Notes under the pieces: model-generated
Told to the model about the DNA's origin: nothing
Seen by the model: the letters and a program-made list of their open reading frames with translations, nothing else
The model's database searches: none
Translations under genes and position numbers: made by a program
Shown: in pieces, positions 1 to 64,000 of the stretch
Position numbering within the stretch: the stretch's first letter is position 1
Layout: each line of letters opens with the position of its first letter
NCBI GenBank assembly: GCA_964639235.1
Contig: CAZXDN010000006.1
Location: forward strand, 7,477-71,476
Source of the DNA: an uncultured Methanotrichaceae archaeon
GTDB lineage: Archaea > Halobacteriota > Methanosarcinia > Methanotrichales > Methanotrichaceae
DNA: 64,000 nucleotides
Direction: 5' to 3'

Positions 1-191
1 GCCAATCAGGAAGCGGGCCCGTGGAACTGCCCCTTGCCGCAAGGACTGCAGCAGGTCTGGGCATTCTCCTGGGAGCAGCAGGGATATCCATGATCTATAT
101 CTCAAGGAAGAAGGAATCCAATAACGGCTCTTCTGGCAAAGATGGCAGCAAAGACTCCAGAACCAGGATACAGAGAAAGAAGGGCGCATGA
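1..191 (+). CDS. 3' end of an ORF entering from the window edge; probably the small membrane component CbiN of the cobalt transporter (partial)
   Basis: The frame is open from nt 3 to TGA at 189-191 (...ELPLAARTAAGLGILLGAAGISMIYISRKKE...RKKGA*). It encodes one hydrophobic helix plus a basic tail. Its stop overlaps the next start as ATGA (188-191). It sits directly upstream of cbiQ/cbiO. It is absent from the ORF track because no start codon lies in the window. Confidence 0.4.
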   Translation, partial: QSGSGPVELPLAARTAAGLGILLGAAGISMIYISRKKESNNGSSGKDGSKDSRTRIQRKKGA

Positions 192-952
192 GCCTTGAGC
201 TGTACTCAAACCAGAGGTCGCCGATATGCGACTGGGATCCCAGGGCGAGGATGGTCTCATTGACTGCGCTCATGGTCTCCATAGTCACGCTTCAGAGCTT
301 GGCTCTGGCAGCATTTGGGTTGGCCATATCCCTGGCGGTCCTCGTCATATCCAGAATTCCGCTGCGCACTGCTTCCAGGAGCCTCAAATGGCCGCTGATG
401 TTTCTCCTGCCGTTTCTCTTTATCTTGCCCTTTACTGTGGAGGGGACTGCTGCCGCATCTATCTCAGTCTTCAATGTCAGCCGTGAGGGGCTGTTCATGG
501 GGCTCTTAATCTTCACCAAGGGCATAGCTGCACTGATCTTGGGGTTGACGATGCTGGGAAGCGCTCCCTTCTATGCACACGCAATGGCTTTGAGAGACCT
601 GCATCTTCCAGATCCCCTGGTCCAGATCTTCCTCTTCACATATCGCTACATAGACCTCCTGGGACAGGAGCTGAGCTCCACATTTCGCTCTCTATCATCG
701 CGGGGGTTCGAGAGCCAGTCGAGCGCTAGGACTGCCAGGGTGATGGGCAGCGCTCTTGGGGCCCTTCTTCTCAGGAGCATGGCTCGATCTGAGAGGATGT
801 TCTTTGCAATGGCCTCAAGGGGCTATGAAGGAAAGCTTCCCGGAAGCAGGGCTGGGGAGATGATGAGGGAAGACTGGATCAAGTCCTTGCCACTGGTGGG
901 AATAGCTCTGACTTTGCAGGTTTTAGGGGTGATGCAGTGGGTTGCTCCGTAG
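188..952 (+). CDS. cbiQ: Cobalt/ECF transporter transmembrane (T) component CbiQ
   Basis: A 254-aa polytopic membrane protein. It has two Arg-Gly signature-like motifs typical of CbiQ/EcfT (FRSLSSRGFE, AMASRGYEG). It is ATGA-coupled to the upstream ORF and is followed by an ABC ATPase. Confidence 0.8.
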   Translation: MSLELYSNQRSPICDWDPRARMVSLTALMVSIVTLQSLALAAFGLAISLAVLVISRIPLRTASRSLKWPLMFLLPFLFILPFTVEGTAAASISVFNVSREGLFMGLLIFTKGIAALILGLTMLGSAPFYAHAMALRDLHLPDPLVQIFLFTYRYIDLLGQELSSTFRSLSSRGFESQSSARTARVMGSALGALLLRSMARSERMFFAMASRGYEGKLPGSRAGEMMREDWIKSLPLVGIALTLQVLGVMQWVAP

Positions 953-1887
953 AGGCGAATGCTGCAGAGGTGAATGTCCCTATGGATATCATAGAGCTGG
1001 GTGCCACAGAATCGAACGCTATAGGATCGAATATTGTACAGCAGAGTATTATGGGATCAAATGCAATTGAGGTGAAGGACCTCAGCTACAGCTATACAGG
1101 AGACGCTCTGGCGCTGGATGGGGTCTCATTTTGCCTGAGGCAAGGCGGATCTCTGGCGCTCCTCGGGCCAAACGGCGCTGGAAAATCGACTCTTCTCCTG
1201 CACTTGAATGGGCTTCTCTCAGGAAAAGGCGCTGTCAGAGTGATCGGAAGGAAAGTGGCAAAGGAGAACCTCTCCTGGATCAGGAAAAGGGTGGGCATGG
1301 TCTTCCAGGACCCGGACGATCAGCTGATCATGCCCAGCCTCTGGGAGGACGTGGCGTTTGGTCCCAGGAACCTGGGGCTCTCAGAGGAAGATGTGAAGAG
1401 AGATGTCCTCTGGGCGCTGGAGGTGGTAGGACTCTCAGAGCTGTCGCAGAGGGCTCCGCAGAGCCTGAGCTTCGGGCAGAAGAAGAGAGCTGCTCTGGCA
1501 ACAGCGCTTTCCATGAGGCCGGAGATACTGGTCCTGGATGAGCCCACATCCAACCTGGACCCGAGGTCCAGGAGGGAAGTGGTGGAGCTTGTGAGAAGAT
1601 TGCAAAAAGGCGGCACAACGATCGTCATCTCAACTCACGACGTGAACCTGGTGCCTCTCCTGGCCGACGAGGTTCTCCTTCTCAACCGCAAGGTGGTGCT
1701 GCTGGGATCGGTCAGGGATGTTCTGGCCAGAAGAGATCTTCTTGAGGGATTAGGCCTTGAGATGCCACTGCTGGCAGATCTCTTCGAGACACTTCGGGAT
1801 GACGGCATTTACAGAGGGCCGACACCTTTTACCAAAGAGGAGGCGCTGGATGCAGTCAGGGATCTTCTCGAAAAAAACCGCTTATAG
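937..1887 (+). CDS. cbiO: Cobalt/ECF transporter ATP-binding protein CbiO
   Basis: Walker A GPNGAGKST, ABC signature LSFGQKKR, Walker B ILVLDEPTS and H-loop STHD are all present. The GTG start at 937 overlaps the cbiQ end. The true start may be an internal Met just before IEVKDLSYSY (about nt 1051). Confidence 0.9.
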   Translation: MGCSVEANAAEVNVPMDIIELGATESNAIGSNIVQQSIMGSNAIEVKDLSYSYTGDALALDGVSFCLRQGGSLALLGPNGAGKSTLLLHLNGLLSGKGAVRVIGRKVAKENLSWIRKRVGMVFQDPDDQLIMPSLWEDVAFGPRNLGLSEEDVKRDVLWALEVVGLSELSQRAPQSLSFGQKKRAALATALSMRPEILVLDEPTSNLDPRSRREVVELVRRLQKGGTTIVISTHDVNLVPLLADEVLLLNRKVVLLGSVRDVLARRDLLEGLGLEMPLLADLFETLRDDGIYRGPTPFTKEEALDAVRDLLEKNRL

Positions 1888-1966
1888 GATGAATTTTGCC
1901 TTTTAAGCTGCGCTCATTTATCAGCCTGGCTGCAGTTAATTGCCACCTGGAAAAAAGAGAACGCCA

Positions 1967-2845
1967 TCAAGCTGCAATCTTGATGTAGTCGTTCCTGAGA
2001 GTCAGAGCCGTCCTGTAAACAGGTCCTACATAGCTCTTCTCTTTAGAGTCCTTACCTCTCTCCAGATCTTTAAGCTCCACCACGCGGGAGTCAAGTCCAG
2101 TGTCTGCCCTGATCAGCCACTCAGTAAGCTCAGTGGAGTCTTTGAGGTCCAGCTTGACCTTGCCATCCTTGTCTGTGACGCAAGTTAGCTTGGTGTCATT
2201 TCCTATCTTCTCAGCAGTCACTGTGACGTTATCAAAGGGCTCACCGTAATAGAGCACCTGGAACTCAAACTCGCCATCGCCCACTGTTGTGATGTTGTCA
2301 AGGGGAACTATCTCAAATGCCTGCCCTATGGGCTTGGAGGCAAGAGAGAAATCTGCGTTGGGGGCTGCCACGAATGCCTTGGCATAGCAGTACTTGGGGT
2401 AGGACCTCTCGACGTACCAGTCGTCAGCCCATCCTGTGGTATTCAGATCGCTCCAGTTGATGTCTTCTGCGTACTGGTGCTCCCAATATCCCGTCGCAGG
2501 TGGATTGGTGATGAAATGAGTCCAGGAACCCTCTGTATGGTACAGGTCGATGATGTATAGCCCTGTCTCGTCGGCGTCGAAGTCGTAGAGCTTCCAGAAG
2601 CCATTTTCGGGCGTCTTCTCATCTAGTGTGTGGTTTCGCACAGCTCCTGATTGTCTGATGACCTTCACATAAGCGAAGCCTTCGGGCAGCTCAGTAGACG
2701 TTGTATTGTGGCCGCTTCCTATTGGCAAAACGACAGTATCCCCAAGGTCGGACCATCCTGAGATTGGCCTCAGGATAGTCTCATGGGCGTTCGCTGCTGC
2801 AGAACACAGTAGCAACAGAGCAAATGCAGTTATCAATTTACTCAT
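1967..2845 (-). CDS. Secreted DUF4198-type (CbiK/NikK-like) periplasmic Ni/Co-binding protein
   Basis: It has a signal peptide (MSKLITAFALLLLCSAAANA) followed immediately by His (HETILRP), as in DUF4198 metal-binding proteins. It is beta-rich and lies next to cbiQO. The family call is from memory of the pattern. Confidence 0.55.
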   Translation of the reverse strand: MSKLITAFALLLLCSAAANAHETILRPISGWSDLGDTVVLPIGSGHNTTSTELPEGFAYVKVIRQSGAVRNHTLDEKTPENGFWKLYDFDADETGLYIIDLYHTEGSWTHFITNPPATGYWEHQYAEDINWSDLNTTGWADDWYVERSYPKYCYAKAFVAAPNADFSLASKPIGQAFEIVPLDNITTVGDGEFEFQVLYYGEPFDNVTVTAEKIGNDTKLTCVTDKDGKVKLDLKDSTELTEWLIRADTGLDSRVVELKDLERGKDSKEKSYVGPVYRTALTLRNDYIKIAA

Positions 2846-3220
2846 ATATTGTCACATCTTTGTATGCCTTAAGTAATACCTGATATTTAAAAATTGCTAA
2901 TCTCGGTTTAAAAATGCCGTCTCAAGATGAATGATCTGCACCTGAAGATTGGATTTGTTGTTATGATCTCACAGCAGTTCAGCGATGCAGGAGAGCGTCT
3001 GGCGCATGATGCATTTTTGAGCAGTACATGGTCAGCAATCATGTCACGGAGATCAAGGCCAGGTGGGCCTGGCAAGAGTGCATCAAAAATGCGATATTGC
3101 CCGCCAGAAGCGATCCGGCTGGCTTATTATGAGGATTTGAGACTATGCATGGATGCTCTTCATGGTCGCATCGCCACAGGTAGAATTTCTGATAAAGCGA
3201 CCTTCAGTCCAATTTAAGGT

Positions 3221-3688
3221 TCAGATGGAAGCCTGATGGAAATTTTCGGTTGTCCAGCTCCTTATCTCATCTCTCACTTGCCTGAAGGCGCTGAGCTGCT
3301 CTTCTTTAGATCCTTTTGCGACAGCCGGATCTTTGAAAGTTTTATGGATGGCCTTTTTAGCAGCAGGAGCCGTGGCCGGAGCCTTGAGGCTTACCCCGCA
3401 TACTGGGCACGCTTCTTTAGCCTTATCGCAAACTGTGACAGCCAGATCGAATAGAACGCCTCGATACTCGTCCATACTTTTTGAGCGCTGGCCAGATATA
3501 TCGATTCCAATTTCGTTCATGACCTCAACAGCGCGAGGATCGACCTTTGTTGATTTGATCCCGGCGCTGTGAACTTCATACCTATCTCCATACAAAGCCC
3601 TCAATAATCCTTCTGCCATCTGAGACCTGGCAGAGTTGTGGTAGCAGATGAAGAGAACCTTCGCTTTATCCTGAGCTTGGGACGCCAT
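3221..3688 (-). CDS. arsC: Arsenate reductase / low-molecular-weight protein-tyrosine phosphatase family
   Basis: It carries the CX5R(S) P-loop VLFICYHNSARSQMAEG, a downstream Cys pair (TVCDKAKEACPVC) and a DP motif. The ATG at 3688 is preferred over the TTG at 3709. Confidence 0.8.
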   Translation of the reverse strand: MASQAQDKAKVLFICYHNSARSQMAEGLLRALYGDRYEVHSAGIKSTKVDPRAVEVMNEIGIDISGQRSKSMDEYRGVLFDLAVTVCDKAKEACPVCGVSLKAPATAPAAKKAIHKTFKDPAVAKGSKEEQLSAFRQVRDEIRSWTTENFHQASI

Positions 3689-3868
3689 AGTCTTGCCTCG
3701 GCAATCCAATCTCAGGTTCTATCTATGTATCCTTTGGGTATGTAGAATATGTAGATATCAAATCTATTCTGATCATCAGGCCATGTTGTGATGATGGCAG
3801 GACTATATTTAAAATATGAGTTGAGCGATAGTACAGCAATTGCTATCTACGTGTGGGAGGGATACGAG

Positions 3869-6800
3869 ATGCACTTGACAACTTCAATAATAAGATTGAT
3901 CCCCATGATGATTCTAGTGTTTTTTCTCATTGCCAGTTCATCTGGGACAGAAGAAAGGACATCTAAGCAGATTTTAATTCTGGCCTCTTATAATCCTGGA
4001 TTGAAATGGACAGATTCCATAGGAAGCGAGATAGAAAACCAGCTGTCCATATACTATCCCACTGCCCAATTTGTTTTTGAGTATATGGATGCCAAAAAGC
4101 AGTCTCCCACTGAAGTTCGGCTTGAAGAGCTAAAGGAGTTATATCAAAATAAGTTTAAGGATCGCCATTTCGATGTCATAATCTCTTCTGACGACGATGC
4201 GTTCCAGTTCTTGCTCGATCGCAGGGACGATCTGTTTCCAGGAGTGCCAGTGGTTTTCTGCGGAGTGAACTTCTTCAAAGACGAGATGCTATCTGGCAAG
4301 AAGGGCTTTACAGGGGTGGTCGAAGCCTTCGATATGCCGGATACCATCTCGCTGATGCTAAAACTGCACCCAAAAACGAGACAAATCGTCATAGTAAACG
4401 ACAGGACAACTACTGGTAAGGCCAACAGGGAAGTCATGAACCAGACGCTTCCCAAATTTGGCAAGAACGCCAGCTTTGCTGTCTGGGATAACATGACTGC
4501 GGAGGAGCTGCAGAGAAATGCTTCTTCTTTACATGAGGGCAGTCTGATCTTTCTCTTGAATTACAATCGTGACAGAGAAGGAAAAGTCCTCACCCATGAA
4601 GAGAGTGCATGGATTCTGAGAAGCGCAAGCTCTGTTCCAATTTACGGCACGCGAGACGTCTACATGGGCTTTGGCGTGCTAGGCGGAGCAATAACCACAG
4701 GGCCAGTCCAGGGAAGCCTGGCAGCAGACCTGGCGCTTCGAATACTGATGGGCGATTCTGCAGATGAGCTCCCTGTAATAAAAACGCCGCCCAACTATTA
4801 CATGTTCGATGTAATTGAGCTGCGCCGCTTTAACATCAGCCTCTCAGATCTTCCTTCTGAGAGCATATTCATCAATCAGCCCTTTGGGGCACAATCAGAT
4901 CTCAGGAATAGGAACTTGAGCCATCTGGATCTGTATGGATATAACCTCAGCCAGTCTAACTTGCACGGGACAAACCTCAGCTTCTCTAATCTAAGCCGTG
5001 CTTCATTGAGGCGGTCTGACCTGTCCAGTGCCAGGCTTGTGAGGGCTAATCTCAGCTATTCGTACATGGCTGATGTCGATTTGCATGGTGCTGACCTTAC
5101 AGAAGCCAATATCAAAAACACAGACCTCGCGAGAGCTGATATGAGGTCGTCGAACATCACCAGGTCAGATCTAAGCGGTGCCTGCCTCGACCAGGCGACG
5201 TTGAGCGAATCAACAATAAGAGAAGCGAACTTGGACAACACCTGTCAAGAAGGAACGAACCTGAGCTCGTGTGATCTGACCAGAGCAAGCCTGAGAAATG
5301 CATTCTTGAACAGGGCCCGGCTCCGGGACTCACTTTTGGTCGGGGCAAATCTGACTAATGCCAGCATGGTGGGAGGAAATATCATCGCCGCAAATCTCAC
5401 CGGTGCGGATTTATCCTGCGCAGATCTCTCAGAAGCTCGCATCTCGCGTGCGAACTTCTATGGCGCCAACCTAAGACGCTCTCGTCTCCTCTTCACGAAC
5501 CTAATCGGAGCTAACCTCAGCCATGCGGACATCTCCTTCTCAAACGTATCGGGCTCAGGCATCATGTTTTCAGACATCTCCCATGCCGATCTCCAGGGCA
5601 CGAGCCTGGTGGCTGTTTGGATGTTCAAGTCCGATCTAGTGGGAGCAAATTTGAGAAAGACCAACCTCAATATGGCTCACTTGAACGATTCCGACCTTTC
5701 AGGGTCCGACCTTAGGGAGGCAGATTTGACCAATGCAGATCTCTCTGGCGCGAACCTTACGGGAGCCGACTTAAGCGACGCCAGGCTGGTGGGAACGGAT
5801 CTAACCCTTGCGATTATAAATGGGGCTACGCTGAGACGGACTAGCTTGGTCGGATCCAAGCTCAACTGGGCAAAGCTGAGTGGAAGCAGCTTCACCGATT
5901 GCCAGTTCGCGAGGGCAGAGCTCTTTGGTGTTAAACTGAGCAACTCTGACCTGAGCGGTTCAGATTTCACCAGAGCGTACCTGACGAGAGCAAACCTTTC
6001 AGGATCCCGAATGAGGAACGCTGTCCTGGACCACACAGATCTCACGAGTGCAAACCTGAGCAGCGCGGATCTGAGCTTCGCCGATCTGGAGAACGTGTAC
6101 CTCAACGACGCTGACCTCTCGTCTGCCAACCTGACGGGGCTGCACATGGAGGCCTTCGACCAGAAGGGCACTGTCTGGAGGAAGGCGAACTTGAGGTCGG
6201 CCACCATGAAGACAGGAACCATCATGAACGAAGATTTCAGCGGTGCCGACCTGAGAAACGCTCATTTTGAGCAGATCTACATGAATGGCGCCAAGTTTAC
6301 TGGCGCAAACCTGAGCGGTGCTGAGTTTAATATGGCTGCCTTCGAGAATATCGACTTTAGCGGCGCAGACCTTCGGGAGGTCAAGTACGACATGGTAGCG
6401 CTCCAGTTCTTTGCCATGTCCAGGCTCGACGGCGCTCAGATGAGCCCAGACCTACGAGAAGACCTCGATCTGCTGCTATCTGCACAGACAAACGCCACTG
6501 AAGGCGGATCTGTTGAAGCAGGACTTGCTATCGGCAACATCAGCGATTCTGGGGCGGTTGAGCCCAAACTGGAGATCAAGTCTGTCGGGGCTGGCACCGA
6601 TGTACGCGGCGCGTCAGTTTTCAACCAATCTGAACTTAATATGGCGCTGCTCGATTTTGGCCCGATAGGCGATCACGGATGGACTTATGAGGCCCATATA
6701 GGTGCTGCCAGGATGGCTGAGGCCCTGCCATATGTCAACCTGACAGAGAGAGAGAACGTCGCAGGTGCCAACGCATCCCAGATCATCAGCGACTACGCAA

Positions 6801-7594
6801 GAGACGGATACGATCTGATATTCTGTCACAGCTATGACTTTGGAGATAATATCAGCGAAGTGGCAGCAAAATATCCCAATACCACCTTCATGTGGGGCGC
6901 AGGCGTAAGAAAGTTGGCGCCCAACGCAGGAACTTATTTTGGCAGAATGTACGAGGTCCAGTACCTTGCAGGAATCGTGGCCGGCGGAATGACCAAGGCT
7001 GACAAGATTGGGTTTAGCGCTGCAGTACCGATTTCTGAAGTTGTGAGGGGCATAGATGCCTTTGCCAGAGGAGTTGCAGTGTCAAATCCCGGAGCCAGGG
7101 TATATGTGGAGTGGATAGGAGGCTGGTATGACCCAGAGAACGAGACTAAGGCGGCTTCAACCCTGATAAGCAAAGGCTGCGACGTCGTGACTCACCATTC
7201 AGACTCCGACAGCACAGGAGCTGTGGCCGAGAATGCCGGTACATACTTCATATCCTTTGGCTCAGACCTGGAGAGCTCCACGTCCCATGTCTTCCTCACA
7301 GGTGCAATATGGAACTGGGAGCCTGTCATGGCCGACGTAGTTGAGGCGGTGCACAATGGGACCTGGGAGTCACAGCCTGGCCAGGACTGGTGGTATGGCC
7401 TGAAGGAGGGTGCTGTAGTGCTGGCGCCTTTGAGCTACCTGGTGCCAGACGATCTAAAAGCGCTGGTTGAAGTGAAAAAGAAGGCCATTGCCAGCGGCGA
7501 GATCGATGTCTTCCCAGGAATGAGCGATGAGGATCTGAGAGAGATCTACTACTTCGAGCCTAATGTGGTGGGAGATCTGCCAAAGAGAAGTTGA
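3869..7594 (+). CDS. Membrane-anchored multidomain protein: N-terminal TM, ABC_sub_bind-like solute-binding domain, about 500 aa of pentapeptide repeats, and a C-terminal BMP-family (PnrA/Med-like) solute-binding domain
   Basis: The ATG at 3869 follows GGGAGGGA. The TM helix is IIRLIPMMILVFFLIASS. KQILILASYNPGLKWTDSI resembles the sensor-type ABC_sub_bind N-terminus. From about nt 4970 to 6470 there is a continuous A(D/N)LxX pentapeptide pattern (ANLSGADLSDARLVGTDL...). The C-terminus (YEVQYLAGIVAGGMTKADKIGFSAAVPISEV...) matches BMP lipoprotein-family motifs. Confidence 0.8.
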   Translation: MHLTTSIIRLIPMMILVFFLIASSSGTEERTSKQILILASYNPGLKWTDSIGSEIENQLSIYYPTAQFVFEYMDAKKQSPTEVRLEELKELYQNKFKDRHFDVIISSDDDAFQFLLDRRDDLFPGVPVVFCGVNFFKDEMLSGKKGFTGVVEAFDMPDTISLMLKLHPKTRQIVIVNDRTTTGKANREVMNQTLPKFGKNASFAVWDNMTAEELQRNASSLHEGSLIFLLNYNRDREGKVLTHEESAWILRSASSVPIYGTRDVYMGFGVLGGAITTGPVQGSLAADLALRILMGDSADELPVIKTPPNYYMFDVIELRRFNISLSDLPSESIFINQPFGAQSDLRNRNLSHLDLYGYNLSQSNLHGTNLSFSNLSRASLRRSDLSSARLVRANLSYSYMADVDLHGADLTEANIKNTDLARADMRSSNITRSDLSGACLDQATLSESTIREANLDNTCQEGTNLSSCDLTRASLRNAFLNRARLRDSLLVGANLTNASMVGGNIIAANLTGADLSCADLSEARISRANFYGANLRRSRLLFTNLIGANLSHADISFSNVSGSGIMFSDISHADLQGTSLVAVWMFKSDLVGANLRKTNLNMAHLNDSDLSGSDLREADLTNADLSGANLTGADLSDARLVGTDLTLAIINGATLRRTSLVGSKLNWAKLSGSSFTDCQFARAELFGVKLSNSDLSGSDFTRAYLTRANLSGSRMRNAVLDHTDLTSANLSSADLSFADLENVYLNDADLSSANLTGLHMEAFDQKGTVWRKANLRSATMKTGTIMNEDFSGADLRNAHFEQIYMNGAKFTGANLSGAEFNMAAFENIDFSGADLREVKYDMVALQFFAMSRLDGAQMSPDLREDLDLLLSAQTNATEGGSVEAGLAIGNISDSGAVEPKLEIKSVGAGTDVRGASVFNQSELNMALLDFGPIGDHGWTYEAHIGAARMAEALPYVNLTERENVAGANASQIISDYARDGYDLIFCHSYDFGDNISEVAAKYPNTTFMWGAGVRKLAPNAGTYFGRMYEVQYLAGIVAGGMTKADKIGFSAAVPISEVVRGIDAFARGVAVSNPGARVYVEWIGGWYDPENETKAASTLISKGCDVVTHHSDSDSTGAVAENAGTYFISFGSDLESSTSHVFLTGAIWNWEPVMADVVEAVHNGTWESQPGQDWWYGLKEGAVVLAPLSYLVPDDLKALVEVKKKAIASGEIDVFPGMSDEDLREIYYFEPNVVGDLPKRS

Positions 7595-7782
7595 CTGCAG
7601 GTGATCTGAAGGGATGGCCGTGTGCCGGACATGGGCCTTCTCTATCTCAATGGACATAATGGTCAGAGTCCAAATAGCACGCAAATTTACGGCTGGCGCC
7701 TTCATGACCAAATACGAGCCGGGCAGGGAAGATTATAATAATTCGCCAGCGTAACGGCTCTCAGAGTTTCGGGTGTTGGGGA

Positions 7783-8817
7783 ATGAAAGTACACAATTGC
7801 GCTCCCAGGTGCGCTGCTACGCTCATTGCGCTATCTCTGGCTGCACTGCCTTTAATCATGCTATCTTTGACTGCAGGAACCGCTATTGCTGGAACAGAGG
7901 ACGGCAGCTTCTGTCCCGACTGCCCCGACTGGACAGATCTCGACGGCTGGATGGCAAAGAAGGAGGCTTACGAGATTGAGAAGAGCCCCCTGGTACAGGA
8001 GCATCCTTCTTTAGCCAACTCTTCAGGCGAAAGCGGAGAACGAGCACCTGTCGCAAAAGAAGATCAAGAGGGCTATCCAGTGCCTGAGATCTTCGCCGCT
8101 GTAGGATCAGCATCCTTTGATGGAAAGGTGCTTCTGGACTCCAGGTCCCCTGAGGAGTATTCAAGGGGCCACCTCCCAGGTGCGAGGAACCTTTACTGGA
8201 AGGGCATTCAGCGCTCTGGATGCCTCGATCCTGCTCTGGCGCAAGAGGCGCTTCGAAAGATAGGTGTCAACAGCTCTGACGAGATACTGATCTACGGAGG
8301 CTCCGACTCAGGTGCAGCTTACCTCTTCTGGGCTTTGAGCTACCTCGGACAAAAGGACGTAAGCAAGCTCAACGGCGGAATAGATGCAGCAGGATCAGAT
8401 CTGGACACGTCTTCTCCCAGTGTCGAAGAATCGAACTACACAGCAGAGGTCGTCCCCTGGCTCAGGGCCAGCAAAGGCGATCTTGAGTCTTGGCTGTCTG
8501 GAGACGATTTACTGAGCGAGGTCCAGATACTTGATGCCAGAGATTTCACGGATTTCGGCATATCCAGGCTGACAGAAGCTGCGCTGAATATCCCTGTGGA
8601 TAAGCTCTACGAGGGCGACTTCCTGGTGGCAGATTCCGGTGCCCTGGAAGATGTGTTCTCAGGCAGGGATTTAAGCAAGAACAAGACCCAGCTGGTCTAC
8701 GGAACGCCCCAGGCCTGCAGCCTGTTTTATTGCCTGAAGCTCATGGGGTACAACGCCACTCTGGTCGACGGAGACTGGTGGTCGAAGACCAAGTGGGCGG
8801 TAAACAGCATGCATTAG
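7783..8817 (+). CDS. Secreted tandem rhodanese-like domain protein (sulfurtransferase family)
   Basis: It has a signal/TM segment (AATLIALSLAALPLIMLSLTAGTAIAG). SRSPEEYSRGHLPGARNLYW is the typical rhodanese motif, and a second domain shows ILDARDFTDFG. I did not recognise a canonical CRxGxR active-site loop. Confidence 0.6.
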   Translation: MKVHNCAPRCAATLIALSLAALPLIMLSLTAGTAIAGTEDGSFCPDCPDWTDLDGWMAKKEAYEIEKSPLVQEHPSLANSSGESGERAPVAKEDQEGYPVPEIFAAVGSASFDGKVLLDSRSPEEYSRGHLPGARNLYWKGIQRSGCLDPALAQEALRKIGVNSSDEILIYGGSDSGAAYLFWALSYLGQKDVSKLNGGIDAAGSDLDTSSPSVEESNYTAEVVPWLRASKGDLESWLSGDDLLSEVQILDARDFTDFGISRLTEAALNIPVDKLYEGDFLVADSGALEDVFSGRDLSKNKTQLVYGTPQACSLFYCLKLMGYNATLVDGDWWSKTKWAVNSMH

Positions 8818-8849
8818 CAGGCCTTTTTATCGCCGTTCAACTTTTTGTT

Positions 8850-9818
8850 TTAAGTCCAATTATTTTCGGCTCCAATCAGGGCGTCTGTAGCAGCCTTTAT
8901 TGACCCCGCTGAGCTGTGCTTAGGCCTCCATCCGAGGTTTGAGATGGCCTTTATGTCCAGGAGCATGGCCTTCACATCTCCTCTCCAGCCGCGGCCGTCA
9001 ATACCTCCTGTGTACCTGTACTCAACATTGGAGAGCCCCATCTCGCCTGTCACAATATCAGCAATTCCAGTCACGTCAACCCAGTCGCTTGAGCCGATGT
9101 TGAATATGTTCACCTCTTCATCTGAGCCCTCGACGCAGGTGACCATGCCCTCCACGCAGTCCCTGACCTCCAGGTACGACTTGCGCTGCTCTCCCGACCC
9201 CAGGATCTCAAGGCTCTTTGGATTGGTGCGAAGCTTCCTCATGAAGTCCACTATGACCCCGTGAGTTCCGCGCTCTCCCACGATATTCGCAAAGCGGTAT
9301 ATCCAGGACTGCATCTCGAATGTGTGGCAGTAGGAGGAGATCAATGCCTCGCAGGCGAGCTTAGAGGCTCCGTAAAGCGATATTGGCTTCAGGGGCCCGT
9401 AGCTCTCAGGCGTTGGGACTACTGTGGCCTCGCCGTATACAGTCGATGTTGATGTGAACGCTATACTCTTGGTGCTCCCCTTTCTCATGGCCTCTAGCAG
9501 CCGGTATGTGGCCAGGATGTTCTGCTCAAGGTGGACGCTGGTGTTCTCGGCACCGAGCTTGACGTCAGGGTTTGCTGCCAGGTGAAAGACCATGTCCTTT
9601 CCTTTAAGCGCCAAGTCCAGGGCTTCTGAGTCGAAGATGTCGGCTTCAACTAGCTCGAATCCTGGATCTCTCAGGTGCTCGGAGATGTGCTCTCTCTTTC
9701 CTGAGCTGAAGTTGTCCAAAACCGTCACTGTGTTCTCTCTTATCAGGCTGTCTGCCAGGTGACTTCCTATGAAGCCCGCGCCGCCTGTGATCAGTATGGA
9801 TCTGTCCTTGAGGATCAT
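8850..9818 (-). CDS. NAD-dependent epimerase/dehydratase (UDP-sugar 4-epimerase-like SDR)
   Basis: Rossmann motif ILITGGAGFIGSHL and catalytic YGASK are present. The length of 322 aa fits the family. Confidence 0.9.
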   Translation of the reverse strand: MILKDRSILITGGAGFIGSHLADSLIRENTVTVLDNFSSGKREHISEHLRDPGFELVEADIFDSEALDLALKGKDMVFHLAANPDVKLGAENTSVHLEQNILATYRLLEAMRKGSTKSIAFTSTSTVYGEATVVPTPESYGPLKPISLYGASKLACEALISSYCHTFEMQSWIYRFANIVGERGTHGVIVDFMRKLRTNPKSLEILGSGEQRKSYLEVRDCVEGMVTCVEGSDEEVNIFNIGSSDWVDVTGIADIVTGEMGLSNVEYRYTGGIDGRGWRGDVKAMLLDIKAISNLGWRPKHSSAGSIKAATDALIGAENNWT

Positions 9819-9978
9819 CGAAGGTCCTGAAATCTTCGAAAAGATATACGTTGCCCTTAGACGCTGCCATTAGAGCTTCAGACGCCCTCAGAGCTTCAGG
9901 CCCTTGGCTTGTAGGGAGACGAAAATTAAGAAAGCTTAATATTATCCTGGCATCAGCTCAAATGGAGGAAGAAATAAT

Positions 9979-10626
9979 ATGGGATCGGTTCTGACAAAGT
10001 ATGTTCACAGCCTGTTTTATGGCGCGCTTTCGATCATCGCTGAGCATAAAAGGGCATACGTCCGCCTGAACGTGGCCTACTACGGCATCGTGATACTGGC
10101 GATGGCCTACTCAGCCTTAGATCCTTCTCTCAGGCAGCCCTTAAACCAGGCGGTAGTGGAGGGGTTCACCCAGGGCCCTCTCTCTTCGATGGGAAGCGCA
10201 TATGGCGGTGGCCAGATCATCATGGCCATGGTCCTGACCTTTGTCGTCAACCTCTTTCTTGGGAGTTTCGTCTCAATAACGCTTCCTTCCATGCTAATTC
10301 CGTTCAGCGGTCTTCTGGTCGGAGCGTTCAGGGCTGTGACCTGGGGACTTATCTTCACGCCTGTCCCCTTCCAGGCATACCTCGTCCCCCACTATCTGAC
10401 GCTCTTGATTGAGGGGCAGGCCTATGTGCTGGTGATGCTTGCAGCCTACCTCCAGGGCATCGGCCTCGTCAGGCCGTCTTTGATAGGAGAGTCGGACAGA
10501 AAGAGGGGATATCTGAAGGGCCTGAGGCTTGCAATCCAACTCTATCCTCTCGTCGCGGCGCTGCTTGCAGTCTCTGCGATCTACGAGGCCTTAGAGGTGA
10601 TCCTGATCCTTCCAAGGCTGGTCTGA
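9979..10626 (+). CDS. Polytopic membrane protein of unknown function (possibly SpoIIM/DUF95-like)
   Basis: There is a GGAGG Shine-Dalgarno sequence 8 nt upstream. The 215-aa product has about 5-6 hydrophobic helices. No catalytic motif was recognised. Confidence 0.55.
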   Translation: MGSVLTKYVHSLFYGALSIIAEHKRAYVRLNVAYYGIVILAMAYSALDPSLRQPLNQAVVEGFTQGPLSSMGSAYGGGQIIMAMVLTFVVNLFLGSFVSITLPSMLIPFSGLLVGAFRAVTWGLIFTPVPFQAYLVPHYLTLLIEGQAYVLVMLAAYLQGIGLVRPSLIGESDRKRGYLKGLRLAIQLYPLVAALLAVSAIYEALEVILILPRLV

Positions 10627-10639
10627 CCTTCTGCGCCTG

Positions 10640-10680
10640 CTGCCTGGTGTGGCTGCCACCTCTCTTGCCACAGCAGGCAG
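10640..10680 (+). terminator. Stem-loop directly after the 9979-10626 stop
   Basis: CTGCCTGGTGTGGC (10640-10653) pairs with GCCACAGCAGGCAG (10667-10680) at 13 of 14 positions, with a 13-nt loop. A function as terminator or RNA-stability element is inferred only. Confidence 0.3.
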
Positions 10681-10959
10681 AATTGATACAATATCTTTAA
10701 TTGTAAAGAGTTGACTTACATAGAGATGGGTTGTGGTGCCTGCCGGCCCTTCACGTGTGCCTGTAGCCCTTGTAAAGACTCGCCGATGATATATTGATGA
10801 TCTTTATCTAATCGACTTGAATGACTGGCACTCAGGCCGGGCCAAATGTGCATAATAGCTCGGATTGGATATTCAGATTTGACTGAAGAGAGTCTATGGC
10901 GGCACCACTGCGCACGATATCGCAGTATGCTTACATCGCGTTAAAGCAGAGGTGGATTC

Positions 10960-11856
10960 ATGAGCGTGCCAATAGATAGGGCGATCATCAGGACGGGGAG
11001 CGTAAGATCTAGCAGCTTCTTTAGGGACTGCGTTTCAGGCCACTGGGTTGACTTTCGGGTCAGCTTTCCTGAGAGGTTTGTGGGAGACCTGCCGAAGATA
11101 ATCATAACTCCAAACGATCTAAACGTCCAGGGCAACTACAATCCAGCTGTAGTGGGAATGGTAAGAGACGTCACCCATTCTGAGTTCTACATCTCGGCCA
11201 AGAACTCGGATCTGGCAGAGGGCTTTGCGGGCTTCAACTGGATGGCTGTGCATGAGGCCTCTGGCAGGCGGTCGTCGAACCACATTGGAATGACAGGAGG
11301 AACTCTTGAGCCAAAGCACTTCCAGCCAGACGGGGTGCACGGCGACTGGCAGTCCTGGCCTGTCAGCTTCGGCTCTCCTCTGGACGAAACGCCAGTTGTG
11401 CTATTGTGCCCCTGCGACCACCACGTCTCTCAGAGCCTGGCTGCAGCTGTGGGAACTGCAAGGACCCCTGGCCCTGAGGGCTTCACTCTGGCTGCGAGAA
11501 GCTCAGACTGCTCTTTTGGCAGCTGCAACTTCTCTTATCTAGCGCTCTCTGACAGCGGCAAGAACGCCTTCTCGAAGATCGACTCAGGCTGGGTCACCAT
11601 GAAGAGGTTTGAGAAGGACTGCGCTCCTGGTGACTGGCAGCACTGGCTGGTAAAGTTCCACGAGCCCTTTGAGAATTCGCCTCTCGTATTCCTCACTGCC
11701 CACGGCGGTTCCTCAAGCGTGGAGCTGGACCACTTCCCCAGGATCACGGCAGTTGGCATATCCCAGAGGGTAACTGAAGAGGGCTTCTTGCTGGCTGCGC
11801 GAAACCCTGAGTGCTGGGAGGGATACTGCGGATTCTACTGGGTGGCAGTTGGTTAA
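10960..11856 (+). CDS. Protein made of three tandem H-type-lectin-like domains, with no signal peptide
   Basis: There is a GAGGTGG SD. Three repeats of about 98 aa each end in a (GF/EF)x...W(M/V)A(V/L) pattern: WVDFRVSFPERF...THSEFYISAKN...GFNWMAVHE; WQSWPVSFGSPLDETPVV...EGFTLAARS...FSYLAL; WQHWLVKFHEPFENSPLV...EGFLLAARN...GFYWVAVG. This resembles the H_lectin domain consensus. Confidence 0.55.
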   Translation: MSVPIDRAIIRTGSVRSSSFFRDCVSGHWVDFRVSFPERFVGDLPKIIITPNDLNVQGNYNPAVVGMVRDVTHSEFYISAKNSDLAEGFAGFNWMAVHEASGRRSSNHIGMTGGTLEPKHFQPDGVHGDWQSWPVSFGSPLDETPVVLLCPCDHHVSQSLAAAVGTARTPGPEGFTLAARSSDCSFGSCNFSYLALSDSGKNAFSKIDSGWVTMKRFEKDCAPGDWQHWLVKFHEPFENSPLVFLTAHGGSSSVELDHFPRITAVGISQRVTEEGFLLAARNPECWEGYCGFYWVAVG

Positions 11857-11929
11857 TTATTCCATATCGATAAATCTTCATGAGCGGAGCTGGGTTTATC
11901 TCCTATCAGGTCATCATCTGAACACGCCA

Positions 11930-12373
11930 ATGAGCCGAGAAGGAGATCTGGGTGAAGACGATGTTGGGTCGCTTCTGACTGACAGGCAGATCCAGGTGCT
12001 GGAGCTTCGCTTAAAGGGCCATTCCCAGCAGGAGGTGGCTGAGATCATGGGCACTACCAGGTCCAACATAAGCATCATGGAGAAGAGGGCGCACCAGAAT
12101 ATAGCCAGGGCCAGGCGCACGATACTCCAGTGGAAGATGATCCAGGCGCCCATCTCTGTGAAGGTCCAGGCAGGAGCCGACCTGTTCGACCTGCCCTCCA
12201 GGATCTTCGCTGCTGCAGACGTGAAAGGAATCCAGCTTCCAGTCACCTCAACTGATATAATCTACCAGCTCAGGGTCAAGGCGCCCCAGATCTCAAAGAA
12301 GAGGGCTGTGGCAAGGGAGATAGAGATCTTCGTCACCCGCGAGGGAGACGTGCTTCTGGACGACCTGGATTAG
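11930..12373 (+). CDS. tfx: Tfx-family DNA-binding transcriptional regulator
   Basis: LLTDRQIQVLELRLKGHSQQEVAEIMGTTRSNISIMEKRAHQNIARA is the LuxR/sigma-70 region-4-like HTH typical of archaeal Tfx. From the ATG at 11930 the product is 148 aa. The TTG at 11849 would overlap the previous gene. Confidence 0.75.
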   Translation: MSREGDLGEDDVGSLLTDRQIQVLELRLKGHSQQEVAEIMGTTRSNISIMEKRAHQNIARARRTILQWKMIQAPISVKVQAGADLFDLPSRIFAAADVKGIQLPVTSTDIIYQLRVKAPQISKKRAVAREIEIFVTREGDVLLDDLD

Positions 12374-12466
12374 CTTTTTATGGGCTCTCCCCTTTGCAGT
12401 CCCTGATCTCTGCAATTATCGCTGATTAGCGAAACATTTATCGTTTAGGAAGCCTCTGTTCCTGCG

Positions 12467-13060
12467 ATGGGCATCATTTCGATCTTGAGGCTGCTGCCGA
12501 TTGTCTTTCTCTTGCTTTCTGTAGCAACAGCCAAGGAGCCTGCGACATTTGGCAGGAGCGTGGACGACATGGTTGGCGCTTTTTCCATTGAGAAGACTGT
12601 GAAGCTGGGAGATCGCGGATTCTTCTTTGGGTCTGAGGATGCCGATCCCCTGGCGAGCCCTCCAAGCCTGGATAAGATTTCAGCCGAGATAGGAGACGAT
12701 TTGGCTCCGAGCCTCTCAGGTTTTGAGATCGATCCAGTGGCTGTGGACGCTGCATCAGGAGAGAAAGTGGGCATTACAGCCCACGTCCTGGACGACCAGG
12801 CTGGCCTTGGCAGCGCATCGACCATAAGGTTCGTCAGCCCTTCTGGCTCACAGAGCGCAGATCTGACCCTTGCTCACCTGGTATCCGGAACCTCTAAAGA
12901 TGGAATTTACTCAGAGAGCATAGCCCTTGACCAGGACAGCGAGAAGGGCACCTGGGCACTGGAGTCGCTCACGCTTGTAGACGGCGCTGGAAACAGCAGG
13001 GTCCTTACTGGAGACGATCTGGCAGAGATGAACCTGCCACACCAGTTCACAGTAGCTTGA
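12467..13060 (+). CDS. Secreted protein of unknown function
   Basis: It has a signal peptide (MGIISILRLLPIVFLLLSVATA). The C-terminal half is beta-rich. No family was recognised. Confidence 0.55.
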   Translation: MGIISILRLLPIVFLLLSVATAKEPATFGRSVDDMVGAFSIEKTVKLGDRGFFFGSEDADPLASPPSLDKISAEIGDDLAPSLSGFEIDPVAVDAASGEKVGITAHVLDDQAGLGSASTIRFVSPSGSQSADLTLAHLVSGTSKDGIYSESIALDQDSEKGTWALESLTLVDGAGNSRVLTGDDLAEMNLPHQFTVA

Positions 13061-13114
13061 TTTGGGCGATGTCAGGTCTGGCCTGAAGGTCAGGTTCAGC
13101 TCAACTGCTCTCAA

Positions 13115-13531
13115 TTACTCTCCTATGATCTGGACCACGAGCTTTCTATTTCTGGGCCTGTTATCAAGGTCTATGAAGACTATCTGCTGCCAGGTGCCAA
13201 GCATCATCTCTCTTCCTGAGAATGGAACTGTCAGGCTTGGGCCGAGGATGGAGGCGCGCACATGCGAGTGCCCATTTCCGTCTCCCCACCTGAGGTTGTG
13301 GGAGTACTCAACTCCCTCAGGCGCAATGCGCTCAAGCGCATCCCCAAGGTCTTTTACCAGGCCAGGCTCGTGCTCGATTGTGGTCACAGCTCCAGTTGCA
13401 CCTGGGACGAAGACCACCACAGCCCCGGAAGAGATGCCTGATTCGCGCACGGCTTCTCCAACCTGGGAAGTTACGTCCACCATCTCTCCATCGCCTCTTG
13501 TGCCAAACTCCAGATATCTCGTTGCTATCAA
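13115..13531 (-). CDS. yjbQ: YjbQ/UPF0047 family (secondary thiamine-phosphate synthase) protein
   Basis: The length is 138 aa. The motifs TTIEHEPGL, GNGHSHVRASILGPS and GTWQQIVFIDLD are characteristic of UPF0047. Confidence 0.85.
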   Translation of the reverse strand: MIATRYLEFGTRGDGEMVDVTSQVGEAVRESGISSGAVVVFVPGATGAVTTIEHEPGLVKDLGDALERIAPEGVEYSHNLRWGDGNGHSHVRASILGPSLTVPFSGREMMLGTWQQIVFIDLDNRPRNRKLVVQIIGE

Positions 13532-13616
13532 ATCATCACCTGCGGCTCGTTAACTTGAGCTAGCGAGGCTAAAAAATTATTTATTGGCATCGATAGCAGA
13601 GTAATCTGGTGCACAG

Positions 13617-14549
13617 ATGGGCAGCGAGGATTACTACAGCGCAGTGAGAAGGGCACTTCTCGCCATATTCATAGCAAACGTGGCAGTCGCAGCCCTCAAG
13701 GGAATCTATGGCCTCTACACAGGGTCAATTTCCATGACCACAGACGGTCTCCACTCTTTCTTCGACAGCGCCTCAAACATAATAGGCCTGGTTGGGATCT
13801 ACGTGGCCTCCAGGCCTCCTGACAAGCAGTATCCTTATGGACACGGCAAGTTCGAGACTTTTGCCTCCATAGGAATTGCAGTCCTCCTGTTCACCACCTG
13901 CTTCCAGGTGATCGAGGCCTCAATATCCAGGTTTCTCAACCCTCTGGTGCCAGAGGTCACAAACCTCAGCTTTGCCATAATGCTGGGAACTCTGGCGCTG
14001 AATATCGGCGTCTCTCTGTACGAGTACGCCCTCGGAAAGAAGCTCGGAAGCAGCATACTCGTTGCAGACTCGATGCACACCAGAAGCGACATCTACGCCT
14101 CTTTAGGGGTGATCTTGGGACTGGCAACTGTGCGGCTGGGCTATCCAATTGCCGATCCTCTGATCGCGCTGCTGATCACAGGGATCATAGTGCACACGGG
14201 AGTTGAGATCATCAGGGATAGCTCCAAGGTGCTTCTGGATAAGGCCTTCATAGATGAGGATGTGATAAAGAGGATTGCGGAGTCTGTAGAGGGGGTTTGC
14301 AGCTGCCACAGGATAAGGACTCGCGGGCAGCCTGGCATGATCTACATAGACCTGCACATAGGCGTTGATTCATCTCTCTCCATTGGAAGAGCACACGACA
14401 TCGCCGTGGCCGTAGAGGAGAAGATAGCAATGGCGCTTCCGGGATCTGAAGACGTGGTCGTGCACCTGGAGCCAAGAGATTACTGCGATATCAGGGCGGA
14501 TGGAAGAGACGGGGAGATGGCCGGAAAAGAGAAGGACGGCAAGGCCTGA
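13617..14549 (+). CDS. Cation diffusion facilitator (CDF) family metal efflux transporter
   Basis: It has six TM helices with HSFFDSASN and HTRSDIYAS (HxxxD) metal-site motifs, plus a cytoplasmic C-terminal domain (HRIRTRGQPGMIYIDLHI). Confidence 0.9.
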   Translation: MGSEDYYSAVRRALLAIFIANVAVAALKGIYGLYTGSISMTTDGLHSFFDSASNIIGLVGIYVASRPPDKQYPYGHGKFETFASIGIAVLLFTTCFQVIEASISRFLNPLVPEVTNLSFAIMLGTLALNIGVSLYEYALGKKLGSSILVADSMHTRSDIYASLGVILGLATVRLGYPIADPLIALLITGIIVHTGVEIIRDSSKVLLDKAFIDEDVIKRIAESVEGVCSCHRIRTRGQPGMIYIDLHIGVDSSLSIGRAHDIAVAVEEKIAMALPGSEDVVVHLEPRDYCDIRADGRDGEMAGKEKDGKA

Positions 14550-14695
14550 GGTCGCCTCCTGCGGTGCTGTGCCTTACTGCGCAGTCGTGTCTTGTCGATC
14601 TCTCAGGCGCTTTTGAGCACTGCAGATAAGTTCATACGGTTGTGGGGCAGTTAATATTAAAATCCAAGCTCTGTTGATCTTCAAATGGGGGATAT

Positions 14696-14731
14696 AGGTT
14701 TGCGGGTAGGTTTGCAGGTAGGTTTGCAGGT
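14696..14731. repeat. Three tandem 12-bp direct repeats, AGGTTTGC(G/A)GGT
   Basis: AGGTTTGCGGGT AGGTTTGCAGGT AGGTTTGCAGGT was read directly from the sequence. It ends 79 bp upstream of the CHAT gene start, in the 260-bp intergenic region. Confidence 0.9.
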
Positions 14732-14809
14732 TTTCAAGCATCAAGGATCTGCTCTCGATCGGGTCGGAGTAAGGTTGATGGTTGCAGTCGACTCCTGGAG
14801 GCATTTCAA

Positions 14810-17800
14810 TTGAGCGCTGAGAAGACAGTTCTTCTCCAGGTGATGGGCTCAGGCACTCCTTCTGTGCGCACTTTCTCATTCTCGGTCTATGTTGATGGCG
14901 AGGCAGTCGTCTCCGATCAGTCTCTTACGCCTGTTGAGTCTCAGGAGGTGAGGGAGATCTCAGGCCAGTACGAGATGCTCTTTGGCAAAGAGTGCGAGCC
15001 CAGTGCAGCAAAAGGCTACGTCGGCATCCTCGGTCCAAGCCTCTTCCAGCTCTGGTTTGGCGCCTCCTGGTCCAGCATCAGGGCAAGGCTCGGAGGGTCG
15101 GTCATGAAGCTCGTGGTCTCTTCTGACGCTCCTGAGGTTCTGAGCCTTCCCTGGGAGCTGCTGCGCCCCGGTGAAGAGATCTTCCTGGGGATGCAGCCCG
15201 GCTCAAGTATTGTCCGCAGACCTGGGATTGGGGACCTGAAGCCTCCTTTGGAAGACCCACCCAAAGGCCCTCTGAGGGTGCTTTTCATGGCATGTGGCCC
15301 AAGGCAGTCTCTGGATTACGTGGCTGAAGAGGAAGGCCTCATCAGGTCAGCCTCCGGGCTGGACGTCGCACTGGACTTCGCAGACCTTGGCACGTTTGAG
15401 GAGCTGAGGGCAAGGGTAGACCAGTTCAGGCCTCAGGTTGTCCATCTTGCAGGCCAGGCGTCTGCAAAGGAGGGGTCTTACTGCTTCGCTTTCGAGGGCA
15501 AAGGCGGCATTCCAGACGTCAGATCCGCTTCAGAGGTCGCCCAGGCGCTTGAGGGCAAGAAAGTACAGTGCATCGTGCTCACAGGCTGCCAGAGCAGTCA
15601 TTCAGCTGCAGAAGGCCTCTGCCACGACCTGGCAAGGTCGTCTCTGCCAATGGCCATCTGCTGGCCGGTCTCAATGACGGACGATGCAGGCAAAGAGGCG
15701 ATCAGGGCGTTTTACAGCTCTCTTCCTGCTGGAATTGGCACTGCATTATCCAGGTCCAGAGCGGTCATAGGCAGAGGCCTGGAGGCTTCAGACCTGCTTC
15801 TGGCCTTTCCAGCGCTGTATTCTTCAAGCGATGCTGAGGTGGTCTTTGGAGATGAGATTGAGGCTCACAGGCCTCTGGTTGAAGAACAGGAGCCGCTGCC
15901 GGGAACGGCTGAGGGCTATGCCAGGGACTTCGTTGGCAGGAGGAGGGATCTCCAGAAGCTCATGCCCGTTTTGAGGGACGGCTCAGTCAGGGCTCTGGTA
16001 ATTACTGGTCCTTCTGGCGCTGGAAAGAGCGCCCTGGCTACAAAGCTGGCGCGGGGATTGGAGGCTGAAGGATTCTTTTTAATTCCAATATACAGCTCAG
16101 AGAACAATTTCTTGATCCCTGCCAGGGTCATGGATGCCTGCAGCAGGGCATTTCTGAAGGCTGCTCTCAAGGCAGAAAGCGAGGGCAAACCGGATCAGGC
16201 AGGCCTCTTCAGGTCTGCGTCGCAGGCGCTCTCTAACCCCAGGCTTTCCTCTGACGACAAGCTAGGACGCATGATATCAGCCCTGAACAACGGCAAGTTC
16301 GCGCTTGTGCTCGACCGATTTGACCTGAACTTAGGTCCGGATGGCAAGATCCTGGACAGAGGAGTCTCTGAGATATACCTTCGCCTCATGCGCCTGCTCA
16401 CCAGCTCCAGGGCTGTCTTCACGTCAGAGCGCCTGCCAGAAGATCTGATGACTCTGCCCTCTAGGGCCTGGGAGTATTCGCTTGGCCCTCTGTCTTTGCC
16501 CGACTTCAACAGGTTCCTCACAAGAGCATCAACAGCAGAGAGGCGCTCATCTGGGGTCGAATACGAGCGCGTCAAAGCTGTCTACAGCTCTCTTGAGGGG
16601 TATCCCGCCTGCCTGGATTTAGTTGCGCGTGCCATAAGCCACGGCTTGAGCGCTGAGGCAGAGAAAGGCGTTGGATGCGACGGCTTTGCATCTCTGCTCT
16701 ATAGTTCTCTTCCCAAGATCTCACAGGGCGCTATCTCCAGGATCGCGGTATACGAGGTTCCTTTGAGCCAGGATGCAGTATCTGCTGTTGTTGGAAGGCC
16801 AGGAGACGGCCTTCTGAGCATGATAGAGGCCTGGAAGAGCCGCGGACTCGTCTTTGGCCTGGGATCAGAGCTTATGGCGCTCGACTCGCACAAGCGAAGC
16901 TGGCTCTTAAGCCGCCTGGAGAAAGACCAGATAGCTGTGGCCCAGAGGGACGCAGGCGACTTCCTGAGAGCCCTGGCTGAGCAGAGGCGTTCGAGAGAGC
17001 TGGGGTTATCAAGGCTCGAATGCATGCTTGAGGCCAGGGGGCACTACCTGGCGTCAGGCGACGTCGAGAGGGCGAGAGACGCCACGAGCAGGATAAGCGG
17101 CTTCCTCATGGGCAGAGGGATGTACTACGATGTGAGAAGGCTAAACGAGGGCCTTCTTCCCCTGGGGACAAGTCCATCGACTTTGAGCTGGATGGCGCAG
17201 GCGTGCGCCGCTCAGGGCGATTATGCAGAGGCAGAGAAGCTGTATCAGAGATGCCTGGAGGCATCAGCCGATGACAGGAATGCTGCGAACTCCTGGCATG
17301 GCCTGGCATCAATTGACCTGCACTTCGGCAGGTACGAGGCTGCCAGGGCAAACTTCCAGAAGGCAATGGAGATTTACAGGCAAATTGGCGACCGCCTGGG
17401 CGAAGCCGCATCCCTGCACGGAGTAGCGTCTATAGAGATGGCTCTAGGCGAGAACGACACTGCAAGATCTGATCTGGAGAGGGTGCTTGAGCTGCAGGAG
17501 GCGCTGGGAGACATCTCAGGTCAGGCGTCCACTCTGCACGACCTCATAGCCCTGGACCTGAGGGTTCCAAACTACAAGGCTGCGAGGGCGAAGCTTGAAA
17601 GGTCAGTACAGCTGCTTCGCCAGATAGGAGACTCATCAGGAGAGGCCGCAGCCGTCCATAACATGGCGTCCATCGACATGGAGATAGGGGAGCTGGATAG
17701 TGCCAGGGATGAGTTCCAGAGGGCTCTCTCGATAAGGCAGCTCCTGGGGGACAGGGCTGGCGAAGCCTCAGCTCTACAGGGCCTGGCATCAGCAGAGATA

Positions 17801-18151
17801 GAGAAAGGAAACAGCGATGCTGCCCGCGATGCTTTCAGAAATGCTCTGGAAATCTTCCAGGAGATAGGGGACAAATCCGGCGAGGCATCCTCTTTCTTCC
17901 AGCTGGGGATCATGGCGTCTCTCCAGGGAAAGGTCAAGGAGGGCTTGAGCCTTATAGCCTTGAGCGGGATCATCCTCAGGACTGCTGGAAGCCCTGAGTT
18001 CGAGCAGGTCGAGCCTGTTGTTGAGCGCCTGGCCTCGCAGCTGAAGTACAGCCAGGAGCAGTTCATGCAGATGATAAGGCAGGTCACTGGCGCGTATAAG
18101 AGGGATAAGGGCAAAAACCTTTTAGAGCTGGCCTTCAGAAAGGCTAGGTGA
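14810..18151 (+). CDS. CHAT (caspase-like) peptidase domain fused to a STAND-type P-loop NTPase and a C-terminal TPR array
   Basis: The TTG start lies 8 nt after GGAGG. The CHAT region spans about aa 100-335, with His in QVVHLAGQ (H212, nt 15443) and Cys in CIVLTGCQS (C260, nt 15587). Walker A is VITGPSGAGKS (K406, nt 16007-16030) and Walker B is FALVLDRFD (nt 16301-16324). There are at least six 40-aa TPR-like repeats with a recurring IGDxxGEA...H/Q.xASI pattern (aa about 800-1040). Confidence 0.85.
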   Translation: MSAEKTVLLQVMGSGTPSVRTFSFSVYVDGEAVVSDQSLTPVESQEVREISGQYEMLFGKECEPSAAKGYVGILGPSLFQLWFGASWSSIRARLGGSVMKLVVSSDAPEVLSLPWELLRPGEEIFLGMQPGSSIVRRPGIGDLKPPLEDPPKGPLRVLFMACGPRQSLDYVAEEEGLIRSASGLDVALDFADLGTFEELRARVDQFRPQVVHLAGQASAKEGSYCFAFEGKGGIPDVRSASEVAQALEGKKVQCIVLTGCQSSHSAAEGLCHDLARSSLPMAICWPVSMTDDAGKEAIRAFYSSLPAGIGTALSRSRAVIGRGLEASDLLLAFPALYSSSDAEVVFGDEIEAHRPLVEEQEPLPGTAEGYARDFVGRRRDLQKLMPVLRDGSVRALVITGPSGAGKSALATKLARGLEAEGFFLIPIYSSENNFLIPARVMDACSRAFLKAALKAESEGKPDQAGLFRSASQALSNPRLSSDDKLGRMISALNNGKFALVLDRFDLNLGPDGKILDRGVSEIYLRLMRLLTSSRAVFTSERLPEDLMTLPSRAWEYSLGPLSLPDFNRFLTRASTAERRSSGVEYERVKAVYSSLEGYPACLDLVARAISHGLSAEAEKGVGCDGFASLLYSSLPKISQGAISRIAVYEVPLSQDAVSAVVGRPGDGLLSMIEAWKSRGLVFGLGSELMALDSHKRSWLLSRLEKDQIAVAQRDAGDFLRALAEQRRSRELGLSRLECMLEARGHYLASGDVERARDATSRISGFLMGRGMYYDVRRLNEGLLPLGTSPSTLSWMAQACAAQGDYAEAEKLYQRCLEASADDRNAANSWHGLASIDLHFGRYEAARANFQKAMEIYRQIGDRLGEAASLHGVASIEMALGENDTARSDLERVLELQEALGDISGQASTLHDLIALDLRVPNYKAARAKLERSVQLLRQIGDSSGEAAAVHNMASIDMEIGELDSARDEFQRALSIRQLLGDRAGEASALQGLASAEIEKGNSDAARDAFRNALEIFQEIGDKSGEASSFFQLGIMASLQGKVKEGLSLIALSGIILRTAGSPEFEQVEPVVERLASQLKYSQEQFMQMIRQVTGAYKRDKGKNLLELAFRKAR

Positions 18152-18248
18152 GGCGACTGTCTTAATTTTATTTTATCAATCCGACCACTATATTCATTAA
18201 TCCCAAATGTGCATAGTCTCTACGAACACTGCCAACGGGGGATAGTTA

Positions 18249-18596
18249 GTGCCTGGTTCAAACGTCGAGAGCGAGTTATCGAGCGCTGCCCAAACGGGAT
18301 CAGCGCCAATTCTGGTGGAGCTGGTGCCCAGGTCCGGGTCTGTGCAGGCGAGCGTTTCAGCGCTTTCCAAGGAGAATGCCGGCGTAGAGTCAGTAGAGGC
18401 CATGAGCAGCGCCATGAGCCTGATCCAGTCAATGGCTCAGTGCCTCATAGCAGCCATTGGCGATGGCGCTGGAAGCCTTGGCCCTTCCGGAGCTGAGATC
18501 GATTTTGGGATCAGGTTCGATGCCGATGGCGAGGCCTTCCTTGCCAGGTCCGGGCCTGAGGCTGCCTTAGGGGTGAAGCTGATCTGGATACGCTGA
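18249..18596 (+). CDS. Small protein resembling the Trypco2 / CU044_2847 family (trypsin-co-occurring domain 2)
   Basis: The GTG start follows GGGGGA. The product is 115 aa. An N-terminal ILVELVP...G strand, a central helical segment (VEAMSSAMSLIQSMAQCLIAAIG) and the C-terminal AEIDFGIRFDADGEAFLARSGPEAALGVKLIW match my recollection of the family pattern (evEFGlkl.aeaGavia+.g.ea.f+V.L.W). It lies 97 bp downstream of the CHAT gene on the same strand. Confidence 0.55.
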   Translation: MPGSNVESELSSAAQTGSAPILVELVPRSGSVQASVSALSKENAGVESVEAMSSAMSLIQSMAQCLIAAIGDGAGSLGPSGAEIDFGIRFDADGEAFLARSGPEAALGVKLIWIR

Positions 18597-18728
18597 AGTC
18601 CTCCTGATAATCTGACCTTCTAATGCCTTTTAAACCTGGTTTTGTCTTTGCCGGCCTATTTCCAGATTCTCTGCTCTCGCGATCTCTGGAGAAGGCTTAA
18701 GAGCATTTAGTCGAATAGTTCTGGGCCT

Positions 18729-20129
18729 ATGACTCTCATGTACTTCAGCACAAACGGCCACCCGGAGCACGTGGACTTTAAAAAGGCGCTTCTGGTAGGC
18801 CAGGCGCCGGACAAGGGGCTCTACATGCCAGAGAAGATTCCAGCAATCCCCAGAGATGAAATCATCGATTTCTCAGGCAAGAGCTATCCAGAGGTCGCCT
18901 ACAGGGTTCTCCTCCCTTATCTTCAGGGATTGGTTCCAGAGGACCGGTTAAGAGCAATCCTCAAGGACGCCTACAGCTACGACCTGCCAGTGGAGACTGT
19001 CTTTCCGGGCAAGTACGTAATGAGGCTCGATCGCGGCCCCACATGCTCGTTTAAAGACTTCGCAGCCAGGCTCATGGGCAGGCTGATCCAGTATTTTCTG
19101 AGCCTTGAGGGAAAGAGGATAGTCATCTTGACTGCAACCTCAGGAGACACGGGGTCCGCTGTGGCCCAGGCATTCTATGGCCTTGAGGGGATAGATGTCG
19201 TTGTCCTCTTCCCGAGAGACGAGGTGACCGAGAGGCAGCGCAGGCAGATGACCACACTTGGCAGGAACGTCTCAGCCGTAGCAGTCGACGGCAAGTTCGA
19301 CGACTGCCAGGCGCTAGTCAAGCAGGCATTCGCTGATGGAGAGCTAAAAGGTCTCAACCTCTCTTCAGCGAACTCGATCAACGTGGGACGGCTCCTGCCT
19401 CAGGCGGTGTACTACTTCTACGCCTACTCCAGGGCTGCAAAAGACGGCCAGGAGGCGGTATTCTCGGTTCCCAGCGGCAACTTCGGAGACCTGATGGGAG
19501 GGCTCATAGCCATGAAGATGGGGCTTCCAGTGAGGAAGTTCGTGGCTGCCACAAACGAGAACGACGAGTTCCCTGAGTTCATGAAGACAGGAGTCTACAG
19601 GCCCATACGTCCCAGCAGGAACTGCATCTCCAACGCCATGAACGTGGGCCATCCCTCGAACCTGGCAAGGGTTTTCTCCCTTTACGGTGGCGAGATGGAC
19701 GAGACAGGAATAGTGCACAAGATGCCAGACCTGGAGGAGATGAGAAAGAACCTCTTTGCAGTCTCGATCTCAGATGAGGAGACACGGCAGACCATAAAGG
19801 ACGCTTATGCCAGTTATGGAGTCGTGCTCGAGCCCCACGGCGCTGTGGGGTGGGCTGGGCTTCTTCACTACTTGAGGGAGGTCGAAGACTGGTCGCCCTG
19901 CATCTCTCTTGAGACTGCAGACCCAGCCAAGTTCCCAGATGAGATCATACGGCTGATAGGCATAGAGCCCAAGGTCCCTGAGGCCATGTCTTGCTTAGAC
20001 GAGCTTGAGGAGAAGTTCGAGAGGATGGACAACAGCTATAATGGGTTAAAATCGCTCCTGCTGGGTTTATTTGGGGAGTCTTCGAGAGATGGCGATAGAG
20101 CAGGGGATAAGGCAGCTGTGCGTACTTAA
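18729..20129 (+). CDS. thrC: Threonine synthase
   Basis: The PLP-lysine motif CSFKDFAARL and the SSGNFG-like SGNFGD motif are present. The length is 466 aa. Confidence 0.9.
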   Translation: MTLMYFSTNGHPEHVDFKKALLVGQAPDKGLYMPEKIPAIPRDEIIDFSGKSYPEVAYRVLLPYLQGLVPEDRLRAILKDAYSYDLPVETVFPGKYVMRLDRGPTCSFKDFAARLMGRLIQYFLSLEGKRIVILTATSGDTGSAVAQAFYGLEGIDVVVLFPRDEVTERQRRQMTTLGRNVSAVAVDGKFDDCQALVKQAFADGELKGLNLSSANSINVGRLLPQAVYYFYAYSRAAKDGQEAVFSVPSGNFGDLMGGLIAMKMGLPVRKFVAATNENDEFPEFMKTGVYRPIRPSRNCISNAMNVGHPSNLARVFSLYGGEMDETGIVHKMPDLEEMRKNLFAVSISDEETRQTIKDAYASYGVVLEPHGAVGWAGLLHYLREVEDWSPCISLETADPAKFPDEIIRLIGIEPKVPEAMSCLDELEEKFERMDNSYNGLKSLLLGLFGESSRDGDRAGDKAAVRT

Positions 20130-20143
20130 GCCCTGGAGAAGAT

Positions 20144-21127
20144 ATGTCTGAAACGCCAGAACTGATCTTCGATGACATAGGAAGCTATCCCGTACCCAAG
20201 GGCTTTGTCTTTCAAGGCCTTGATGAGGATTACGCAAACCTGGTCAGAGATACTATGGCCCTGAAGGTGTCGACGGGCCTCGATGTCCCTACATACCCCC
20301 AGTTCAGGGACATGATAAGGATGTTCCTGGACCCGATCGAGGACCCTGAGTCTCAGGAGAGCCCTTACCTCATAAGGAAAGATCGCGCAGAGATATTCGA
20401 GCTTGGTGTGTTGAGGGATGTCTGCAAGGACAGGCCAATCAGGGTCTGCGTGACAGGCCCTCTTGAGCTTTATATCTCTGTCTTTGGGGCAACGATGTAC
20501 GAGGACGTTCTCTACAGCCTGGCCAGAAGCGTAGCTCTGTTCCTGGAGAAGGCTATGGAGACACTGCCTGTGAGGATAGCCTCTGTGGACGAGCCAAGCC
20601 TGGGACTGAGCTCCAACATAGCCTTTGGCCAGGACGCGATCCAGAAGGCGCTGGAGACTGCGAGCAGGCCCTGCAGGGATATAGACTGCGAGGTCCACCT
20701 CCACTCTCCGCTTTACGCAGAGCTATGCTGCAGCGTTCCCTCTTTGTCAGTTGTGGGAGTAGAGTCTGCAGCCAACCCCGACTACCTCAGGCTGATAGAC
20801 AGGAAGACGCTTGAGGAGACTGACACCTACATCAGGGCTGGAATTGCAAGGACAGACATACTCTCAATGGCTGCAAAGATCAACGATCGCCTGGGAAGAA
20901 ACCTGTGGGATAGTCCTGCGGAGCTGGAAAGAGAGATCCTGGCCTCTGAGTCTTCAGATGTGATAGAGAAGAGGCTCTCCAAGGCCTACTCCATCTTTGG
21001 CGACAGGCTGCGCTGCGCAGGCCCTGACTGCGGCCTGGGGTCTTGGCCAAGTCAGAAGGTGGCTTCATCCCTTCTCTCAAACTGCTCCAGGGCCATATCC
21101 TCGTTCAAAAAGGGCTTCAAGCGCTGA
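20144..21127 (+). CDS. Short MetE-like (cobalamin-independent methionine synthase C-terminal / URO-D_CIMS-like) protein
   Basis: N-terminal DDIGSYPVP, EVHLHSP and C-terminal GPDCGLGSW resemble the Zn-site motifs of core-MetE proteins. The length is 327 aa and it lies 15 bp after thrC. The exact activity is not assignable. Confidence 0.55.
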   Translation: MSETPELIFDDIGSYPVPKGFVFQGLDEDYANLVRDTMALKVSTGLDVPTYPQFRDMIRMFLDPIEDPESQESPYLIRKDRAEIFELGVLRDVCKDRPIRVCVTGPLELYISVFGATMYEDVLYSLARSVALFLEKAMETLPVRIASVDEPSLGLSSNIAFGQDAIQKALETASRPCRDIDCEVHLHSPLYAELCCSVPSLSVVGVESAANPDYLRLIDRKTLEETDTYIRAGIARTDILSMAAKINDRLGRNLWDSPAELEREILASESSDVIEKRLSKAYSIFGDRLRCAGPDCGLGSWPSQKVASSLLSNCSRAISSFKKGFKR

Positions 21128-21240
21128 GGCCCTACCTGCTCTTCTGCGTGAAGCTCCTGACTTCAGCATGGTACATCTAATATTCTGACACTGTTATGTG
21201 GGCTCACTGCAGCAGCACTGCCGCTTCTGGAAGTTAATAT

Positions 21241-21285
21241 ATCATAATATCTATTATAAAAGTGATTTGGCAGATCATAATATCT
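21241..21285. repeat. Two copies of ATCATAATATCT spaced 33 bp apart in an AT-rich promoter region
   Basis: Exact 12-mers sit at 21241-21252 and 21274-21285, about 135-180 bp upstream of the 21419 ATG. This is a possible operator pair, but it could be chance in AT-rich DNA. Confidence 0.35.
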
Positions 21286-21418
21286 CTGTAGATATTTTAT
21301 CTAATCGGTGAAAACACTCAAATATTTTCTTATGTGAGTTTTCAGTCTTGCTATACTTAATGGAGGATTACTATGATTACCATTATCTATAAATATTTTA
21401 AGAGCATTTCTAAGTATC

Positions 21419-21826
21419 ATGAAACTGAGGGTAGTGAGCTCGAAGAAGGAGATCTCTGACCTGAGTCGCAACGAACAGGTGGTTCACCTGGCCTTCCGCG
21501 CTTCGAATATGGATGTCATGGGCCTTGTCCAGTCATGTCCGAGGCTCAGAGCCGTCCAGATCCCTCCATCCTATCACGAGACCATGTCCAAAGCAGCCCA
21601 GCAGTTCCTTGAAATCCAGGGAGTAGAGCTGCTCAGAGGAGATGTCTGGGGTCACCGCAAGGATATAGATGAATATTATACCATCAGCGACAAGGTAATA
21701 CGAAGGATATCGAATTTGATGGCCGAGGGCAACAGCGTTGACGAGACTGTGAAGCGAGTCCAGAGGGAGACCAAGCTCTCTGAGGATCTGATAAGGTACA
21801 TACTCAAGGAGCAGGTTCTGGCCTGA
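21419..21826 (+). CDS. Conserved archaeal hypothetical protein (DUF1699-like)
   Basis: It is 135 aa and soluble. The pattern MKLRVVSSKKEI...VHLAFRASNMDVMGLVQSCPRLRAVQIPPSY matches my recollection of DUF1699. Confidence 0.45.
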   Translation: MKLRVVSSKKEISDLSRNEQVVHLAFRASNMDVMGLVQSCPRLRAVQIPPSYHETMSKAAQQFLEIQGVELLRGDVWGHRKDIDEYYTISDKVIRRISNLMAEGNSVDETVKRVQRETKLSEDLIRYILKEQVLA

Positions 21827-21886
21827 GTTTGGGCTTAAATGCCCTCAGGATTTCGCCTATTTTTGTAACCATTATAGTTTTATGGA

Positions 21887-22393
21887 ATGAGAGCAACAGC
21901 CCCTCCTATGGATCTCATGAGCCTAGTTCAGGCGTCTGTTGATGGCCAGAGATCGAGGCTCGAAAAGTCGCTTGCTCAAAAGTACGGGGTTCCTGAAGAG
22001 GAGATAAGCGAGATAGTATCGGGTTATCTCAGGGATGCCTATGGACCAGCGCTGGAGGTGGCCAGGTCTATCTCCAGGTCTGAGGGCCCTGTGGTCCTGT
22101 TCATAGGCAAGGAGGGCTGTGCCATCTGCCAGAAGTCGAGTCCTGAGCTTAACAGGTTTCTGGAGAGGCACTGTGAGGTAACGCTCGTTAAGCTGGACTA
22201 CTCTGAGCCTTCTGGCCTTCTGTATCACGCCATTTACACAGGCAAAGATGGCATGCTCCCGCTGATCGCCCTGATCTGTGGGGGGCATGTGACAAAGCTC
22301 TTCACAGGAGAGTGCGTTCTTCCTGACGTCCTGGAGAAGCATTATGCGGCCATGATCTCAGGCTGCAGCCAAAAGGCACATGCCACTGGATAA
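21887..22393 (+). CDS. Thioredoxin-fold-like protein with a CxxC motif
   Basis: VVLFIGKEGCAICQKSSPEL (CAIC) is followed by a beta-alpha-beta pattern. The length is 168 aa. Confidence 0.45.
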   Translation: MRATAPPMDLMSLVQASVDGQRSRLEKSLAQKYGVPEEEISEIVSGYLRDAYGPALEVARSISRSEGPVVLFIGKEGCAICQKSSPELNRFLERHCEVTLVKLDYSEPSGLLYHAIYTGKDGMLPLIALICGGHVTKLFTGECVLPDVLEKHYAAMISGCSQKAHATG

Positions 22394-22502
22394 TTTAGCT
22401 TCAAGGTCGGTTGGAGTCAGATGGATTTGGTTTGAGCTCGAATTTGTTTTAAACTCTGAGATGGATAATTTTAATAGATGATTGGATGAGGAGATGGATG
22501 CC

Positions 22503-23165
22503 ATGACCATAATAGCTCTAAATTTTAAGACATACAAGGAGGCGACGGGTGAGGCTGCGCTTCGCCTGTCTGAGATATGTGAGGACGTCTCTAAAGAGTA
22601 CGATGTCAAGATGATAGTCGCTCCCCAGGCAGCGGATATAAGGCTGATCTCAGGCGCAGTCAGGATACCGGTCTATGCCCAGCACGTCGACGGCGTGGGC
22701 CACGGGGGATTTACCGGGCACATAACTGCAGCTTCTCTTAAAGCCGCTGGAGCTTCAGGTTCTCTCATAAACCACTCTGAGAGGAGGCTCAAGCTCGCTG
22801 ACATAGATGCTTCAATTGCAGCGTGCAGGGCTGCTGGCCTCAACACAATCGTCTGCACCAACAACATTCCCACATCCAGGGCGGCAGCTGCTCTGAAGCC
22901 TGATTACGTGGCTGTGGAGCCTCCTGAATTGATAGGTTCAGGCATTCCTGTCTCGAAGGCTGACCCAGAGGTCATACGAGGGTCTGTGGAGTTCGTCAAG
23001 GGCATTGAGCCATCGGTTGGAGTGCTGTGCGGAGCTGGCATCACCCACGGAGAGGACCTGAGAGCTGCAGTGGAGCTTGGGTCTGAGGGAGTCCTCCTGG
23101 CCTCTGGCATAATCAAGGCCAAGGACCAGAGGAAGGCTTTGGAAGACCTGATGACGGGGATATGA
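22503..23165 (+). CDS. tpiA: Triosephosphate isomerase (short archaeal type)
   Basis: MTIIALNFKTYKEATG, INHSERR and VAVEPPELIGSG are present. The length is about 220 aa. The ORF opens at 22482, but the Met at 22503 fits archaeal TIM N-termini. Confidence 0.9.
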   Translation: MTIIALNFKTYKEATGEAALRLSEICEDVSKEYDVKMIVAPQAADIRLISGAVRIPVYAQHVDGVGHGGFTGHITAASLKAAGASGSLINHSERRLKLADIDASIAACRAAGLNTIVCTNNIPTSRAAAALKPDYVAVEPPELIGSGIPVSKADPEVIRGSVEFVKGIEPSVGVLCGAGITHGEDLRAAVELGSEGVLLASGIIKAKDQRKALEDLMTGI

Positions 23166-23166
23166 G

Positions 23167-23436
23167 ATGATCTGCGTTCACCTCAGGGTCTCAGGCCTGG
23201 TCCAGGGAGTGAATTTCAGATCTTACACCAGGTCCAAGGCACAGGAGCTTGGGGTAAATGGGTGGGTCAGAAACCTCCCTGGCGGGGGCGTTGAGGCTGT
23301 GCTTGAAGGTGACAGGAAGAAGGTGGGAGAGCTGATAAGCCTGATGAAGTCAGGACCTTCTGGAGCTATGGTCTCTGGGATGGAGCTCTCTGAGATTAAG
23401 TGCAAGGGCTACGAGAATTTTTCGATCAATTACTGA
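23167..23436 (+). CDS. acyP: Acylphosphatase
   Basis: It is 89 aa and carries VSGLVQGVNFRSYT...GWVRNLPGGGVE, the acylphosphatase signature. Confidence 0.9.
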   Translation: MICVHLRVSGLVQGVNFRSYTRSKAQELGVNGWVRNLPGGGVEAVLEGDRKKVGELISLMKSGPSGAMVSGMELSEIKCKGYENFSINY

Positions 23437-23618
23437 CAGGTGATTTCTTGCTCACTATAAACAGATACAAGTGCTGCTACTGTGGTGCGTGCGTTGGCTC
23501 CTGCCCCAGCACCGCCCTGGAGCTGGTGGAGACATGGGTCGAGGTCTCAGATGAGTGCACCGGCTGCGGCAGATGCGCGAAGATCTGCCCGGTTGGCGCC
23601 CTGGAGGTGAAGTCATGA
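23400..23618 (+). CDS. Small 2x[4Fe-4S] ferredoxin, likely electron donor to the downstream reductase
   Basis: Cluster motifs CCYCGACVGSCP and CTGCGRCAKICP are present. The GTG at 23400 overlaps acyP, and the TTG at 23448 is an alternative start. The stop overlaps the next ATG as ATGA (23615-23618). A ferredoxin encoded next to geranylgeranyl reductase was shown to be its redox partner in Methanosarcina acetivorans. Confidence 0.75.
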   Translation: MQGLREFFDQLLTGDFLLTINRYKCCYCGACVGSCPSTALELVETWVEVSDECTGCGRCAKICPVGALEVKS

Positions 23619-24790
23619 AGTGCGATATGGTGGTCGTGGGCGCGGGCCCTGGCGGGTCAATGGCCGCAAAAGCCGCTGCTGAGGCAGGCTTAAAGGTGGT
23701 CATGGTCGAAAAACGCCAGGAGATAGGAGACCCTGTGCGCTGCGCAGAAGGCGTATCTAAGAGGTCGCTGCTTGAGATGGTCAAACCAGACCCTAGGTGG
23801 ATCGCGGCAGAGGTCAAAGGCGCCAAGATCTACGCTCCTGACGGCACTGAGATAGTGATGTCTGAGGACAAAGCAGGAGCTGAGGTGGGCTACGTCCTTG
23901 AGAGGAAGGTCTTCGACAGGGGCCTGGCAATGGACGCAGCACGTGCAGGCGCTGAGGTCATGGTCAAGACCAGGGCGCTGGGACTTCTCAGGGATGGGGG
24001 TAAGATCTCTGGAGTCTCTGCCATGCACCTGGGAGAAGAGTTCAGGATTGAGGCTCCTCTCGTGATCGGCGCAGACGGGGTTGAGTCCAAGGTCGGACGC
24101 TGGGCTGGGATCGACACAGCCTTGAATCCCAAGGACATCTCTGTGTGCGCTCAGTTCCTGGTCCACGACCCATCGATAGAGAACGACTACTGCGAGTTCT
24201 TCCTCGGAAATGAGAAGGCTCCAGGAGGCTACATCTGGATCTTTCCAAAAGGCGATCACCTGGCCAACGTGGGATTGGGAATTCTCGGCTCCAAATCCAA
24301 GTCCGGCTATCCAGTGGCCTTGCTTAAGAAATTCATGAAGGAGCGCCTGCCAGACGGAAAGGCCATTGAGATGGTGGTTGGCGGAGACCCTGTGGCAGGA
24401 GTCATGGAGACTACGACTGCAGACGGGGTCATGCTCGTGGGAGACGCTGCGCGACAGACCGATTCCCTAACAGGTGGCGGAATACTCAATGCCATGAAGG
24501 CAGGACAGATAGCAGGCCAGGTTGCGGCAAAGGCTGTCCCTTCAGAAGACGTCAGCAAGTCGGGCTTAAGGGAGTACGAGGCTCTCTGGAGGGAGGCTAT
24601 GGAGAAGCACCTTCAGAGGAGCTATGAGTACAAAGAATTCTTCGTGAAGCTCACAGACGGGGACCTGAACAACCTGATTGGGTCTCTCAAGAGGGAGGAC
24701 ATCTCCAAGATGGACCTTCGCGGAATGCTGAGGGTGATGTTCAGGTTAAACCCCAAGCTTCTCTGGGATTTGAGGCACTTGATAGTGTAA
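23615..24790 (+). CDS. Digeranylgeranylglycerophospholipid (geranylgeranyl) reductase
   Basis: The FAD motif is DMVVVGAGPGGS. RCAEGVS, GGYIWIFPKG and LVGDAARQ are typical of archaeal GGR. The product is 391 aa from the Met at 23615. Confidence 0.9.
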   Translation: MKCDMVVVGAGPGGSMAAKAAAEAGLKVVMVEKRQEIGDPVRCAEGVSKRSLLEMVKPDPRWIAAEVKGAKIYAPDGTEIVMSEDKAGAEVGYVLERKVFDRGLAMDAARAGAEVMVKTRALGLLRDGGKISGVSAMHLGEEFRIEAPLVIGADGVESKVGRWAGIDTALNPKDISVCAQFLVHDPSIENDYCEFFLGNEKAPGGYIWIFPKGDHLANVGLGILGSKSKSGYPVALLKKFMKERLPDGKAIEMVVGGDPVAGVMETTTADGVMLVGDAARQTDSLTGGGILNAMKAGQIAGQVAAKAVPSEDVSKSGLREYEALWREAMEKHLQRSYEYKEFFVKLTDGDLNNLIGSLKREDISKMDLRGMLRVMFRLNPKLLWDLRHLIV

Positions 24791-25051
24791 TTTTGGTCAG
24801 ACGATGCCTGTCGGGGATGCCCAAGTGGTGTCTTTAGCATCCCTGGCAGCATCAGCTGCCCCAAATCAAGGGGCAAAGTGTTTAAACATTTGAAACCTAT
24901 TTTCTTCAGTCGTTCTCTCTTGGGGCGTGTTCTGGGCCGGGTGCATGAGCAAAGAGGCTTCCTGTCTGATGAACTTAGCGCAGACATAGGCACAGCAGAT
25001 GATCAATTGCCGCTCGCCTGCGCTTTGCCGCCTGAAGAGGAGGTGTTGTGG

Positions 25052-25753
25052 ATGATCAAGAGAATGCTGTTCGTTTTATCCCTGTTTGCGGCGCTCATCG
25101 CCCCAGTATATGCAGATTCTGAAGTGGTTGTGGATTCATCTTCTGTGTCTCCCTTCCAGAGCATCGGTGCCGACGGCAAATACGGCTGGGGAAGCACTCT
25201 TCCGTCCGGAGCTATCAGCTGCGATCCTCTGTGGGGAAGAGAGCTTGGGGTCCCGGCAAAGCTGGAGATAGAGGCTGCAAAAGAGAGGCTCTTCTTGAAC
25301 AAGTATGTCAATCCTTCCTCTGCTAGAAACGAGGTCCTGGCTGCCAAATGGCGGCTGGCCTCGAACAAGTACGAGAACCCCGACTCTGCGGCAAATCAGG
25401 TACAGCTGGCCAGGGAGCGTCTCTGGGCAAACAAGTATACCAATCCCTCTTCTGCTGCCTGGCAGGTTCAGGCTGCCAGGGAGCGCCTCTGGTCGAGGAC
25501 CAAGTCCTTCTACGTCCACGACTTCGAGGAGGGGTCTTCTGCAGGTGCTCTCTGGTTCGAGTCCCAACAGAGCTTCGCATCAAGCGATGAAACCAGGCTT
25601 CAGCAGGAGTCGATTGCTGAGTCCAGAAAGGCTCGTTCTCCCTGGGGCGACCAATCTATAGAGGACAGGTTCGGCCACTGGAAAGAGGAGATGCAGGGCA
25701 CCGAAGAGGCATCTGGCGGATCGGATAACACATCATCTGGCGGTGTAGTCTAG
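25052..25753 (+). CDS. Secreted protein with about 3.5 tandem 22-aa repeats
   Basis: The ATG at 25052 is preceded by GGAGGTG. The signal peptide is MIKRMLFVLSLFAALIAPVYA. The repeats are EIEAAKERLFLNKYVNPSSARN / EVLAAKWRLASNKYENPDSAAN / QVQLARERLWANKYTNPSSAAW / QVQAARERLWS. Its stop shares the palindrome CTAG (25750-25753) with the convergent gene. Confidence 0.6.
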   Translation: MIKRMLFVLSLFAALIAPVYADSEVVVDSSSVSPFQSIGADGKYGWGSTLPSGAISCDPLWGRELGVPAKLEIEAAKERLFLNKYVNPSSARNEVLAAKWRLASNKYENPDSAANQVQLARERLWANKYTNPSSAAWQVQAARERLWSRTKSFYVHDFEEGSSAGALWFESQQSFASSDETRLQQESIAESRKARSPWGDQSIEDRFGHWKEEMQGTEEASGGSDNTSSGGVV

Positions 25754-26301
25754 GACATACCTAAGGGCGAAGAGCCATCAGCCATTTTTGGGAGCCTCGA
25801 TAAGTCGAGGCCTATCCTGATCCTCTCTTTATCTGCATCTATGGAGACCACTGCTGCGTGGAAGATGTAGCGCAGCGTCCTCCTTCCCTCTGGGACCTTG
25901 AGGTTGTGCTCCCTCCTCAGCTTCGCCACTGCAGACTGCTGCAGAGCAGGGCTCGACTGGAGGAAGAGAAGTCCTGGAAGGTTCAGCCTCTGGTGATCTG
26001 ACGATGGGTACCGGTCTCCCAGGAGGCTCTGGAGCTCTGCCCTGGTCACCTCTGCAGTGACGGGCCCGCTCTTAACCGATATGCCGTTTTCATCTGCCTT
26101 AACATGGTCCACATGAGAATGGAGCGCGCCCAGCGTGTAGCTGTCTCCCCTTCCCCTCTTCTCCTCTGGCATCAGGCACTCAAGCTTCTTCATGAAGGGT
26201 TTTAGGAGCGGGCTGCTTCCTCCAAAGAGCGTGCCAGGAAGGTTCCTCACCTCTACCTTGAACTGGGCCAGGTCTTCTTTTCTCAGGTCGATGAAGATCA
26301 T
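25750..26301 (-). CDS. Hypothetical protein
   Basis: It is 183 aa and soluble, and lies 28 bp downstream of the 26330-27175 gene on the same strand. No motif was recognised. Confidence 0.45.
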   Translation of the reverse strand: MIFIDLRKEDLAQFKVEVRNLPGTLFGGSSPLLKPFMKKLECLMPEEKRGRGDSYTLGALHSHVDHVKADENGISVKSGPVTAEVTRAELQSLLGDRYPSSDHQRLNLPGLLFLQSSPALQQSAVAKLRREHNLKVPEGRRTLRYIFHAAVVSIDADKERIRIGLDLSRLPKMADGSSPLGMS

Positions 26302-26329
26302 ATGCCTCTATTCCCCTGCTGCCAGATAT

Positions 26330-27175
26330 CTATGTTGGCTTCTTTTCCATATCGAAGATGATGGCGTCTTCATCTGGCGGCCAGAATACCAGGTATCTGG
26401 GACTTGAATCCTCCGGGACTGCATAGGTCAGATACCCCTCTGCAGAGCCTCCAGGCGGTATGGCTGGGGAGAGCATCTTGTAGTTGATGGCGCTGTAGGA
26501 GATTCCATGAGAGTCTGTCAGGACTGCGAACCTGCCGAAGTCCCTGTCAGCCAGAGATATGACCCCTGGGCCTGTGTTCTTCAGGATGTAGTTCACGCTT
26601 ACTATTCTTCCACCATCTGACACGGATACGCCCTCTATTCCAGCTGAGCAAGTCTTGCAGGAGATGAGGCTGCCCAGTGAGTATAGCTCTCCAGGCGGCC
26701 TGACATCCTTGTCCAGTCTAACTGCAATGCCTGTCTCTTCCCAGGCCAGAAGGACCGGCTTTTCTCCCTGATCTATCTCGAATGCCAGGCTGCCGAAGGC
26801 TGTCTCCCCTGGATCCAGTTCAGACTTGTCAAGTGGATTTTTGAGCGTGTCAGAAGAAAGAGGGCTTCTGTGTCTGCCTGCGCTGTCTATCACCTCGAAT
26901 CTCGCTGGATCGAGATAAGCCTCCTGGCTGCGGCCGTTTTCGACTACAAGGCCGAGTGTCAGAACCCACTTGCCTTCATCTGAGCTTCCATACCTGTGCA
27001 TGTCCACCACGCTCAAGTTGATGCCCGTCTCAGACGCCACCTCGTACATTGCTGGCAGCCCCTTTGAGATGGCAGGAGGCATGCTCGATCCTCTGACCAT
27101 TGGTGTACCCCACATCGCACATCCCAAGCAGAAGATCGCGATAGACAGCGCGACTGCGCATAGCGCCTTTGTCAT
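26330..27175 (-). CDS. Secreted/lipoprotein-like protein with two DUF4352-like Ig-fold domains
   Basis: The signal peptide carries a Cys (IAIFCLGCAMW). There are two repeats of the pattern beta-strand...N(G/T)G...(F/L)xVxDSxGxxYS: LGLVVENGRSQEAYLDPARFEVIDSAGRHRS and VNYILKNTGPGVISLADRDFGRFAVLTDSHGISYS. Confidence 0.55.
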   Translation of the reverse strand: MTKALCAVALSIAIFCLGCAMWGTPMVRGSSMPPAISKGLPAMYEVASETGINLSVVDMHRYGSSDEGKWVLTLGLVVENGRSQEAYLDPARFEVIDSAGRHRSPLSSDTLKNPLDKSELDPGETAFGSLAFEIDQGEKPVLLAWEETGIAVRLDKDVRPPGELYSLGSLISCKTCSAGIEGVSVSDGGRIVSVNYILKNTGPGVISLADRDFGRFAVLTDSHGISYSAINYKMLSPAIPPGGSAEGYLTYAVPEDSSPRYLVFWPPDEDAIIFDMEKKPT

Positions 27176-27540
27176 TTCCCTCTACTCCGGAATCTTTCTA
27201 GCATATTTCTAATGTAAAATGGGATTAATCACATTATTAATAAACTTTTTCTATCATAGGAAGCTTCGGGCACATTTCCCGCATCAATGTTATAGTAATA
27301 CCGTTATATACTCTTCAAATATTTAACCGTTCTATTAATCTCCTTTAAATGTAAAGCTAGACTGAGAATTCTAGTTTTATGTTTATCAGAATGCCATAAC
27401 CTCTATTCATTTGTAAATGTTCTCCAGATACTGTTATTATCAAACTAATTAATTTTATTAAGTAATCTACTTGGACTCCTTTTCAAAACAAATTATTTAT
27501 ATGATAAAGTATTTGCGAGATTAAAAAATATGGTGATCAT

Positions 27541-27918
27541 ATGAAGGAGTCCACAGTGAAGATACTTGATGACAAGGACATGGAGTTCGTCGACACTCTC
27601 AGGAGCTTGGGCGTTCCAAGAAACGTTGCGACATTAATCACCTTCCTGGCCAACGTTGATGAGGCCTCCTCTAGAGAGATCGAGATGGGCTCTGACCTGC
27701 GGCAGCCTGAGGTGTCAATTGCCATGCGAACCCTTCGCGAGAACCACTGGATTGAGGAGCGTGAGATCAAGCGGGAAGGAAAGGGCAGGCCAATGAAGGT
27801 CTATGCGCTTCATGCCTCAATAGACGAGATCATAAGGCATTTCGAGGAGGAGAAGCTGCACGAATCGGCCCAGGCCATGGAGTCTATCCAGAGGCTAAAA
27901 GAGCTGATCTCAACTTAA
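27541..27918 (+). CDS. Winged-helix (ArsR/TrmB-like) transcriptional regulator
   Basis: It is 125 aa. The wHTH core is RNVATLITFLANVDEASSREIEMGSDLRQPEVSIAMRTLRENHWIE, followed by a wing (GKGRPMKVYAL). It is preceded by a 365-bp very AT-rich divergent intergenic region. Confidence 0.7.
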   Translation: MKESTVKILDDKDMEFVDTLRSLGVPRNVATLITFLANVDEASSREIEMGSDLRQPEVSIAMRTLRENHWIEEREIKREGKGRPMKVYALHASIDEIIRHFEEEKLHESAQAMESIQRLKELIST

Positions 27919-28009
27919 ATGAGAAGGGGCGGCAAGCCTCAGTTCCATTTTCGAGGCTTTTGAGAAATTTTCGTGCCGCCCTCACATGTCCATTTTCGCC
28001 ATCTGTCCT

Positions 28010-28828
28010 CTAGATCCTGACGTTTATTCCTCTGTCTATCAGATATCTCTTGACAGACTCTACGCTGTACTCCCCGAAGTGGAATATGCTTGCGGCCAGT
28101 GCAGCCGAGGCATTTGTCTTCTTGAAGACCTCGAACATGTGCTCAGGGCTTGCGCACCCTCCTGAGGCGATGACGGGTATCTTCACCCTGGATGAGATCT
28201 CTCCTGTTAATGGTATGTCGAAGCCGTCGTATGTCCCGTCACGATCCATGCTCGTCAGCAGGATCTCTCCAGCTCCCAGCTCCTCAGCCTTCTTTGCCCA
28301 GGCGATGGCGTCAACACCAGTGAACTGCCTTCCGCCATAGAAGGAGCACTCGAACCAGCACTCGCCCTCTGGTGTCTTGATGATCTCTCTTCCTTCCTCC
28401 AAGTTGTACCTGCGCTTGGCGTCGATCGCCACAATGCAGGCCTGGTTTCCGTACCTGTCTGCTATCTCGCTTATCAGGTCGGGCCGCTTTAAGGCTGAGG
28501 TGTTAAGAGATACCTTGTCAGCTCCTGCGTTGAAGACTGACCTTGCCTCTTCCAGCGTCTTTATGCCTCCGCCCACGGCTAACGGCACAAAAACCTCCTG
28601 GCAGGTCTTCTTGATGACCTCTGTCATTGTATCCCTGCGCTCGTGCGAGGCTGTGATGTCCAGGAAGACTATCTCGTCTGCGCCCTCCTGGTAGTACCGG
28701 GTTGCCAGCTCCCAGGGGACTCCTGCGTACCTTATCTGCTTGAACTCTATTCCCTTGACTACCCTTCCGCCTGGCACTCCGAGATCGCAGTCCAGGCATG
28801 GGATGATCCTTCTGGCTAGCATCTGCAC
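28010..28828 (-). CDS. hisF: Imidazole glycerol phosphate synthase, cyclase subunit
   Basis: [18 protein letters not shown] and IASGG motifs are present. The length is 272 aa, and it overlaps hisH by 13 nt. Confidence 0.95.
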
Positions 28829-29418
28829 AACCTCACGAAGTTTTCGAGAATTCTCAGGCCCTTTTGGCCAGACTTCTCCGGGTGGAACTGGGTGGCATAA
28901 AGGTTCTCCTTGGCAATCACAGCTGCAACTTCTGTGCCGTGGTGGGTCGTGGCTGCGATTATGTCTCTCTCCTCTGGGACGCAGTGATATGAGTGGACGA
29001 AGTAGAACATATCGCCCTCTTTTATCCCATCCAGAATGTCCAGGCCTTTTATGATCTTGATGTCGTTCCAGCCCATCTGAGGTATCATCACGCCCTCTGG
29101 CAGCTTTACAACAGAGCCCGGCACCCAGGAGAATCCCCTAGCTTCTGGGTTCTCTTCGCTTCTCTCGAAGAGCACCTGCATTCCCACGCATATCCCCAGG
29201 ACCGGCGTGCCGGATCTCAGGACCTCTGAGAGCGGGCCCTCGAAGCGCTCCAGCCTCTCCATGCACTTTCCAAATGCGCCTACACCTGGGACCACGACTC
29301 CTCCGGCGTCTGAGAGTCCCTCTGGCGAACGTATCACCTCAGGCGATGCCCCGACTTTGGATAGGGCATTGTAGATGCTGAAGAGGTTGCCCATCCCATA
29401 ATCCACGATAGCTATCAT
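28816..29418 (-). CDS. hisH: Imidazole glycerol phosphate synthase, glutaminase subunit
   Basis: [11 protein letters not shown], the nucleophile elbow GICVGMQ and QFHPEKS are present. The length is 200 aa. Confidence 0.95.
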
Positions 29419-29884
29419 TTAACTCCTGCCCTTTTCGTTAGCCGGAATGGTCTTTCCTTTAGGCTGATATATATCTTCCCGAAATGGTTTTTATATCAAA
29501 AAATAGGAAACGGAAGGTCGGTGAAGCGATAGGCAATCGCTCTGAAGATGCGGACGTTTATTTCGGACCAGGACAGGGCATCTGTGACCTCTGGCTGCGA
29601 TGAGCCTGAGTCCCCCTCAGCAGTTGAGCATCGGCTGAAGAGCGCAACTTCCAGGCCGAGCCCATCTGAACATCGGGGAACGCTTGTCTTTCAGCGCCAA
29701 TCCTAGATATAATCTATTGTCCCTCCAGTTCCATTCGCATCTGTGCTGAGTCTGTCATGTGCAGGACCTAGACGGGGGAGGCGAGCGGCTTATCTTTTGC
29801 CAGAATGACCCGGCACCCGCAGAGACGCGGCTGCCAGGCCATTTTAAAAAAGTCATTAGAATATAATCAAAAGGAGGAGGAAAT

Positions 29885-31480
29885 ATGAATCTTAGGCAAC
29901 CAAATGCCAGTGCAGCTACTGGAACTTTCAACAGGTCAAGGAGCGTAGTCCCGACCTCAGGAATATGTTCTGATTGTCTGGATGGATGCCGCGGCGGCTG
30001 TGAGACATGGCTTGCGTCTTTCAGGGGGCGCGAGGTTCTCTACCCAGGGCCTTTCGGAGAGATCACTGCAGGAGCTGATAAGAACTATCCAGTGGATTAC
30101 TCTCACATCAACATCCAGGGATACGCAATGGGCGCAGACGGGCTGCCAGAAGGAGTAGCAGCTGGCCCAGACACAGCTCTCTTCCCCAATGTCGATACCC
30201 AGACTGAGTACGGCTGGGATAAGAAGGTCAAGATGACAGTCCCCATATTCACTGGCGCACTTGGCTCAACCGAGATTGCCAGGAAGAACTGGGAGCACTT
30301 CGCAATTGGCGCAGCAATTACGGGCATCACCCTTGTCTGCGGAGAGAACGTCTGCGGGATAGACCCAGGGCTCGTCTTGAATTCCCAGGGCAAGGTCCAG
30401 CTCTCTCCTGAGATGGACAGGAGGATCAATACTTATAAGAAATTCTACAACGGCTTTGGCGAGATCCTGGTGCAGATGAACGTCGAGGACACGCGCCTTG
30501 GGGTTGCAGAGTACGTCTCATCCAAGCACAACCTTGAGACCATTGAGCTGAAATGGGGCCAGGGAGCAAAGTGCATTGGAGGGGAAATCAAGGTCAAGAC
30601 CCTTGAGAGGGCACTCGAGCTCAAGAAGAGGGGCTATGTTGTCTCCCCAGACCCGACGCTTCCAGAGATACAGGCAGCATTCAAGGACGGAGCCATAAAG
30701 GAGTTCGAGCGCCACTCGCGCCTGGGATTCGTCACCCAAGAGGGATTCATGGCTGAGATAGACAGGCTCAGGGACCTTGGATTCAAGAGGATCACGCTTA
30801 AGACCGGCGCCTACTCTATGGTCGAGCTTGCGATGGCCCTCAGGTACGGCGCAGAGGCCAAGCTGGACCTGCTGACAATCGATGGCGCACCTGGCGGCAC
30901 TGGCATGAGCCCCTGGCCCATGATGAACGAGTGGGGCATACCGACTTTCTACCTCCAGGCCCTGGCAATAGAGTTTGCAAACAAGCTCACCAAGCGCGGC
31001 CTGAGGGTCCCAGACCTCGCAATGGCTGGAGGGTTCTCAACTGAAGACGGAGTCTACAAGGCCATTGCAATGGGCAGCCCCTACTTCAAGGCTGTGTGCA
31101 TGGGCAGAGCCCTCATGATCCCAGGAATGGTTGGAAAGAACATAGGCGACTGGCTGGCAAAGGGCGAGCTTCCAAAGACTGTGTCCAAGTTCGGCACCAA
31201 GCCTGAGGAGATCTTCGTCGCGTTCGAGGAGCTCAAGGCCAAGTACGGAAACGACTTCAAGGACATCCCAATGGGAGCCATTGCCATCTACACATACGGC
31301 CAGAAGTTCAGGACCGGCCTGCAGCAGCTGATGGCTGGATCTAGAAACTTCCGCCTCTCGAACCTGGGAAGAAATGACCTGATGGCTCTGACTGAAGACG
31401 CCTCCAAGATCTCAGGCATTCCCTATGTCATGGATGCCCGCCGCGAAGAGGCAGAGGCAGTTCTGGACTCTCTGATCTGA
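29885..31480 (+). CDS. FMN-binding glutamate-synthase-family protein (archaeal GltB domain-2-like) with an N-terminal Cys cluster
   Basis: There is a strong SD (AAGGAGGAGG). The N-terminal cluster is CSDCLDGCRGGCE. LTIDGAPGGTGMSP and the TIM-barrel pattern are typical of GltS FMN domains. Confidence 0.85.
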   Translation: MNLRQPNASAATGTFNRSRSVVPTSGICSDCLDGCRGGCETWLASFRGREVLYPGPFGEITAGADKNYPVDYSHINIQGYAMGADGLPEGVAAGPDTALFPNVDTQTEYGWDKKVKMTVPIFTGALGSTEIARKNWEHFAIGAAITGITLVCGENVCGIDPGLVLNSQGKVQLSPEMDRRINTYKKFYNGFGEILVQMNVEDTRLGVAEYVSSKHNLETIELKWGQGAKCIGGEIKVKTLERALELKKRGYVVSPDPTLPEIQAAFKDGAIKEFERHSRLGFVTQEGFMAEIDRLRDLGFKRITLKTGAYSMVELAMALRYGAEAKLDLLTIDGAPGGTGMSPWPMMNEWGIPTFYLQALAIEFANKLTKRGLRVPDLAMAGGFSTEDGVYKAIAMGSPYFKAVCMGRALMIPGMVGKNIGDWLAKGELPKTVSKFGTKPEEIFVAFEELKAKYGNDFKDIPMGAIAIYTYGQKFRTGLQQLMAGSRNFRLSNLGRNDLMALTEDASKISGIPYVMDARREEAEAVLDSLI

Positions 31481-31663
31481 GTTATTTTGTGTGCGCCTGA
31501 GGAGGGATAAAGCCATGTCCAGTCCCTCTCTTAGGCTTTTGTTTTTTCTGAAATTTTCGTTTATTCTGAGACTCTTCTGGGCTTGAGGGTCCCTCTCTCC
31601 TCTGGCCGGCACAACCGATAAATAGCGATCTCCTCAAATAAGTTAGAATGAGGTGTTTAATTT

Positions 31664-32500
31664 ATGCATCGCACATTTTTGGCTTTATTGATGCTGTGCA
31701 TCTTGTGTTCGGGCACAGCTCTAGCAGGATACAGTGCAGGCCAGTCCTCAGCTGAGGCCTCGATGTCAAGTCTTGACGTTCAGTCGGGAAGCGCTCAGTA
31801 CGCATCTTCTGACCTGGCAGAGTACTCCACCCAGGCTCCGCCTGCGTCTCAGCAGATGTCTTTACAGCCTCTGGATGTAGGCGTAAGCGCTCCTGGCAGC
31901 GTGTACTTCAGAGGTGGCAAGATGAGCTGGGGTGACTACTCAGGGATCTCCTCGCTCTCCTCGCCGCTTCTCTGGGCCTCTACAAATGGTGGCTGGTCCT
32001 GGTACTCTGTGGTGCCGCTGGGCGGCTGGAGCAGGCAGATAATCTACGTCCCGGTCCCTGGTGTCATGAAGGCATATGAGACGTATCCGTCTGGAGCCGT
32101 ACAGGAGTACGATCTTGGAAGCGCAGGCTTCGGCTACAGCTACCTCTGGTTCTACGCAGACGTCCCTGGAAGGCACACAAGCATGTTCACAGTAGATGGC
32201 GCGCCGAGCAACTCGGTGATCACCGATGTCCTGTCCACATCGCAGGTAGAGCCAGGATATTCATCGCCAGTGACTTCTGCAGTCTCATCTGCATCATCTT
32301 CTTCATCCACAGCGACCACCGGCAGATACTCCCTGGTCTCAGGCGCAGCTGTGACCTACCCAACGGGCGCTGGGACGGAGAGCAGGTACTCTCTCAGGTC
32401 CAGCACCAGGCCGTCTGGCGGCGTGACCACGGCGGCTCGTTCAACGAGCGGTGTTACATCCATCGGCTACGTTTCTGGCGGCGTAAGCTCTGGCTACTGA
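31664..32500 (+). CDS. Secreted protein with a Ser/Thr-rich C-terminal tail, function unknown
   Basis: The signal peptide is MHRTFLALLMLCILCSGTALA. The core is Trp/Tyr-rich and the tail is low-complexity (SSASSSSSTATTG...). Confidence 0.55.
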   Translation: MHRTFLALLMLCILCSGTALAGYSAGQSSAEASMSSLDVQSGSAQYASSDLAEYSTQAPPASQQMSLQPLDVGVSAPGSVYFRGGKMSWGDYSGISSLSSPLLWASTNGGWSWYSVVPLGGWSRQIIYVPVPGVMKAYETYPSGAVQEYDLGSAGFGYSYLWFYADVPGRHTSMFTVDGAPSNSVITDVLSTSQVEPGYSSPVTSAVSSASSSSSTATTGRYSLVSGAAVTYPTGAGTESRYSLRSSTRPSGGVTTAARSTSGVTSIGYVSGGVSSGY

Positions 32501-32677
32501 GCTCTTTCATGGAAAAGGGCCAGATGTGCCCCAAAATTTTTTGATGCCTCAAGCCGAGAATATATGCCAGATGAGGTAGATCCCGATTGTCACTATATTG
32601 AAAGAAGATCTGCGCTCGGCTTTCCATCTGGTGTCTTCAGCTACTTGGGCCTAATGCCGCTGGAAAAGGCCAGCGGC

Positions 32678-33544
32678 TCAGATGGTGGCTTTGCCTTCGC
32701 AGTGCTTTACGAGCGCTCTTAGGAGGTCCCTGTCCCTCAGTAGGCCTATGAGCTTCTGGCTGGATGTCACAACTGGCAGCTGGTCGATCTTGTTCTTGCG
32801 CATGACACCTGCCACATCGCTCACCATCTCACCTCTTAATGCAGTCATAGCCGGGACCATTGCTTCTCTCACAGCTATGTCTCTGAGCTCGATCCTTGAG
32901 ACTGCATAGTACAGGCTCATGGTGTTCATGACCCCGTCCCACATCCACCCGTCATCCTCTCTGGCATGTGAGAGGTCTGTCCTGCCAACTGAGTCCTCTA
33001 TGACGCTGGCGTTGATCAGGTCTCTGTCAGACACTATGCCTATGAGCATCAGGTTTGAGTCTATGACAGGGCAGGCTCCTACCTGGGCGTGATCCATGAT
33101 CTCTCCTGCAACTGGAAGTGGGGTCTCGCTCCAGAGCACGACCACCCTTCTCTGGAAGAGCTCGTCTATCTTCTCATTGATGCCCATCTCAGATACGACC
33201 TCGATTATGTCTGCGATGGTGACCATTCCCACGAGCTTCCCATCCTCCACCACTGGAAGGCGTCTGATTCCGTGCTCGACCAGGAGCTTGGATGCCTCGA
33301 TCACAGTTGCCCCTGGCCCCACCACTACGGGGTTCCTGGTCATCAGAAGAGCTATCTGGTCTTCTTCCCTGTTCTTGAGAAGGTCTGACCTGGTGATCAT
33401 CCCAACCACGCATCCCTTCTTGACCACAGGGACTCCTGATACTCTGCTCTTCTGCAATGTCTTCAGGACCTCGTCTCTGCTGCCTGGAACGTCGACGTAG
33501 GCGACGTCCCTGACCATTATATCTCCCACTAGTTTGGGGCTCAA
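32678..33544 (-). CDS. Protein with four CBS domains
   Basis: Four repeats of the CBS pattern are present (IMVRDVAYV...VSGVPVV...GMITRSDLL and similar). Confidence 0.85.
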   Translation of the reverse strand: MSPKLVGDIMVRDVAYVDVPGSRDEVLKTLQKSRVSGVPVVKKGCVVGMITRSDLLKNREEDQIALLMTRNPVVVGPGATVIEASKLLVEHGIRRLPVVEDGKLVGMVTIADIIEVVSEMGINEKIDELFQRRVVVLWSETPLPVAGEIMDHAQVGACPVIDSNLMLIGIVSDRDLINASVIEDSVGRTDLSHAREDDGWMWDGVMNTMSLYYAVSRIELRDIAVREAMVPAMTALRGEMVSDVAGVMRKNKIDQLPVVTSSQKLIGLLRDRDLLRALVKHCEGKATI

Positions 33545-33978
33545 GCTTTACCTCCAGGGATGGTGAGGACTGGAGCGCTGGAGTTCCTCACGACCTTCTC
33601 TGCGACGCTTCCCAGGAGGAACTTGTCAAGGCCTGTTCTTCCCACATTTCCCATTACGATCATGTCTGCTCCATGCTGCCCTGCGTACCTCAGTATCTCT
33701 TCGCCTGGGTTTCCCTCCAGAATGACCTTCTGTGCTTCGACTCCAGACTCTCTGGCCAGACTTTCCACATAATCGTTGGCCTCTTTTCCTTCTCTCACCA
33801 GTATGTCTCTTATGCTGAAGAGGAGCATGTCATCAGGAAGGTGGCTCATCCTGCTAGTATCTGCCACGTAAAGAGATATCACCTTCCCTCCGGAAAGCTT
33901 GGCGATCTCGATACCAGCCTTGGCGGCCTTTTCGCTGTGTTTGGACCCATCAGTTGCAATCAATATCTTCTCGAACAT
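33541..33978 (-). CDS. Universal stress protein (UspA family)
   Basis: ILIATDGSKHSEKA and the ATP-binding motif GNVGRTGLDKFLLGSVAEKVVRNSSAPVLTI are present. It overlaps the CBS gene by 4 nt. Confidence 0.9.
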   Translation of the reverse strand: MFEKILIATDGSKHSEKAAKAGIEIAKLSGGKVISLYVADTSRMSHLPDDMLLFSIRDILVREGKEANDYVESLARESGVEAQKVILEGNPGEEILRYAGQHGADMIVMGNVGRTGLDKFLLGSVAEKVVRNSSAPVLTIPGGKA

Positions 33979-33999
33979 AGTGGCACCTGGAAACGTTTC

Positions 34000-35064
34000 T
34001 CATTTAGGAAATACGGCTTTGATGTCAGAGGGCCTGGCTCTCCTGACGATGCTTGCCAGAGGATCGATCGAGCCCCAGAGGTTGTTAGATCGGTCGTCGA
34101 TAACCATCACCCTGCCCTCCTTACCCACATCTATAGAGCCAGCTCTATTATCGATTCCCATTATTCTCGCTCCATTTAGCGTGCACATCTTAAATACCTG
34201 TCTATCGTCGTGGAGCAGCGCCTTTGAGATCATCTCCATCTCGCTGAACATATCTGGCGAGTTGAGCATCACATTGTCAGTTCCAACTGCAATGTCTATG
34301 CCAAGGTCGACCATCTTCTTTACGCTTGGAAGCCCTGATCCAGTGACCAGGTTGGATCTGGGACAGATAACGACAGGGGTGCCTGATGCTGCTACCTTCT
34401 CCAGGTCATCTTCATCTGCCTTGCAGAGGTGTATCAGAAAGTCGGGCTCAAGCTTTTGGGCCGCGGCTATATCATCTCGGCTGGCCTCTCCAGCGTGAAC
34501 AGCCACAATCTTACCTCTCTTCCTGGCAAGGCTCACAGCCTCCTCTAGGACGTCGCACTGTATGTCCCTCGTGCTGCTGATTCCCAGCCCCCAGCAGGCT
34601 TCGTGCAGCTCTGCAGAGCCTTTGTGAGGCCTGCCCAGGATCTTCGACTCAAGCGGCAACCCCTCCAGGGCTTCAAGCAGAGGTGCCACTCCATCAATGC
34701 CTCCTTCTCTGAAGTCGGCAAATGCACATGTGCCTGTAGCCGTCATCTCCAGAAGCGTCCTCCTCATGCCCTCGACTATCCTCGTGCGCGGAGTCGACTC
34801 CAGCACCCTGTGCTTCAGTCCTCCTGGGCCAACCAGGTCGCTTAATGGCATGAAAGGCGGGTCCTTGATCACAGAGTCGCCTATGTGGGTGTGGGCATTG
34901 AAGAACTGTGGACAGATTATGCCTGAAAGGTCGCAGTCGACTCTTTCCTGGCCAAGTTCTTCAATTATCCCATCTCTTATGCAGATGTAGCCCTCGATTG
35001 GCTCGAACTCTGTGCCTGAGATCACAGTTCCCGACAGTATGATCTCTTTCCTCGCCCCTCTCAT
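34000..35064 (-). CDS. Metal-dependent amidohydrolase (chlorohydrolase/aminohydrolase family)
   Basis: The HxH motif FNAHTHIGDS is present, with later VHAGE and GTDNV motifs. The ATG at 35064 is preferred, because the longer ORF to 35142 would abut the divergent gene. Confidence 0.8.
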   Translation of the reverse strand: MRGARKEIILSGTVISGTEFEPIEGYICIRDGIIEELGQERVDCDLSGIICPQFFNAHTHIGDSVIKDPPFMPLSDLVGPGGLKHRVLESTPRTRIVEGMRRTLLEMTATGTCAFADFREGGIDGVAPLLEALEGLPLESKILGRPHKGSAELHEACWGLGISSTRDIQCDVLEEAVSLARKRGKIVAVHAGEASRDDIAAAQKLEPDFLIHLCKADEDDLEKVAASGTPVVICPRSNLVTGSGLPSVKKMVDLGIDIAVGTDNVMLNSPDMFSEMEMISKALLHDDRQVFKMCTLNGARIMGIDNRAGSIDVGKEGRVMVIDDRSNNLWGSIDPLASIVRRARPSDIKAVFPK

Positions 35065-35141
35065 ATCTGTGTGTTGGCAGTGAAGATATTTAGCTTGAGC
35101 CCAATTCCTGAGATCATGATCTGTACAGCGGTGTTTTACCA

Positions 35142-35810
35142 ATGAGGCCCTTTGTCTACATCAACAGCGCCATGAGCGCTGATGGCAAGATAAGCTCTGT
35201 GGAAAGAAGGCAGGTCAGGATCTCATGTAAGGCCGACCTGGAGAGGGTCGACGAGCTTCGTGCAGGAAGCGACGCCGTCATGGTGGGAATAGGCACAGTC
35301 CTGGCTGACGACCCAGGGCTCAAGGTCAAGTCCGAGACGCTACGCAGGCACAGGCTTGAGAATGGCTTGACAGAGAACCCCTTAAGGGTAGTTGTGGACA
35401 GCAGGGCTCGCACTCCATTGGACTCGAAGATCCTGGGCAGCAGCTGCATAATTGCAGTGGCAGAAGATGCCCCAAAGGACAGAGTTGCTGCTCTGGAAGG
35501 CAGGTGCGAGGTCGTGGCCTGTGGGCTTGGCAGAGTAGACCTTCAGGCTCTGATGTCTTATCTCTTCTCCAAGGGAGTTAGGCGTCTGATGGTCGAAGGA
35601 GGTGCTACCCTCAACTGGTCTCTCATAGAGGCTGGGCTGGTAGACGAGATTTGCGTATATGTAGGCGCAATGATCATTGGAGGCGGAGGTGCGCCTACTC
35701 TGGTAGACGGCTCTGGGTTCAAATCCGCATTTCCGAGGCTGGACCTCGTCTCTCTGGAGAAGATGGACGATGGCGCCCTGATTCTGTGGCGAATTGTCAG
35801 ATCAGAATAG
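35142..35810 (+). CDS. 2,5-diamino-6-ribosylamino-4(3H)-pyrimidinone 5'-phosphate reductase (RibD C-terminal-type, archaeal riboflavin pathway)
   Basis: PFVYINSAMSADGKIS, MVGIGTVLADDP and MVEGGATLNWS are present. The length is 222 aa. Confidence 0.85.
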   Translation: MRPFVYINSAMSADGKISSVERRQVRISCKADLERVDELRAGSDAVMVGIGTVLADDPGLKVKSETLRRHRLENGLTENPLRVVVDSRARTPLDSKILGSSCIIAVAEDAPKDRVAALEGRCEVVACGLGRVDLQALMSYLFSKGVRRLMVEGGATLNWSLIEAGLVDEICVYVGAMIIGGGGAPTLVDGSGFKSAFPRLDLVSLEKMDDGALILWRIVRSE

Positions 35811-35845
35811 GATTTATCATTAAAAAAGGTGAAGATGGGGCAGGC

Positions 35846-36553
35846 CTACTTGCCTGCCATGAACGCGTCCCAGCCCTTGTAGTGGTCCCTGAGCACTGTG
35901 CAGATCTCCTCTAGCATATCGAATGGTATGCCCACAATGACCTCAGACTCTCTCAGTCCTGAGTTCCTCTGAGAGCCGTCGCATCCAAGAGAGACGTTGA
36001 CCTCTCCCTTCAGGTATGGCGAGGATGTCGCATCCACGCAGAATGTCTGTATCCCTGCGGTGGTGTAGTCCAGCCTTCCGCCGCGGCTGTAGAGCACTGC
36101 CTGGGTAATCCTCCTGGCTTGAAGCGGCGTTCCAGCAAAGATGACGACATCTGGATTCATCACCATCTTGTCCAGCGGCGCCACATAGGATGCGACTACG
36201 CTTCCTGCAGGAGGCCGCGGCATCTCAGCTGAGATCCTGGCGCCGATCTCCTTGGTAGCGCATTTATTGAGCTTCGAGAAGTACAGCGCGCCAGAAGAGA
36301 TGCTCTCTGGGCACTCCATAAGCCCAATTCCTGCCGCTCCTCCCTTGCACTCGTGCTTATCCGCAGACGCCAGGTAGCTGTTGCCCTGAAGGCGAGCCCC
36401 CTGCACCATCTCGCAGTATCTCATCGGCCTCTCAATGGATGCGAGCTCTTTTGGTATGTCCTCTTCGCGCTTGAATAGAACTACGCCCACTGGGTTGGTG
36501 TTCAGGCCCAGAGAGGCTTTAAGTATCTCTGACATCTCTTCTAGTCTCATCAA
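35846..36553 (-). CDS. DUF169 family protein
   Basis: It is 235 aa. LGLNTNPVGVVLFKREEDIP and conserved Cys positions match my recollection of DUF169 (COG2043). Confidence 0.6.
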   Translation of the reverse strand: MMRLEEMSEILKASLGLNTNPVGVVLFKREEDIPKELASIERPMRYCEMVQGARLQGNSYLASADKHECKGGAAGIGLMECPESISSGALYFSKLNKCATKEIGARISAEMPRPPAGSVVASYVAPLDKMVMNPDVVIFAGTPLQARRITQAVLYSRGGRLDYTTAGIQTFCVDATSSPYLKGEVNVSLGCDGSQRNSGLRESEVIVGIPFDMLEEICTVLRDHYKGWDAFMAGK

Positions 36554-36640
36554 AATGCCTCATTGGGATTCATGTCAAGACGCTCATTTCTTCTTTGCGC
36601 TCGTGCTTTCAGGAGATCTCAAAAGGGAGTTCCAGGGCCT

Positions 36641-37141
36641 CTATTTCTTTTCATCTCTGGGATAACTGAAGCTCGCCACTACATCGCCCTCCTCATCCTT
36701 AAGAGTTGCTACATCTCCCCCATTGTTCCAGATGGGGCTCTTGCTCTTCCAGTAGAGGTCAGCCTCTGTATCTTCTCCCTGGCCTGTGTGGATCCTAACT
36801 GTAGCCCCAGCATTGAGAGAGTACTCCTTGAAGGAGTATGTGTGGTTGCCTTCATCCAAGAGCTTCCAGCCATTCATATTCTGGACAGCTGAGCCCCTGT
36901 TGGTTATCTCCACCCACTCGCCATTGAGGTTCTCCCTCTCCGGGCTTGGAGCTTCGTAGTTGATATCTTTTATCACAATGACCTGGGAGATATCCCCGAC
37001 TTTGTCTTTGCTTTCTGCACCTGACGTCAGGACTGCTGTCGTGGCGTTTGCAGTCGAGTTCATCTCTCCAAAAGACGTTCCAACATAGGTGGCTGCAACT
37101 GCTAACAGCAGCATCAATTCAAATACATTAGATAGTCTCAT
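36641..37141 (-). CDS. Secreted lamin-tail-domain (LTD) protein, paralogue 1
   Basis: The ATG at 37141 follows GGAGGAA. The signal peptide is MRLSNVFELMLLLAVAATYVGTSFG. The linker is rich in N-x-T sequons. The LTD pattern is GEWVEITNRGSAVQNMNGWKLLDEGNHTYSF...GATVRIHTGQG...IWNNGGDVATLKDEEGDVV. Confidence 0.7.
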   Translation of the reverse strand: MRLSNVFELMLLLAVAATYVGTSFGEMNSTANATTAVLTSGAESKDKVGDISQVIVIKDINYEAPSPERENLNGEWVEITNRGSAVQNMNGWKLLDEGNHTYSFKEYSLNAGATVRIHTGQGEDTEADLYWKSKSPIWNNGGDVATLKDEEGDVVASFSYPRDEKK

Positions 37142-37189
37142 CTCGGTTCCTCCAGACTTGGCCAAGTAACTTAGGGTTGTCTTGTGAGG

Positions 37190-37212
37190 ATTTAAACCTT
37201 TCTAAAAATTTT
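37190..37212 (-). promoter_or_regulatory. Shared BRE/TATA-like promoter block of the LTD cluster (copy 1)
   Basis: On the minus strand it reads AAAATTTTTAGAAAGGTTTAAAT, about 50 nt upstream of the ATG at 37141. Related blocks precede the other three cluster genes. Confidence 0.45.
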
Positions 37213-37572
37213 GGCTTGTTTTCCACTTTTGTTAATACTTCTAAAAAATTATTTCTCAAAATTTAACTCAAGGCAAATAGCAGCACAATATAATGGAAGA
37301 TATGTCTCTCAATTTATCCGCAGTGCGTCTGGCATTTGCCAGAAGGCAGCGCAGGTCGAGCATGCCGCGCCAGGCGAGAATGCAAAGCGAGCTGCGCTCG
37401 TACCTGATGCATCATCTCGTGAGGGATAAACATTCGATTGCAGACATGGGCTTCAGAGCTACAGCTCCTGGCATTGTTTGGGCCTGCCCAGTTTCAGTTG
37501 AGCAGGCTTTACAGCTTTTGCCCTCTCATCAAAGTCTCTTGTCGGCGATGATCGTCCTTGGATACAGAAGCT

Positions 37573-38412
37573 TTATGCAGCACCTATATTGTTTGCTATC
37601 GAGTTCATAGCTGCCGCATTTTGTTCTGCTGTGACTGGGGATAGGGCTCCCGTCTCTGATGATGGTGCGCTGCCGGAGACCACAGGCGCGCTCTCATCGG
37701 ATGTGGCAAGTTCCTCGAAGGACGTCTCGTCAACCGATGTCAGGCCTATGCTCTGGTTTACCACGTCTTCGAATGTGGTCTCATTGTTCGCTGTTGTGCT
37801 CGTGGTTCCTGCAGGCGTGATCAGAACTGGCGGGAAGCTTGGGGTTGGAGTGAGCGGCGCTCCTGCAGAGGCTGCTGGCACATATCTCGTTATTATGTTT
37901 CCTGTGTTGTCAGTGAGGATGATTGCTCCATTTGGATCGCTGAAGAAGGGAGTCTGGCTGTTCATGTAGATGTCTGAGGCAGTGCTCTGTCCAGGCCCCT
38001 GGTGGACTCTGACGCTTCCTCCAACTGGCAGGATGACTGCAGGAAAGGTGTATGTCAGGTTCTGGCTGTTTATCAGCATGAAGCCTGAGATGTTTCTCTC
38101 CACGATCCCCTCGTTTGTGATCTGTGCCCACCTGTCTCCTGCGAAGTTGACTGCGCTTATGTTCATGGCCTCGCCTGGGTTGGTTGTGAAGACCTGGCTC
38201 ACATCCGCAAGCCTCGTCACATCTGTTGTGTTTCCAATCTCTGATATGTTCAGCTGGGCTGTGGCATTGTCCAGAGTAGTGCCGGAAATAAGCTCCTGTG
38301 AGGTCGGCTGGTTTACACCAACGTCTGCAGCGCTCTGTGCAGCAGCAAGCCCTGGGAGCAGAGCCATGAAGGCCACGAGGATGGTCAGTATGTTCAAAGA
38401 AGATATTTTCAT
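37573..38412 (-). CDS. Secreted lamin-tail-domain (LTD) protein, paralogue 2, with a low-complexity C-terminal tail
   Basis: The signal peptide is MKISSLNILTILVAFMALLPGLAAA. The N-terminal stretch is rich in sequons (NATAQLNISEIGNTT). The LTD pattern is GDRWAQITNEGIVERNISGFMLINSQNLTYTF...GGSVRVHQGPG...NGAIILTDNTGNII. Confidence 0.65.
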   Translation of the reverse strand: MKISSLNILTILVAFMALLPGLAAAQSAADVGVNQPTSQELISGTTLDNATAQLNISEIGNTTDVTRLADVSQVFTTNPGEAMNISAVNFAGDRWAQITNEGIVERNISGFMLINSQNLTYTFPAVILPVGGSVRVHQGPGQSTASDIYMNSQTPFFSDPNGAIILTDNTGNIITRYVPAASAGAPLTPTPSFPPVLITPAGTTSTTANNETTFEDVVNQSIGLTSVDETSFEELATSDESAPVVSGSAPSSETGALSPVTAEQNAAAMNSIANNIGAA

Positions 38413-38445
38413 TTATGCACCTCTGCTACAATAGTATACATTCAT

Positions 38446-38471
38446 AAAAACTTAAGCTTTTCCAAAAATTT
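38446..38471 (-). promoter_or_regulatory. Shared promoter block of the LTD cluster (copy 2)
   Basis: On the minus strand it reads AAATTTTTGGAAAAGCTTAAGTTTTT, about 40 nt upstream of the ATG at 38412. Confidence 0.4.
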
Positions 38472-38682
38472 GTCCTGGCATGATGAGGGCATGTTGCCGG
38501 TCAAAGCTCTCTATTGGGCGGAGATGAGATCACTAATTTTGTTTCGATTGATGCGCTTACATTCAGTTGGGATGGACGGGACTAAAAGCATACAGTCAAA
38601 TTTAAATTAAAAAAGGATAGGGTTAGTGAGCCCTACCTCTCTGAAGCTTGAGCCTGATTGGCATCAGACTGAAGCTCGCGTT

Positions 38683-38910
38683 CTACTCTTCCTCTTCTTC
38701 CTCAGCGGTTACGTTCTCAGCTGCAACGTCCTCAGTTGTGACGTTCTCTGCAGTGATGTTCTCCACAGTGACGTTCTCTGTGGTGTTGTTTGCTGTGGTG
38801 TTGTTTGCGGTTACATTCTCTGAGACGTTCTCTTCTGCGAATGCTGCACCCATAGCGAGAGCCAGGAGAGCTGAGAAGAGCAGCAGTCCATATGCCATTG
38901 AACTTTTCAT
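38683..38910 (-). CDS. 75-aa secreted acidic micro-protein built from N-x-T sequon repeats
   Basis: The signal peptide is MKSSMAYGLLLFSALLALAMGAAFA. The mature peptide is EENVSENVTANNTTANNTTENVTVENITAENVTTEDVAAENVTAEEEEEE. It has an AAGGGGTG SD and the same promoter block as the LTD genes. Confidence 0.55.
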   Translation of the reverse strand: MKSSMAYGLLLFSALLALAMGAAFAEENVSENVTANNTTANNTTENVTVENITAENVTTEDVAAENVTAEEEEEE

Positions 38911-38958
38911 TTATACACCCCTTTTCTTAAGTTTTGACGGCGAGCTATCGAGTAGATC

Positions 38959-38983
38959 TATATTTAAACTTTTCTCTAAAAAG
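38959..38983 (-). promoter_or_regulatory. Shared promoter block of the LTD cluster (copy 3)
   Basis: On the minus strand it reads CTTTTTAGAGAAAAGTTTAAATATA, about 50 nt upstream of the ATG at 38910. Confidence 0.45.
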
Positions 38984-39455
38984 AACCAATATATAATTGA
39001 AAAACAAAAAATATTTTGCGTTATCTGGAAAGTCTCATATTATTTAACCGATTTATTCAAAATATGTATATCGTTCTATCGCTGCTTTATAAAAACAGGC
39101 ATCTCATGGAATGGATCTGTGCACCTCGATTATAACTGGCAATAATCCTTTTGGCACAGGATATTTGGGGATTTAGCTTGCCAATTCAAGGCTTAATCCT
39201 GTTTAGATGAACCGCTTTTGCCTTCATCTAGCATAAAAGCCGCCATTTACAGGCGACCCTGCGCGAGCGTCAGGCTCCTTTTTCTACGCTGGTTGAGCAC
39301 ATGTGGTTTTGAAAGAGACTGCCTGCAAAGCAGGGATTTTGCTTTCGGACCCAATTTAAGCCTTTATCCAAAGAACTGATTTGCAGGGCATGAGCCCTGC
39401 AGAAGATGGTTTTCTTTGCTATGTCGCGTTTTTAGCCTCGTTTGTAAACTTCTCT

Positions 39456-39893
39456 TCAAGGCCAGACTGCCACGGTGTCTTCGCCGTTCTCAAGGCTGAC
39501 CTGGGATGGCTCCTCTGTGAACATTGTCTCGTTTCCTGTGTACAGGTCTGTCTGGCTGTCTGTCCCGGCTCCAGCGTGGACTGCGACTGTGCTGTTGGCG
39601 TCGAGAGTGAACTCCTTGAACGTGTATATCGAGCTGAAGCTGTCGCCCATAGCTATTCCCAGGACATATCCTGTCAGATCAACCGGCTCTTCTCCGGCGT
39701 TTGAGATCCTCACGTACTGCTCTACTGGAAGATAGCTGACCTCTGCTATGGAGATTGTCTCGTTGGAGGCCTCTACTGTCGCGTTGCCGGCGGATTCGTT
39801 CTCTGTCTGGTTTAATGCGGCGTCGTCTTGCGCAATGGCCAGGCAAGTGGTCAGCGCAAAGATGAGCATCAATCCATAAATTGCGTTCTTCAT
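39456..39893 (-). CDS. Secreted lamin-tail-domain (LTD) protein, paralogue 3
   Basis: The signal peptide is MKNAIYGLMLIFALTTCLAIA. Sequons include NQTENESAGNATVEASNETIS. The LTD pattern is EQYVRISNAGEEPVDLTGYVLG...YTFKEFTLDANSTVAVHAGAG...LENGEDTVAVW. Confidence 0.7.
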   Translation of the reverse strand: MKNAIYGLMLIFALTTCLAIAQDDAALNQTENESAGNATVEASNETISIAEVSYLPVEQYVRISNAGEEPVDLTGYVLGIAMGDSFSSIYTFKEFTLDANSTVAVHAGAGTDSQTDLYTGNETMFTEEPSQVSLENGEDTVAVWP

Positions 39894-39933
39894 TTATTTA
39901 CCCCTTTTCAATTAATCCATATGTATGAGATAT

Positions 39934-39960
39934 CTATTTGAACTTTTCCTTAAAAATATT
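39934..39960 (-). promoter_or_regulatory. Shared promoter block of the LTD cluster (copy 4)
   Basis: On the minus strand it reads AATATTTTTAAGGAAAAGTTCAAATAG, about 45 nt upstream of the ATG at 39893. Confidence 0.45.
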
Positions 39961-40110
39961 AAATGTATTTTGTAAGAAGTAGAAGATGGCGAATATTCGT
40001 GTGATGCCAGACGAATTGCTTTGAATTGGGCAAAATTCTGGGGATGTCAGCCTCTGGAGAGGTTTGGATCTTGAGGATTAGATCTTAAAAAACGGGCTCT
40101 TAAAGCTTCA

Positions 40111-40530
40111 TCAGTCCAGCTCCAGCGTCTCCCATTCCACAGCTCCTGCAAGGACTGCCTCTCTCACTTTCTTCTCTGCAGGGCTGAGCTTTGCGTTTCC
40201 CGTCTTCACGTCCATCAGAACTATCCTGCGTATGCTGCAGTCGCCATCTTTTGCCTCTGAGTAGCCGTCGAAGATGACGTAGTCTATAGGGCTTCCTATG
40301 AATCTGGCATCCGCCGGGTTGTGCCTGAAGCCTGGGAGGAGCGGCGCCATCTGCTCTCCAATCTTTCCTTTTAGGACTGCGCGGCTCTTTCCAACTGCCT
40401 GCTTTCTAACCTGCCTCTCAGAGCTCTTCACCAGGATGTAGCAGATCAGTCCTCCCAGGAGCGCTCCTGCCAGGATGCCTGGAAGCTGCCAGTAGAGGAA
40501 GTAGAGCGCTGCGGAAGCGTAGTCTGTCAT
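40111..40530 (-). CDS. Membrane-anchored endonuclease related to archaeal Holliday-junction resolvase (Endonuc_Holl-like)
   Basis: An N-terminal TM helix (LPGILAGALLGGLICYILV) is followed by KGKIGEQMAPLLPGFRHNPADARFIGSPIDYVIFDG...VLMDVKTGNAKLSPAEKKVREAV. This is the pattern of the COG4741 family as I recall it. Confidence 0.6.
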   Translation of the reverse strand: MTDYASAALYFLYWQLPGILAGALLGGLICYILVKSSERQVRKQAVGKSRAVLKGKIGEQMAPLLPGFRHNPADARFIGSPIDYVIFDGYSEAKDGDCSIRRIVLMDVKTGNAKLSPAEKKVREAVLAGAVEWETLELD

Positions 40531-40535
40531 GAGGA

Positions 40536-41870
40536 TCAGCTCCTGCTGTGCTCCTCACAGAGGTCGATGAACTTGCTCACCGAGAAGGTGGAGAAGTGGG
40601 CATGCAGATAGCTTCCAAGGGTGCTGTGCTCCACAAGGCCGTCTCTGCCGTCAGAGATACCCTTTCCTCTCCTGAGCCTGTATGCGAACCTGGCATCGTT
40701 CTCTATCTCGACTCTGGAGTAGTGGAACTCGTGCCCGCGCGCTCGCTTGCCCACTGAGGCCACCGGGTTTTCTCCAACGACCTCGGCCTCTACATATCCC
40801 AGAGCCTGGAGGCGCTTAGTCATGATGGTCTTGGCAGGCAAGGCTCCTGCCATCTTGTGATGTATCCCCTCCTGGTCTATCTCCTGGGTGAGGTAGATCA
40901 GGCCGCCGCACTCTCCATATATGGGCATGCCGTCTTCTGAAGCCCTCTTTATCTGCATCCTGGCACTGGAGTTCTCAAGCTCCTCTATGTGCAGCTCAGG
41001 GTATCCACCGCCCAGGTACAGGCCATCGACGTCAGGAAGGTCGTCTCTCATGGGGCTGAAGAAGACCAGGTCTGCTCCCAGGCGCCTCAGGCTCTCGAAG
41101 TTCTCCTGGTAGTAGAAGCAGAAGGCCTCGTCAAAGGCCACTCCTATTCTTGCCCGAATAGGACTTTCTGCCTGGTCTGTGAATTCTGGGACCTTGCACC
41201 TCATCTCCAGCACGCTGTCCAGGTCTGAGTTCTCCTCTATCAGCGCTGCGAGCGCCTTGAGGTTGTGGTCGCTCTCAAAGCCCATCTCCAGGCCCAGGTG
41301 TCTGCTGGGAAGAGAGACCTCCTGCTTCCTGGGTATGGCCCCGATGACCGGAAGCTTCAGGCAGCTCTTGAGCATGGACAGGTGCCTATCGCTTCCCACC
41401 CTGTTGAGGAGGGTGCCCTCTATCCTGACTCCTGGATCGAAGCTCTTGAAGCCAAGCTCCAGAGCCGCTGCGCTCCTTGAGGCGCCGTGAACGTTTATGA
41501 CCAGGAGCACAGGCACATCGAGAGCCCTGGCCACTTCAGCAGTGGAGGCCGCATCTGTGCCGTCTAAACCGTCGTAGAGTCCCATCACGCCCTCGATCAC
41601 CGCGACGTCTGCGCCCTTAACGCCTCTGGCAAAGGCGTTTCTCACTCCGTCTGTTCCCATCATGTAGGTGTCGAGGTTGAGAGAGGGCCTGCCGCATATC
41701 GCAGAGTGGTGCGACGGGTCTATGAAGTCCGGGCCGACCTTGAAGGGCTGGACTTTGAGCCCGCGCTCCTTCAATGCCGCCATCAGCCCCAGGGTCACTG
41801 TGGTCTTGCCCACGCCGCTGTGGGTCCCGGCTATGAGCACTGCAGGTATTTCATCTGGTGTTAGATCCAT
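40536..41870 (-). CDS. cbiA: Cobyrinate (or Ni-sirohydrochlorin) a,c-diamide synthase, CbiA/CfbB family
   Basis: It has the N-terminal P-loop AGTHSGVGKTTVT and a C-terminal glutamine amidotransferase domain with GECGGLIYL and GHEFHYS. The sequence alone cannot distinguish the B12 paralogue (CbiA) from the F430 paralogue (CfbB). Confidence 0.85.
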   Translation of the reverse strand: MDLTPDEIPAVLIAGTHSGVGKTTVTLGLMAALKERGLKVQPFKVGPDFIDPSHHSAICGRPSLNLDTYMMGTDGVRNAFARGVKGADVAVIEGVMGLYDGLDGTDAASTAEVARALDVPVLLVINVHGASRSAAALELGFKSFDPGVRIEGTLLNRVGSDRHLSMLKSCLKLPVIGAIPRKQEVSLPSRHLGLEMGFESDHNLKALAALIEENSDLDSVLEMRCKVPEFTDQAESPIRARIGVAFDEAFCFYYQENFESLRRLGADLVFFSPMRDDLPDVDGLYLGGGYPELHIEELENSSARMQIKRASEDGMPIYGECGGLIYLTQEIDQEGIHHKMAGALPAKTIMTKRLQALGYVEAEVVGENPVASVGKRARGHEFHYSRVEIENDARFAYRLRRGKGISDGRDGLVEHSTLGSYLHAHFSTFSVSKFIDLCEEHSRS

Positions 41871-41925
41871 TTTGCTTGCGTCCCATCTGGTAAAGGATAT
41901 TAACTCGACTTATAGATTACCTGTC

Positions 41926-42657
41926 ATGCAAGTTGGTGTGGTCACCAGGGGCAAGTATGGAGAGCGCCTGATCGAGACCATCAAGCAGAGGACCGGGTTT
42001 GACGTGGTCTCTGCAGAGGTGCCTGAGCACCTTCCTGGGTTCATAGAGGACCCTGAGGCCTTCCTCCAGGACCTGAACCTGGACGAGAGGATATTCGATT
42101 CTGACATACTGATTCTGTACACATTCCACCCTGACCTGACGCCTGAGATCATCAGAATGGCAGGGAAAAATGGAGTGAAGGCTGCCATAGTTCCAGGAGG
42201 AATTGCAAGAGCTGGGTCTATTGGAGAGCTTGAGGCCATCTCCAAGAAGTACAACATCTACGTAGAGGTGGACGAGATCTGCTGCACTCTTGAAGAGTGC
42301 GGAGTGCCTGAGCTCGACAGGTTCGCCAGGGTTCTTGGAAGGCCTGAGCTTGAGGTGGAGACTGAAAGTGGAAAGATAAAGTCTGTAAAGGTGATCAGGG
42401 GCTCTCCTTGCGGCAGCACCTGGCACATGGCCAAGGAGCTTGTGGGAAAGACTGTGGATGAGGCTCCAGCCTGGGCCGGCCTCTCATGTCAGCAGTATCC
42501 CTGCAGGGCGGTTCGCGGAACTCCTGGAGGAATACACACATCTGGAGACCTTCACAAAGACGCGATGGAAAGAGCCCTAGGGCAAAAAACGCGCCTCGAG
42601 ATTCCTAAGCAGTCCAGGCCAATCAAGATCAAGAGGGATGGGGTTGAGGCGCTCTGA
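41926..42657 (+). CDS. DUF166 family protein (conserved archaeal, function unknown)
   Basis: The Met at 41926 (MQVGVVTRGKYGERLIETIK...) is used. The longer ORF from 41668 is antisense to cbiA. Cys-rich motifs (EICCTLEECG, GSPCGSTWHM) fit my recollection of DUF166. Confidence 0.6.
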   Translation: MQVGVVTRGKYGERLIETIKQRTGFDVVSAEVPEHLPGFIEDPEAFLQDLNLDERIFDSDILILYTFHPDLTPEIIRMAGKNGVKAAIVPGGIARAGSIGELEAISKKYNIYVEVDEICCTLEECGVPELDRFARVLGRPELEVETESGKIKSVKVIRGSPCGSTWHMAKELVGKTVDEAPAWAGLSCQQYPCRAVRGTPGGIHTSGDLHKDAMERALGQKTRLEIPKQSRPIKIKRDGVEAL

Positions 42658-43474
42658 TGTCGTGGAGGCAACTGTCTTCGTCTTGTCCCAGGCAGAGATC
42701 CATCTCCCACCCTGGGTGGCAGGGCTGATTCGCGAATCCCTGGAAAAAGAGTCAAACCCTCTGGCCAGGTCTCACCTTAAGGCCATACTCGAGAACATCG
42801 AGACGGCATCCAGGAAGAAGCTTCCAATCTGCCAGGACACAGGACTTCCAATATTTCACATCGAGGTCGGACGCGACCTCTTCCTGAGTTTCGACTTAAA
42901 AGAGGCGATAGCTGACGGCGTGAGAACTGCTACAGAGGAAGTGCCTCTGAGGCCCAACGCCGTAGATCCCCTGACAAGGAAGAACACTGGGGACAACACG
43001 GGACAGGGAATTCCCGACATCATAACGGACTATGTCAAAGGAGATAAGCTGCGGATAACTGCATTTCCCAAGGGAGCCGGTTCTGAGAACATGAGCCTGA
43101 TAGGAATGCTCAATCCCGCAGACGACCCTCTTGACTTCGTAGTTCGCTCTGTGGCAGATAGGGCCTCAAACGCCTGCCCTCCAGTGTTCGTCGGAGTAGG
43201 AATTGGCGGGACCTTCGACCTGGCAGCAAGGCTTGCCAAAAGGGCTCTTCTGAACATGCCCGGAGGCTCAGACCAGGAGCGATCCCTCCTCGCCAGGATA
43301 AACCTCCTGGGGATAGGCCCAATGGGGCTTGGAGGAGACACAACTGCCCTGGGAGTGAAGATCGAGAAGGCCATGTGCCACACTGCATCTCTTCCTGTGG
43401 CCATAAACTTCCAGTGCTGGGCAAACAGGTCAGCATCAGCCCTAATCGGGGAGGATGGATGGAGCGCAGATTAA
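42638..43474 (+). CDS. Class I fumarate hydratase, alpha (N-terminal) subunit
   Basis: LPICQDTGLPIF, the Fe-S ligand motif region, is present. The length is 278 aa, and it is followed by and overlaps the beta subunit. Confidence 0.85.
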   Translation: MGLRRSDVVEATVFVLSQAEIHLPPWVAGLIRESLEKESNPLARSHLKAILENIETASRKKLPICQDTGLPIFHIEVGRDLFLSFDLKEAIADGVRTATEEVPLRPNAVDPLTRKNTGDNTGQGIPDIITDYVKGDKLRITAFPKGAGSENMSLIGMLNPADDPLDFVVRSVADRASNACPPVFVGVGIGGTFDLAARLAKRALLNMPGGSDQERSLLARINLLGIGPMGLGGDTTALGVKIEKAMCHTASLPVAINFQCWANRSASALIGEDGWSAD

Positions 43475-44001
43475 AGACGCCTCTAACTCTCCAGGACATT
43501 GAGGCGCTGCATGCGGGAGACACCGTCTTTTTGAGCGGCAGGATCTTCACTGCAAGGGACAAGGCTCACGCCCTCATGAGGTCTCTGGGATGCCTGCCTG
43601 TGGACCTATCGGGAGCCGCCATCTACCACTGCGGCCCTCTGATCAAAGGGGATAAGGTCATCTCGGCCGGTCCTACCACCAGCGGGAGGATGTCCAGGTA
43701 CTCCAAGGAGATCGTGGACAGAGGCGTGCGGGCGATAATTGGGAAAGGCGGCGTTCCTGGAGAGCCCCTGGAAGGAAGATGCGTGTACCTGGCCTACCCT
43801 GGGGGATGTGGCGCTGCTGCTGCAGGTCAGCTTGAGGTCAAAGGAGTTCACCTTGAGGAGCTTGGGATGGCAGAGGCCATGTGGGAGTTCGAGGCCAGAG
43901 ATCTCGGCCCATTGGTCGTGGCCATAGACCTTCACGGACGGGACATGTACAGGGATGTCAAGAGGTCAGTACAAGAGAGGTTGAATTCTGAGCATAGATA
44001 A
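43459..44001 (+). CDS. Class I fumarate hydratase, beta (C-terminal) subunit
   Basis: GDTVFLSGRIFTARDKAH and IIGKGG motifs are present. The Met at 43459 gives 180 aa and overlaps the alpha subunit by 16 nt. Confidence 0.85.
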   Translation: MERRLKTPLTLQDIEALHAGDTVFLSGRIFTARDKAHALMRSLGCLPVDLSGAAIYHCGPLIKGDKVISAGPTTSGRMSRYSKEIVDRGVRAIIGKGGVPGEPLEGRCVYLAYPGGCGAAAAGQLEVKGVHLEELGMAEAMWEFEARDLGPLVVAIDLHGRDMYRDVKRSVQERLNSEHR

Positions 44002-44116
44002 CTCGCTGAGGGATGCGGCGCAGGACCTGCGCTATCTCCTGAACAGGGGATACCCGAAGGAGCCTTCAGTCAGGTTCGTCTCGGACCACCACAGGCTCCC
44101 CCTTGGCCAGAGGTTC

Positions 44117-44638
44117 GTGCTCTCAAGAGTCGTCCTCTCTTCAGACCTGGCATGTGCCAGGCGAGAGAAAGCCATCAGATTGGATGATCTGGACCAGAGG
44201 GCGCTCTACATCGATGGGCACAACGTGATCATCACTACAGAGAGCCTCCTGGGATTAAAGCCGGTCTACCTCTGCGACGACGGCTTCTTGCGCGATGCTG
44301 AAGGGGTGTTCAGGCATCACAGGCTCTCTGACCTGACTTATCTTGCTGTTTCTGAAATTTTGTCCCTCGTTGCAGGCGCAAATTCCTCCAATGTCACTTT
44401 TCTCCTCGACGAGCAGATGAGCAGGAGCGGAGAGCTGGCCATGCACATCAGAGGGGCGATGGAAGACCGCTCTGTTTTTGGGACTGCAGCTACTGCCAGA
44501 GATGTGGACTTCCTTCTCAAGGCGTCGCCAGGGCCTGTGGCCACAGCTGACGGCAGCATAATCGACTCGTCTTCGGAGGTAGTGGATATCCCTGCAGAGC
44601 TGGCGAGGAGGATGTCTATCCAGCCGCTGGTTCTGTGA
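44117..44638 (+). CDS. DUF434-like protein; the true 5' end probably lies upstream (open frame from 43985)
   Basis: The first canonical start is the GTG at 44117. The same frame is open and protein-like for 44 more codons upstream (ILSIDNSLRDAAQDLRYLLNRGYPKEPSVRFVSDHHRLPLGQRF) with no ATG, GTG or TTG. Confidence 0.55.
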   Translation: MLSRVVLSSDLACARREKAIRLDDLDQRALYIDGHNVIITTESLLGLKPVYLCDDGFLRDAEGVFRHHRLSDLTYLAVSEILSLVAGANSSNVTFLLDEQMSRSGELAMHIRGAMEDRSVFGTAATARDVDFLLKASPGPVATADGSIIDSSSEVVDIPAELARRMSIQPLVL

Positions 44639-44662
44639 GGCGTGCGCAGCGGTGTCTGGGCT

Positions 44663-44704
44663 TATGTGAGGTCGGCTGTGTGAGGTCTGCTATTTGAGAT
44701 TGGC
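44663..44704. repeat. Three tandem 14-bp repeats
   Basis: TATGTGAGGTCGGC TGTGTGAGGTCTGC TATTTGAGATTGGC was read directly from the sequence. It starts 25 bp after the DUF434 stop. Confidence 0.8.
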
Positions 44705-44907
44705 TTTGGCCTGGGGCTGGCACAGGGCAATTTGTCCAAATCAGAGTAATTATTTTGATATCGTATTCTTTTTTCTCTGACCAATTTATCGGGATGCATT
44801 GGATTTGTCCTGAGAACGCCAGTTTGAGAAACCGATCGCTATCTTTATAATATAGTTACTTATTATGTATGTGTGGGGTTGTAAACAGCAATATCTGGTG
44901 AGCAGCA

Positions 44908-45357
44908 ATGAAGGGAACAAAGATAGCGATGGCCGTGCTGGCCTTCCTGTCGTTGGTGGCGGTTGGAGGGGCGTATACTCCTTTCTTCATTCCGCTGAGC
45001 GAGCACACGATGGCCAAGAACGTAAACGACTGTTCTTTGCCGGTACAGAGGACCTACTCTTTCTCGACTCATGATGAACATGCAGTCTCATGGCTCAACA
45101 TCTGGAAGGATGGAAAGCCCCATTCTGTGGAATGGAGATGGTACTACCCACAGGGCGGCGTCTATTCGCGATCGTTCGACGTCATACCCTCGATAGATGG
45201 CTTTATCGGGTCATGGAACTCTCCAGTCTGGGCATGCATGAAGATCAAGGGGTGTGACGCTGAGCGCCTTCCGGGCCTGTGGAAGGTAGACGTCATAGTC
45301 GATTACAGGAAGGTTCTGACAGAGTACTTCACAATAGGCTGCAAAGAGGACTGCTGA
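44908..45357 (+). CDS. Small secreted protein of unknown function
   Basis: The signal peptide is MKGTKIAMAVLAFLSLVAVGGA. The 149-aa product is Trp-rich. A TATA-like CTTTATAATA lies upstream. Confidence 0.55.
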   Translation: MKGTKIAMAVLAFLSLVAVGGAYTPFFIPLSEHTMAKNVNDCSLPVQRTYSFSTHDEHAVSWLNIWKDGKPHSVEWRWYYPQGGVYSRSFDVIPSIDGFIGSWNSPVWACMKIKGCDAERLPGLWKVDVIVDYRKVLTEYFTIGCKEDC

Positions 45358-45494
45358 GAAAGGCGCTTGAGTGCCTGGCTCTTCTGACGCGCCTCTGACG
45401 CGCCGGCTTAGCTCTGCTCTTCTCTTCCCCTTAAAATCTTCTGGCGGCTGAATTTATTAACTATCAAGTTTACTTTATCTGCGGTGCTTGACCA

Positions 45495-46229
45495 ATGGCT
45501 GGACTGGAGTTTGGAGGAAAAGTCCGCGAGCCGGATGTAAGGCGTCTCTTCGACATGAAGGACGTGATCTTGGACCAGGAGTGGCTGAAGGGCGCTGAGA
45601 ACTTCGATCTTTATTACATGTACAGAGACCTTTTCCTGAGCAGGTCAGACCACAGCCGGCTCCTCGATTTCGACCTCAGGTACGATATCACAGTGATACC
45701 GCCAGGCATGCTTGGATGCGAGTATGTGAAGACCGCAGGCCACTATCACCCCAATCCTGAAGGCAGCAATATCTCGTATCCAGAGCTCTACGAAGTTCTG
45801 GAAGGAGAAGCCCTGTACCTGCTGCAGAACAAGGACGCGAGCGATGTGGTCGTGGTCCACGCCTCTATTGGCGATAAGGTTCTGGTGCCTCCAGACTATG
45901 GCCATGTGACCATAAACTGCTCCAACAAGCGCCTGAAGATGTCCAACTTCGTGGCACGGAGCTTCTCCTCTTTATATGAGCCTTTTAGAAAGATGGCTGG
46001 AGCTGCCTACTATTACACCAGAGATGGCTACTTAAAGAACGGGCACTACAGAAGCGTCCCTGAGATCCGTCACCTGGATGCGCCAGATAGCACACATCTG
46101 GGCCTGCTTGGCCTGTCGAAGTCAAGAGAGATGTACTCTCTCGTCAGGGAGCCTGAGAAGCTGGACTACCTGGTTCATCCTCAGGATCACCTAGACTTGT
46201 TTGGCCGTTTTCTTATGAAGTGGAGGTAA
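45495..46229 (+). CDS. pgiA: Cupin-type glucose-6-phosphate isomerase (archaeal cPGI)
   Basis: TAGHYHP...ELYEVLEGEA...PPDYGHVTIN gives the cupin metal ligands in cPGI spacing. The length is 244 aa. Confidence 0.8.
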   Translation: MAGLEFGGKVREPDVRRLFDMKDVILDQEWLKGAENFDLYYMYRDLFLSRSDHSRLLDFDLRYDITVIPPGMLGCEYVKTAGHYHPNPEGSNISYPELYEVLEGEALYLLQNKDASDVVVVHASIGDKVLVPPDYGHVTINCSNKRLKMSNFVARSFSSLYEPFRKMAGAAYYYTRDGYLKNGHYRSVPEIRHLDAPDSTHLGLLGLSKSREMYSLVREPEKLDYLVHPQDHLDLFGRFLMKWR

Positions 46230-47158
46230 TTGCGTTGTCGGGGTTTTCCAACATCTCCAGGTACAGGGCACACATAGACCTTCTGCGGCCGCCGCTGGCG
46301 CCGATGGACATTGCAATGCCCGCAGCTTCAGCTCTTCTTGCAGCGTACGCGGTCACGGGACAGCTTCCGCCAATACTGCCCTTCATGATAGCGACGTTTG
46401 GTGCCTACTGCGCCATCACCAGCTCTTATGTCTTGAACGATTTCTACGACATAGACGTGGATAAGGTGGGAATGCCCTCCAGGCCTCTTCCTTCAGCCCA
46501 GGTGAGCAGGAAGGAGGCACTGGCCTATTCTCTCCTTCTCCTGGGAGCTGCGATGGCTTCTGCCCTCTACCTTAATCCTGAGAGCGCAGTGTGCCTCATT
46601 GCTGCTACGGCCATAATTACATTCTACTCTTCCTGGGCCAAGAGGAACACGCCTTTCAGCTGGGTCTTCGTGGGCGCAGCCTATGGGCTTGTGCCGCTGG
46701 GCGTGTGGCTGGCAATGGAGCCTGCAGGTCTCCTCAGGGCCGGGCCTGGGCTTCACCCTGCAGGGATTATATTGGCATCGATGATCGGCATCACTGATTG
46801 TGGCTTCACCAACTGCGATGCCTCCAGAGACGTGGTAGGTGACAAGAAGAACGGCATTCCAACCATGCCTGTGAGGTTTGGCATTCCTTTAACTGCCAGG
46901 ATGGTCTCGATCTTCTGGCTGGCTGGAGTTATCCTGTCTCTCGCCCTTGGAGTGTCTGCAGGCCTTGGATACCTGTATCTGGGCGCGGCTCTTCTGGCTG
47001 GAGCCTGGCTGCTCATGCAGAACCTGGACTTCATCAGGAACCCGACTGCAAATAGGGGCAATGAGCTCTTCTACCAGTCTGCGAACTACAGGGCGGTGTT
47101 ATTTGCGGCGCTGATTGCAGATGTGCTCCTGGGAGCTGCAGCGGCTCATGTGCTGTAG
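46220..47158 (+). CDS. UbiA-family aromatic/isoprenoid prenyltransferase
   Basis: The first Asp-rich motif is NDFYDIDVDK. The product has about 8-9 TM helices and is 312 aa. The GTG start overlaps the pgi end. Confidence 0.85.
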   Translation: MEVIALSGFSNISRYRAHIDLLRPPLAPMDIAMPAASALLAAYAVTGQLPPILPFMIATFGAYCAITSSYVLNDFYDIDVDKVGMPSRPLPSAQVSRKEALAYSLLLLGAAMASALYLNPESAVCLIAATAIITFYSSWAKRNTPFSWVFVGAAYGLVPLGVWLAMEPAGLLRAGPGLHPAGIILASMIGITDCGFTNCDASRDVVGDKKNGIPTMPVRFGIPLTARMVSIFWLAGVILSLALGVSAGLGYLYLGAALLAGAWLLMQNLDFIRNPTANRGNELFYQSANYRAVLFAALIADVLLGAAAAHVL

Positions 47159-47237
47159 CGCCGCATCTACTCTCCTTCTTGCCGGGCCCTGGCACAGGTG
47201 TCGTCTGGGCTGGCATATTTTTGCTGACGATGGTGCC

Positions 47238-48377
47238 TCAGTACCTGAGATTGGCCCCAATTCCACCAATGGACTTCAGGAAAGGGTCATCCTTTACCAG
47301 GAGAACCTCAGCCCCAGTCCTCTGAGCCATCTGATAAAGCTCCTCTGCCACGTTCTCGATTGAGGCATTTCCCCCGCAGCTTGGACATGTATTGTGATTC
47401 GTCTCTGGAATGATCCTGCAGCTCTTGCACACCATGCCGGGTATAGGAAAATCGCTCAACAGCATCAGGAGGTTTACCCTTCCCTCTTTTAAGGCAGACC
47501 TCACCTCTTCTGGGCCGTAGGCTGCGGGCAGGCCCTTTAAGATCGCATCCTTGAGGCGCTCAGAGGCCTCTTTCTCTCTGGAGGTCTCCTTCCTCGCAGC
47601 AATATCGTCTCCTGCTCTGGCCAGGTCCTTGACTTGAACGCCCATGGAGACGTCCGCCTCTCCTATGATCATGGCCTTCAGAGATTGGGGCAGCATCTCC
47701 ATGATCTGGTCCTTTGCCTCTCCTGGCCCTGCCACTACAAGCCCTTTGATACCTGGCGTCTTCTCGATCTCTCTTAAGTCTTCTATCACCTCAGACAGGA
47801 ACGACTTGATCGCCCCTCTCCTCAGCCTGTTGAAGCGCATCTGGCTCATCCCGCCTTTCTTGTGCTTGTTCATCAGGTCTGTGGAGAGCTCTGACTTCTT
47901 CTCAACCAAATCAGACCTGACGATAAATATCTCTGCCTCTCTTGAGTCTATCAAAAGGAGACAGTAGTCGTGGTACTCTCTTCTCAGCTTTGCTATGGGC
48001 AAAAGAAAGGGCGAACTGTCCAGTATGACTGCAGGTCCCACCTCTATTCCAAGCCTGTAGGCTTCCAGAATGGAGTCGGGGGACGATGCGAATATCGCCC
48101 TTCCCCTCTCGCCTTTTGATGGCTCAGAATGGAGAGCTTCCTTTGCAAGGGACACAGTCTCATCCAGGGACTCTGCCAGAGCTTCTGGCAGCGCCTTCTT
48201 CATGATCTTCAGCCTCTGATCTGTGAACTGCTTATCTGCATCTATTCTGCTCCTGAAGTATACCGACAGGACAGTGTCTTTCTCGCAGTCGATGTTTGAG
48301 AGCCTTCTCAGATCTATATCGCCAGCTGATGTTATCGATCTGAAAACAGTCTGTTCAAGGTCGCGGATTTTTGACAC
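47238..48377 (-). CDS. eRF1/Pelota-superfamily paralogue with GGQ replaced by GGMSQ and a zinc ribbon in the C-terminal domain (Vms1-like release-factor-type?)
   Basis: NKHKKGGMSQMRFNRLRRG (nt 47841-47855 for GGMSQ) aligns with KHGRGGQSALRFARLR of aRF1. I saw no NIKS motif. CKSC-x10-CPSC lies at nt 47376-47429. It has a GTG start with a T-rich box about 30 nt upstream. Confidence 0.7.
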   Translation of the reverse strand: MSKIRDLEQTVFRSITSAGDIDLRRLSNIDCEKDTVLSVYFRSRIDADKQFTDQRLKIMKKALPEALAESLDETVSLAKEALHSEPSKGERGRAIFASSPDSILEAYRLGIEVGPAVILDSSPFLLPIAKLRREYHDYCLLLIDSREAEIFIVRSDLVEKKSELSTDLMNKHKKGGMSQMRFNRLRRGAIKSFLSEVIEDLREIEKTPGIKGLVVAGPGEAKDQIMEMLPQSLKAMIIGEADVSMGVQVKDLARAGDDIAARKETSREKEASERLKDAILKGLPAAYGPEEVRSALKEGRVNLLMLLSDFPIPGMVCKSCRIIPETNHNTCPSCGGNASIENVAEELYQMAQRTGAEVLLVKDDPFLKSIGGIGANLRY

Positions 48378-48578
48378 TCAATATACTTGAAAACGTCAGT
48401 AAAAAAAGGTATCTGTGCTGCAGATGCCTGCGCGGATGAGGTCTGGCCTAAGTGGAATTCGCCGGGCCATAAATGCCGTAGATCTGCCTCAGACAAAAAA
48501 TAAGGCTTCTCGTTATTTGCTATGGGCAAATTAAGATAGGCCTGAAAGGCTTTGTGCCTTCAGTGAAGTTTTGAGAAC

Positions 48579-48685
48579 TTTCACCACAGAGACACAGAGT
48601 CACAGAGGGATTTTTATATTATCCTCTGAAATACCAAATACCCTTAGCTTTTCGTTCTCTGCGTCTCTGTGCCTCTGTGGTGAAG
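48579..48685. repeat. 29-bp imperfect inverted repeat, each arm built of three tandem xCACAGAG octamers, around a 49-bp AT-rich spacer
   Basis: The left arm is CTTCACCACAGAGACACAGAGTCACAGAG (48579-48607). The reverse complement of the right arm (48657-48685) is CTTCACCACAGAGGCACAGAGACGCAGAG, matching at 26 of 29 positions. It lies between the M36 stop (48786) and the eRF1-like start (48377). Confidence 0.85.
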
Positions 48686-48785
48686 TCTTAGGCGCTCTGC
48701 TCAAATGCATTCAGGCATATCTTCACCCATAACAAACAGCGAAGAGCCAAAAATAAGGGTTAAATGGCTCGGCAGCAGGCTTTGC

Positions 48786-51473
48786 CTACAGCAGCTCCAG
48801 GCTCCACTTGTTGAACTTGCCCACATCCTGTCCTGCCAGGTCTGCGACCTTCAGAGTCCAGTTGCCCTTCATCTCCTGGCCGAGCATTCCGGAGAGCGCC
48901 GGGCTGGACGAGTCGTAGGTGGCGATCAGGTTGTCCCTGTCCTCGCCTTCTCTGTTGTGGAGGACAGCCTTCTTTCCTGAGGGCGATAGGAGTTCCAGCC
49001 TCAGGTCGCCTATGTAGGTGTGGGTGATGTCGACTCCTATCTTGATTCCCTGTGTCGTGCCAGGCTGATCTATGGAGATCGTGCTGTTCACGCCTCCAGG
49101 CTCGTTGTCCGGAATGTCGAGCCCCGGCTCAGTCTCGGCTTTGACAGGGCTTTGAGTTCCAGCTCCTGTGGTGCCTGCCAGCTCTATGTCCAGGCCCCAG
49201 TGGCGAAGCGTCCCCAAATCGCGCTTGGCAAGGTCTACGACGCTTAAGGTCCAGTTGCCTTTGGACTTCGAGCCCACAAGGTTTGCCAGGGCCTGGTTCT
49301 CCCTGCTTGAGTATGTCGCGTCTAGGTCTACAGTCCTGGCCCGGTTTCTGTCGTGGAGCATCACGGCATCTCCCTCAGGGCTGACCAGCTTTACCTGCAG
49401 GTCTCCGATGTAGGTGTGATCTATCTTCACTGCCACTTCTATCTGAGCCACCTTCCCATCCTGGGGCACGTTGATGATGCTGGTTATGCCTGTGGGCTGG
49501 TTGTCTGGCACTGCAAGGTTTGGATCTGCCTCGAAGTGCAGCATCTCTCCTGGATGCGTCGTCTGCTCTGGCACTTTGAAGCTCGGCACTATGCCTGAGA
49601 GGCTCGCCCCGTTGGACCTGGCCTCAGTTCCCACCCCGAACTTGGCAAACGCTGCCCAGATACCGGCATTTGCCCTGTCATAGGCCTCCTGGCTTAGAGG
49701 CTTGTTAACCGATGTCAGCATGTCGCCTGCAGCTCTGAGGATTGCGTCTCTGGCGTCTATGAAGCTGGGGTTTGCTGGAGTCAGCTTGAGGGCGTCCACG
49801 ACCAGCTGCAAAGAGAGTTCCTTTCCCACCTTCCTGTTCATCTCCATGAGAATGGCGCACCATATCTCCCCTATGTTGTGCTCCTCATCATATCTCCCAG
49901 TTCCTATGTTTCCGAAGTTGTCTGGGAAGTTGGAGTCGTAGTGGAACTCTCTTATGCCGTCTGGATTGTTGACCACCCAGTCGCCCACAACCTCTGTGTT
50001 GTTGATCGTGCACGCCACGTAGTCGCTCCAGCCCTCGCCCATTCCTGAGCTCTGGGGAGCGTCCAGGGCGGCGTCGTTCATGGGACCGCCCACAAGCCTG
50101 TTCGTCAGGCCGTGAGTGTACTCGTGAAATACCACGCTTGAGTCCATTGCAGTGTGCCTGTTGGTGCTGGTGACCAGCCCCATGTTCATCACAGGCCCGT
50201 GTCCGTCTACGGGCGTTCCCATGTTCGCAGTGCCTGAGACTGCTCCTGAGTGGGCCCTGGCATCCACCCTGTCGCCCTGGAGGCCTCCTCTTCCGAAGTT
50301 CTCCTGCTGGAAGTTGCCGTCCTTCTCCCTGAAGCCGAGGAGGTAGAGGAAGTCGTGCATGAAGTTGCAGTAGTAGAATATGTTCAGAACCTTCTGGTAG
50401 TCTCCATTCGGATCCGGGTTGTCAAAGACCGGGCTTCCGCTGGAGTTTACTGCCTTTACCGTGGGACCATTGACTCCCAGGTGTGCGTAAACGTTGGTTC
50501 CTTCTGTGCTGTCTGCTAAGACCCAATCCGCGGGAAACGAAGGCGTGCCAGACGGAAGTGGCTCTCTGGGATCTGGAATCCCATAGCTCTCCATTGCCAG
50601 AGGAAAGTCAACGACGTCTCTTGGCACAGCGCCGTCCTTTCTAAACACGCTTCCCTTGATCCTGATGGAGCTGATGAGCTGATGAGAGTAGAGTATCTCG
50701 CCGGTCTCTGCATCTACCATGACCCTGTACTGGCCCTCGTAGTTGGGCATCGTCAGGATCACCTCCCAGGCGAGCCTCAGCTCGTCGCCCAGGGGAAACC
50801 AGATGAGGTTGGCCTTTATGCTGTCTCCAAACGGGCCCTTCTCAAGCACAGTTGGCTGTTCAGGAGTGTTCGTGAACATTGCAGTCACATGAGGCTCAAA
50901 TCCAGTTAAGTCGACTGCTGTGAAGTACGTGGGCTCGCCGAACTGGTCTTTTTTGCCCTGCTCGTCTTCGCTTGGGACCGCCACGTGATCTGCTGCCTTT
51001 AAGACTGCCTCCTCGACTCTGAGCTTAGGAGCCACTGGCAGGTCCTCTGGAACTGATACTGTGTTTCCAACGGACTCTGTCAAAGTCCCGTCAGGCGAGA
51101 AGCGCACAGTCTCTGCAGCCTGGAAGACCTTGATTCCCTTGTATGTCTGCTGCAGGTTGACTGCTGCAGCTCCAGTGGATGTCTCCTGGACATGAGGGTC
51201 TGGCATGAACTCAGCAGGCTGGGACTCGGACAGGCCCCTCACCCTTCCAGTGCTCTGGGCATAGTCCAGTGCCCTTTGGACGTAGTTCCCCCTCTCTGTC
51301 CTGGTTGAATCAGACCTGATCACAGATGGGTTGCCTGTGACAGGATCAAATCTCTCTATCCTCACGTTCTGGTCGTCAAAGGAGGCCTCCAATGCGAGAG
51401 ACTTAAGCTCGTTCCTCCTTGTGGCGTTTTCTCTGTTAACGCTAAAATCTCTAACGTCTACTTCTCTGCTCAT
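48786..51473 (-). CDS. M36 (fungalysin-type) zinc metalloprotease with an FTP/PepSY-like propeptide region and two C-terminal proprotein-convertase P-domains
   Basis: HEYTH lies at nt 50112-50126 (VVFHEYTHGLTNRL), followed by GMGEGWSDY. The N-terminus has NLQQTYKGIKVFQA (FTP-like). There are two C-terminal repeats, ...HTYIGDLQVKLVSPEGD...GNWTLSVVD and ...HTYIGDLRLELLSPSGK...GNWTLKVAD. A GGAGGG SD is present. There is no hydrophobic signal peptide. Confidence 0.85.
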   Translation of the reverse strand: MSREVDVRDFSVNRENATRRNELKSLALEASFDDQNVRIERFDPVTGNPSVIRSDSTRTERGNYVQRALDYAQSTGRVRGLSESQPAEFMPDPHVQETSTGAAAVNLQQTYKGIKVFQAAETVRFSPDGTLTESVGNTVSVPEDLPVAPKLRVEEAVLKAADHVAVPSEDEQGKKDQFGEPTYFTAVDLTGFEPHVTAMFTNTPEQPTVLEKGPFGDSIKANLIWFPLGDELRLAWEVILTMPNYEGQYRVMVDAETGEILYSHQLISSIRIKGSVFRKDGAVPRDVVDFPLAMESYGIPDPREPLPSGTPSFPADWVLADSTEGTNVYAHLGVNGPTVKAVNSSGSPVFDNPDPNGDYQKVLNIFYYCNFMHDFLYLLGFREKDGNFQQENFGRGGLQGDRVDARAHSGAVSGTANMGTPVDGHGPVMNMGLVTSTNRHTAMDSSVVFHEYTHGLTNRLVGGPMNDAALDAPQSSGMGEGWSDYVACTINNTEVVGDWVVNNPDGIREFHYDSNFPDNFGNIGTGRYDEEHNIGEIWCAILMEMNRKVGKELSLQLVVDALKLTPANPSFIDARDAILRAAGDMLTSVNKPLSQEAYDRANAGIWAAFAKFGVGTEARSNGASLSGIVPSFKVPEQTTHPGEMLHFEADPNLAVPDNQPTGITSIINVPQDGKVAQIEVAVKIDHTYIGDLQVKLVSPEGDAVMLHDRNRARTVDLDATYSSRENQALANLVGSKSKGNWTLSVVDLAKRDLGTLRHWGLDIELAGTTGAGTQSPVKAETEPGLDIPDNEPGGVNSTISIDQPGTTQGIKIGVDITHTYIGDLRLELLSPSGKKAVLHNREGEDRDNLIATYDSSSPALSGMLGQEMKGNWTLKVADLAGQDVGKFNKWSLELL

Positions 51474-52176
51474 GCCAATCTGCCCTCCAGAGTATTATCG
51501 TCTTAGATGCGAGCATGCCTGCAAGCTAACTTGGGTTCAGTGGCTTTGCGAAATGTCATTGGATCGGCTGCAGAAGAGCAATGGATTTCATCGGAGCTGT
51601 AATTTTTCGACCCTGTGTGAAGCTGCGCACTGTAGAGGTTTTATGGCCGTTGTAAGGGCGAGCTGCATTCAACGCTCAGTTCCTCATCTAATTCGACGCA
51701 ATTGAAGTTGATGGCTTTAACGTTCCTAACCTATTGAGCCAATGGTATATGCTATGACCTTTTTGGATAAATAATTTTCCAGTATATCTCTATCTGTGGC
51801 TAACCTGGCTATAGCTAATCCAGTTATGCATTGGAAGCATGTATTGGCGGCAGTGGACTGTATATCCAGTTGTATTACAGACGATCAGATGCCAATTGGC
51901 ATGCCAAATATCGTTATCTGGATATCGTTCTATGCATATTGCTGTCTGGGACAGGCCTAAAGGATGCTCCAGGTGGATTTCTCTTTCGCTTTGGCAGTGC
52001 TTACAGCCTTGGATTTTCTTTTAGCTCAATTAGAGATCATCTGTGTAAATGTCAATATGATCGTCTCTGTCTCTCTCCTTGGTGCATCCTCGATGGGCTC
52101 ATGGCTGGCTCTGGAGTCTTGGCCTTCTCTGCACAAGGTTTATTTCCTTTAAGGGGCTCGGAGAGTCCAGCAATTT

Positions 52177-52695
52177 ATGAGGAATGCTATGCGACTTTCG
52201 ATGGACTTGGAGCTACAAGACGTGCCGGGCCAGCTGCTCATGGCGCTGCAGCCATTAAAGGATAACAAAGCCAACATAATCAGCGTGGTCCACCACAGAG
52301 ACCGCAAGACTCCTCGTGGAACGATACCCGTTCGAGTTGTGATCGAGATCGACAGGTCCAGGCTGGAGAACCTGAAGGCCCAGCTCAAGACAAACGGCAT
52401 CTCAGTTGTGCGCGCAGGCGAGGACAGGTTTATCGAGGAGATATCGGTGGTTTTAGTTGGCCACATACTTAACAGCGATCTTGGAGACACGGTCAACAGG
52501 ATCGATACCACAGGATACGCAGAGGTGATGGATCTGGCCCTCACGATGACCGGCGTAGACGAGCCATCATCTGCTTACCTTAAGATCAGAGCCACTGGCA
52601 AGGCAGAGATCCAGAAGGCACTCTCGATACTGCGCCAGGTCGGGGCAGAGAAAGACCTTTTAGTAGTAGACCCGATAGAGGTTGAGGCGATATGA
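52177..52695 (+). CDS. ACT-domain (amino-acid-binding) regulatory protein
   Basis: The ACT pattern MDLELQDVPGQLLMALQPL...ANIISVVH is present, with a second ACT-like half. It overlaps the hom start by 4 nt. Alternative Met starts lie at 52189 and 52201. Confidence 0.7.
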   Translation: MRNAMRLSMDLELQDVPGQLLMALQPLKDNKANIISVVHHRDRKTPRGTIPVRVVIEIDRSRLENLKAQLKTNGISVVRAGEDRFIEEISVVLVGHILNSDLGDTVNRIDTTGYAEVMDLALTMTGVDEPSSAYLKIRATGKAEIQKALSILRQVGAEKDLLVVDPIEVEAI

Positions 52696-53690
52696 AGGAC
52701 GTCAATGTGTCTTTAGTGGGCTTCGGCATAGTGGGCCACGGCGTAGTGGAAGTCCTCGACAAGAAGAGGCAGATGCTCAGCGAGATGGGGCTGAATCTGA
52801 AGCTTGTGAGCATCTCAGACCACACGGGCACCATCCAGGACGATAACGGCGTCCCGGCAGACAAGGTCCTTGGAGAGAAGACTCTAAAAGACGTGGCAAC
52901 CTCAGGGATGAAAGGCGCTGAGGCCATACGCGCAATCGATTCTGACCTGGTAATCGAGGTCACTCCAACGAACATAGTCCACGGGCAGCCGGGACTTGGT
53001 CACATGGAGGCAGCCCTTTCAAGCGGAAAGAATCTGGTCACGTCAAACAAAGGTCCGCTCGTCGTGGCTTATAAGCGGCTGAAGAAGATGGCGGATGACA
53101 ATGGCGCCCAGTTCAAGTTCGAGGCGACAGTGGGCGGCACAATGCCTCTGATCAGCCTGGTCGAGAGGACGCTTGTGGGCAACAAGATCTCCTGCATAAA
53201 GGGAATATTCAACGGCACCTGCAACTACATCCTGACCAGGATGGCAGAAGAGAAGATCCCCTATTCCCATGCACTGAGCGAGGCCCAGGACCTGGGAATT
53301 GCTGAGGCAGACCCCACATACGATGTCGAGGGCGTGGACAGCGCAGCCAAGATGGTCATACTTGCAAACGCCATCTTCAACATGGATGTCAAGTACAGCG
53401 ACGTCGCAGTCACAGGCATAAAGAACATCACTCCTGAGGCCCTGACTCTGGCTAGGGAGAGGGGCTATGCAATCAAGCTCATAGGCGAGGTCCCTGCACT
53501 GACAGTTCGGCCCATGCTCGTCCCAATAGGAAGCCCGATTGCAGTCAGCTCGACCCTGAACTCTGCGGCCATATACACAGACCTCTCTGGCACGATAACC
53601 GTAACAGGCCTGGGAGCTGGCTCAATAGAGACTGCAAGCGCAATACTTAGCGATATAATCAGCATCTACAGGTCTAAGTCGTTAGATTGA
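52692..53690 (+). CDS. hom: Homoserine dehydrogenase
   Basis: The N-terminal Rossmann motif is VSLVGFGIVGHGV. NKGPLV and GIFNGTCNYIL motifs are present. The length is 332 aa. Confidence 0.9.
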   Translation: MKDVNVSLVGFGIVGHGVVEVLDKKRQMLSEMGLNLKLVSISDHTGTIQDDNGVPADKVLGEKTLKDVATSGMKGAEAIRAIDSDLVIEVTPTNIVHGQPGLGHMEAALSSGKNLVTSNKGPLVVAYKRLKKMADDNGAQFKFEATVGGTMPLISLVERTLVGNKISCIKGIFNGTCNYILTRMAEEKIPYSHALSEAQDLGIAEADPTYDVEGVDSAAKMVILANAIFNMDVKYSDVAVTGIKNITPEALTLARERGYAIKLIGEVPALTVRPMLVPIGSPIAVSSTLNSAAIYTDLSGTITVTGLGAGSIETASAILSDIISIYRSKSLD

Positions 53691-53709
53691 AGGACAATTC
53701 CTGAGGGCC

Positions 53710-55380
53710 ATGACCAGCTTCCTCAAGTTCGCAGAGTTCTGCAAGGCTGTCGAGGGCACAAGCGGCACCCTGGACAAGGTGAGCCTAGTTGCAGCGTTCC
53801 TAAATGAGCTGGACGACGAGGAGCTGGCCATAGTCTCCAATTTCATCTCCGGGACAGTGTTCCCGGACTCACAGACCGTTTTGGGGATTGGTCCTAGCAT
53901 CCTCTACGAGGCGCTCTCGAAGGCATGCGGCTGCTCCTCTGAGCTGATAGACGATCTCTTAAGAAAGACCGGTGACCCTGGGACCGTAGCCTTCATGGTC
54001 GCAGAGAAGAAAAAGCCCCTGAATTTTTCTGCATTTATCGCCTCTGACCAGATCTCCATCTCAGATGTCTGCCAGCGCTTTCTGGCCATAGCCAGGGCTT
54101 CAGGCAAAAAGAGCCAGGACTCGAAGGTGAAGAATCTGCAGTTCTTGTTCGGAGAGGCTACGCCCCTGGAAGCCCAGTACATAGCGAGGCTTGCCATCGA
54201 GGACCTGAGGATAGGCATCGGCGAGGGAGCTGTCAGAGACGCCATAGCCAAGGCCTTTGAGGTTCCAGCAGATCTCGTGGAGAGAGGATATAACCTGACA
54301 AACGACATGGGGCTTGTGGCAAAGCACGCCAGGCACGGCACACTCATGGATATGGGCATAAGAATCAACCACCCGATCAAGATGATGCTCTCTCAGATAG
54401 GCGAGAGCATTCCCTTGGCCCTGAAAGAGATGGGCACGGCGGCAGTTGAGTGGAAGTTCGATGGAGCCAGGGTCCAGATTCACAAAGACGGGAAGAACGT
54501 CAGGATCTACTCCCGCAGGCTAGAAAACGTAACAGCGTCGCTTCCAGAGATCGTCAAAGCCGTCGTCTCCCAGGTCCAGGCAAAGAGCGCAATACTTGAC
54601 GGCGAGGCTGTGGCCATAGGCGAGGATGGAAGGCCCAGAGCCTTTCAGGACATTTTAAAGAGGTTCAGGAGAAAGTACAACGTCGAGAAGCTAGCAGTCG
54701 AGATCCCGCTCAAGCTGTTCTTGTTCGACCTGGTCTACCTGGACGGCCAGAGCCTGATAGACCTGCCCCTCTCTGAGCGCAGGGCGAAGCTGGAGTCCGT
54801 GGCAGGAGAGGAGATTGTGGCGAGGCAGGTCCTGACAGATCAGGTGGGCATTGTTGAGGAGATATATCAGAGCGCTCTTGGTTCAGGGCACGAGGGCGTG
54901 ATGCTCAAGAATCCCTCATCTGTATACGCTCCTGGAAAACGCGGAAAGAACTGGCTGAAGATTAAGCCCATAATGGAGACACTTGACCTGGTGGTCATAG
55001 GAGCCACCTGGGGCGAGGGAAGGAGGGCGACCTTCCTCGGGTCCTACAGGCTCGCCTGCCTCGACACTGAGACTGGAGACCTGCTGGACGTGGGATGGGT
55101 GGCCACAGGACTCACAGATGACGCTCTTTCAGAGCTTACTGACCTCTTCAAGAACCTCATACTCGTCCAGGACGGGATGGAGGTCGAGATCAAGCCAAAG
55201 GTGGTCTTCGAGGTGGCATATGAGGAGATCCAGAAGAGCCCCAACTACTCTTCGGGCTACGCGCTGCGCTTCCCAAGGCTCGTCACCATGAGAGACGACA
55301 AATCTCCAGAGGAGGCAGACACCCTTGAGCGGATAACCGGGCTCTACAAGATGCAGCGCGGCAGAAATTCGTCTGGTTGA
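53710..55380 (+). CDS. lig: ATP-dependent DNA ligase
   Basis: Motif I is EWKFDGARVQIH (KxDG). Also present are SRRLENVT, ILDGEAV, EGVMLK and the OB-domain motif RFPRLV. The length is 556 aa. Confidence 0.95.
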   Translation: MTSFLKFAEFCKAVEGTSGTLDKVSLVAAFLNELDDEELAIVSNFISGTVFPDSQTVLGIGPSILYEALSKACGCSSELIDDLLRKTGDPGTVAFMVAEKKKPLNFSAFIASDQISISDVCQRFLAIARASGKKSQDSKVKNLQFLFGEATPLEAQYIARLAIEDLRIGIGEGAVRDAIAKAFEVPADLVERGYNLTNDMGLVAKHARHGTLMDMGIRINHPIKMMLSQIGESIPLALKEMGTAAVEWKFDGARVQIHKDGKNVRIYSRRLENVTASLPEIVKAVVSQVQAKSAILDGEAVAIGEDGRPRAFQDILKRFRRKYNVEKLAVEIPLKLFLFDLVYLDGQSLIDLPLSERRAKLESVAGEEIVARQVLTDQVGIVEEIYQSALGSGHEGVMLKNPSSVYAPGKRGKNWLKIKPIMETLDLVVIGATWGEGRRATFLGSYRLACLDTETGDLLDVGWVATGLTDDALSELTDLFKNLILVQDGMEVEIKPKVVFEVAYEEIQKSPNYSSGYALRFPRLVTMRDDKSPEEADTLERITGLYKMQRGRNSSG

Positions 55381-55421
55381 AGGTTTTAGGAGAGTCGAAG
55401 GTTTTAGGAGGTTTGAGTTCT

Positions 55422-56708
55422 ATGATAGTTAAAAAGCTGGCAGACCTGGACGACCAGGATCTAAAGTCCCTTCTCATCAGGGAGGTGGGAATCCAGGACG
55501 TTCTTCCCAAGGCAAACGAGATACTGATGGACGTGGCCTCTAAGGGCGATGAGGCGCTTCTCCGCTACACTGAGAAGTTCGATGGAGCAAAGCTCGACGG
55601 CCTCATGGTGACGCAAGAGGAGATCGCTGCGGCATACGAGGCTGTGGACGAGAAGCTTCTTGAGTCCATCTCGATTGCAGCTGATAACATAATGTCCTTT
55701 CACACGGCGCAGAAGGAGAAGGACCTCTGGATGGTGGAGGTGTCTCCAGGCGTTATGGCCGGCCAGAAGATCGTTCCCCTGGACTCAGTTGGCGCCTACG
55801 TTCCTGGAGGAAGGGCGTCGTATCCAAGCTCTGCCTTGATGAACGTGATCCCTGCCAAGGCTGCGGGCGTTCCAAGGATAGTTGTGTGCACTCCTCCAAG
55901 GGCTGACGGCTCAGTGGATCCTCTGGTCATTGTGGCTGCAGACCTCGCAGGAGCCGACGAGATCTACAAGCTCGGAGGCGTCCAGGCCATAGCTGCAATG
56001 GCGTTTGGTACCCAGACGATTGCCAGGGTCAACAAGATCGTGGGCCCTGGAAACGTCTACGTCACAGCTGCGAAGATGCTGGTTCGCGGAAGCGTCGAGA
56101 TCGATTTTCCTGCAGGCCCAAGCGAGGTGTTGATAATTGCAGACAGCTCTGCTGACCCGGATGTCGTGGCTGCTGACATGATCTCACAGGCAGAGCACGA
56201 CCCAAGCTCAATTGCAGTTCTGGTCTCTCTGGATGCCAACCTGGCCTACCAGGTCACAAACTCGATACAGGCGCAGGCAAAGATCGCTGCCAGAGCTGAA
56301 ATCGTCAAGCAGAGCCTGGAGCACGGCGCAATCCTCCTTGCAGAGGGCGTCGACGACGCAGCTGAGTTCTCAAACGCCTTTGCTCCTGAGCACCTGGAGA
56401 TAGTCACCTCAAACCCGTTTGAGGTCTTCTCCAGGATCAGAAACGCAGGAAGCGTCTTTTTAGGCGGGTTTACTCCAGTTGCAGCAGGAGACTATGCAAG
56501 CGGCACGAACCACGTCCTTCCGACGTCAGGCTACGCCAGGACCTTCTCAGGCCTAAACGTAGATCACTTCGTCAAGAAGGTGACCGTCCAGATGATAACA
56601 GAAGACGGGCTCGACCTGATTGGGGAGACGATCGCGTCACTGGCAGAAGCTGAAGGCCTCAAAGCGCACGCGGAGTCTGTCAGAATAAGGCTTGGAAGAG
56701 AGTGCTGA
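55422..56708 (+). CDS. hisD: Histidinol dehydrogenase
   Basis: The ATG at 55422 follows [24 protein letters not shown] and APEHLE motifs are present. Confidence 0.95.
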
Positions 56709-56760
56709 TCTGAGGCGCCATCAGCGCTTTTGTCCAGTTTTTATTTTGATCTTATGCAGT

Positions 56761-59700
56761 CTACGCCTCTTCTGCGTCAGACAGCCTGACCTCTTCACGG
56801 CGCTGGAACTTGAGAAGCGTTTCAGTTAGCTCCTCCATCTGCACTGGCTTGGAGATGTAGTCGTCCATTCCAGCTTTAAGGCACATCTCCTTGTCGCCTT
56901 CAAGCGCGTGAGCTGTGACTGCTACTATCTTGAGGTCGCTGTCTGGCCACCGCCTGTGTATCTCTTTTGCAGCTTCTAGGCCGTCCATCTCAGGCATCTG
57001 CACGTCCATCAGTATCACGTCATAGTCCTGGCGCTCCAGAGATTCCAAAACCTCCAGGCCGTTTCCTGCAACGTCAGCGCGATAGCCCAGCCTCCTTAAC
57101 ATCCTCAATGTCACCATCTGGTTGACGGCATTGTCTTCTGCCAGGAGTATCCTCATGTTCGCGCGGGCTTGCGGCCTGGAAGGAGGCTTGTGCTCTGCAG
57201 GGCTTTTAGGGGCGGCCCTGTCGAAGATCCCAATTAAGGCCTCATGAACCTGTGAGGGCTTCACAGGCACTGAGATCTGGCCGCTGAACAGGTCTGAGCG
57301 CTGGTGGTGGGCCTTGGACGAGAGGAGCACGAGCGGCAGCTCTTTCTGGCACCTGCGAATCTCCTCTGCCAGAAGATGGCAGTCTTTGAGCTTCCTGTCG
57401 ATCACTGCTAGGTCGAACTTCTCTGCATGGGCCAGGTTTATGGCCATCTCTACGGTGCTGGCGGCCACAGGCGACATGGACCAGATCGAGGCATACCTGC
57501 ACAGGATATTGCGGGTGGTCTCGCTCTCTGCTGCGATCATCAGCTTTTTTCCCTTGAGTATAGGCTGATCGGCGCTCAGGTATGATTTGGGCTTTCCCAA
57601 AGACGGCTGTGCCTTGATGGTGAAGTGAAATTCAGACCCGCTTCCCAGCTCAGACTCGACCCAGATCTTTCCTCCCATCAGCTCGACCAGATTCTTGCTT
57701 ATTGCCAGGCCAAGGCCTGTGCCTCCGTACTTGCGGGTGGTGGACGTGTCAACCTGGGAAAACGACAGGAATAGCTTTCCCTGGGCCTCTTCAGGTATGC
57801 CAATTCCTGTATCCTTCACGATAAAGTGTATCTCTCCTCTCTCAAAGGCATTGCAGTCGACTCTCGCAGTGACCTCTCCGCTGCTTGTGAACTTGACAGC
57901 GTTTCCGAGCAGGTTTGCGAGGATCTGGCGCAGCCTAGTCGGGTCTCCAACTATCTGCTCAGGCACCCCTTCATCCATCATGTACGCCAGGTTCAGGTCC
58001 TTTTCTGTTGCTTGAGACGCCACCAGGTCAAGCGAGTCCTCCAGGCAGGCTCGCAAATCAAACGGCTGGCACTCCAGCTCCATCTTCTCGCCCTCTATCT
58101 TGGATAAGTCGAGTATGTCGTTTATTATGGCAAGAAGCGCGTTTCCGCTGTTTCTTATGGTCTCCAGACACTCCCTCTGATCGGGAGTCATGTCCTCTTC
58201 GAGGAGAAGCCCTGTCATGCCGATCACTGCGTTCATGGGTGTCCGAATCTCGTGGCTCATGTTGGCCAGGAACTCGGATTTAGCCCTGGATGCCTCCAGT
58301 GCATGATCCTTTGCTTTTTTCAGCTCCCTTTCCACAAGCTCTCTTTCTTCCATCTCTTCGTGGAGCGCCTCGTTAGCTCTGAGGAGCCAGGCAGTCCTCT
58401 CGCGCACCCTGGTCTCAAGCTCGTCGTGAGCTCTCCTAAGCTCTTCTTCAGCCTGCCTCTTCTCTGTGATGTCCCTTCCAACTGACTGTATCTCTATCAT
58501 GTCTCCGCTGCCATTGAAGATGCCCCTGTCAGTCCACTGCTGCCAGCGCACTCCCATTGGAGAAAGGACGCGGTGCTGGTAAGATACGAACGGATTTTCA
58601 GGGCTTAAAGATGAAGTGCTCTTTTCCAGTATCTCCCTGTCCTCCTCTGGTATCAGAGGCATGAAGCTCTTGCCAAAAAGGTCCTCTTTGGATCTGCCGA
58701 AGTACCGTGCGTAAGCCTCGTTCACGAAAGTTATCGTTCCGTCAGGCAGATAGCGGCAGATGAGCTCTGTCTGATCCTCGACTATCGCCCTGTAGCGCTC
58801 CTCGCTCCTTGAGAGATTGGCCTGGACGCTCTCCAGGGTTGAGAGCATCTCGTTTATCGATCCCGCCAGGCTTGCCAGCTCGTCTTCTCCTGGGACGGGA
58901 ACCCTGGTCGAAAGGTCGCTTCTGGTGCGGATGTTCCTCACGCTTGCGCTTAAAACTGCCAGGCCTGAGAGCACCGATTTGTCCAGGTAAAGCAGTGTCA
59001 GAGCTATGAAGATGAAGCCTGCAGCTGCAAAGAGGAGAACAATGTAGAGCATGCTGCTCTCGCTTTGCATGTATATGTCTCTCGGGTTCTCGATGCGAAG
59101 CATCACTATCGGGTCGCCGTAGATGTCTTTTAAGAGCGCATAGCCTGCAATGTAGCTGTTGTTGATCTCTCTTATGAATATGGGCGATGCGTCAGAGAGG
59201 TGCAGCTCAGCCTGGCTGAAGTCCTCAGGCACATCCTCATCGTTTAGATCGTGCGCAGTCAGGTTCAGGTGCGTGACCTTGGCCAGTTTGCGGATCTCAT
59301 GGGAGTTGAGATACCTGCCCATGACCAGCCTTCCCCTGGATGGCCCCTCTCTGTTTCCCTTGAGTATGGGGTGGGAGACTATGAGCATCGGCCCGTCCGG
59401 CAGGAGTATCAGCCCTGCGTAGTGCCTCTGCTTATCCAGGCAGCCTGGGCAAAAGCCATATAGCGAGAGCCTCTCTCTCAGAGCCTCAGGGACCTTCACC
59501 TCTTCTTCTCTCTGGATGTCGAAGGCCTTTGCGTAGACAATCCTTCCATAAGAGTTCATGAAGACCACGAGGTTAATCTCCAGCTCTTTGAAAGTCCCGT
59601 CTCCCAGGTTCGATTCCATATAGCCGGAGTTCTGGTCAGACACGAACGAGTAGGTGTCGTTTCTGACTGCCCAGTAAGCTGTGGTGTTTGACAGCCTCAT

Positions 59701-59877
59701 CTGATCTATCGAGATCGCATCAAGGGCACGTTCGACGTTCTCTCTCATGTCCCTGTTCTCGATCTCTCTCAAGCTCTTTGTGAGGACCATCTGAGATGAA
59801 GCGTACAGTACCAGAATCAGGCAGACGAGACCTGCTCCAATGATGATGAGAGTCTTCTTGCGCAAGTTCACTTTCAT
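56761..59877 (-). CDS. Hybrid sensor histidine kinase: TM, CHASE4-like, TM, HAMP, PAS, HisKA, HATPase, degenerate receiver and receiver
   Basis: The Met at 59877 is used ([25 protein letters not shown]). [12 protein letters not shown] is a CHASE4-like motif. The PAS region has [17 protein letters not shown]. The H-box is [25 protein letters not shown] and [11 protein letters not shown] are present. The C-terminal receiver has ILLAEDN...[12 protein letters not shown]...K. Confidence 0.9.
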
Positions 59878-60148
59878 GTCTCGCCTCTCTGGCCTGTCCA
59901 CCGCTTGCCTGCTGCCTCCAATGCGGAGCCTCAGGTCTGGAGATATGCAGACGATGCTTGCAGGCAAGTCGCCTTTTGGCCTCAGATCTCTTGTCCTGGA
60001 CTATTTAACTGTACTCCTCTCATCTATAAGAATAGCACGGAGATGCCATACTGTATCATTTTGAATTACTCAGTGTCATAAAATTTATGCAAAATACGGG
60101 CTGAACTCGGCCGAGACCTCATCTTATATTATTTTTGCAATTAGATCT

Positions 60149-60634
60149 CTATCTTGCTGCCATGATCTCAGTGGCCATGAGAAACCCTATTGCCCTTTCT
60201 GCCAGAGGATATCTTCCTACCAAAGCTTTGAACTGCCTTCCGTGGTTGGGCTGGATCAGGTGTGCCAGCTCGTGCACTATCACATAGTCCTCTACCCATT
60301 GAGGCATTCCCGCAAGCCTTGTGCTGATCCTTATGGTCTTGTCTGAGACTGTGCAAGAGCCGCGTCTCTTCTCCTGGCGGCTGGAGTACTTGATGCTCTT
60401 CCAGGAGAGCCTTCCGTCGAAGTATCTCTCGTTCAAGAGCCTGGCCCTCGCGTCCAGGTAAAAGTCATCCCTTTGGGGCATCTTCTTCTCAAGCCTGGAC
60501 CTGAGCTTGGATATGTGATCCTGAAGTGCTACATCTGATATAGAAGCAGGTGCCAGAACCTCCATCGAACCGTTAACCACTCTGGCCTGGATGGTCTTTC
60601 TTCTGCGGGCGGACTTCTTGACGATTACGTTCAT
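60149..60634 (-). CDS. DUF45/YgjP-like (SprT/WLM-related) zinc metallopeptidase
   Basis: The HExxH motif is in VIVHELAHLIQPNHGRQF. The Met at 60634 gives 161 aa. It lies 64 bp downstream of the small secreted paralogue on the same strand. Confidence 0.75.
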   Translation of the reverse strand: MNVIVKKSARRRKTIQARVVNGSMEVLAPASISDVALQDHISKLRSRLEKKMPQRDDFYLDARARLLNERYFDGRLSWKSIKYSSRQEKRRGSCTVSDKTIRISTRLAGMPQWVEDYVIVHELAHLIQPNHGRQFKALVGRYPLAERAIGFLMATEIMAAR

Positions 60635-60698
60635 ATCTCCATCCCCATCACCTATTGGGGCGGCATGGTATGAATTAGTTTCGATTAGATGCCGCAAA

Positions 60699-61139
60699 TC
60701 AGACGCAAGGCATCCAATCAGTGCTTATCTCACCGCATGTGGAGTTAGACCAGAGGAGGACGAACTTCTCTATGTTGAAGACTCCTACCAGGTCCTCCAC
60801 ACTTCTTCCCCACTCTGCGTGGCGGCCGTGACTGTCTGCCTGGGGGTCCACCGACCTCCAGGAGATGTGGGCGCGTCCAATGACATTGGAGTTGATGGAA
60901 GCCTCGATTCCGCCGCCTTCTTCAGAATTGCTGGTCCTGACCTTTGTGCTCATCTCGAGGTGCTCCGCATCTGAGTAGACCTCTGTGAAAGACTCGCCTG
61001 TGTCGTAGTTCTGGACGCAGAGCTTTGACTCCCACTTCTGGTCTGCAACCCCGCCGTAAAAGCCAACTGGCATCACAGCGGATGCACAGCCTATCATGGC
61101 CACAGAGGCGGTTATCAAAGCAATCAGCTCCATCTTCAT
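60699..61139 (-). CDS. Small secreted protein, paralogue family copy 1 (unknown family)
   Basis: The Met at 61139 follows GAGGATGA. The signal-like N-terminus is MKMELIALITASVAMIGCASA. The C-terminal about 65 aa is nearly identical to the 63382-63843 product (EASINSNxxGRAHISWRSVDP...SHGRHAE.GRSVEDLVGVFNIEKFVLLWSNST.GEISTDWMPCV*). Confidence 0.6.
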   Translation of the reverse strand: MKMELIALITASVAMIGCASAVMPVGFYGGVADQKWESKLCVQNYDTGESFTEVYSDAEHLEMSTKVRTSNSEEGGGIEASINSNVIGRAHISWRSVDPQADSHGRHAEWGRSVEDLVGVFNIEKFVLLWSNSTCGEISTDWMPCV

Positions 61140-61314
61140 CGAGCTATCATCCTCGTATCGGTGATTGTCGGACCCATTTTTGAACTTGTTGGGCGATTTT
61201 ATGAAATTGTCGACAGACGGGGTCTGGAGAACTTTTATTTCTTCATCCATGTCAGTATATAAAAAGAACGTAAGTTATTTATCTATTCAGAGGCAACCTA
61301 AGAAGGGGAGTACA

Positions 61315-63288
61315 ATGGAATCTGATGAGATCAAGTCTATCAGGTCGGCTATTCAGGAGAAGGGGCTCTCGTGGTCTTCTGGAGTCACGTCCGTCTCCAA
61401 GCTCTCTTTAGACCAGAAGAAAAAGAGGCTGGGCCTGTTCATAAAAGAAGAGAAGATGAAGCTAATTCAGAAGGAGATGGCAGATGAGGGCGCCAGGATT
61501 GCGAGCCAGAGCCAGGCCAGGGCCTCCATCTATCCTTCTGCCTGGGACTGGAGAAACGTCTCTGGCAAGGACTGGACGACGAGCATCAAGAACCAGGGAG
61601 ACTGCGGCGCGTGCGTTGCGTTTGCAACTGTGGGCGCCATAGAGTCCAACCTGGAGATATTCAAGAGGGATTCCTATCTGAGTCCCGACCTCTCTGAGGC
61701 AGACCTCTTCTTCCAAGGCTGCGGCCAGTGCTGTGATAATGGCTGGGACTTCACGCCGGCTCTGAGGTACGCCAAGAATAACGGCATACCGGATGAAGCC
61801 TGCTATCCCTGGGATTCTACTTCCGGTGCCTGTCCTGATAGAGATAAGAGGCTCATCAAGATAGAGGACTGGAAGACCGTCTCCACAGAGTCGCAGGCAA
61901 AGGAGTGGATCAGCACCAGAGGCCCTCTCATCTCTGGGATGAACGTCTACGAGGACTTCTTCTACTATCGCGGAGGCATTTACAAGGTCGCTGCTGGCGC
62001 CCACATAGGGGACCACGCCATAGTGATCGTGGGATACAACAACAACGACAAGTGCTGGATTTGCAAGAACAGCTGGGGTGCTGGCTGGGGAGAGAACGGC
62101 TGGTTCAGGATAGCTTATGGCCAGAGCGGAGTTGGCCAGAACTTCTACTTCTATGCGGTCTCTTTCTCTGCAAGCGACGACATACTGGTCTCCAAGAGCG
62201 GCTGGGCCAGGGCCAGGTTCAAGGGCAAGGAGACTGCCTTTGACGACGAGGTGAGGCTCTACAGCCCAAAGGACCAGTCCATCTTCGTGGCCACAAGCAA
62301 GAACCTGGGCAAGGTCTTCGACCTGGGAAGCTTCTCGACTGGAACGAGGCTCGCATTTGCATTGAAGACTCCTGACGGCCACACCTACTACACAGATGCG
62401 TCTCTCAATGGCGATGCCTGCGACCACGTGAAGAAGGTCCAGCTGGGGACGAACAAGTGGGAGCTTCGCTGGGAGGACCTCTACGGCTTGGGCGAGCAGG
62501 ACTACAACGATGTCGTGATGGAAGTCGAGATAATAGACAGGGTGAACAACGACATATCTGTGCCCAAGGACGGGAGGGTCATAGCCACTTTCAAGAGCAA
62601 GGGAACGGCCTTTGACGACGAGTTTGGCCTCTACAAGCCATCTGAGAAGCTTATCTTCAAGGCCACTGACGCCAACTTAGGCAAGACTTTTGATCTGGGA
62701 ACGTTCAAGGCAGGCACCTCGCTGACTTTTGCGCTCAAGACGTCACAGGGCTACACCTACTATACTGATAACGTGCTAAATCCGGATTCTTACGCTCACC
62801 TCAAGAAGGTGCAGACAGGGACCAACAAATGGGAGCTTCGCTGGGAGGACGGATACGAGCTTGGGGACAAGGACTACAACGACGTTGTTGTGGTAATTGA
62901 GGTGTCTCCAATTACCGATGACGATGTGGTGATGCCCGTTGACGGAAAAGTCTCTGCCAAGTTCTACAGCAAGGGCACTCCCTTCGAGAACGAGTTCATC
63001 CTCTACCGGCCTGAGAGCAAGTCAGTCTTCAAAGCCTCAAACCAGAACCTGGGAAAGACCTTCGATGTTGGAACCTATGCAGCTGGCACCAGGCTCGTCT
63101 TCGGGCTGAAGACGCCCAATGGCACCACCTTCTACACAGACAGCTCTCTTAACTCGGATGCAAAAGACCACGTCTTCAAGCTGCCTCTGGGAGACCTCAA
63201 GTGCCAGCTCAGGTGGGAAGATCTCTACGGCCTGACAGATAGGGACTACAACGACGTGGTGGTGGAGATAACCATAAAGCCAAGCTGA
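61315..63288 (+). CDS. Papain-like (C1) cysteine peptidase fused to three tandem DUF4114-like repeats
   Basis: The Met at 61315 follows AAGGGGAG. The catalytic Cys is in QGDCGACVAFA (Cys codon 61622-61624), the His in DHAIVIVGY, and the Asn/Trp in NSWGAGWGENGWFRI. Three repeats of about 125 aa (about 62176-62535, 62536-62910 and 62911-63285) each end ...KWELRWEDLYGLG(E/D)xDYNDVV. There is no N-terminal hydrophobic signal. Confidence 0.85.
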   Translation: MESDEIKSIRSAIQEKGLSWSSGVTSVSKLSLDQKKKRLGLFIKEEKMKLIQKEMADEGARIASQSQARASIYPSAWDWRNVSGKDWTTSIKNQGDCGACVAFATVGAIESNLEIFKRDSYLSPDLSEADLFFQGCGQCCDNGWDFTPALRYAKNNGIPDEACYPWDSTSGACPDRDKRLIKIEDWKTVSTESQAKEWISTRGPLISGMNVYEDFFYYRGGIYKVAAGAHIGDHAIVIVGYNNNDKCWICKNSWGAGWGENGWFRIAYGQSGVGQNFYFYAVSFSASDDILVSKSGWARARFKGKETAFDDEVRLYSPKDQSIFVATSKNLGKVFDLGSFSTGTRLAFALKTPDGHTYYTDASLNGDACDHVKKVQLGTNKWELRWEDLYGLGEQDYNDVVMEVEIIDRVNNDISVPKDGRVIATFKSKGTAFDDEFGLYKPSEKLIFKATDANLGKTFDLGTFKAGTSLTFALKTSQGYTYYTDNVLNPDSYAHLKKVQTGTNKWELRWEDGYELGDKDYNDVVVVIEVSPITDDDVVMPVDGKVSAKFYSKGTPFENEFILYRPESKSVFKASNQNLGKTFDVGTYAAGTRLVFGLKTPNGTTFYTDSSLNSDAKDHVFKLPLGDLKCQLRWEDLYGLTDRDYNDVVVEITIKPS

Positions 63289-63381
63289 CCTCTCAAATCG
63301 CTTTTGGAAACTTTTTTGGAAAAAAGCAAGGATTTAGTTAAGTTTCGCGCATGTATATCGGCAATCCTGATGCGAAGGCCA

Positions 63382-63843
63382 TTAGACGCAGGGCATCCAG
63401 TCTGTGCTGATCTCTCCAGGAGTTGAGTTGGACCACAGGAGCACGAACTTCTCTATGTTGAAGACTCCGACCAGGTCCTCCACACTTCTTCCCAGCTCTG
63501 CGTGCCGGCCATGGCTGTTTGCATTTGGGTCCACCGACCTCCAGGAGATGTGGGCGCGGCCCACGAAGTTGGAGTTGATGCTAGCCTCAAGAAAGCCTGA
63601 TATCGGGAGACTCTCTTTGCCAGATGAGGCAGTCTTGATCCGGGTGCTCTTGTCCAGGCTCTCCAGGTCAGAGTAGCTCTCTGTCAGCACTGCGCCTATA
63701 TCGTAGTTCTTGACTGTGACTGCGCCTGTCTGGTCGCCTGTGGAAGCCTCGATCGAAGTGAAATTGATGCCAGATTGTGCCACTGCTGAAGCACAGGTTG
63801 CCATCAGGGCTATGACTGCCAGTGTGACTATCTCATTTTCCAT
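63382..63843 (-). CDS. Small secreted protein, paralogue family copy 2
   Basis: The ATG at 63843 follows GGAGAAG (the TTG at 63858 is possible). The signal-like segment is IVTLAVIALMATCASAVA. It is homologous along its full length to copy 1, with runs of 24-32 identical nucleotides in the 3' third. Confidence 0.6.
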   Translation of the reverse strand: MENEIVTLAVIALMATCASAVAQSGINFTSIEASTGDQTGAVTVKNYDIGAVLTESYSDLESLDKSTRIKTASSGKESLPISGFLEASINSNFVGRAHISWRSVDPNANSHGRHAELGRSVEDLVGVFNIEKFVLLWSNSTPGEISTDWMPCV

Positions 63844-63976
63844 GCCTTTCTTCTCCAAGACTGCAATTCTTCAGGCAGGTCTTCTTTTAGAGGTTCATTG
63901 AGCGGTCTCCTGAACTCCTGGATACCCACTGACCTGTCATCTATTCAACCTGTTGGCATCCGTACTCTGTTAAGCC

Positions 63977-64000
63977 TCAGACGCAGGGCACCCAGTCGAA
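63977..64000 (-). CDS. 3' end of a third copy of the small secreted paralogue family (truncated by the window edge)
   Basis: The reverse complement of 63977-64000 reads ...F D W V P C V stop, compared with ...TDWMPCV stop in copies 1 and 2. At the nucleotide level, TCAGACGCAGGGCACCCAGTC compares with TTAGACGCAGGGCATCCAGTC in copy 2. Confidence 0.4.
   Translation of the reverse strand, partial: FDWVPCV

Follow-up and report, generated by a model that had tools for sequence, protein, structure and literature searches.

The question raised by this locus is whether an archaeal gene with the domain order of an immune sensor still encodes a working caspase-like effector. The gene lies on the forward strand at 14810..18151 of the window, by which we mean the whole stretch of 64,000 nucleotides that was analysed, and encodes a protein of 1113 aa (ORF list, Pfam and AlphaFold2 model). 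A preliminary description of this DNA had read the product as an abortive-infection or programmed-death sensor-effector, with the protease as effector. Our analysis favors another reading, to which we assign a probability of about 0.55: the protein is a STAND NTPase of NLR-like build that carries a TPR sensor arm and, at its N-terminus, a CHAT fold lacking the canonical catalytic His, and it belongs to an orthologous group found throughout the Methanotrichaceae. In line with the preliminary description, no experimental study of an archaeal CHAT-STAND protein appeared among the papers retrieved.

The ORF is uninterrupted, and the three modules attributed to it earlier were all matched by Pfam (CHAT, AAA_16 and TPR_12). 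From the N-terminus, the protein consists of a beta/alpha module, the CHAT fold, the STAND NTPase, the TPR array and a C-terminal helical cap. The start codon is TTG, and a Shine-Dalgarno-like GGAGG read from the sequence lies 8 nt upstream of it (14797..14801, forward strand), in agreement with the preliminary description. This start is supported by the conservation of residues 1-11 in the closest homologue (P0002) and by the confident beta-strand that residues 4-14 form in the models; public gene calls begin at M12 and give 1102 aa. The repeat-bearing upstream region was also found as described: a 12-bp tandem repeat, TAGGTTTGCAGG, occupies 14695..14731 in the 260-nt spacer 5' of the gene (3.1 copies, Tandem Repeats Finder score 67, 96% matches). 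The AlphaFold2 model of the full-length protein was confident (pLDDT 89.5, pTM 0.78). Its top Foldseek match was 6mfv_A, a solved STAND-TPR protein, to which residues ~370-1080 align over 712 columns (TM 0.75, target-normalised); MalT, Avs3, CED-4 and Apaf-1 were also matched. The protein shares with 6mfv and MalT-type STAND proteins an AAA_16-type NTPase with an FVGRxxEL-like lead-in. The match to 6mfv_A is confined to the NTPase and TPR regions, so nothing in that structure corresponds to the N-terminal CHAT-fold domain. MalT activates transcription and has a DNA-binding domain; in contrast, neither a DNA-binding nor a metal-binding domain was found in the 1113-aa protein by Pfam and NCBIfam domain searches. 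No transmembrane segment was detected, as had been stated earlier (Kyte-Doolittle 19-mer maximum 1.21).

The CHAT or caspase-fold domain (aa ~95-340; 15092..15829, forward strand) was recognized by Pfam, profile comparison, AlphaFold2 and Foldseek. Pfam CHAT (PF12770) matches aa 87-317 with E = 1.8e-12 and 47.7 bits, the cut-off being 24 bits. The best profile and fold matches were SAVED-CHAT (PDB 8tl0, E = 2.9e-9 with the profile of the N-terminal region) and TPR-CHAT/Csx29 of Craspase, and the model of this region (pLDDT 88.1, pTM 0.88) also retrieved separase, DdvA, MALT1, CED-3 and caspases in Foldseek. The hHhxG[H]G and GC motifs lie at the same places as in SAVED-CHAT and TPR-CHAT/Csx29. 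However, those two are active enzymes whose dyad His and Cys lie ~4 A from each other, and they are switched by cA3 or target RNA rather than by a fused STAND NTPase.

The preliminary description had considered both dyad contexts retained, with H212 and C260 as the dyad, and only the cysteine proved correct. Cys260 (15587..15589, forward strand) aligns with C402 of 8tl0 at the catalytic-Cys position. His212 (15443..15445, forward strand) aligns with H351 of 8tl0, in the sequence ILHFIGHG, and not with the catalytic His; it represents the non-catalytic His that is conserved within the hHhxGHG motif, which reads VHFDGHG in distant CHAT proteins. The position of the catalytic His, that of 'GHG', is occupied by Gln216 (15455..15457, forward strand), which aligns with H355 of 8tl0 in the profile alignment. 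The spacing of H355 and C402 in 8tl0 is 47 residues, the same as that of the published dyad H375/C422. Every distant CHAT protein with a residue aligned at position 216 reads G-H-[GA], and His is found there in every bacterial full-length homologue, compared with 0 of 51 Methanotrichaceae orthologues. Since Gln216 replaces the catalytic His, the 1113-aa protein is not expected to function as a caspase-like effector. Of the 51 orthologues, 17 retain Cys260, and the other 34 have R, G, L, P, Q, W, K or E in its place. Even in the Cys-less clade the CHAT domain is conserved like the other domains (identity 0.54 within the clade). Taken from sequence and model, the CHAT-fold domain is predicted to be a pseudo-protease. 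The 17 lineages that keep Cys260 are only ~44% identical in the CHAT domain, which suggests a remaining Cys-dependent function, and a non-canonical catalytic mechanism is possible because Gln216 is itself conserved. Clan CD peptidases are not known to work without their catalytic His. The cyanobacterial pseudo-orthocaspases (PMC6426788) likewise have a caspase fold and substituted dyad residues, yet they are conserved across their lineage, a combination that implies a non-proteolytic role. They differ from the window protein in that they belong to the p20 orthocaspase family and not to CHAT, have both dyad residues replaced (Tyr and Ser) and carry no fused STAND NTPase and TPR array.

The STAND nucleotide-binding domain (aa 371-560, including the FVGRRRDL lead-in; 15920..16489, forward strand) matches Pfam AAA_16 over aa 374-514 (E = 4.6e-11), with weak matches to nSTAND1, nSTAND3 and NACHT. 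Walker A (GPSGAGKS, 16007-16030, with K406 at 16025-16027) and Walker B (FALVLD, 16298-16315, with D502), both on the forward strand, are intact as first described and are conserved in homologues: the protein-homologue alignments show no variation at G400, G405 and K406 and conservation of D502 of at least 90%, and the Walker A Lys is present in 49 of 51 orthologues. The helical or winged-helix arm of the STAND module (aa 561-780; 16490..17149, forward strand; model and Foldseek) is all-helical in the model apart from a small beta-hairpin, and falls within the alignment to 6mfv_A. The TPR array (aa 781-1060; 17150..17989, forward strand; Pfam and model) comprises one 34-residue TPR and then six 40-residue repeats. 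TPR_12 matches it in four stretches (E = 1.6e-33), the model places a helix pair every 40 residues, and five GDxxG[EQ]A motifs stand at aa 860, 900, 940, 980 and 1020, an exact 40-residue spacing that bears out the TPR-like repeats noticed earlier. LGN/Pins TPR domains were among the Foldseek matches of the array. The C-terminal helical cap (aa 1061-1113 plus the stop codon; 17990..18151, forward strand; conservation and model) is the best conserved part of the protein, with a mean pairwise identity of 0.57-0.78 versus 0.38-0.63 in the other domains.

A genome scan for the gene returned 72 loci, nearly all of them in Methanotrichaceae. The gene for this NLR-like STAND NTPase has orthologues across the Methanotrichaceae; it is fixed and vertically inherited in this family of filamentous methanogens, and is not a mobile defence island. 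A CDF (cation diffusion facilitator) transporter gene lies upstream of it (13617..14549, forward strand; Pfam Cation_efflux, E = 7.7e-45, and ZT_dimer). The CDF gene is directly 5' of the orthologue in 38 Methanotrichaceae genomes on full-length CDF matches, and in ~50 when shorter or partial matches are counted. In the 38 genomes the median distance between the two genes is 20 nt. It does not exceed 60 nt in 29 of them, and several pairs overlap by 4 nt, an arrangement suggestive of co-transcription in these relatives. In the window, co-transcription is doubtful because the gap of 260 nt holds an AT-rich element and the repeat. The two proteins co-diverge (pairwise identities, Pearson 0.94, Spearman 0.88), and the CHAT-STAND-TPR protein evolves faster than its neighbours (mean identity 52% vs 72%). 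The flanking genes had been correctly named as a CDF transporter gene and thrC, but the CDF gene, a conserved and usually operon-like neighbour in relatives, is not an unrelated one. Nor is the 14.6-18.7 kb block a variable island, a possibility that the preliminary description had raised, since the CHAT-STAND-TPR gene is conserved in the same CDF context and co-diverges with the CDF gene; conservation in the same context among relatives, with a housekeeping-like phyletic pattern, is what was found.

Bacterial full-length homologues (P0035, P0039, P0045-48 and P0061; e.g. Acetobacteraceae and Acidobacteriaceae MAGs) have the same architecture from end to end, N-terminal module and C-terminal cap included, at 34-39% identity. 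Unlike the window protein, they keep a canonical VVHLSGHG ... SGC[EQ] dyad, and their gene neighbourhoods are unrelated, are not conserved and contain neither CDF nor Pepco; none of the bacterial homologues checked adjoins a CDF gene. In a rooted tree, these full-dyad proteins fall outside the all-Gln archaeal clade, as its sister, and several independent losses of the Cys occur within that clade.

The small ORF downstream (18249..18596, forward strand; 115 aa, GTG start) is a Pepco/Trypco1 gene (Pfam Trypco1, E = 3.9e-11; NCBIfam CU044_2847, E = 5.7e-08), an identity that the preliminary description had missed. It lies 97 nt 3' of the CHAT-STAND-TPR gene on the same strand, with GGGGGA 4 nt 5' of its start, and is followed by thrC (threonine synthase; 18729..20129, forward strand; Pfam Thr_synth_N and PALP). 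Pepco is the sole variably present gene of the 14.6-18.7 kb block. A minority of the relatives have it, and it is absent within 8 kb of most orthologue loci; its presence beyond 8-10 kb was gauged only indirectly, by cluster counts, which gave 10 clusters of archaeal-type Pepco at 90% identity versus 63 for the CHAT-STAND-TPR protein. Its dN/dS is 0.22-0.24 against the two nearest orthologues and 0.22-0.5 among archaeal orthologues, and the window Pepco is under purifying selection. The Pepco/Trypco1 family has been demonstrated to act as a pore toxin that is activated by proteases (bioRxiv 10.1101/2025.11.14.688446), and activation of a Streptomyces member has been described as proceeding via removal of a C-terminal tail. 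The window Pepco ends in ...KLIWIR, only 2 residues past the conserved Trp of the family, and both this end and the start MPxSN recur in P0104. Of 144 relatives, 13 have tails of <=2 aa; tail length has a median of 7 aa. The window Pepco has no cleavable tail, and activation of the Streptomyces type is not literally applicable.

The locus has its closest counterparts in the bacterial protease-STAND (Avs-type) modules with Pepco (Kaur et al. 2020, PMC7159879; Evans et al. 2025, bioRxiv 10.1101/2025.11.14.688446), in which Pepco has been reported with both serine and cysteine proteases. Common to both are an N-terminal peptidase fold, a STAND NTPase and a repeat sensor, with a ~115-aa Trypco1-family gene adjoining on the same strand. 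The NLR/Avs-like logic proposed earlier was right as to the CHAT-STAND-TPR order, and the adjoining Pepco strengthens a conflict-system ancestry. However, the window protein has Gln216 instead of a catalytic His, its Pepco lies downstream rather than upstream and stops short of a tail, and its host is an archaeon, whereas archaea are unmentioned in bioRxiv 10.1101/2025.11.14.688446. The window locus is fixed and syntenic and does not belong to a defence island, whereas the bacterial locus L091 sits among HNH, Mrr and PemK genes. Finally, the window protein matched no PADLOC Avs model.

On this likeness the gene might be an active abortive-infection system, in which the TPR array senses a viral protein, the STAND module oligomerises, and the CHAT domain, using Cys260 and an unconventional base, cleaves Pepco to give a lethal membrane pore. 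We consider this unlikely. The domain logic is that of protease-Avs and Pepco systems that work in bacteria, and the rapid evolution of the large protein relative to its neighbours is consistent with such a role. Cys260 is present in all Pepco-bearing lineages with a readable CHAT domain (window, L006) and in those whose likely partner is known on a separate contig (P0003, P0002). The purifying selection on Pepco and its adjacency are also easier to explain if Pepco is still cleaved. Against this stand the uniform absence of the catalytic His, the recurrent loss of the Cys while the remaining gene persists, the fixed and syntenic position outside any variable island, the missing PADLOC match, and a Pepco that lacks a tail to remove and is not found near most orthologues.

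It is also possible, though again doubtful, that the gene has been fully exapted as a housekeeping signalling or scaffold ATPase, acting with the CDF metal exporter or in the filament and sheath biology of multicellular methanogens, with Pepco a left-over that has no functional tie. The short CDF gaps and the co-divergence of the two proteins point in this direction, as do the uniform conservation of all domains, highest in the cap, and a decayed dyad beside a kept P-loop. Archaeal Pepco, wherever found, is immediately 5' of thrC (L006, L073, L077-L084), and it stays with thrC and not with the CHAT-STAND-TPR gene when insertions part them. There are precedents in conserved cyanobacterial pseudo-orthocaspases outside defence (PMC6426788) and in the CHAT protein HetF of the Anabaena divisome (PMC8406250). 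However, no DNA-binding or metal-binding domain accompanies the NTPase, the wide CDF gap makes co-transcription doubtful in the window itself, the bacterial homologues do not adjoin CDF, and the Pepco family is found elsewhere alongside proteases.

That the gene is a pseudogene in the making, without selected function, is very improbable: the degenerate dyad, the frameshifts in L014, L034, L045, L060, L061, L064 and L065, a gene in three pieces on one contig of the window protein's own 90% cluster and an in-frame stop in the Pepco copy of L084 would fit, but the window ORF is intact, ~50 of 70 loci have uninterrupted frames of at least 1000 residues, all domains are conserved across orthologues at 44-78% identity, the P-loop residues are invariant and the models are confident.

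The NLR-like NTPase with a CHAT fold devoid of the canonical His can be placed in a plausible history. The ancestor of the family would have acquired a bacterial-type CHAT-STAND-TPR conflict module, probably with Pepco. The module would then have been fixed and the general base of the protease lost once, followed by repeated losses of the Cys and of Pepco. The protein probably still works as a nucleotide-driven STAND switch, in which a ligand bound by the TPR array would lead to nucleotide exchange and to oligomerisation via the NTPase domain. The CHAT-like domains clustered in this way would most likely serve for binding or as an adaptor, with no catalysis or at best weak catalysis, and not as an executioner protease. 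In the lineage of the window, the retained Cys260 and the selected Pepco may form a residual output, in which binding or non-canonical cleavage could gate Pepco. On our reading, the gene descends from a CHAT-STAND-TPR(+Pepco) conflict system of bacterial type and has since been domesticated.

The open reading frame at 14810..18151 (+) encodes one protein of 1113 residues, in which profile matches place the CHAT, AAA_16 and TPR_12 modules that the preliminary description had assigned to it. The frame starts with TTG, and the ribosome-binding site ascribed to it was found as GGAGG at 14797-14801, 8 nt 5' of this codon. Database gene calls on the identical protein begin at Met12 and yield 1102 residues. 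Three observations favour TTG at 14810 as the start: this GGAGG lies upstream, residues 1-11 are kept in the alignment with the closest homologue, and the full-length and N-terminal structure models each have a confident beta-strand at residues 4-14. The public gene calls thus probably miss the first 11 residues (14810-14842). No transmembrane segment was predicted, in agreement with the first reading. The spacer between this gene and the upstream cation diffusion facilitator (CDF) transporter gene (13617..14549, +) is unusually long, 260 nt in the window and 60 nt or less in most relatives. It contains the anticipated repeat, a 12-bp tandem unit (TAGGTTTGCAGG, 3.1 copies, 14695-14731), and an AT-rich element (TTAATATTAAAAT, ~14651-14663).

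The predicted caspase/CHAT fold of the N-terminal domain is not in doubt. The Pfam CHAT profile PF12770 covers aa 87-317 (E = 1.8e-12; 47.7 bits, cut-off 24), which places this region in CHAT; the match required a scan restricted to residues 1-370, as CHAT was missing from the best 25 of 31 families in the Pfam scan of the whole protein. A single-sequence PDB search with the N-terminal region gave no meaningful match, and a profile of this region built from 11 sequences (alignment A6) matched one solved structure, 8tl0, an activated SAVED-CHAT filament (E = 2.9e-9). The N-terminal model (pLDDT 88.1, pTM 0.88) was matched by Foldseek to SAVED-CHAT, the TPR-CHAT of Craspase, separase, DdvA, MALT1, CED-3 and caspases.

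It had been claimed that both residues of the catalytic dyad, H212 and C260, are retained. This could not be upheld, as the catalytic-His position is occupied by Gln216 and Cys260 alone is in place. The published dyad of the 8tl0 protein is H375/C422, 47 residues apart, which correspond to H355 and C402 of the chain. In the profile alignment, V-V-H212-L-A-G-Q216-A of the window protein faces I-L-H351-F-I-G-H355-G of 8tl0, and G259-C260 faces A401-C402. Since only H355 and C402 show the 47-residue spacing, the catalytic His is that of the GHG triplet, which is Gln216 in the window. H212, which is conserved and aligned to H351, is the upstream His of the hHhxGHG motif; taking this first His as catalytic is an easy error for other CHAT proteins too. 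Cys260 follows strand 254-258 in the model, where the catalytic Cys is expected. All distant Pfam-CHAT proteins found in the homologue search with a residue aligned at 216 read VHFDGHG, FHLTGHA or FHLVGHA, and bacterial full-length homologues read VVHLSGHG ... SGC[EQ] and thus carry the full dyad.

The substitution is not peculiar to the window. Position 216 is a His in none of the 51 Methanotrichaceae orthologues (Gln is the commonest residue, and the remainder have L, P, T, E or R), and Cys260 is kept in 17 and replaced in the other 34. When the tree is rooted on distant CHAT-STAND proteins, the bacterial full-dyad sequences are the sister group of the whole archaeal clade; this topology therefore indicates one His-to-Gln change at the archaeal base and several independent losses of the Cys. 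Identity within the CHAT domain (0.44-0.54) is close to that of the other domains, which holds for the clade lacking the Cys as well, the Walker A Lys is present in 49 of 51 orthologues, and uninterrupted reading frames of at least 1000 residues occur at about 50 loci. Because the CHAT domain is conserved without its Cys and the Walker A Lys is kept, the domain is better regarded as a selected pseudoenzyme than as the product of decay. Cys260 is what would be expected of an active CHAT (clan CD) cysteine peptidase; the residue at the catalytic-His position is not, as far as the sequence can tell. With its caspase fold, substituted dyad and selection across the lineage, the protein is a predicted pseudoenzyme of the pseudo-caspase type. 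Conserved caspase-fold proteins that are non-catalytic or not engaged in defence have precedents in the cyanobacterial pseudo-orthocaspases (PMC6426788) and in HetF, a CHAT protein that belongs to the Anabaena divisome (PMC8406250).

The remainder of the protein is a STAND NTPase, as judged by its Walker motifs, helical arm and repeat sensor. AAA_16 matched aa 374-514 (E = 4.6e-11), and the Pfam matches to nSTAND1, nSTAND3 and NACHT were weak. Both Walker motifs, A (GPSGAGKS, K406) and B (FALVLD, D502), are present, so that the P-loop is intact as first described. The homologue alignments show no variation at G400, G405 and K406 and at least 90% conservation of D502, which is directly followed by Arg and not by an acidic residue. 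TPR_12 gave four matches (E = 1.6e-33), and five GDxxG[EQ]A motifs are spaced by exactly 40 residues. The model contains one 34-residue TPR and six 40-residue repeats, in keeping with the minimum of six put forward earlier. In the full-length model (pLDDT 89.5, pTM 0.78), a helical/winged-helix arm follows the NTPase and precedes the C-terminal repeat sensor. The best Foldseek match of this model was 6mfv_A, a solved STAND-TPR protein (712 columns, target-normalised TM 0.75), and MalT, Avs3, CED-4 and Apaf-1 were also among the matches.

A genome scan with one genome per species gave 72 loci, nearly all of them in Methanotrichaceae (Methanothrix/Methanosaeta) MAGs. The CDF gene lies immediately upstream of the CHAT-STAND-TPR gene in 38 genomes by full-length match, and in about 50 when shorter or partial matches are counted. 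A median of 20 nt separates the CDF stop from the next start, with 60 nt or less in 29 of the 38 genomes and 4-nt overlaps in four. Pairwise identities of the two proteins across these genomes are strongly correlated (Pearson 0.94, Spearman 0.88), with mean identities of 72% for CDF and 52% for the CHAT-STAND-TPR protein. The conserved adjacency and the co-divergence therefore indicate that the gene is vertically inherited, fixed in place and faster-evolving than its neighbour. Its downstream side is variable among relatives. The flanking genes were correctly named as CDF and thrC in the preliminary description; the view that they are unrelated to the gene does not hold for CDF, a conserved and usually operon-like partner in relatives. 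Conservation of the gene in the same context, an outcome that the preliminary description had itself named as contrary to its reading, speaks against a defence island, and the hypothesis of a variable island was rejected on the ground of the synteny with CDF. Elsewhere the window consists of ordinary chromosomal DNA (with genes for DNA ligase, histidinol dehydrogenase, cobyrinate amidase, a TFX regulator and a UPF0047 protein), the proteins neighbouring the gene are 58-78% identical to those of Methanotrichaceae MAGs, and an Rfam scan of the window found no RNA families. One contig binned as Gemmatimonadales (L065, 7592-7792) carries an orthologue together with a fragment of a Methanotrichaceae-type CDF gene (69% identity), and is probably mis-binned.

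This fixed position after CDF, in housekeeping surroundings, distinguishes the gene from the Avs families, which are patchy and reside in variable defence islands. PADLOC matched the protein with generic TPR models only and with none for Avs, neither PADLOC nor NCBIfam gave it a specific defence or equivalog assignment, and the Foldseek match to Avs3 (8dgc) had a query-normalised TM of just 0.14.

The next gene on this strand, which begins 97 nt downstream, belongs to the Trypco1 family (18249..18596, +; 115 aa, GTG start; Trypco1 E = 3.9e-11, NCBIfam CU044_2847 E = 5.7e-08). Trypco1 and Trypco2 were defined by Kaur et al. as small proteins that co-occur with the peptidases of NTP-dependent conflict systems (PMC7159879), and were renamed Pepco by Evans et al. 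(bioRxiv 10.1101/2025.11.14.688446). In the latter study, in which archaea are not mentioned, Streptomyces Pepco formed stable 9-10-mer beta-barrels that turned toxic once the trypsin-like domain of Avs4 cut off a C-terminal tail of ~2 kDa after Ile97; about 20 aa were removed from SsPepco, at the site I97/R98. The window Pepco and P0104, its closest relative, begin (MPxSN) and end (KLIWIR) alike, and the dN/dS of the window gene against its two nearest orthologues is 0.22-0.24. SsPepco has a cleavable C-terminal tail, whereas the window protein has none: its C-terminus lies 2 residues past the conserved Trp of the family, and among 144 relatives (median tail 7 residues) no more than 13 are as short. 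Removal of a tail can therefore not literally be what activates this protein. By coincidence it ends in Ile-Arg, the residue pair at which cleavage of SsPepco was published.

A Pepco gene likewise stands next to a peptidase-domain gene at four other loci (L006, L082, L083 and L084). An iterative search with six-frame ORFs over the 72 loci found Pepco within 8 kb of the CHAT-STAND-TPR gene at only two related loci besides the window. Archaeal-type Pepco, which is always located directly 5' of thrC (18729..20129 in the window), is rare: at 90% identity it falls into 10 clusters, compared with 63 of the larger protein. The Pepco count depends on an exhaustive profile search and a five-sequence profile, as a single-sequence word-indexed search gave only two clusters. 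Cys260 is kept in all Pepco-bearing lineages with a readable CHAT domain (the window and L006), and also in the known likely partners P0003 and P0002, whose Pepco genes are on separate contigs. This association is not independent evidence because all these lineages sit in one part of the tree. In the three contexts of bacterial full-dyad homologues that were examined, neither Pepco nor another effector partner was found nearby. Directly upstream of two such homologues are pairs of small co-directional ORFs with no Pfam match (257 and 187 aa at L076, 6384-7713; 136 and 246 aa at L086, 4533-5683), which could be partner genes. A more distant bacterial Pepco, P0295, precedes the gene of a 1025-aa Trypsin_2-TPR protein, with HNH, Mrr and PemK genes around them, the canonical arrangement of a defence island.

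We consider domestication of a conflict module to be the best-supported account of the CHAT-STAND-TPR gene, with a probability of about 0.55. A bacterial-type gene of this architecture, probably accompanied by Pepco, would have entered the Methanotrichaceae ancestor beside CDF and thrC. After a single loss of the general base, the NTPase switch and the TPR arm would have been kept, with repeated losses of Cys and of Pepco. As in ordinary STAND proteins, ligand binding by the TPR arm would lead to nucleotide exchange and to an oligomerisation that clusters the N-terminal domains, which would now act by binding and not by canonical proteolysis. In the window lineage, Cys260 and a Pepco under selection would leave room for a residual death output.

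It is less likely that the pair is still an active abortive-infection system, in which the protease would cleave Pepco through non-canonical catalysis. The sensor-effector reading of the preliminary description agrees with the NTPase/TPR architecture, and the Trypco1 gene beside a peptidase-domain gene fits a protease-Pepco module. That reading also supposed that the caspase-like effector is intact and its defence locus variable, which is contradicted by Gln216 and by the fixed synteny; Gln216 at the catalytic-His position also suggests that Pepco is without a competent partner protease here. Full exaptation to a housekeeping role linked to CDF or to filaments, with Pepco as a relic, is similarly doubtful. 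The conserved, usually operon-like CDF neighbour is consistent with it. A related proposal, which we hold only tentatively, is a non-immune and lineage-essential signalling role, for example in cell fate, filament integrity or metal stress, for which a pore-forming Pepco would be the ancestral death output, still used in some lineages. On this view an NLR-like STAND protein with a pseudo-caspase domain would have stayed fixed throughout the evolution of this family of filamentous, sheathed methanogens, usually co-transcribed with the CDF metal exporter.

The link between the two genes seems to have been loosened in some relatives. In the contigs of P0105, another archaeal Pepco (L077-L079, Pepco at 8001-8345), Pepco is directly 5' of thrC and no CHAT-STAND gene is present within 8 kb upstream. 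The genes upstream of this Pepco (VapBC, DUF6159) overlap those 3' of the P0003 CHAT-STAND gene on another contig (L075, 859-4221 and downstream), and an insertion of ~10 kb or more between CHAT-STAND gene and Pepco is therefore likely; genes for a glyoxalase, an M23 peptidase and an amine oxidase would also be part of the inserted block. The Pepco gene of L084 (1259-1600) has an in-frame stop, and in a 20,862-bp contig belonging to the 90% cluster of the window protein the large gene is in pieces of 228, 259 and 603 aa (P0254-P0256). Both point to decay that is still in progress in certain populations, with sequencing error as a possible cause. Simple decay of the gene as a whole is nevertheless very improbable, and a pseudogene was rejected because the ORFs are intact and conservation is uniform. 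Some of the closest bacterial relatives of Pepco (L088/L089, 60-398; L090, 7001-7348) lie beside short TPR-only genes of 328-587 aa, possible remnants of a protease-STAND-TPR partner that has degenerated; L090 contains a 1.6-kb uncalled gap, and one of these relatives is named as an Anaerolineae MAG.

Several other genes of the window were recorded. A 1268-aa ORF at 3788-7594 (+) has an unusual architecture, in which a long pentapeptide-repeat region (Pentapeptide E = 8e-91, 12 stretches) is followed at the C-terminus by a fused substrate-binding domain of Bmp/PnrA-like type. Two large predicted peptidases, at 48786-51473 (-) and 61165-63288 (+), are an M36 fungalysin-type enzyme with two proprotein-convertase P-domains and a papain-family C1 enzyme with DUF4114 repeats. 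The ORF at 56761-59967 (-) encodes a hybrid sensor kinase of ~1067 aa with CHASE4, HAMP, PAS, HisKA, HATPase and receiver domains.

The domain order CHAT-STAND-TPR is already catalogued in bacteria, where the Pepco-protease logic has been tested experimentally. What is new here is a predicted pseudo-protease domain across an entire archaeal family, a locus that is fixed and usually operon-like with the CDF gene, the extension of Pepco to Archaea in a tail-less form, and a graded series that runs from the full dyad through loss of the His to loss of both Cys and Pepco. This series, with NTPase and TPR under selection, is a clean case of an immune or cell-death module domesticated into a pseudoenzyme. 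The tail-less archaeal Pepco poses the question of how inactivity is maintained. If the non-immune signalling role is true, Archaea would offer a parallel to the way in which cell-death machinery was domesticated in multicellular eukaryotes. Methanothrix, which forms sheathed filaments, is an acetoclastic methanogen of global importance, and an NLR-like gene present throughout its family is a concrete target for the study of its biology.

Follow-up and report, generated by a model that had tools for sequence, protein, structure and literature searches.

The names Trypco1 and Trypco2 were given to domains that occur, one to the exclusion of the other, beside trypsin-like peptidases in NTPase conflict systems (Kaur et al. 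2020 eLife, PMC7159879). The two have since been merged as Pepco, a pore effector pre-assembled as a beta-barrel and licensed by proteolysis (Evans et al. 2025, bioRxiv 10.1101/2025.11.14.688446). According to the latter work, the Pepco of Streptomyces subrutilus 10-1-1 (SsPepco) forms SDS-resistant 9-10-mer beta-barrels, the trypsin domain of Avs4 cuts it after Ile97 (I97/R98), removing a charged, Pro-rich tail of ~2 kDa, and the cleaved protein kills cells, for which the amphipathic helix is required. By late 2025, pore formation and proteolytic licensing had been demonstrated for only one Pepco, bacterial and trypsin-coupled. In the same preprint, Pepco is reported beside both serine and cysteine proteases, and in DGR loci, according to another paper, Trypco domains have trypsin-like or caspase-like genes nearby, so that a Pepco gene beside a cysteine protease is not new in itself.

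Here, we analyze a 64-kb stretch of DNA (hereafter, the window) from an uncultured Methanotrichaceae archaeon, in which a gene of this family lies directly downstream of a gene coding for a CHAT-STAND-TPR protein (Table 1). The gene adds an orphan from archaea, in a non-canonical context, to an effector family already known, and the locus is not a new system.

Table 1. Coordinates in the window of the two genes, the spacer between them, and the first gene downstream.
Feature	Position	Strand	Content or basis
CHAT-STAND(AAA_16)-TPR protein, 1113 aa	14810..18151	+	Pfam domains, dyad conservation
Spacer, 97 nt	18152..18248	+	T-rich stretch, AT-rich box, SD-like motif
Pepco/Trypco1 (CU044_2847-family) gene	18249..18596	+	115 aa, GTG start; profile matches, dN/dS, orthologous ATG
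Threonine synthase (thrC)	18729..20129	+	First gene of the housekeeping block syntenic with Pepco; context only

The small gene is a member of the Pepco/Trypco1 family

The ORF was present in the ORF list exactly as an earlier note on this DNA had given it, and the end of the CHAT gene confirms the same-strand gap that the note had measured between the two. We consider it virtually certain that it is a real gene and that it belongs to Pepco/Trypco1. The product matched the Pfam model of Trypco1 (PF19493) with an E value of 3.9e-11 and 43.8 bits (gathering score, 24.6), residues 19-113 corresponding to profile positions 7-96 of 98, and the NCBIfam model CU044_2847 (NF041216) with 33.3 bits against a cut-off of 23. 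Its assignment in the note to Trypco2/CU044_2847 was therefore right for the second name and wrong for the first, since the Trypco2 model gave no match at E<=1, and the only other Pfam listing at that level was a sub-threshold match to DUF5719. Scans of the protein with PADLOC and PHROGs gave no match either.

A word-indexed homology search with the single protein returned only 2 matches, whereas HMMER, run exhaustively over 1.8 billion representatives, retrieved 95 relatives (E<1e-3), nearly all of 100-125 aa. Common to them are an N-terminal ILVE strand, a central helix (S48, A51, and A55), and a C-terminal ExxFG...VKLxW hairpin, with F86, G87, V109, L111, and W113 nearly invariant in the family alignments. 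The strand-helix-C-terminal layout proposed before was recovered in part: in a low-confidence AlphaFold2 model (27-sequence alignment; pLDDT, 55.7), DSSP assigned a helix to residues 41-72 and strands to 81-90 and 103-112, i.e., the helix and the hairpin, while the N-terminal ILVEL strand is conserved but was not modelled. Such a low pLDDT would plausibly be compatible with an obligate oligomer. A PDB profile search with the family profile gave chance matches only, with no solved structure of a relative among them. Read from the sequence, charged and hydrophobic residues take turns along the stretch E83-I84-D85-F86-G87-I88-R89-F90-D91, a pattern also reported for the strands of the barrel.

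The coding status had been questioned because several ORFs overlap the gene in other frames. The gene was compared with an orthologue from a JGI metagenome (P0002; 108 aa, 58% identity), whose ATG start aligns with the GTG codon in the window and whose C terminus, GVKLIWIR followed by the stop, is identical. In the codon alignment of the two sequences, the Pepco frame has a pN of 0.24, a pS of 0.63, and a dN/dS of 0.21, and differences fall at 57/105 third codon positions against 18/105 second positions. Stops interrupt both other plus frames and the rival minus frame in at least one of the two sequences, and these stop-bearing frames have dN/dS values of 0.8-2.0. The two ORFs put forward as possible conserved frames, 18209-18496 (+) and 18197-18415 (-), are thus interrupted in the orthologue alignment, and with dN/dS values of at least 0.8 in their frames the matter is settled in favor of the Pepco frame. 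The third listed overlapping ORF (18220-18432, minus strand, 70 aa) has a dN/dS of 0.32 in its frame, as a frame antisense to a constrained one should. In the strain variants L035 and L036 (99.5% nucleotide identity), a C>T change at 18295 (Thr16Met) creates an in-frame ATG at codon 16, which explains why gene callers there chose a product of 100 aa instead of 115 aa. Read-through of the TGA, which would add SPPDNLTF, was considered and dropped, as P0002 stops at the same codon after the identical GVKLIWIR.

The upstream CHAT-STAND-TPR gene belongs to a large family

The neighbouring gene, described in the note as a CHAT-STAND-TPR, is indeed one. The 1113-aa protein has a CHAT domain (PF12770) at residues 87-317 (E value, 1.8e-12), a STAND P-loop NTPase of the AAA_16 type with the Walker A motif GPSGAGKS, and an array of TPRs (four TPR_12 matches, at ~790-1050). 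The caspase-fold dyad is intact, with His212 in the motif VVHLAG and Cys260 in LTGCQS. We found 59 homologues of the whole protein at E<1e-10 (P0117-P0175); those with a named source come from Methanothrix/Methanotrichaceae MAGs, with a single exception from Acetobacteraceae, which agrees with the archaeal host assumed in the note. These proteins make up a strongly expanded NLR-like family in this lineage of filamentous methanogens. In an alignment of 59 sequences, comprising all but one of the homologues together with the window protein, His212 is kept in 57/59 and Cys260 in 41/59. Incidentally, Cys260 is replaced in about a quarter of the aligned sequences, by Arg in 11 of them and by Gly, Phe, Tyr, Lys, or His in others, in paralogues that retain His212. 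These paralogues look catalytically dead and may possibly act as decoys or regulators.

The window has no other CHAT gene, and no trypsin-STAND gene was found anywhere along its 64 kb. The GC3 of both the CHAT and the Pepco genes is typical for the region, giving no sign of recent co-acquisition.

The two genes have independent genomic contexts

Related loci were searched with an alignment of 4 close sequences as the query. The closest relatives of the Pepco gene form a narrow clade, made up of P0002 (at locus L001), the P0003-type proteins (L015/L016), and L002. At all four loci (L001, L002, L015, and L016), the gene order is the same: Pepco, thrC, and genes coding for a 327-aa protein, a DUF1699 protein, and proteins of 168 and 227 aa, and at L016 an 89-aa gene comes next, with 84% identity to window positions 23167-23436. 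By the look of their sequences, we take the 227-aa protein to be a possible triosephosphate isomerase and the 89-aa one a possible acylphosphatase. Identity to the relatives is 47-58% for CHAT and Pepco, 76-78% for thrC, and 95-97% for DUF1699. The DUF1699 protein (135 aa; window 21419-21826, plus strand) stands out in this block, where the other neighbours are 59-65% identical, and its conservation is unusually strong for a protein of unknown function. As a further observation on the block, the threonine synthase of L001 (positions 872-2321) was called as two overlapping ORFs (329 and 164 aa), with a change of frame near residue 280 by tblastn that could be a frameshift/pseudogene or an assembly error.

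None of the five genes upstream of Pepco in the window, CHAT included, has a homologue at L001, L002, L015, or L016. At L016, on an 84-kb contig with 7 kb of upstream sequence, the genes immediately preceding Pepco code for an M23 peptidase, an amine oxidase, and a glyoxalase; these 7 kb have no CHAT, trypsin, or STAND gene, and a protease-STAND gene is missing from both flanks. At L001, Pepco is preceded by 453 bp of AT-rich non-coding DNA. A CHAT gene was adjacent in 0/2 of the orthologous Pepco loci with a readable upstream flank, and a tblastn search of the CHAT-STAND-TPR protein against all the Pepco loci gave no match.

The CHAT gene has a conserved context of its own. Upstream of it, at 11849-14549, the window contains genes for a TFX-like regulator, DUF7743, YjbQ/UPF0047 (minus strand), and a cation-efflux CDF protein, and relatives with 41-50% identity (L031, L033/34, L037, and L039) keep DUF7743, YjbQ (minus strand), and CDF followed by CHAT. 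The maintenance of parts of this block across several Methanothrix contigs indicates that the CHAT gene is a stable chromosomal resident and not part of a mobile island. Downstream of CHAT, these relatives have unrelated genes, mostly on the opposite strand. Pepco was not found on any of eight contigs with a CHAT homologue: the family HMM had no match on L031-L034 and L037-L039, and the 379-nt tail of L040, searched by six-frame translation and blastn, had no Pepco. The region just past CHAT is a rearrangement hot spot, as L032 and L040 are 87% identical to L039 in nucleotides over the CHAT gene and yet differ downstream. For the P0003 lineage, the flank downstream of CHAT (L032) and the one upstream of Pepco (L016) did not overlap.

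Two cases deserve separate mention. In the MAG GCA_035560655.1, the CHAT stop codon lies 2 nt from the end of one contig (L039) and another contig (L002) starts inside Pepco, so that adjacency of the two genes is possible there, with the contigs breaking at both. In the second case, nucleotides 1-249 of L001 are 94% identical to a stretch ca. 2 kb downstream of the CHAT gene of L031, from the same sample. This shared 250-nt repeat suggests that the CHAT and Pepco of that relative may be neighbours, split by an inserted array of surface-protein genes. An IS insertion marked by the repeat was rejected as an explanation, as the repeat represents the sequence preceding tandem surface-protein paralogues. 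These paralogues, on the minus strand at 8634-12815 of L031, downstream of CHAT, code for proteins of 501 and 625+ aa with near-identical N termini and look like secreted surface proteins; their glycine-rich repeats are presumably a beta-helix.

Overall, the adjacency of CHAT and Pepco was found only in the window and its strain variants L035/L036. The earlier note had regarded the small ORF as a possible second component of a CHAT system; the readable Pepco loci of the relatives have no adjacent CHAT, and their CHAT loci have no Pepco, so that conserved linkage lends no support to that role.

The spacer carries putative expression signals for Pepco

The stop codon of CHAT is closely followed by a T-rich stretch (TTAATTTTATTTTAT), with its T-run at ~18163-18177, and oligo-T is the usual termination signal in archaea. 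Further along the spacer there is an AT-rich promoter-like box of 17 nt (window 18186-18202; CACTATATTCATTAATC) and, ~8 nt before the start codon, a purine-rich SD-like motif (GGGGGA/GGAGG), which in the window is the GGGGGA at ~18235-18241. From general archaeal signals, we assume that TTAATTTTATTTTAT acts as a terminator and the 18186-18202 box as a promoter. Both the box and the SD, already remarked on in the note, proved to be conserved in the alignment with L001 and L016, two orthologous loci whose upstream genes differ from those of the window. From these signals, CHAT and Pepco would seem to be transcribed as two units, and next to the tight packing of the canonical pairs the spacer arrangement here looks independent.

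Comparison with trypsin-coupled and other protease systems

The canonical organization of the family is very uniform. Of the Trypco1 loci examined, 18 have a co-directional gene directly downstream, and in 18/18 it is a Trypsin_2 gene, usually continuing into NB-ARC and TPR domains (a protein of ~1000 aa) and very closely spaced, and CHAT was the downstream gene in none of the 18. Archaea are represented among these loci by L007 (Methanosarcinales) and L009 (Methanothrix), i.e., canonical trypsin-type pairs are already present in both groups. The neighbours of homologues, whose inspection had been suggested as a check, therefore give no indication of a conserved CHAT pairing. The note had also seen here a variant architecture in which CHAT takes the place of trypsin in an archaeon; the archaeon and the CHAT neighbour hold, but the pairing is not conserved. 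Trypco1 was originally defined by a trypsin neighbour, and the neighbour here is a CHAT protein; the broader Pepco concept includes a conserved linkage to a serine or cysteine protease, which in this case extends only to the strain variants.

The window protein resembles the Pepco family in size (~100-120 aa), in its helix and hairpin, in the EFG and VKLxW-x-R motifs, and in its alternating strands, and its gene also adjoins one coding for a protease-STAND-TPR protein. However, Pepco is located upstream of Trypsin_2 in the canonical pairs and downstream of CHAT in the window, the canonical junction is very short or overlapping whereas here there is a 97-nt spacer with its own promoter-like box, and the canonical linkage to the protease contrasts with one that is not conserved in relatives. 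Similarly, the Avs4-like pairs, Trypsin_2-STAND(NB-ARC)-TPR plus Trypco1, share with the window the combination of a protease-NTPase-TPR sensor and a small Pepco, and they occur in the same taxonomic order, but the protease fold is Trypsin_2 in one and CHAT in the other, and the STAND-TPR parts have only a weak, TPR-level similarity (best blastp E value, 7e-6; no tblastn match). Homologues of the CHAT protein stand alone in all the other contexts examined, without a small effector, like the all-in-one CHAT NLRs (Dyrka et al. 2020, bioRxiv 10.1101/2020.01.06.895854), from which the locus differs in that Pepco follows CHAT, in the window's genome only. Caspase-gasdermin and caspase-like protease-EACC1 modules, in which a caspase-fold protease licenses a pore former, offer an analogy of function; there is no sequence relationship, Pepco is reported to be pre-assembled before cleavage, and the coupling is unproven here.

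Protein ends are a further point of difference. SsPepco loses a charged, Pro-rich tail of ~20 aa, and no such tail is found in the window protein, which ends in GVKLIWIR with at most 1-2 residues past the last strand. Across the Trypco1 family (loci L003-L029; proteins P0004-P0096), the last strand ends in VKLxW-x-R and is followed by tails of 0 to ~50 residues, while the P0003-type proteins stop at W-S-P. Even trypsin-coupled members can be nearly tail-less (W-T-R at L028 and W-K-S at L004), so removal of a C-terminal tail may not be the universal mode of activation. As the window protein ends at W-I-R, the removal of a long tail as in SsPepco can hardly apply literally to it. The terminal I-R resembles the I97/R98 site of SsPepco, the comparison being with the site as described in the literature only.

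Some bacterial Trypco1 genes also lack an adjacent protease, such as those at L042 (5001-5336), L012 (5980-6309), and L014 (5734-6114), which makes the protease-less Pepco a recurring state. The one at L042 is located between genes for a CoA-transferase and a creatininase.

Origin and possible function of the locus

We think it likely that the Pepco gene is an independently transcribed, vertically inherited orphan and that its adjacency to CHAT is specific to the window genome. It would have been inherited vertically, 5' of thrC, within a small sub-clade of Methanotrichaceae, a conserved promoter of its own appears to drive its transcription, and the window would represent the junction of two independently conserved blocks, one running from TFX through DUF7743, YjbQ, and CDF to CHAT and the other starting with Pepco and thrC. 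By homology to the Streptomyces protein, a multimeric beta-barrel would be built from protomers that each supply an amphipathic helix and a beta-hairpin; the barrel would stay latent until licensed by a protease and would then permeabilise the membrane and kill the cell, in abortive infection or programmed death. Pore function, the need for proteolysis, and the identity of the protease are what we infer for this protein. The most plausible candidate for the protease would be the catalytically intact CHAT-STAND-TPR next door. That it licenses Pepco, in cis here and in trans in the relatives, is a tentative proposal that keeps some credit because a chance adjacency is unlikely a priori and because one MAG and one sample each contain orthologues of the two genes.

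A dedicated two-gene CHAT-Pepco defence module, as the earlier note proposed, is doubtful. The TPRs would sense the invader, the CHAT-STAND-TPR protein would oligomerise, and its caspase-like domain would cut the adjacent Pepco and open the pore; relative to the trypsin-STAND/Pepco system, this would be a variant with another protease and the reverse gene order. In its favor, CHAT and Pepco are neighbours on one strand, 97 nt apart, the CHAT dyad and the P-loop are intact, and there are reports of Pepco together with cysteine proteases and of Trypco domains in the vicinity of caspase-like genes. Furthermore, every canonical Pepco locus that we examined adjoins a protease-STAND gene, and finding by chance a gene of protease-substrate type next to a protease-STAND gene is unlikely a priori, which favours a real coupling. 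The MAG of L002 and L039 and the sample of L001 and L031, each with orthologues of both genes, point the same way, as does the faster evolution of CHAT and Pepco compared with thrC and DUF1699. Nevertheless, the adjacency is conserved in neither direction, Pepco has its own promoter-like box with a T-rich stretch after the CHAT stop, and the gene order is inverted with respect to all the canonical pairs. The numbers of the two families do not correspond either, with 59 CHAT-STAND-TPR homologues against three lineages in the Pepco clade and Pepco on 0/8 of the homologue contigs examined, and the protein has no cleavable C-terminal tail.

A looser coupling is unlikely: the tail-less Pepco could be a shared pore executioner with its own promoter, licensed by caspase-like CHAT-STAND-TPR sensors, in cis in this genome and in trans in relatives, through a cut unlike the removal of a C-terminal tail. 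Such a cut could take away the terminal Arg after W-I or an N-terminal extension. If true, this would amount to a caspase-to-pore death pathway in an archaeon, its hub effector not being tied to any particular sensor gene.

Slightly less probable still is that Pepco is an orphan remnant whose ancestral trypsin-STAND partner was lost, with no role in defence or with a protease-independent one, and next to which CHAT lies by coincidence. The orphan Trypco1 genes found among metabolic genes (L042, L012, and L014), the lack of a protease-STAND gene within 7 kb on either side at L016, and the lack of a trypsin-STAND gene in the 64-kb window are all in line with this possibility. However, a dN/dS of 0.21, together with a promoter and an SD conserved in three lineages, argues for a maintained function, and a latent toxin without its regulator would be expected to decay. 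Finally, that there is no gene here and that one of the overlapping ORFs (which do exist, mechanically, in the ORF list) is the true coding sequence has practically no chance of being correct and is already refuted, since the Pepco frame alone stays open in the two sequences and has a match to a curated profile.

Implications

The Trypco1 family reaches the Methanotrichaceae in two forms, as canonical trypsin-STAND pairs and as a vertically inherited orphan clade. The existence of orphan, tail-less members under purifying selection suggests that the published model of activation by tail removal may not cover the whole family. The case also illustrates that gene adjacency alone can mislead the inference of two-component defence systems. 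If it were true that the CHAT neighbour licenses Pepco, these methanogens would have an archaeal pathway leading from a caspase-like protease to a pore.

Follow-up and report, generated by a model that had tools for sequence, protein, structure and literature searches.

A chromosomal array of four short sheath-protein paralogues in a Methanotrichaceae archaeon, probably minor subunits of the sheath

Methanothrix ranks among the major producers of biogenic methane; its amyloid sheath affects growth, division, syntrophic contact and virus resistance. The product of Mthe_0668 (ABK14458.1) has been described as the top-transcribed 'Sheath protein' (Medvedeva, Borrel and Gribaldo 2024, ISME J 18:wrae225, PMC11576556), and in another study its expression was 104-265 times the median. 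Major sheath (SH) proteins of the Mthe_0668 type are 235-243 aa long. Table S2 of the 2024 study also lists shorter entries, including GCF000014945_00080 (Methanotrichales, 139 aa, '1 core') and others of 148-160 aa, for which no sequences are printed and a truncated core is not discussed (PMC11576556). The SH protein of Methanospirillum hungatei has been validated by cryoET and is proposed to build rings from beta-sheet subunits joined along their edges (Wang et al. 2023, Nat Commun 14:6720, PMC10593813). This protein carries two Cys, one in the sheet and one in a flexible element, for which inter-ring disulfides have been proposed, as well as a large helical cap domain (PMC10593813). In addition, MspA/'MspB' (Mthe_1069, ABK14853.1; 575 aa) was named as a sheath protein from mass spectrometry (Dueholm et al. 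2015) and is a secondary sheath component according to the 2024 study (PMC11576556). MspA/'MspB' is also a sheath-associated amyloid of Methanothrix, but its description sets it apart as a different protein.

Assignment to the SH protein family

We analysed a stretch of 64,000 nucleotides (the window) from an uncultured Methanotrichaceae archaeon, which contains small secreted proteins whose family the original prediction could not place. These proteins belong to the Methanothrix SH family, and sequence comparison identifies the short genes as N-terminally truncated paralogues of the major SH protein Mthe_0668/ABK14458.1. In the short form, a signal peptide is fused directly to the last ~130 residues of the long form, and short forms align only with long-form residues ~100-243, at 49-50% identity. 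Copy 2 of the array matches residues 100-243 of Mthe_0668/ABK14458.1 (49% over 144 columns, E 9e-42), while copy 1 matches residues 100-242 of the viral protein vir154_00011 (50% identical, E 2e-52) and is 46% identical to ABK13877.1, the 139-aa short form of M. thermoacetophila PT. The genome also holds, on other contigs, two distant SH relatives and four long forms of 210-236 aa, counted from the first plausible start. The long form on contig C118 (236 aa) is 78% identical (E 1e-133) to the 243-aa M. thermoacetophila PT protein, which an exact look-up identified as ABK14458.1. Gene order on C118 is that of the PT sheath locus, with a Mthe_0668-like gene followed by a Mthe_0667-like gene and then by a gene for a secreted protein of ~380-400 aa. 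A second long form, on contig C46, is 68% identical over its full length (E 4e-131) to a viral SH-like protein from Supplementary Data 1 of PMC11576556.

The short forms share with Mthe_0668-type SH proteins a signal peptide, all-beta ribbons, the GRSVEDLTGVFSIEKF ribbon, an NST sequon and a DW(L/M)PC end. Unlike Mthe_0668, they lie in an array of their own, apart from the main sheath locus on C118. As with other Methanotrichales SH genes, they are multi-copy and clustered, have near-identical stretches between neighbours and are confined to the sheathed family. The short class seems to be in the 2024 catalogue already, via GCF000014945_00080, which we equate with ABK13877.1 only from its length (139 aa) and approximate gene position; neither a locus tag nor expression of the M. 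thermoacetophila short form was found in the mBio 2023 supplements. Searches of Pfam, NCBIfam and PHROGs gave no family match for the short and long forms scanned, so automated annotation may go on labelling SH genes 'hypothetical'. No hit below E 0.7 came from a profile search of PDB sequences. Neither sequence nor profile comparison revealed similarity to Methanospirillum SH sequences, which came from the published alignment, and no PDB entry for M. hungatei SH was found. The tie to Methanospirillum SH thus rests on the published structural comparison, and the likeness is one of proposed working principle, namely edge-to-edge rings and disulfide links.

The original prediction had also considered that the family might prove to be a widespread, well-characterised domain. 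Its existence is not new, as it was described in 2024, but it is nearly confined to Methanotrichaceae: it occurs in 105 of 105 Methanotrichaceae genomes and 16 of 16 genera, with 1-21 matches per genome, while weak matches appeared in 4 of 292 sampled genomes outside the Methanotrichaceae. Among 1.84 billion representatives, the family matched only 167 clusters; the matches P0092 and P0168 from this search were discarded as spurious low-complexity repeats. To this published picture our analysis adds a widespread subclass in which the major sheath protein is cleanly truncated at its N-terminus, and it leads to testable ideas on ring cross-linking and minor sheath components.

Layout, neighbours and selection of the array

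Copy 1 (60699..61139, minus strand; 146 aa), recognised by homology to SH proteins, runs from an ATG at 61139 to a stop codon at 60699-60701. Its predicted signal peptide spans ~61074-61139, the mature protein starts with MPVGFY, and its 18-residue tail, LWSNSTCGEISTDWMPCV, is encoded at 60702-60755. Copy 2 (63382..63843, minus strand; 153 aa), assigned on the same basis, runs from an ATG at 63843 to a stop codon at 63382-63384, with a predicted signal peptide at ~63778-63843; its beta3 Cys is replaced by Thr (VTVKNY). The two are homologous end to end (58% identity, E 6e-60), as had been noted, and the near-identical C-terminal module claimed for them is borne out, with one difference in the last 37 residues and three identical nucleotide runs (26, 24 and 32 nt) that all fall within the 3′ half. 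A third copy had been proposed at the window edge, where the 3′ end of a frame (63977..64000, minus strand; FDWVPCV and stop) continues beyond the window. Extension of the contig, which had been suggested as a way to count the copies, yielded four short copies in the array. Copy 3 has 155 codons, reaching ~64444 in window-equivalent coordinates (C6:71453-71920), and is 37-42% identical to copies 1 and 2. Copy 4 lies just past copy 3, and contig C6 stops inside it. Contigs C6 and C89 overlap by exactly 55 nt, a type of link of which the assembly holds 72, which identifies the copy on C89 as copy 4. The array is flanked by a histidine-kinase gene on one side and by ordinary chromosomal genes on the other.

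The mosaic identity between copies had been taken as a sign of recent duplication or gene conversion that maintains the C-terminal module. The data support gene conversion between copies 2 and 4, but not between copies 1 and 2, the pair originally noted. A tract of 85 nt in copy 2 (63384..63468, minus strand) is identical to copy 4 (C89 nt 4-88), and synonymous codon differences between these copies number 4/38 in the last 40 codons versus 22/41 elsewhere (p = 4e-5). This gene-conversion tract is likely the reason why the assembly breaks here; neighbouring copies thus appear to swap 3′ ends in a way that breaks short-read assemblies. For copies 1 and 2, synonymous differences are even across the gene (11/38 in the conserved module versus 16/50 in the rest, p = 0.82), and recent duplication or conversion between them was rejected for this reason. 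With dS at about 0.6-0.8 and dN/dS at 0.05-0.12 (0.05 at dS 0.78 in the last 40 codons), the equal synonymous differences and low dN/dS indicate that the module of this pair has been kept by long-term purifying selection.

These values also bear on the idea that the short genes are functionless, decaying fragments of a partly duplicated major sheath gene. Copy 3 lacks an ATG, GTG or TTG before its signal peptide, among the canonical starts looked for, and one relative (G010) has a frameshifted extra copy beside an intact short form, with copy number at the locus varying from 1 to 4 among relatives. However, every one of the 50 related loci has an intact short ORF with its own signal peptide, and such ORFs span at least ten genera, the thermophile M. 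thermoacetophila among them; the junction between signal peptide and core (MPxSFY) is constant across clades; and the conserved module shows dN/dS values of 0.02-0.12 (dS 0.6-1.4). As an account of the array, decay is very improbable. It is disfavoured for copies 1, 2 and 4 and may hold for copy 3, whose orthologue P0037 (92.7% identical) begins with Met.

Two peptidase genes that do not belong to the family adjoin the array, and their arrangement is as first described. A DUF45/YgjP-like HExxH metallohydrolase gene (60149..60634, minus strand; Pfam PF01863, E 4e-21) lies on the same strand as copy 1 and starts, at its conserved Met, 64 bp after that copy, and a gene for a papain-type C1 peptidase with three DUF4114 repeats (61315..63288, plus strand) forms a divergent pair with copy 1 and a convergent pair with copy 2. 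The original prediction raised a substrate or inhibitor relationship with these proteases and proposed a survey of their co-occurrence. Local synteny does recur, since 7 of 50 related loci have a DUF45 gene in synteny with a short SH gene (directly after the short form in L015, L016, L017, L019, L020 and L034, and 3 kb off in L018) and a C1-DUF4114 gene adjoins a short form in 3 of 50 (L011, L021 and L060, convergent), which favours a view of the short proteins as substrates, inhibitors or cofactors of the adjacent peptidases. However, about 40 of the 50 short-form loci have neither peptidase within the flanks retrieved, and in the largest clade one locus (L025) sits amid genes for an Obg-like GTPase, an FrhB-like protein and an aldo-keto reductase. 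In one relative (G003), the C1 gene is a truncated N-terminal remnant beside an intact short form, and another (G002) has a DUF45 gene flanked by two short forms but no C1 gene there. Long forms and distant copies in the genome adjoin unrelated housekeeping genes, and both peptidases lack a signal peptide while the short forms are exported. A more specific candidate, a C1 inhibitor or pro-peptide-like partner, was rejected because Pfam and NCBIfam gave no match or inhibitor signature and because the C1 gene is adjacent in 3/50 loci and degraded in one. A functional partnership is therefore highly unlikely, and the flanking DUF45 and C1 genes look like syntenic bystanders without a functional tie.

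Predicted structure, export and role of the short forms

AlphaFold2 modelled the mature long form with good scores (pLDDT 89.4, pTM 0.84) as six long beta-ribbons (residues 3-23, 31-53, 70-105, 110-133, 144-169 and 175-198, the third kinked), each with a central Gly-rich kink, followed by a disordered 16-residue tail (199-214) that contains the NST sequon and the W-x-P-C end. The model is compatible with 2 x 6 strands, and the six ribbons would correspond to the two-sheet amyloid-like core described for SH proteins, an arrangement we infer from strand lengths and the published description. Foldseek comparison of this model with PDB and BFVD found no similar fold (TM below 0.26); long-hairpin matches to pore-forming proteins at that level are meaningless. 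By alignment, short forms retain ~3.5 ribbons (the C-terminal half of ribbon 3 and all of ribbons 4-6) together with the tail; missing are the first ~80 mature residues, which comprise ribbons 1 and 2 and the other half of ribbon 3. The model of copy 2 alone, built from a shallow alignment of 23 close homologues, was unreliable (pLDDT 47.6), so the fold of the short forms is taken by homology from the long-form model. The most conserved element of the family, defined here, is the last beta-ribbon with its flexible, sequon-bearing, Cys-ended tail. Ribbons 5-6 and the tail are under strong purifying selection. Among short forms, the tail Cys is present in 72/72 and an NxS/T sequon in 70/72, while the ribbon-3 Cys (KLCVxNY) is present in 46 of the 67 that are readable at that position. 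The invariant His/Arg-rich motif had been suggested to bind metal; it maps to the turn predicted between beta5 and beta6, a site at which the M. thermoacetophila short form has the sequence SADSRGVYGRS, devoid of His, and this led us to reject metal binding.

On reading the sequences, export signals are evident in copies 1, 2 and 4 as well as in more than 20 homologues: charged residues at the start, then 12-15 hydrophobic residues and an A-x-A-type site that directly precedes MPxSFY. An archaeosortase-type sorting signal (PGF-CTERM, PEF-CTERM and the like) was rejected, as no transmembrane helix or basic tail follows the motif and the short forms end one residue past the Cys (W-x-P-C-x stop) in 72/72. 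A lipobox lipoprotein was also rejected, since a signal-peptide Cys occurs only in copies 1 (IGC) and 2 (ATC) and is absent from copy 4 and most homologues. The idea of the terminal Cys as an attachment device remains plausible in another form, as an inter-subunit disulfide.

Taken together, the array encodes four short SH paralogues that probably join the sheath as minor subunits after export. Judging from their sequences, the exported short forms would enter the cross-beta sheath rings as narrow, minor subunits and dock through the conserved ribbon-6 edge GRSVEDLxGVFxIEKF. The tail would be N-glycosylated at the near-invariant NST, and the invariant penultimate Cys could form an inter-subunit disulfide, possibly with the ribbon-3 Cys (KLCVxNY); such pairing cannot be general, as ~30% of short forms lack the ribbon-3 Cys. 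A subunit of 3.5 of 6 ribbons might also fail to integrate, or might block growth instead of building.

A related but rather unlikely explanation is that the short forms are regulators of sheath architecture and not building blocks, a half-core class docking by the ribbon-6 edge and the Cys tail. They could cap or terminate beta-rings, tune their circumference, mark hoop insertion or filament splitting, or line plugs. Through the truncation ribbons 1-3a are lost, and with them the NYMYEK..GVGY edge, an invariant feature of the long forms, so that the opposite edge differs. Moreover, with the tail Cys kept throughout and the ribbon-3 Cys lost in ~30%, such short forms would be one-armed cross-linkers. 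The N-terminal part evolves fast, with 37% aa identity between copies 1 and 2 versus 86-95% in the C-terminal part, and small SH variants were put forward by Medvedeva et al. as possible hoop connectors or plug supports (PMC11576556). However, the regulatory reading is purely inferential, and a narrower structural subunit accounts for the same facts. If true, it would offer a first molecular handle on amyloid-tube growth and division.

Cellular short forms and viral long forms

All 50 related loci come from Methanothrix or Methanotrichaceae MAGs, and the genome studied here is itself a Methanothrix. Viral SH-like proteins of Methanothrix (vir154_00011, vir375_00035 and SRR8449814_2_85414_cir_103) belong to the same sequence family, which raises the alternative that the short forms are domesticated viral SH-like proteins or host decoys against them. 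IMG/VR contains 30 viral loci with long forms, the long forms of this genome group within viral sequences in the tree, and viral SH-like proteins have been proposed, in a published model, to act in egress by weakening the sheath. However, two independent pattern sets found no short forms in IMG/VR, and the surroundings of the copies are chromosomal, sharing only SH genes with the viral loci; a provirus origin of the array was rejected on the latter grounds. A virus-related role is thus extremely improbable, and the short forms are a cellular class, whereas long forms pass between hosts and viruses. The viral members found are all full-length (239-282 aa), whereas the short forms are chromosomal. 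Some viral members have a hydrophobic extension past WLPC, and one viral long-form locus adjoins genes for a DNA polymerase, a primase and a helicase.

Extent of the paralogue array

Our analysis confirmed every element of the original prediction of small paralogues at the end of the window, and extended the observation. Copies 1 and 2 occupy minus-strand open reading frames at 60699-61250 and 63382-63858, and encode proteins of 146 and 153 aa from ATG codons at 61139 and 63843, each with its Met ahead of a hydrophobic signal sequence. The two proteins are homologous end to end, as claimed (58% identity, E 6e-60, BLASTP), with 1 mismatch within the final 37 residues, and the reported 24-32-nt identical stretches were located as runs of 26, 24 and 32 nt, all in the 3′ half of the genes. 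The window's final 24 nt read FDWVPCV-stop on the minus strand, which is the end of the third copy that had been seen running off the window. This gene continues on contig 6 (C6) as copy 3 (C6:71453-71920, window-equivalent 63977-64444, locus L001, minus strand), and is 37-42% identical to copies 1 and 2. The flanking peptidase genes also lie as described, with a DUF45/YgjP-like gene (PF01863, E 4e-21) starting from a conserved Met 64 bp downstream of copy 1, and a C1 peptidase gene with three DUF4114 repeats (PF00112, E 1e-41) between copies 1 and 2 at 61315-63288 on the plus strand.

The window corresponds to C6:7477-71476 in an assembly of 3.1 Mb and 153 contigs, and the C6 terminus carries the last 17 codons of one more copy. 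Contig C89 opens with a complete 156-aa copy, and its first 55 nt are identical to the end of C6. In total, 72 end-to-end links of this 55-nt kind occur in the assembly, which marks them as k-mer overlaps. This makes C6 and C89 neighbours, and extending the contig to count the copies, as had been proposed, gives a total of four. The same links imply that many contig breaks are repeat-induced graph junctions that could be joined. Immediately 3′ of the copy 4 stop codon, a ~19-nt unit (TGATATTCTCACTTGAT-like) is present in four head-to-tail copies (L001:2750-2830; C6:72110-72190).

The copy 3 frame is open across a good signal peptide. No ATG, GTG or TTG was found ahead of this signal peptide, where the in-frame codons are ATA AAA TCA AAA CTT. 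Its orthologue from another sample, P0037, is 92.7% identical and begins with Met. Three explanations fit copy 3: a recent pseudogene, a gene with a non-canonical start, or an assembly error.

Relationship to the Methanothrix sheath proteins

Methanothrix filaments sit inside an amyloid sheath. Pfam and NCBIfam scans of the family gave zero matches, a word-indexed search recovered 23 proteins, every one hypothetical, and an exhaustive profile search found only 167 clusters among 1.84 billion representatives. In the species-representative genome collection, 50 related loci were identified, and each belongs to a Methanothrix or Methanotrichaceae MAG. As defined in 2024 by Medvedeva, Borrel and Gribaldo (PMC11576556), sheath-forming (SH) proteins have a two-sheet amyloid-like core with six strands per sheet. 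The other defining traits are many copies per genome and clusters with near-identical neighbours, and SH-like proteins are also described in viruses of sheathed archaea (PMC11576556). The genome studied here encodes four full-length, or long-form, proteins (on C46, C40, C118 and C51; 210-236 aa from the first plausible start), of which the viral SH-like proteins of Supplementary Data 1 (PMC11576556) are plain homologues. One printed viral SH-like protein shares 68% identity with the C46 long form (E 4e-131), and residues 100-242 of a second align with copy 1 at 50% identity (E 2e-52).

An exact look-up identified the 243-aa long form of Methanothrix thermoacetophila PT as ABK14458.1, and the adjoining 271-aa protein is ABK14457.1. 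These are Mthe_0668 and Mthe_0667, the two most transcribed sheath proteins (PMC11576556), found at 104-265x and 52-100x the median in an independent transcriptome. Copy 2 aligns with residues 100-243 of Mthe_0668 (49% identity, E 9e-42), and the C118 long form is 78% identical to it. At C118:742-3644 (L006), this Mthe_0668-like protein of 236 aa is accompanied by a 262-aa Mthe_0667-like protein ending PCEGIDC and a 401-aa secreted protein, in the same order as in PT; the identity and gene order together mark C118 as the genome's main sheath locus. Profiles of the Mthe_0668 and Mthe_0667 types match weakly but collinearly from end to end (hhalign E 7e-4, probability 26%). By sequence, the copies, which the original prediction could not place, belong to the Methanothrix SH family already published in 2024.

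C7 and C106 each carry a distant relative in this genome, and weaker matches occur within giant surface proteins of the DUF11 type (2,000-3,200 aa). Two metagenomic proteins carry the module in unusual settings. P0024 (303 aa) fuses a ubiquitin-like N-terminus (MQIFVKTLTGKTI...) to a full long form and has no signal peptide, and P0062 (1442 aa) has ~8 sheath-module matches with permuted sub-motifs (EYMPVSYQTGTYDQKW ahead of GSGNVIT and GVGY).

The short-form profile matches all 105 Methanotrichaceae genomes across 16/16 genera, with 1-21 matches each, and outside this family in the same phylum gives weak matches in only 4/292 sampled genomes. Matches of the short type occur in at least 10 genera, including the thermophile M. 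thermoacetophila, whose 139-aa short form (ABK13877.1) shares 46% identity with copy 1. The 2024 catalogue lists a single-core protein of 139 aa from the M. thermoacetophila genome, GCF000014945_00080, as well as several Methanotrichales entries of 148-160 aa (PMC11576556). Judged by length and position only, the short class is thus very probably already in that catalogue, where it is undiscussed. Long forms are present in 30 IMG/VR contigs, one of them flanked by DNA polymerase, primase and helicase genes, and two separate pattern sets found no short forms in IMG/VR. Phylogeny of the shared module places the genome's long forms amid viral sequences and the short forms in cellular clades. Some viral long forms (L076, L078, L085, L087 and L088) run on beyond WLPC-x with a short hydrophobic extension, for example WLPCLMGLQLFS.

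Architecture and predicted fold of the short forms

In all comparisons the short forms align with only the final ~130 residues of the long forms, and are thus N-terminally truncated. The junction between signal peptide and core is constant, reading MPxSFY, which equates to EYMPVSYQTG in the long forms. An AlphaFold2 model of the mature C46 long form from a 54-sequence alignment was confident (pLDDT 89.4, pTM 0.84) and all-beta, its long strands spanning 3-23, 31-53, 70-105 (kinked), 110-133, 144-169 and 175-198 and a disordered tail at 199-214 (GNSTCGSISTDWLPCV). Each of these six ribbons has a central Gly-rich kink (KGVGY, SGTGN, VIGVAH, LTGVFS), an arrangement that, in the model, would be compatible with the published core of two six-stranded sheets. 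Alignment indicates that the short forms have lost ribbons 1 and 2 and the first half of ribbon 3, and keep the rest of ribbon 3, ribbons 4-6 and the tail. Copy 2 modelled directly, from a shallow alignment, gave an unreliable result (pLDDT 47.6). Foldseek found no fold resembling the long-form model in the PDB or BFVD. The Methanospirillum SH protein has no sequence similarity to the Methanothrix family, and is without a PDB entry.

All 72 short forms have the penultimate Cys (W-[LM]-P-C-x), 70/72 have an NxS/T sequon in the tail, and the ribbon-3 Cys (KLCVxNY) occurs in 46 of the 67 in which this position is readable. Each M. hungatei SH subunit carries two Cys, one in a sheet and the other in a flexible linker, for which inter-ring disulfides were proposed (PMC10593813). 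The Methanothrix forms likewise have one ribbon Cys and one flexible-tail Cys, which by analogy suggests the same ring-linking use of disulfides. The His/Arg-rich stretch falls within the turn predicted to join ribbons 5 and 6, and the suggested role in metal binding is unsupported, as His is absent from this stretch in the M. thermoacetophila short form. The short forms most likely act as a minor, narrow sheath subunit or as a modifier, through the conserved last ribbon and a putatively glycosylated, Cys-ended tail. Their homology, truncation, export signal, distribution and conservation by selection are established here, whereas incorporation into the sheath, disulfide bonding and glycosylation are inferred.

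Sequence exchange and gene neighbourhood

The mosaic identity had been taken as a sign of recent duplication or gene conversion, and our comparisons support conversion for copies 2 and 4 but not for copies 1 and 2. Conversion was assessed by counting codons that specify the same amino acid with a different codon, in the last 40 codons versus the rest. Copies 2 and 4 differ in this way at 4/38 positions in the last 40 codons and 22/41 elsewhere (p 4e-5), with dS of 0.25 in the last 40 codons and 2.5 in the N-terminal part (Nei-Gojobori). They share an identical tract of 85 nt (window 63384-63468, C89 nt 4-88), beyond which nucleotide identity is ~50%; this tract exceeds the assembler k of 55, and is likely the cause of the assembly break there. 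The corresponding counts for copies 1 and 2 are 11/38 and 16/50 (p 0.82), and the long forms on C46 and C40 gave p 0.001. In the conserved part of copies 1 and 2, dS is 0.6-0.8 and dN/dS is 0.05-0.12, indicating that their common module is old and held by selection. Copies 1, 2 and 4 cluster in the tree (support 96/94), and not with their positional orthologues, which fits longer-term concerted evolution of the 3′ module.

The adjacent peptidases had been suggested as partners in a substrate or inhibitor relationship, which our data do not support. Both the DUF45 and the C1-DUF4114 peptidases lack a signal peptide, and therefore should not meet the exported short forms. The co-occurrence survey that had been proposed did not reveal a general linkage, as a DUF45 gene follows a short form in 6/50 related loci and is found at a distance of 3 kb in one more (7/50), a C1-DUF4114 gene is convergent with a short form in 3/50, and ~40/50 have neither in the flanks fetched. 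In the largest short-form clade, one member located on a complete chromosome has neighbouring genes for an Obg-like GTPase, an FrhB-like protein, an aldo-keto reductase and a HAD hydrolase. The locus varies from one close relative to the next: one (G010) has the C1 gene with one intact and one frameshifted copy, another (G003) has DUF45, an intact short form and, in the same position (L095:9110-9573), C1 cut to a ~165-residue N-terminal remnant, and a third (G002) has DUF45 between two short forms without C1. The adjacency of peptidases and short forms is inherited gene order and not a functional module. SH genes also had no conserved context in the 2024 study (PMC11576556).

Elsewhere in the window, a 203-aa secreted protein encoded at 12449-13060 on the plus strand carries FGRSVDDMVGAFSIEK right behind its signal peptide. 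This segment is nearly a copy of the last beta-ribbon of the sheath family, and is followed by a DUF7743/MG2-like Ig-type domain; from its sequence, the protein might dock onto the sheath through strand addition.
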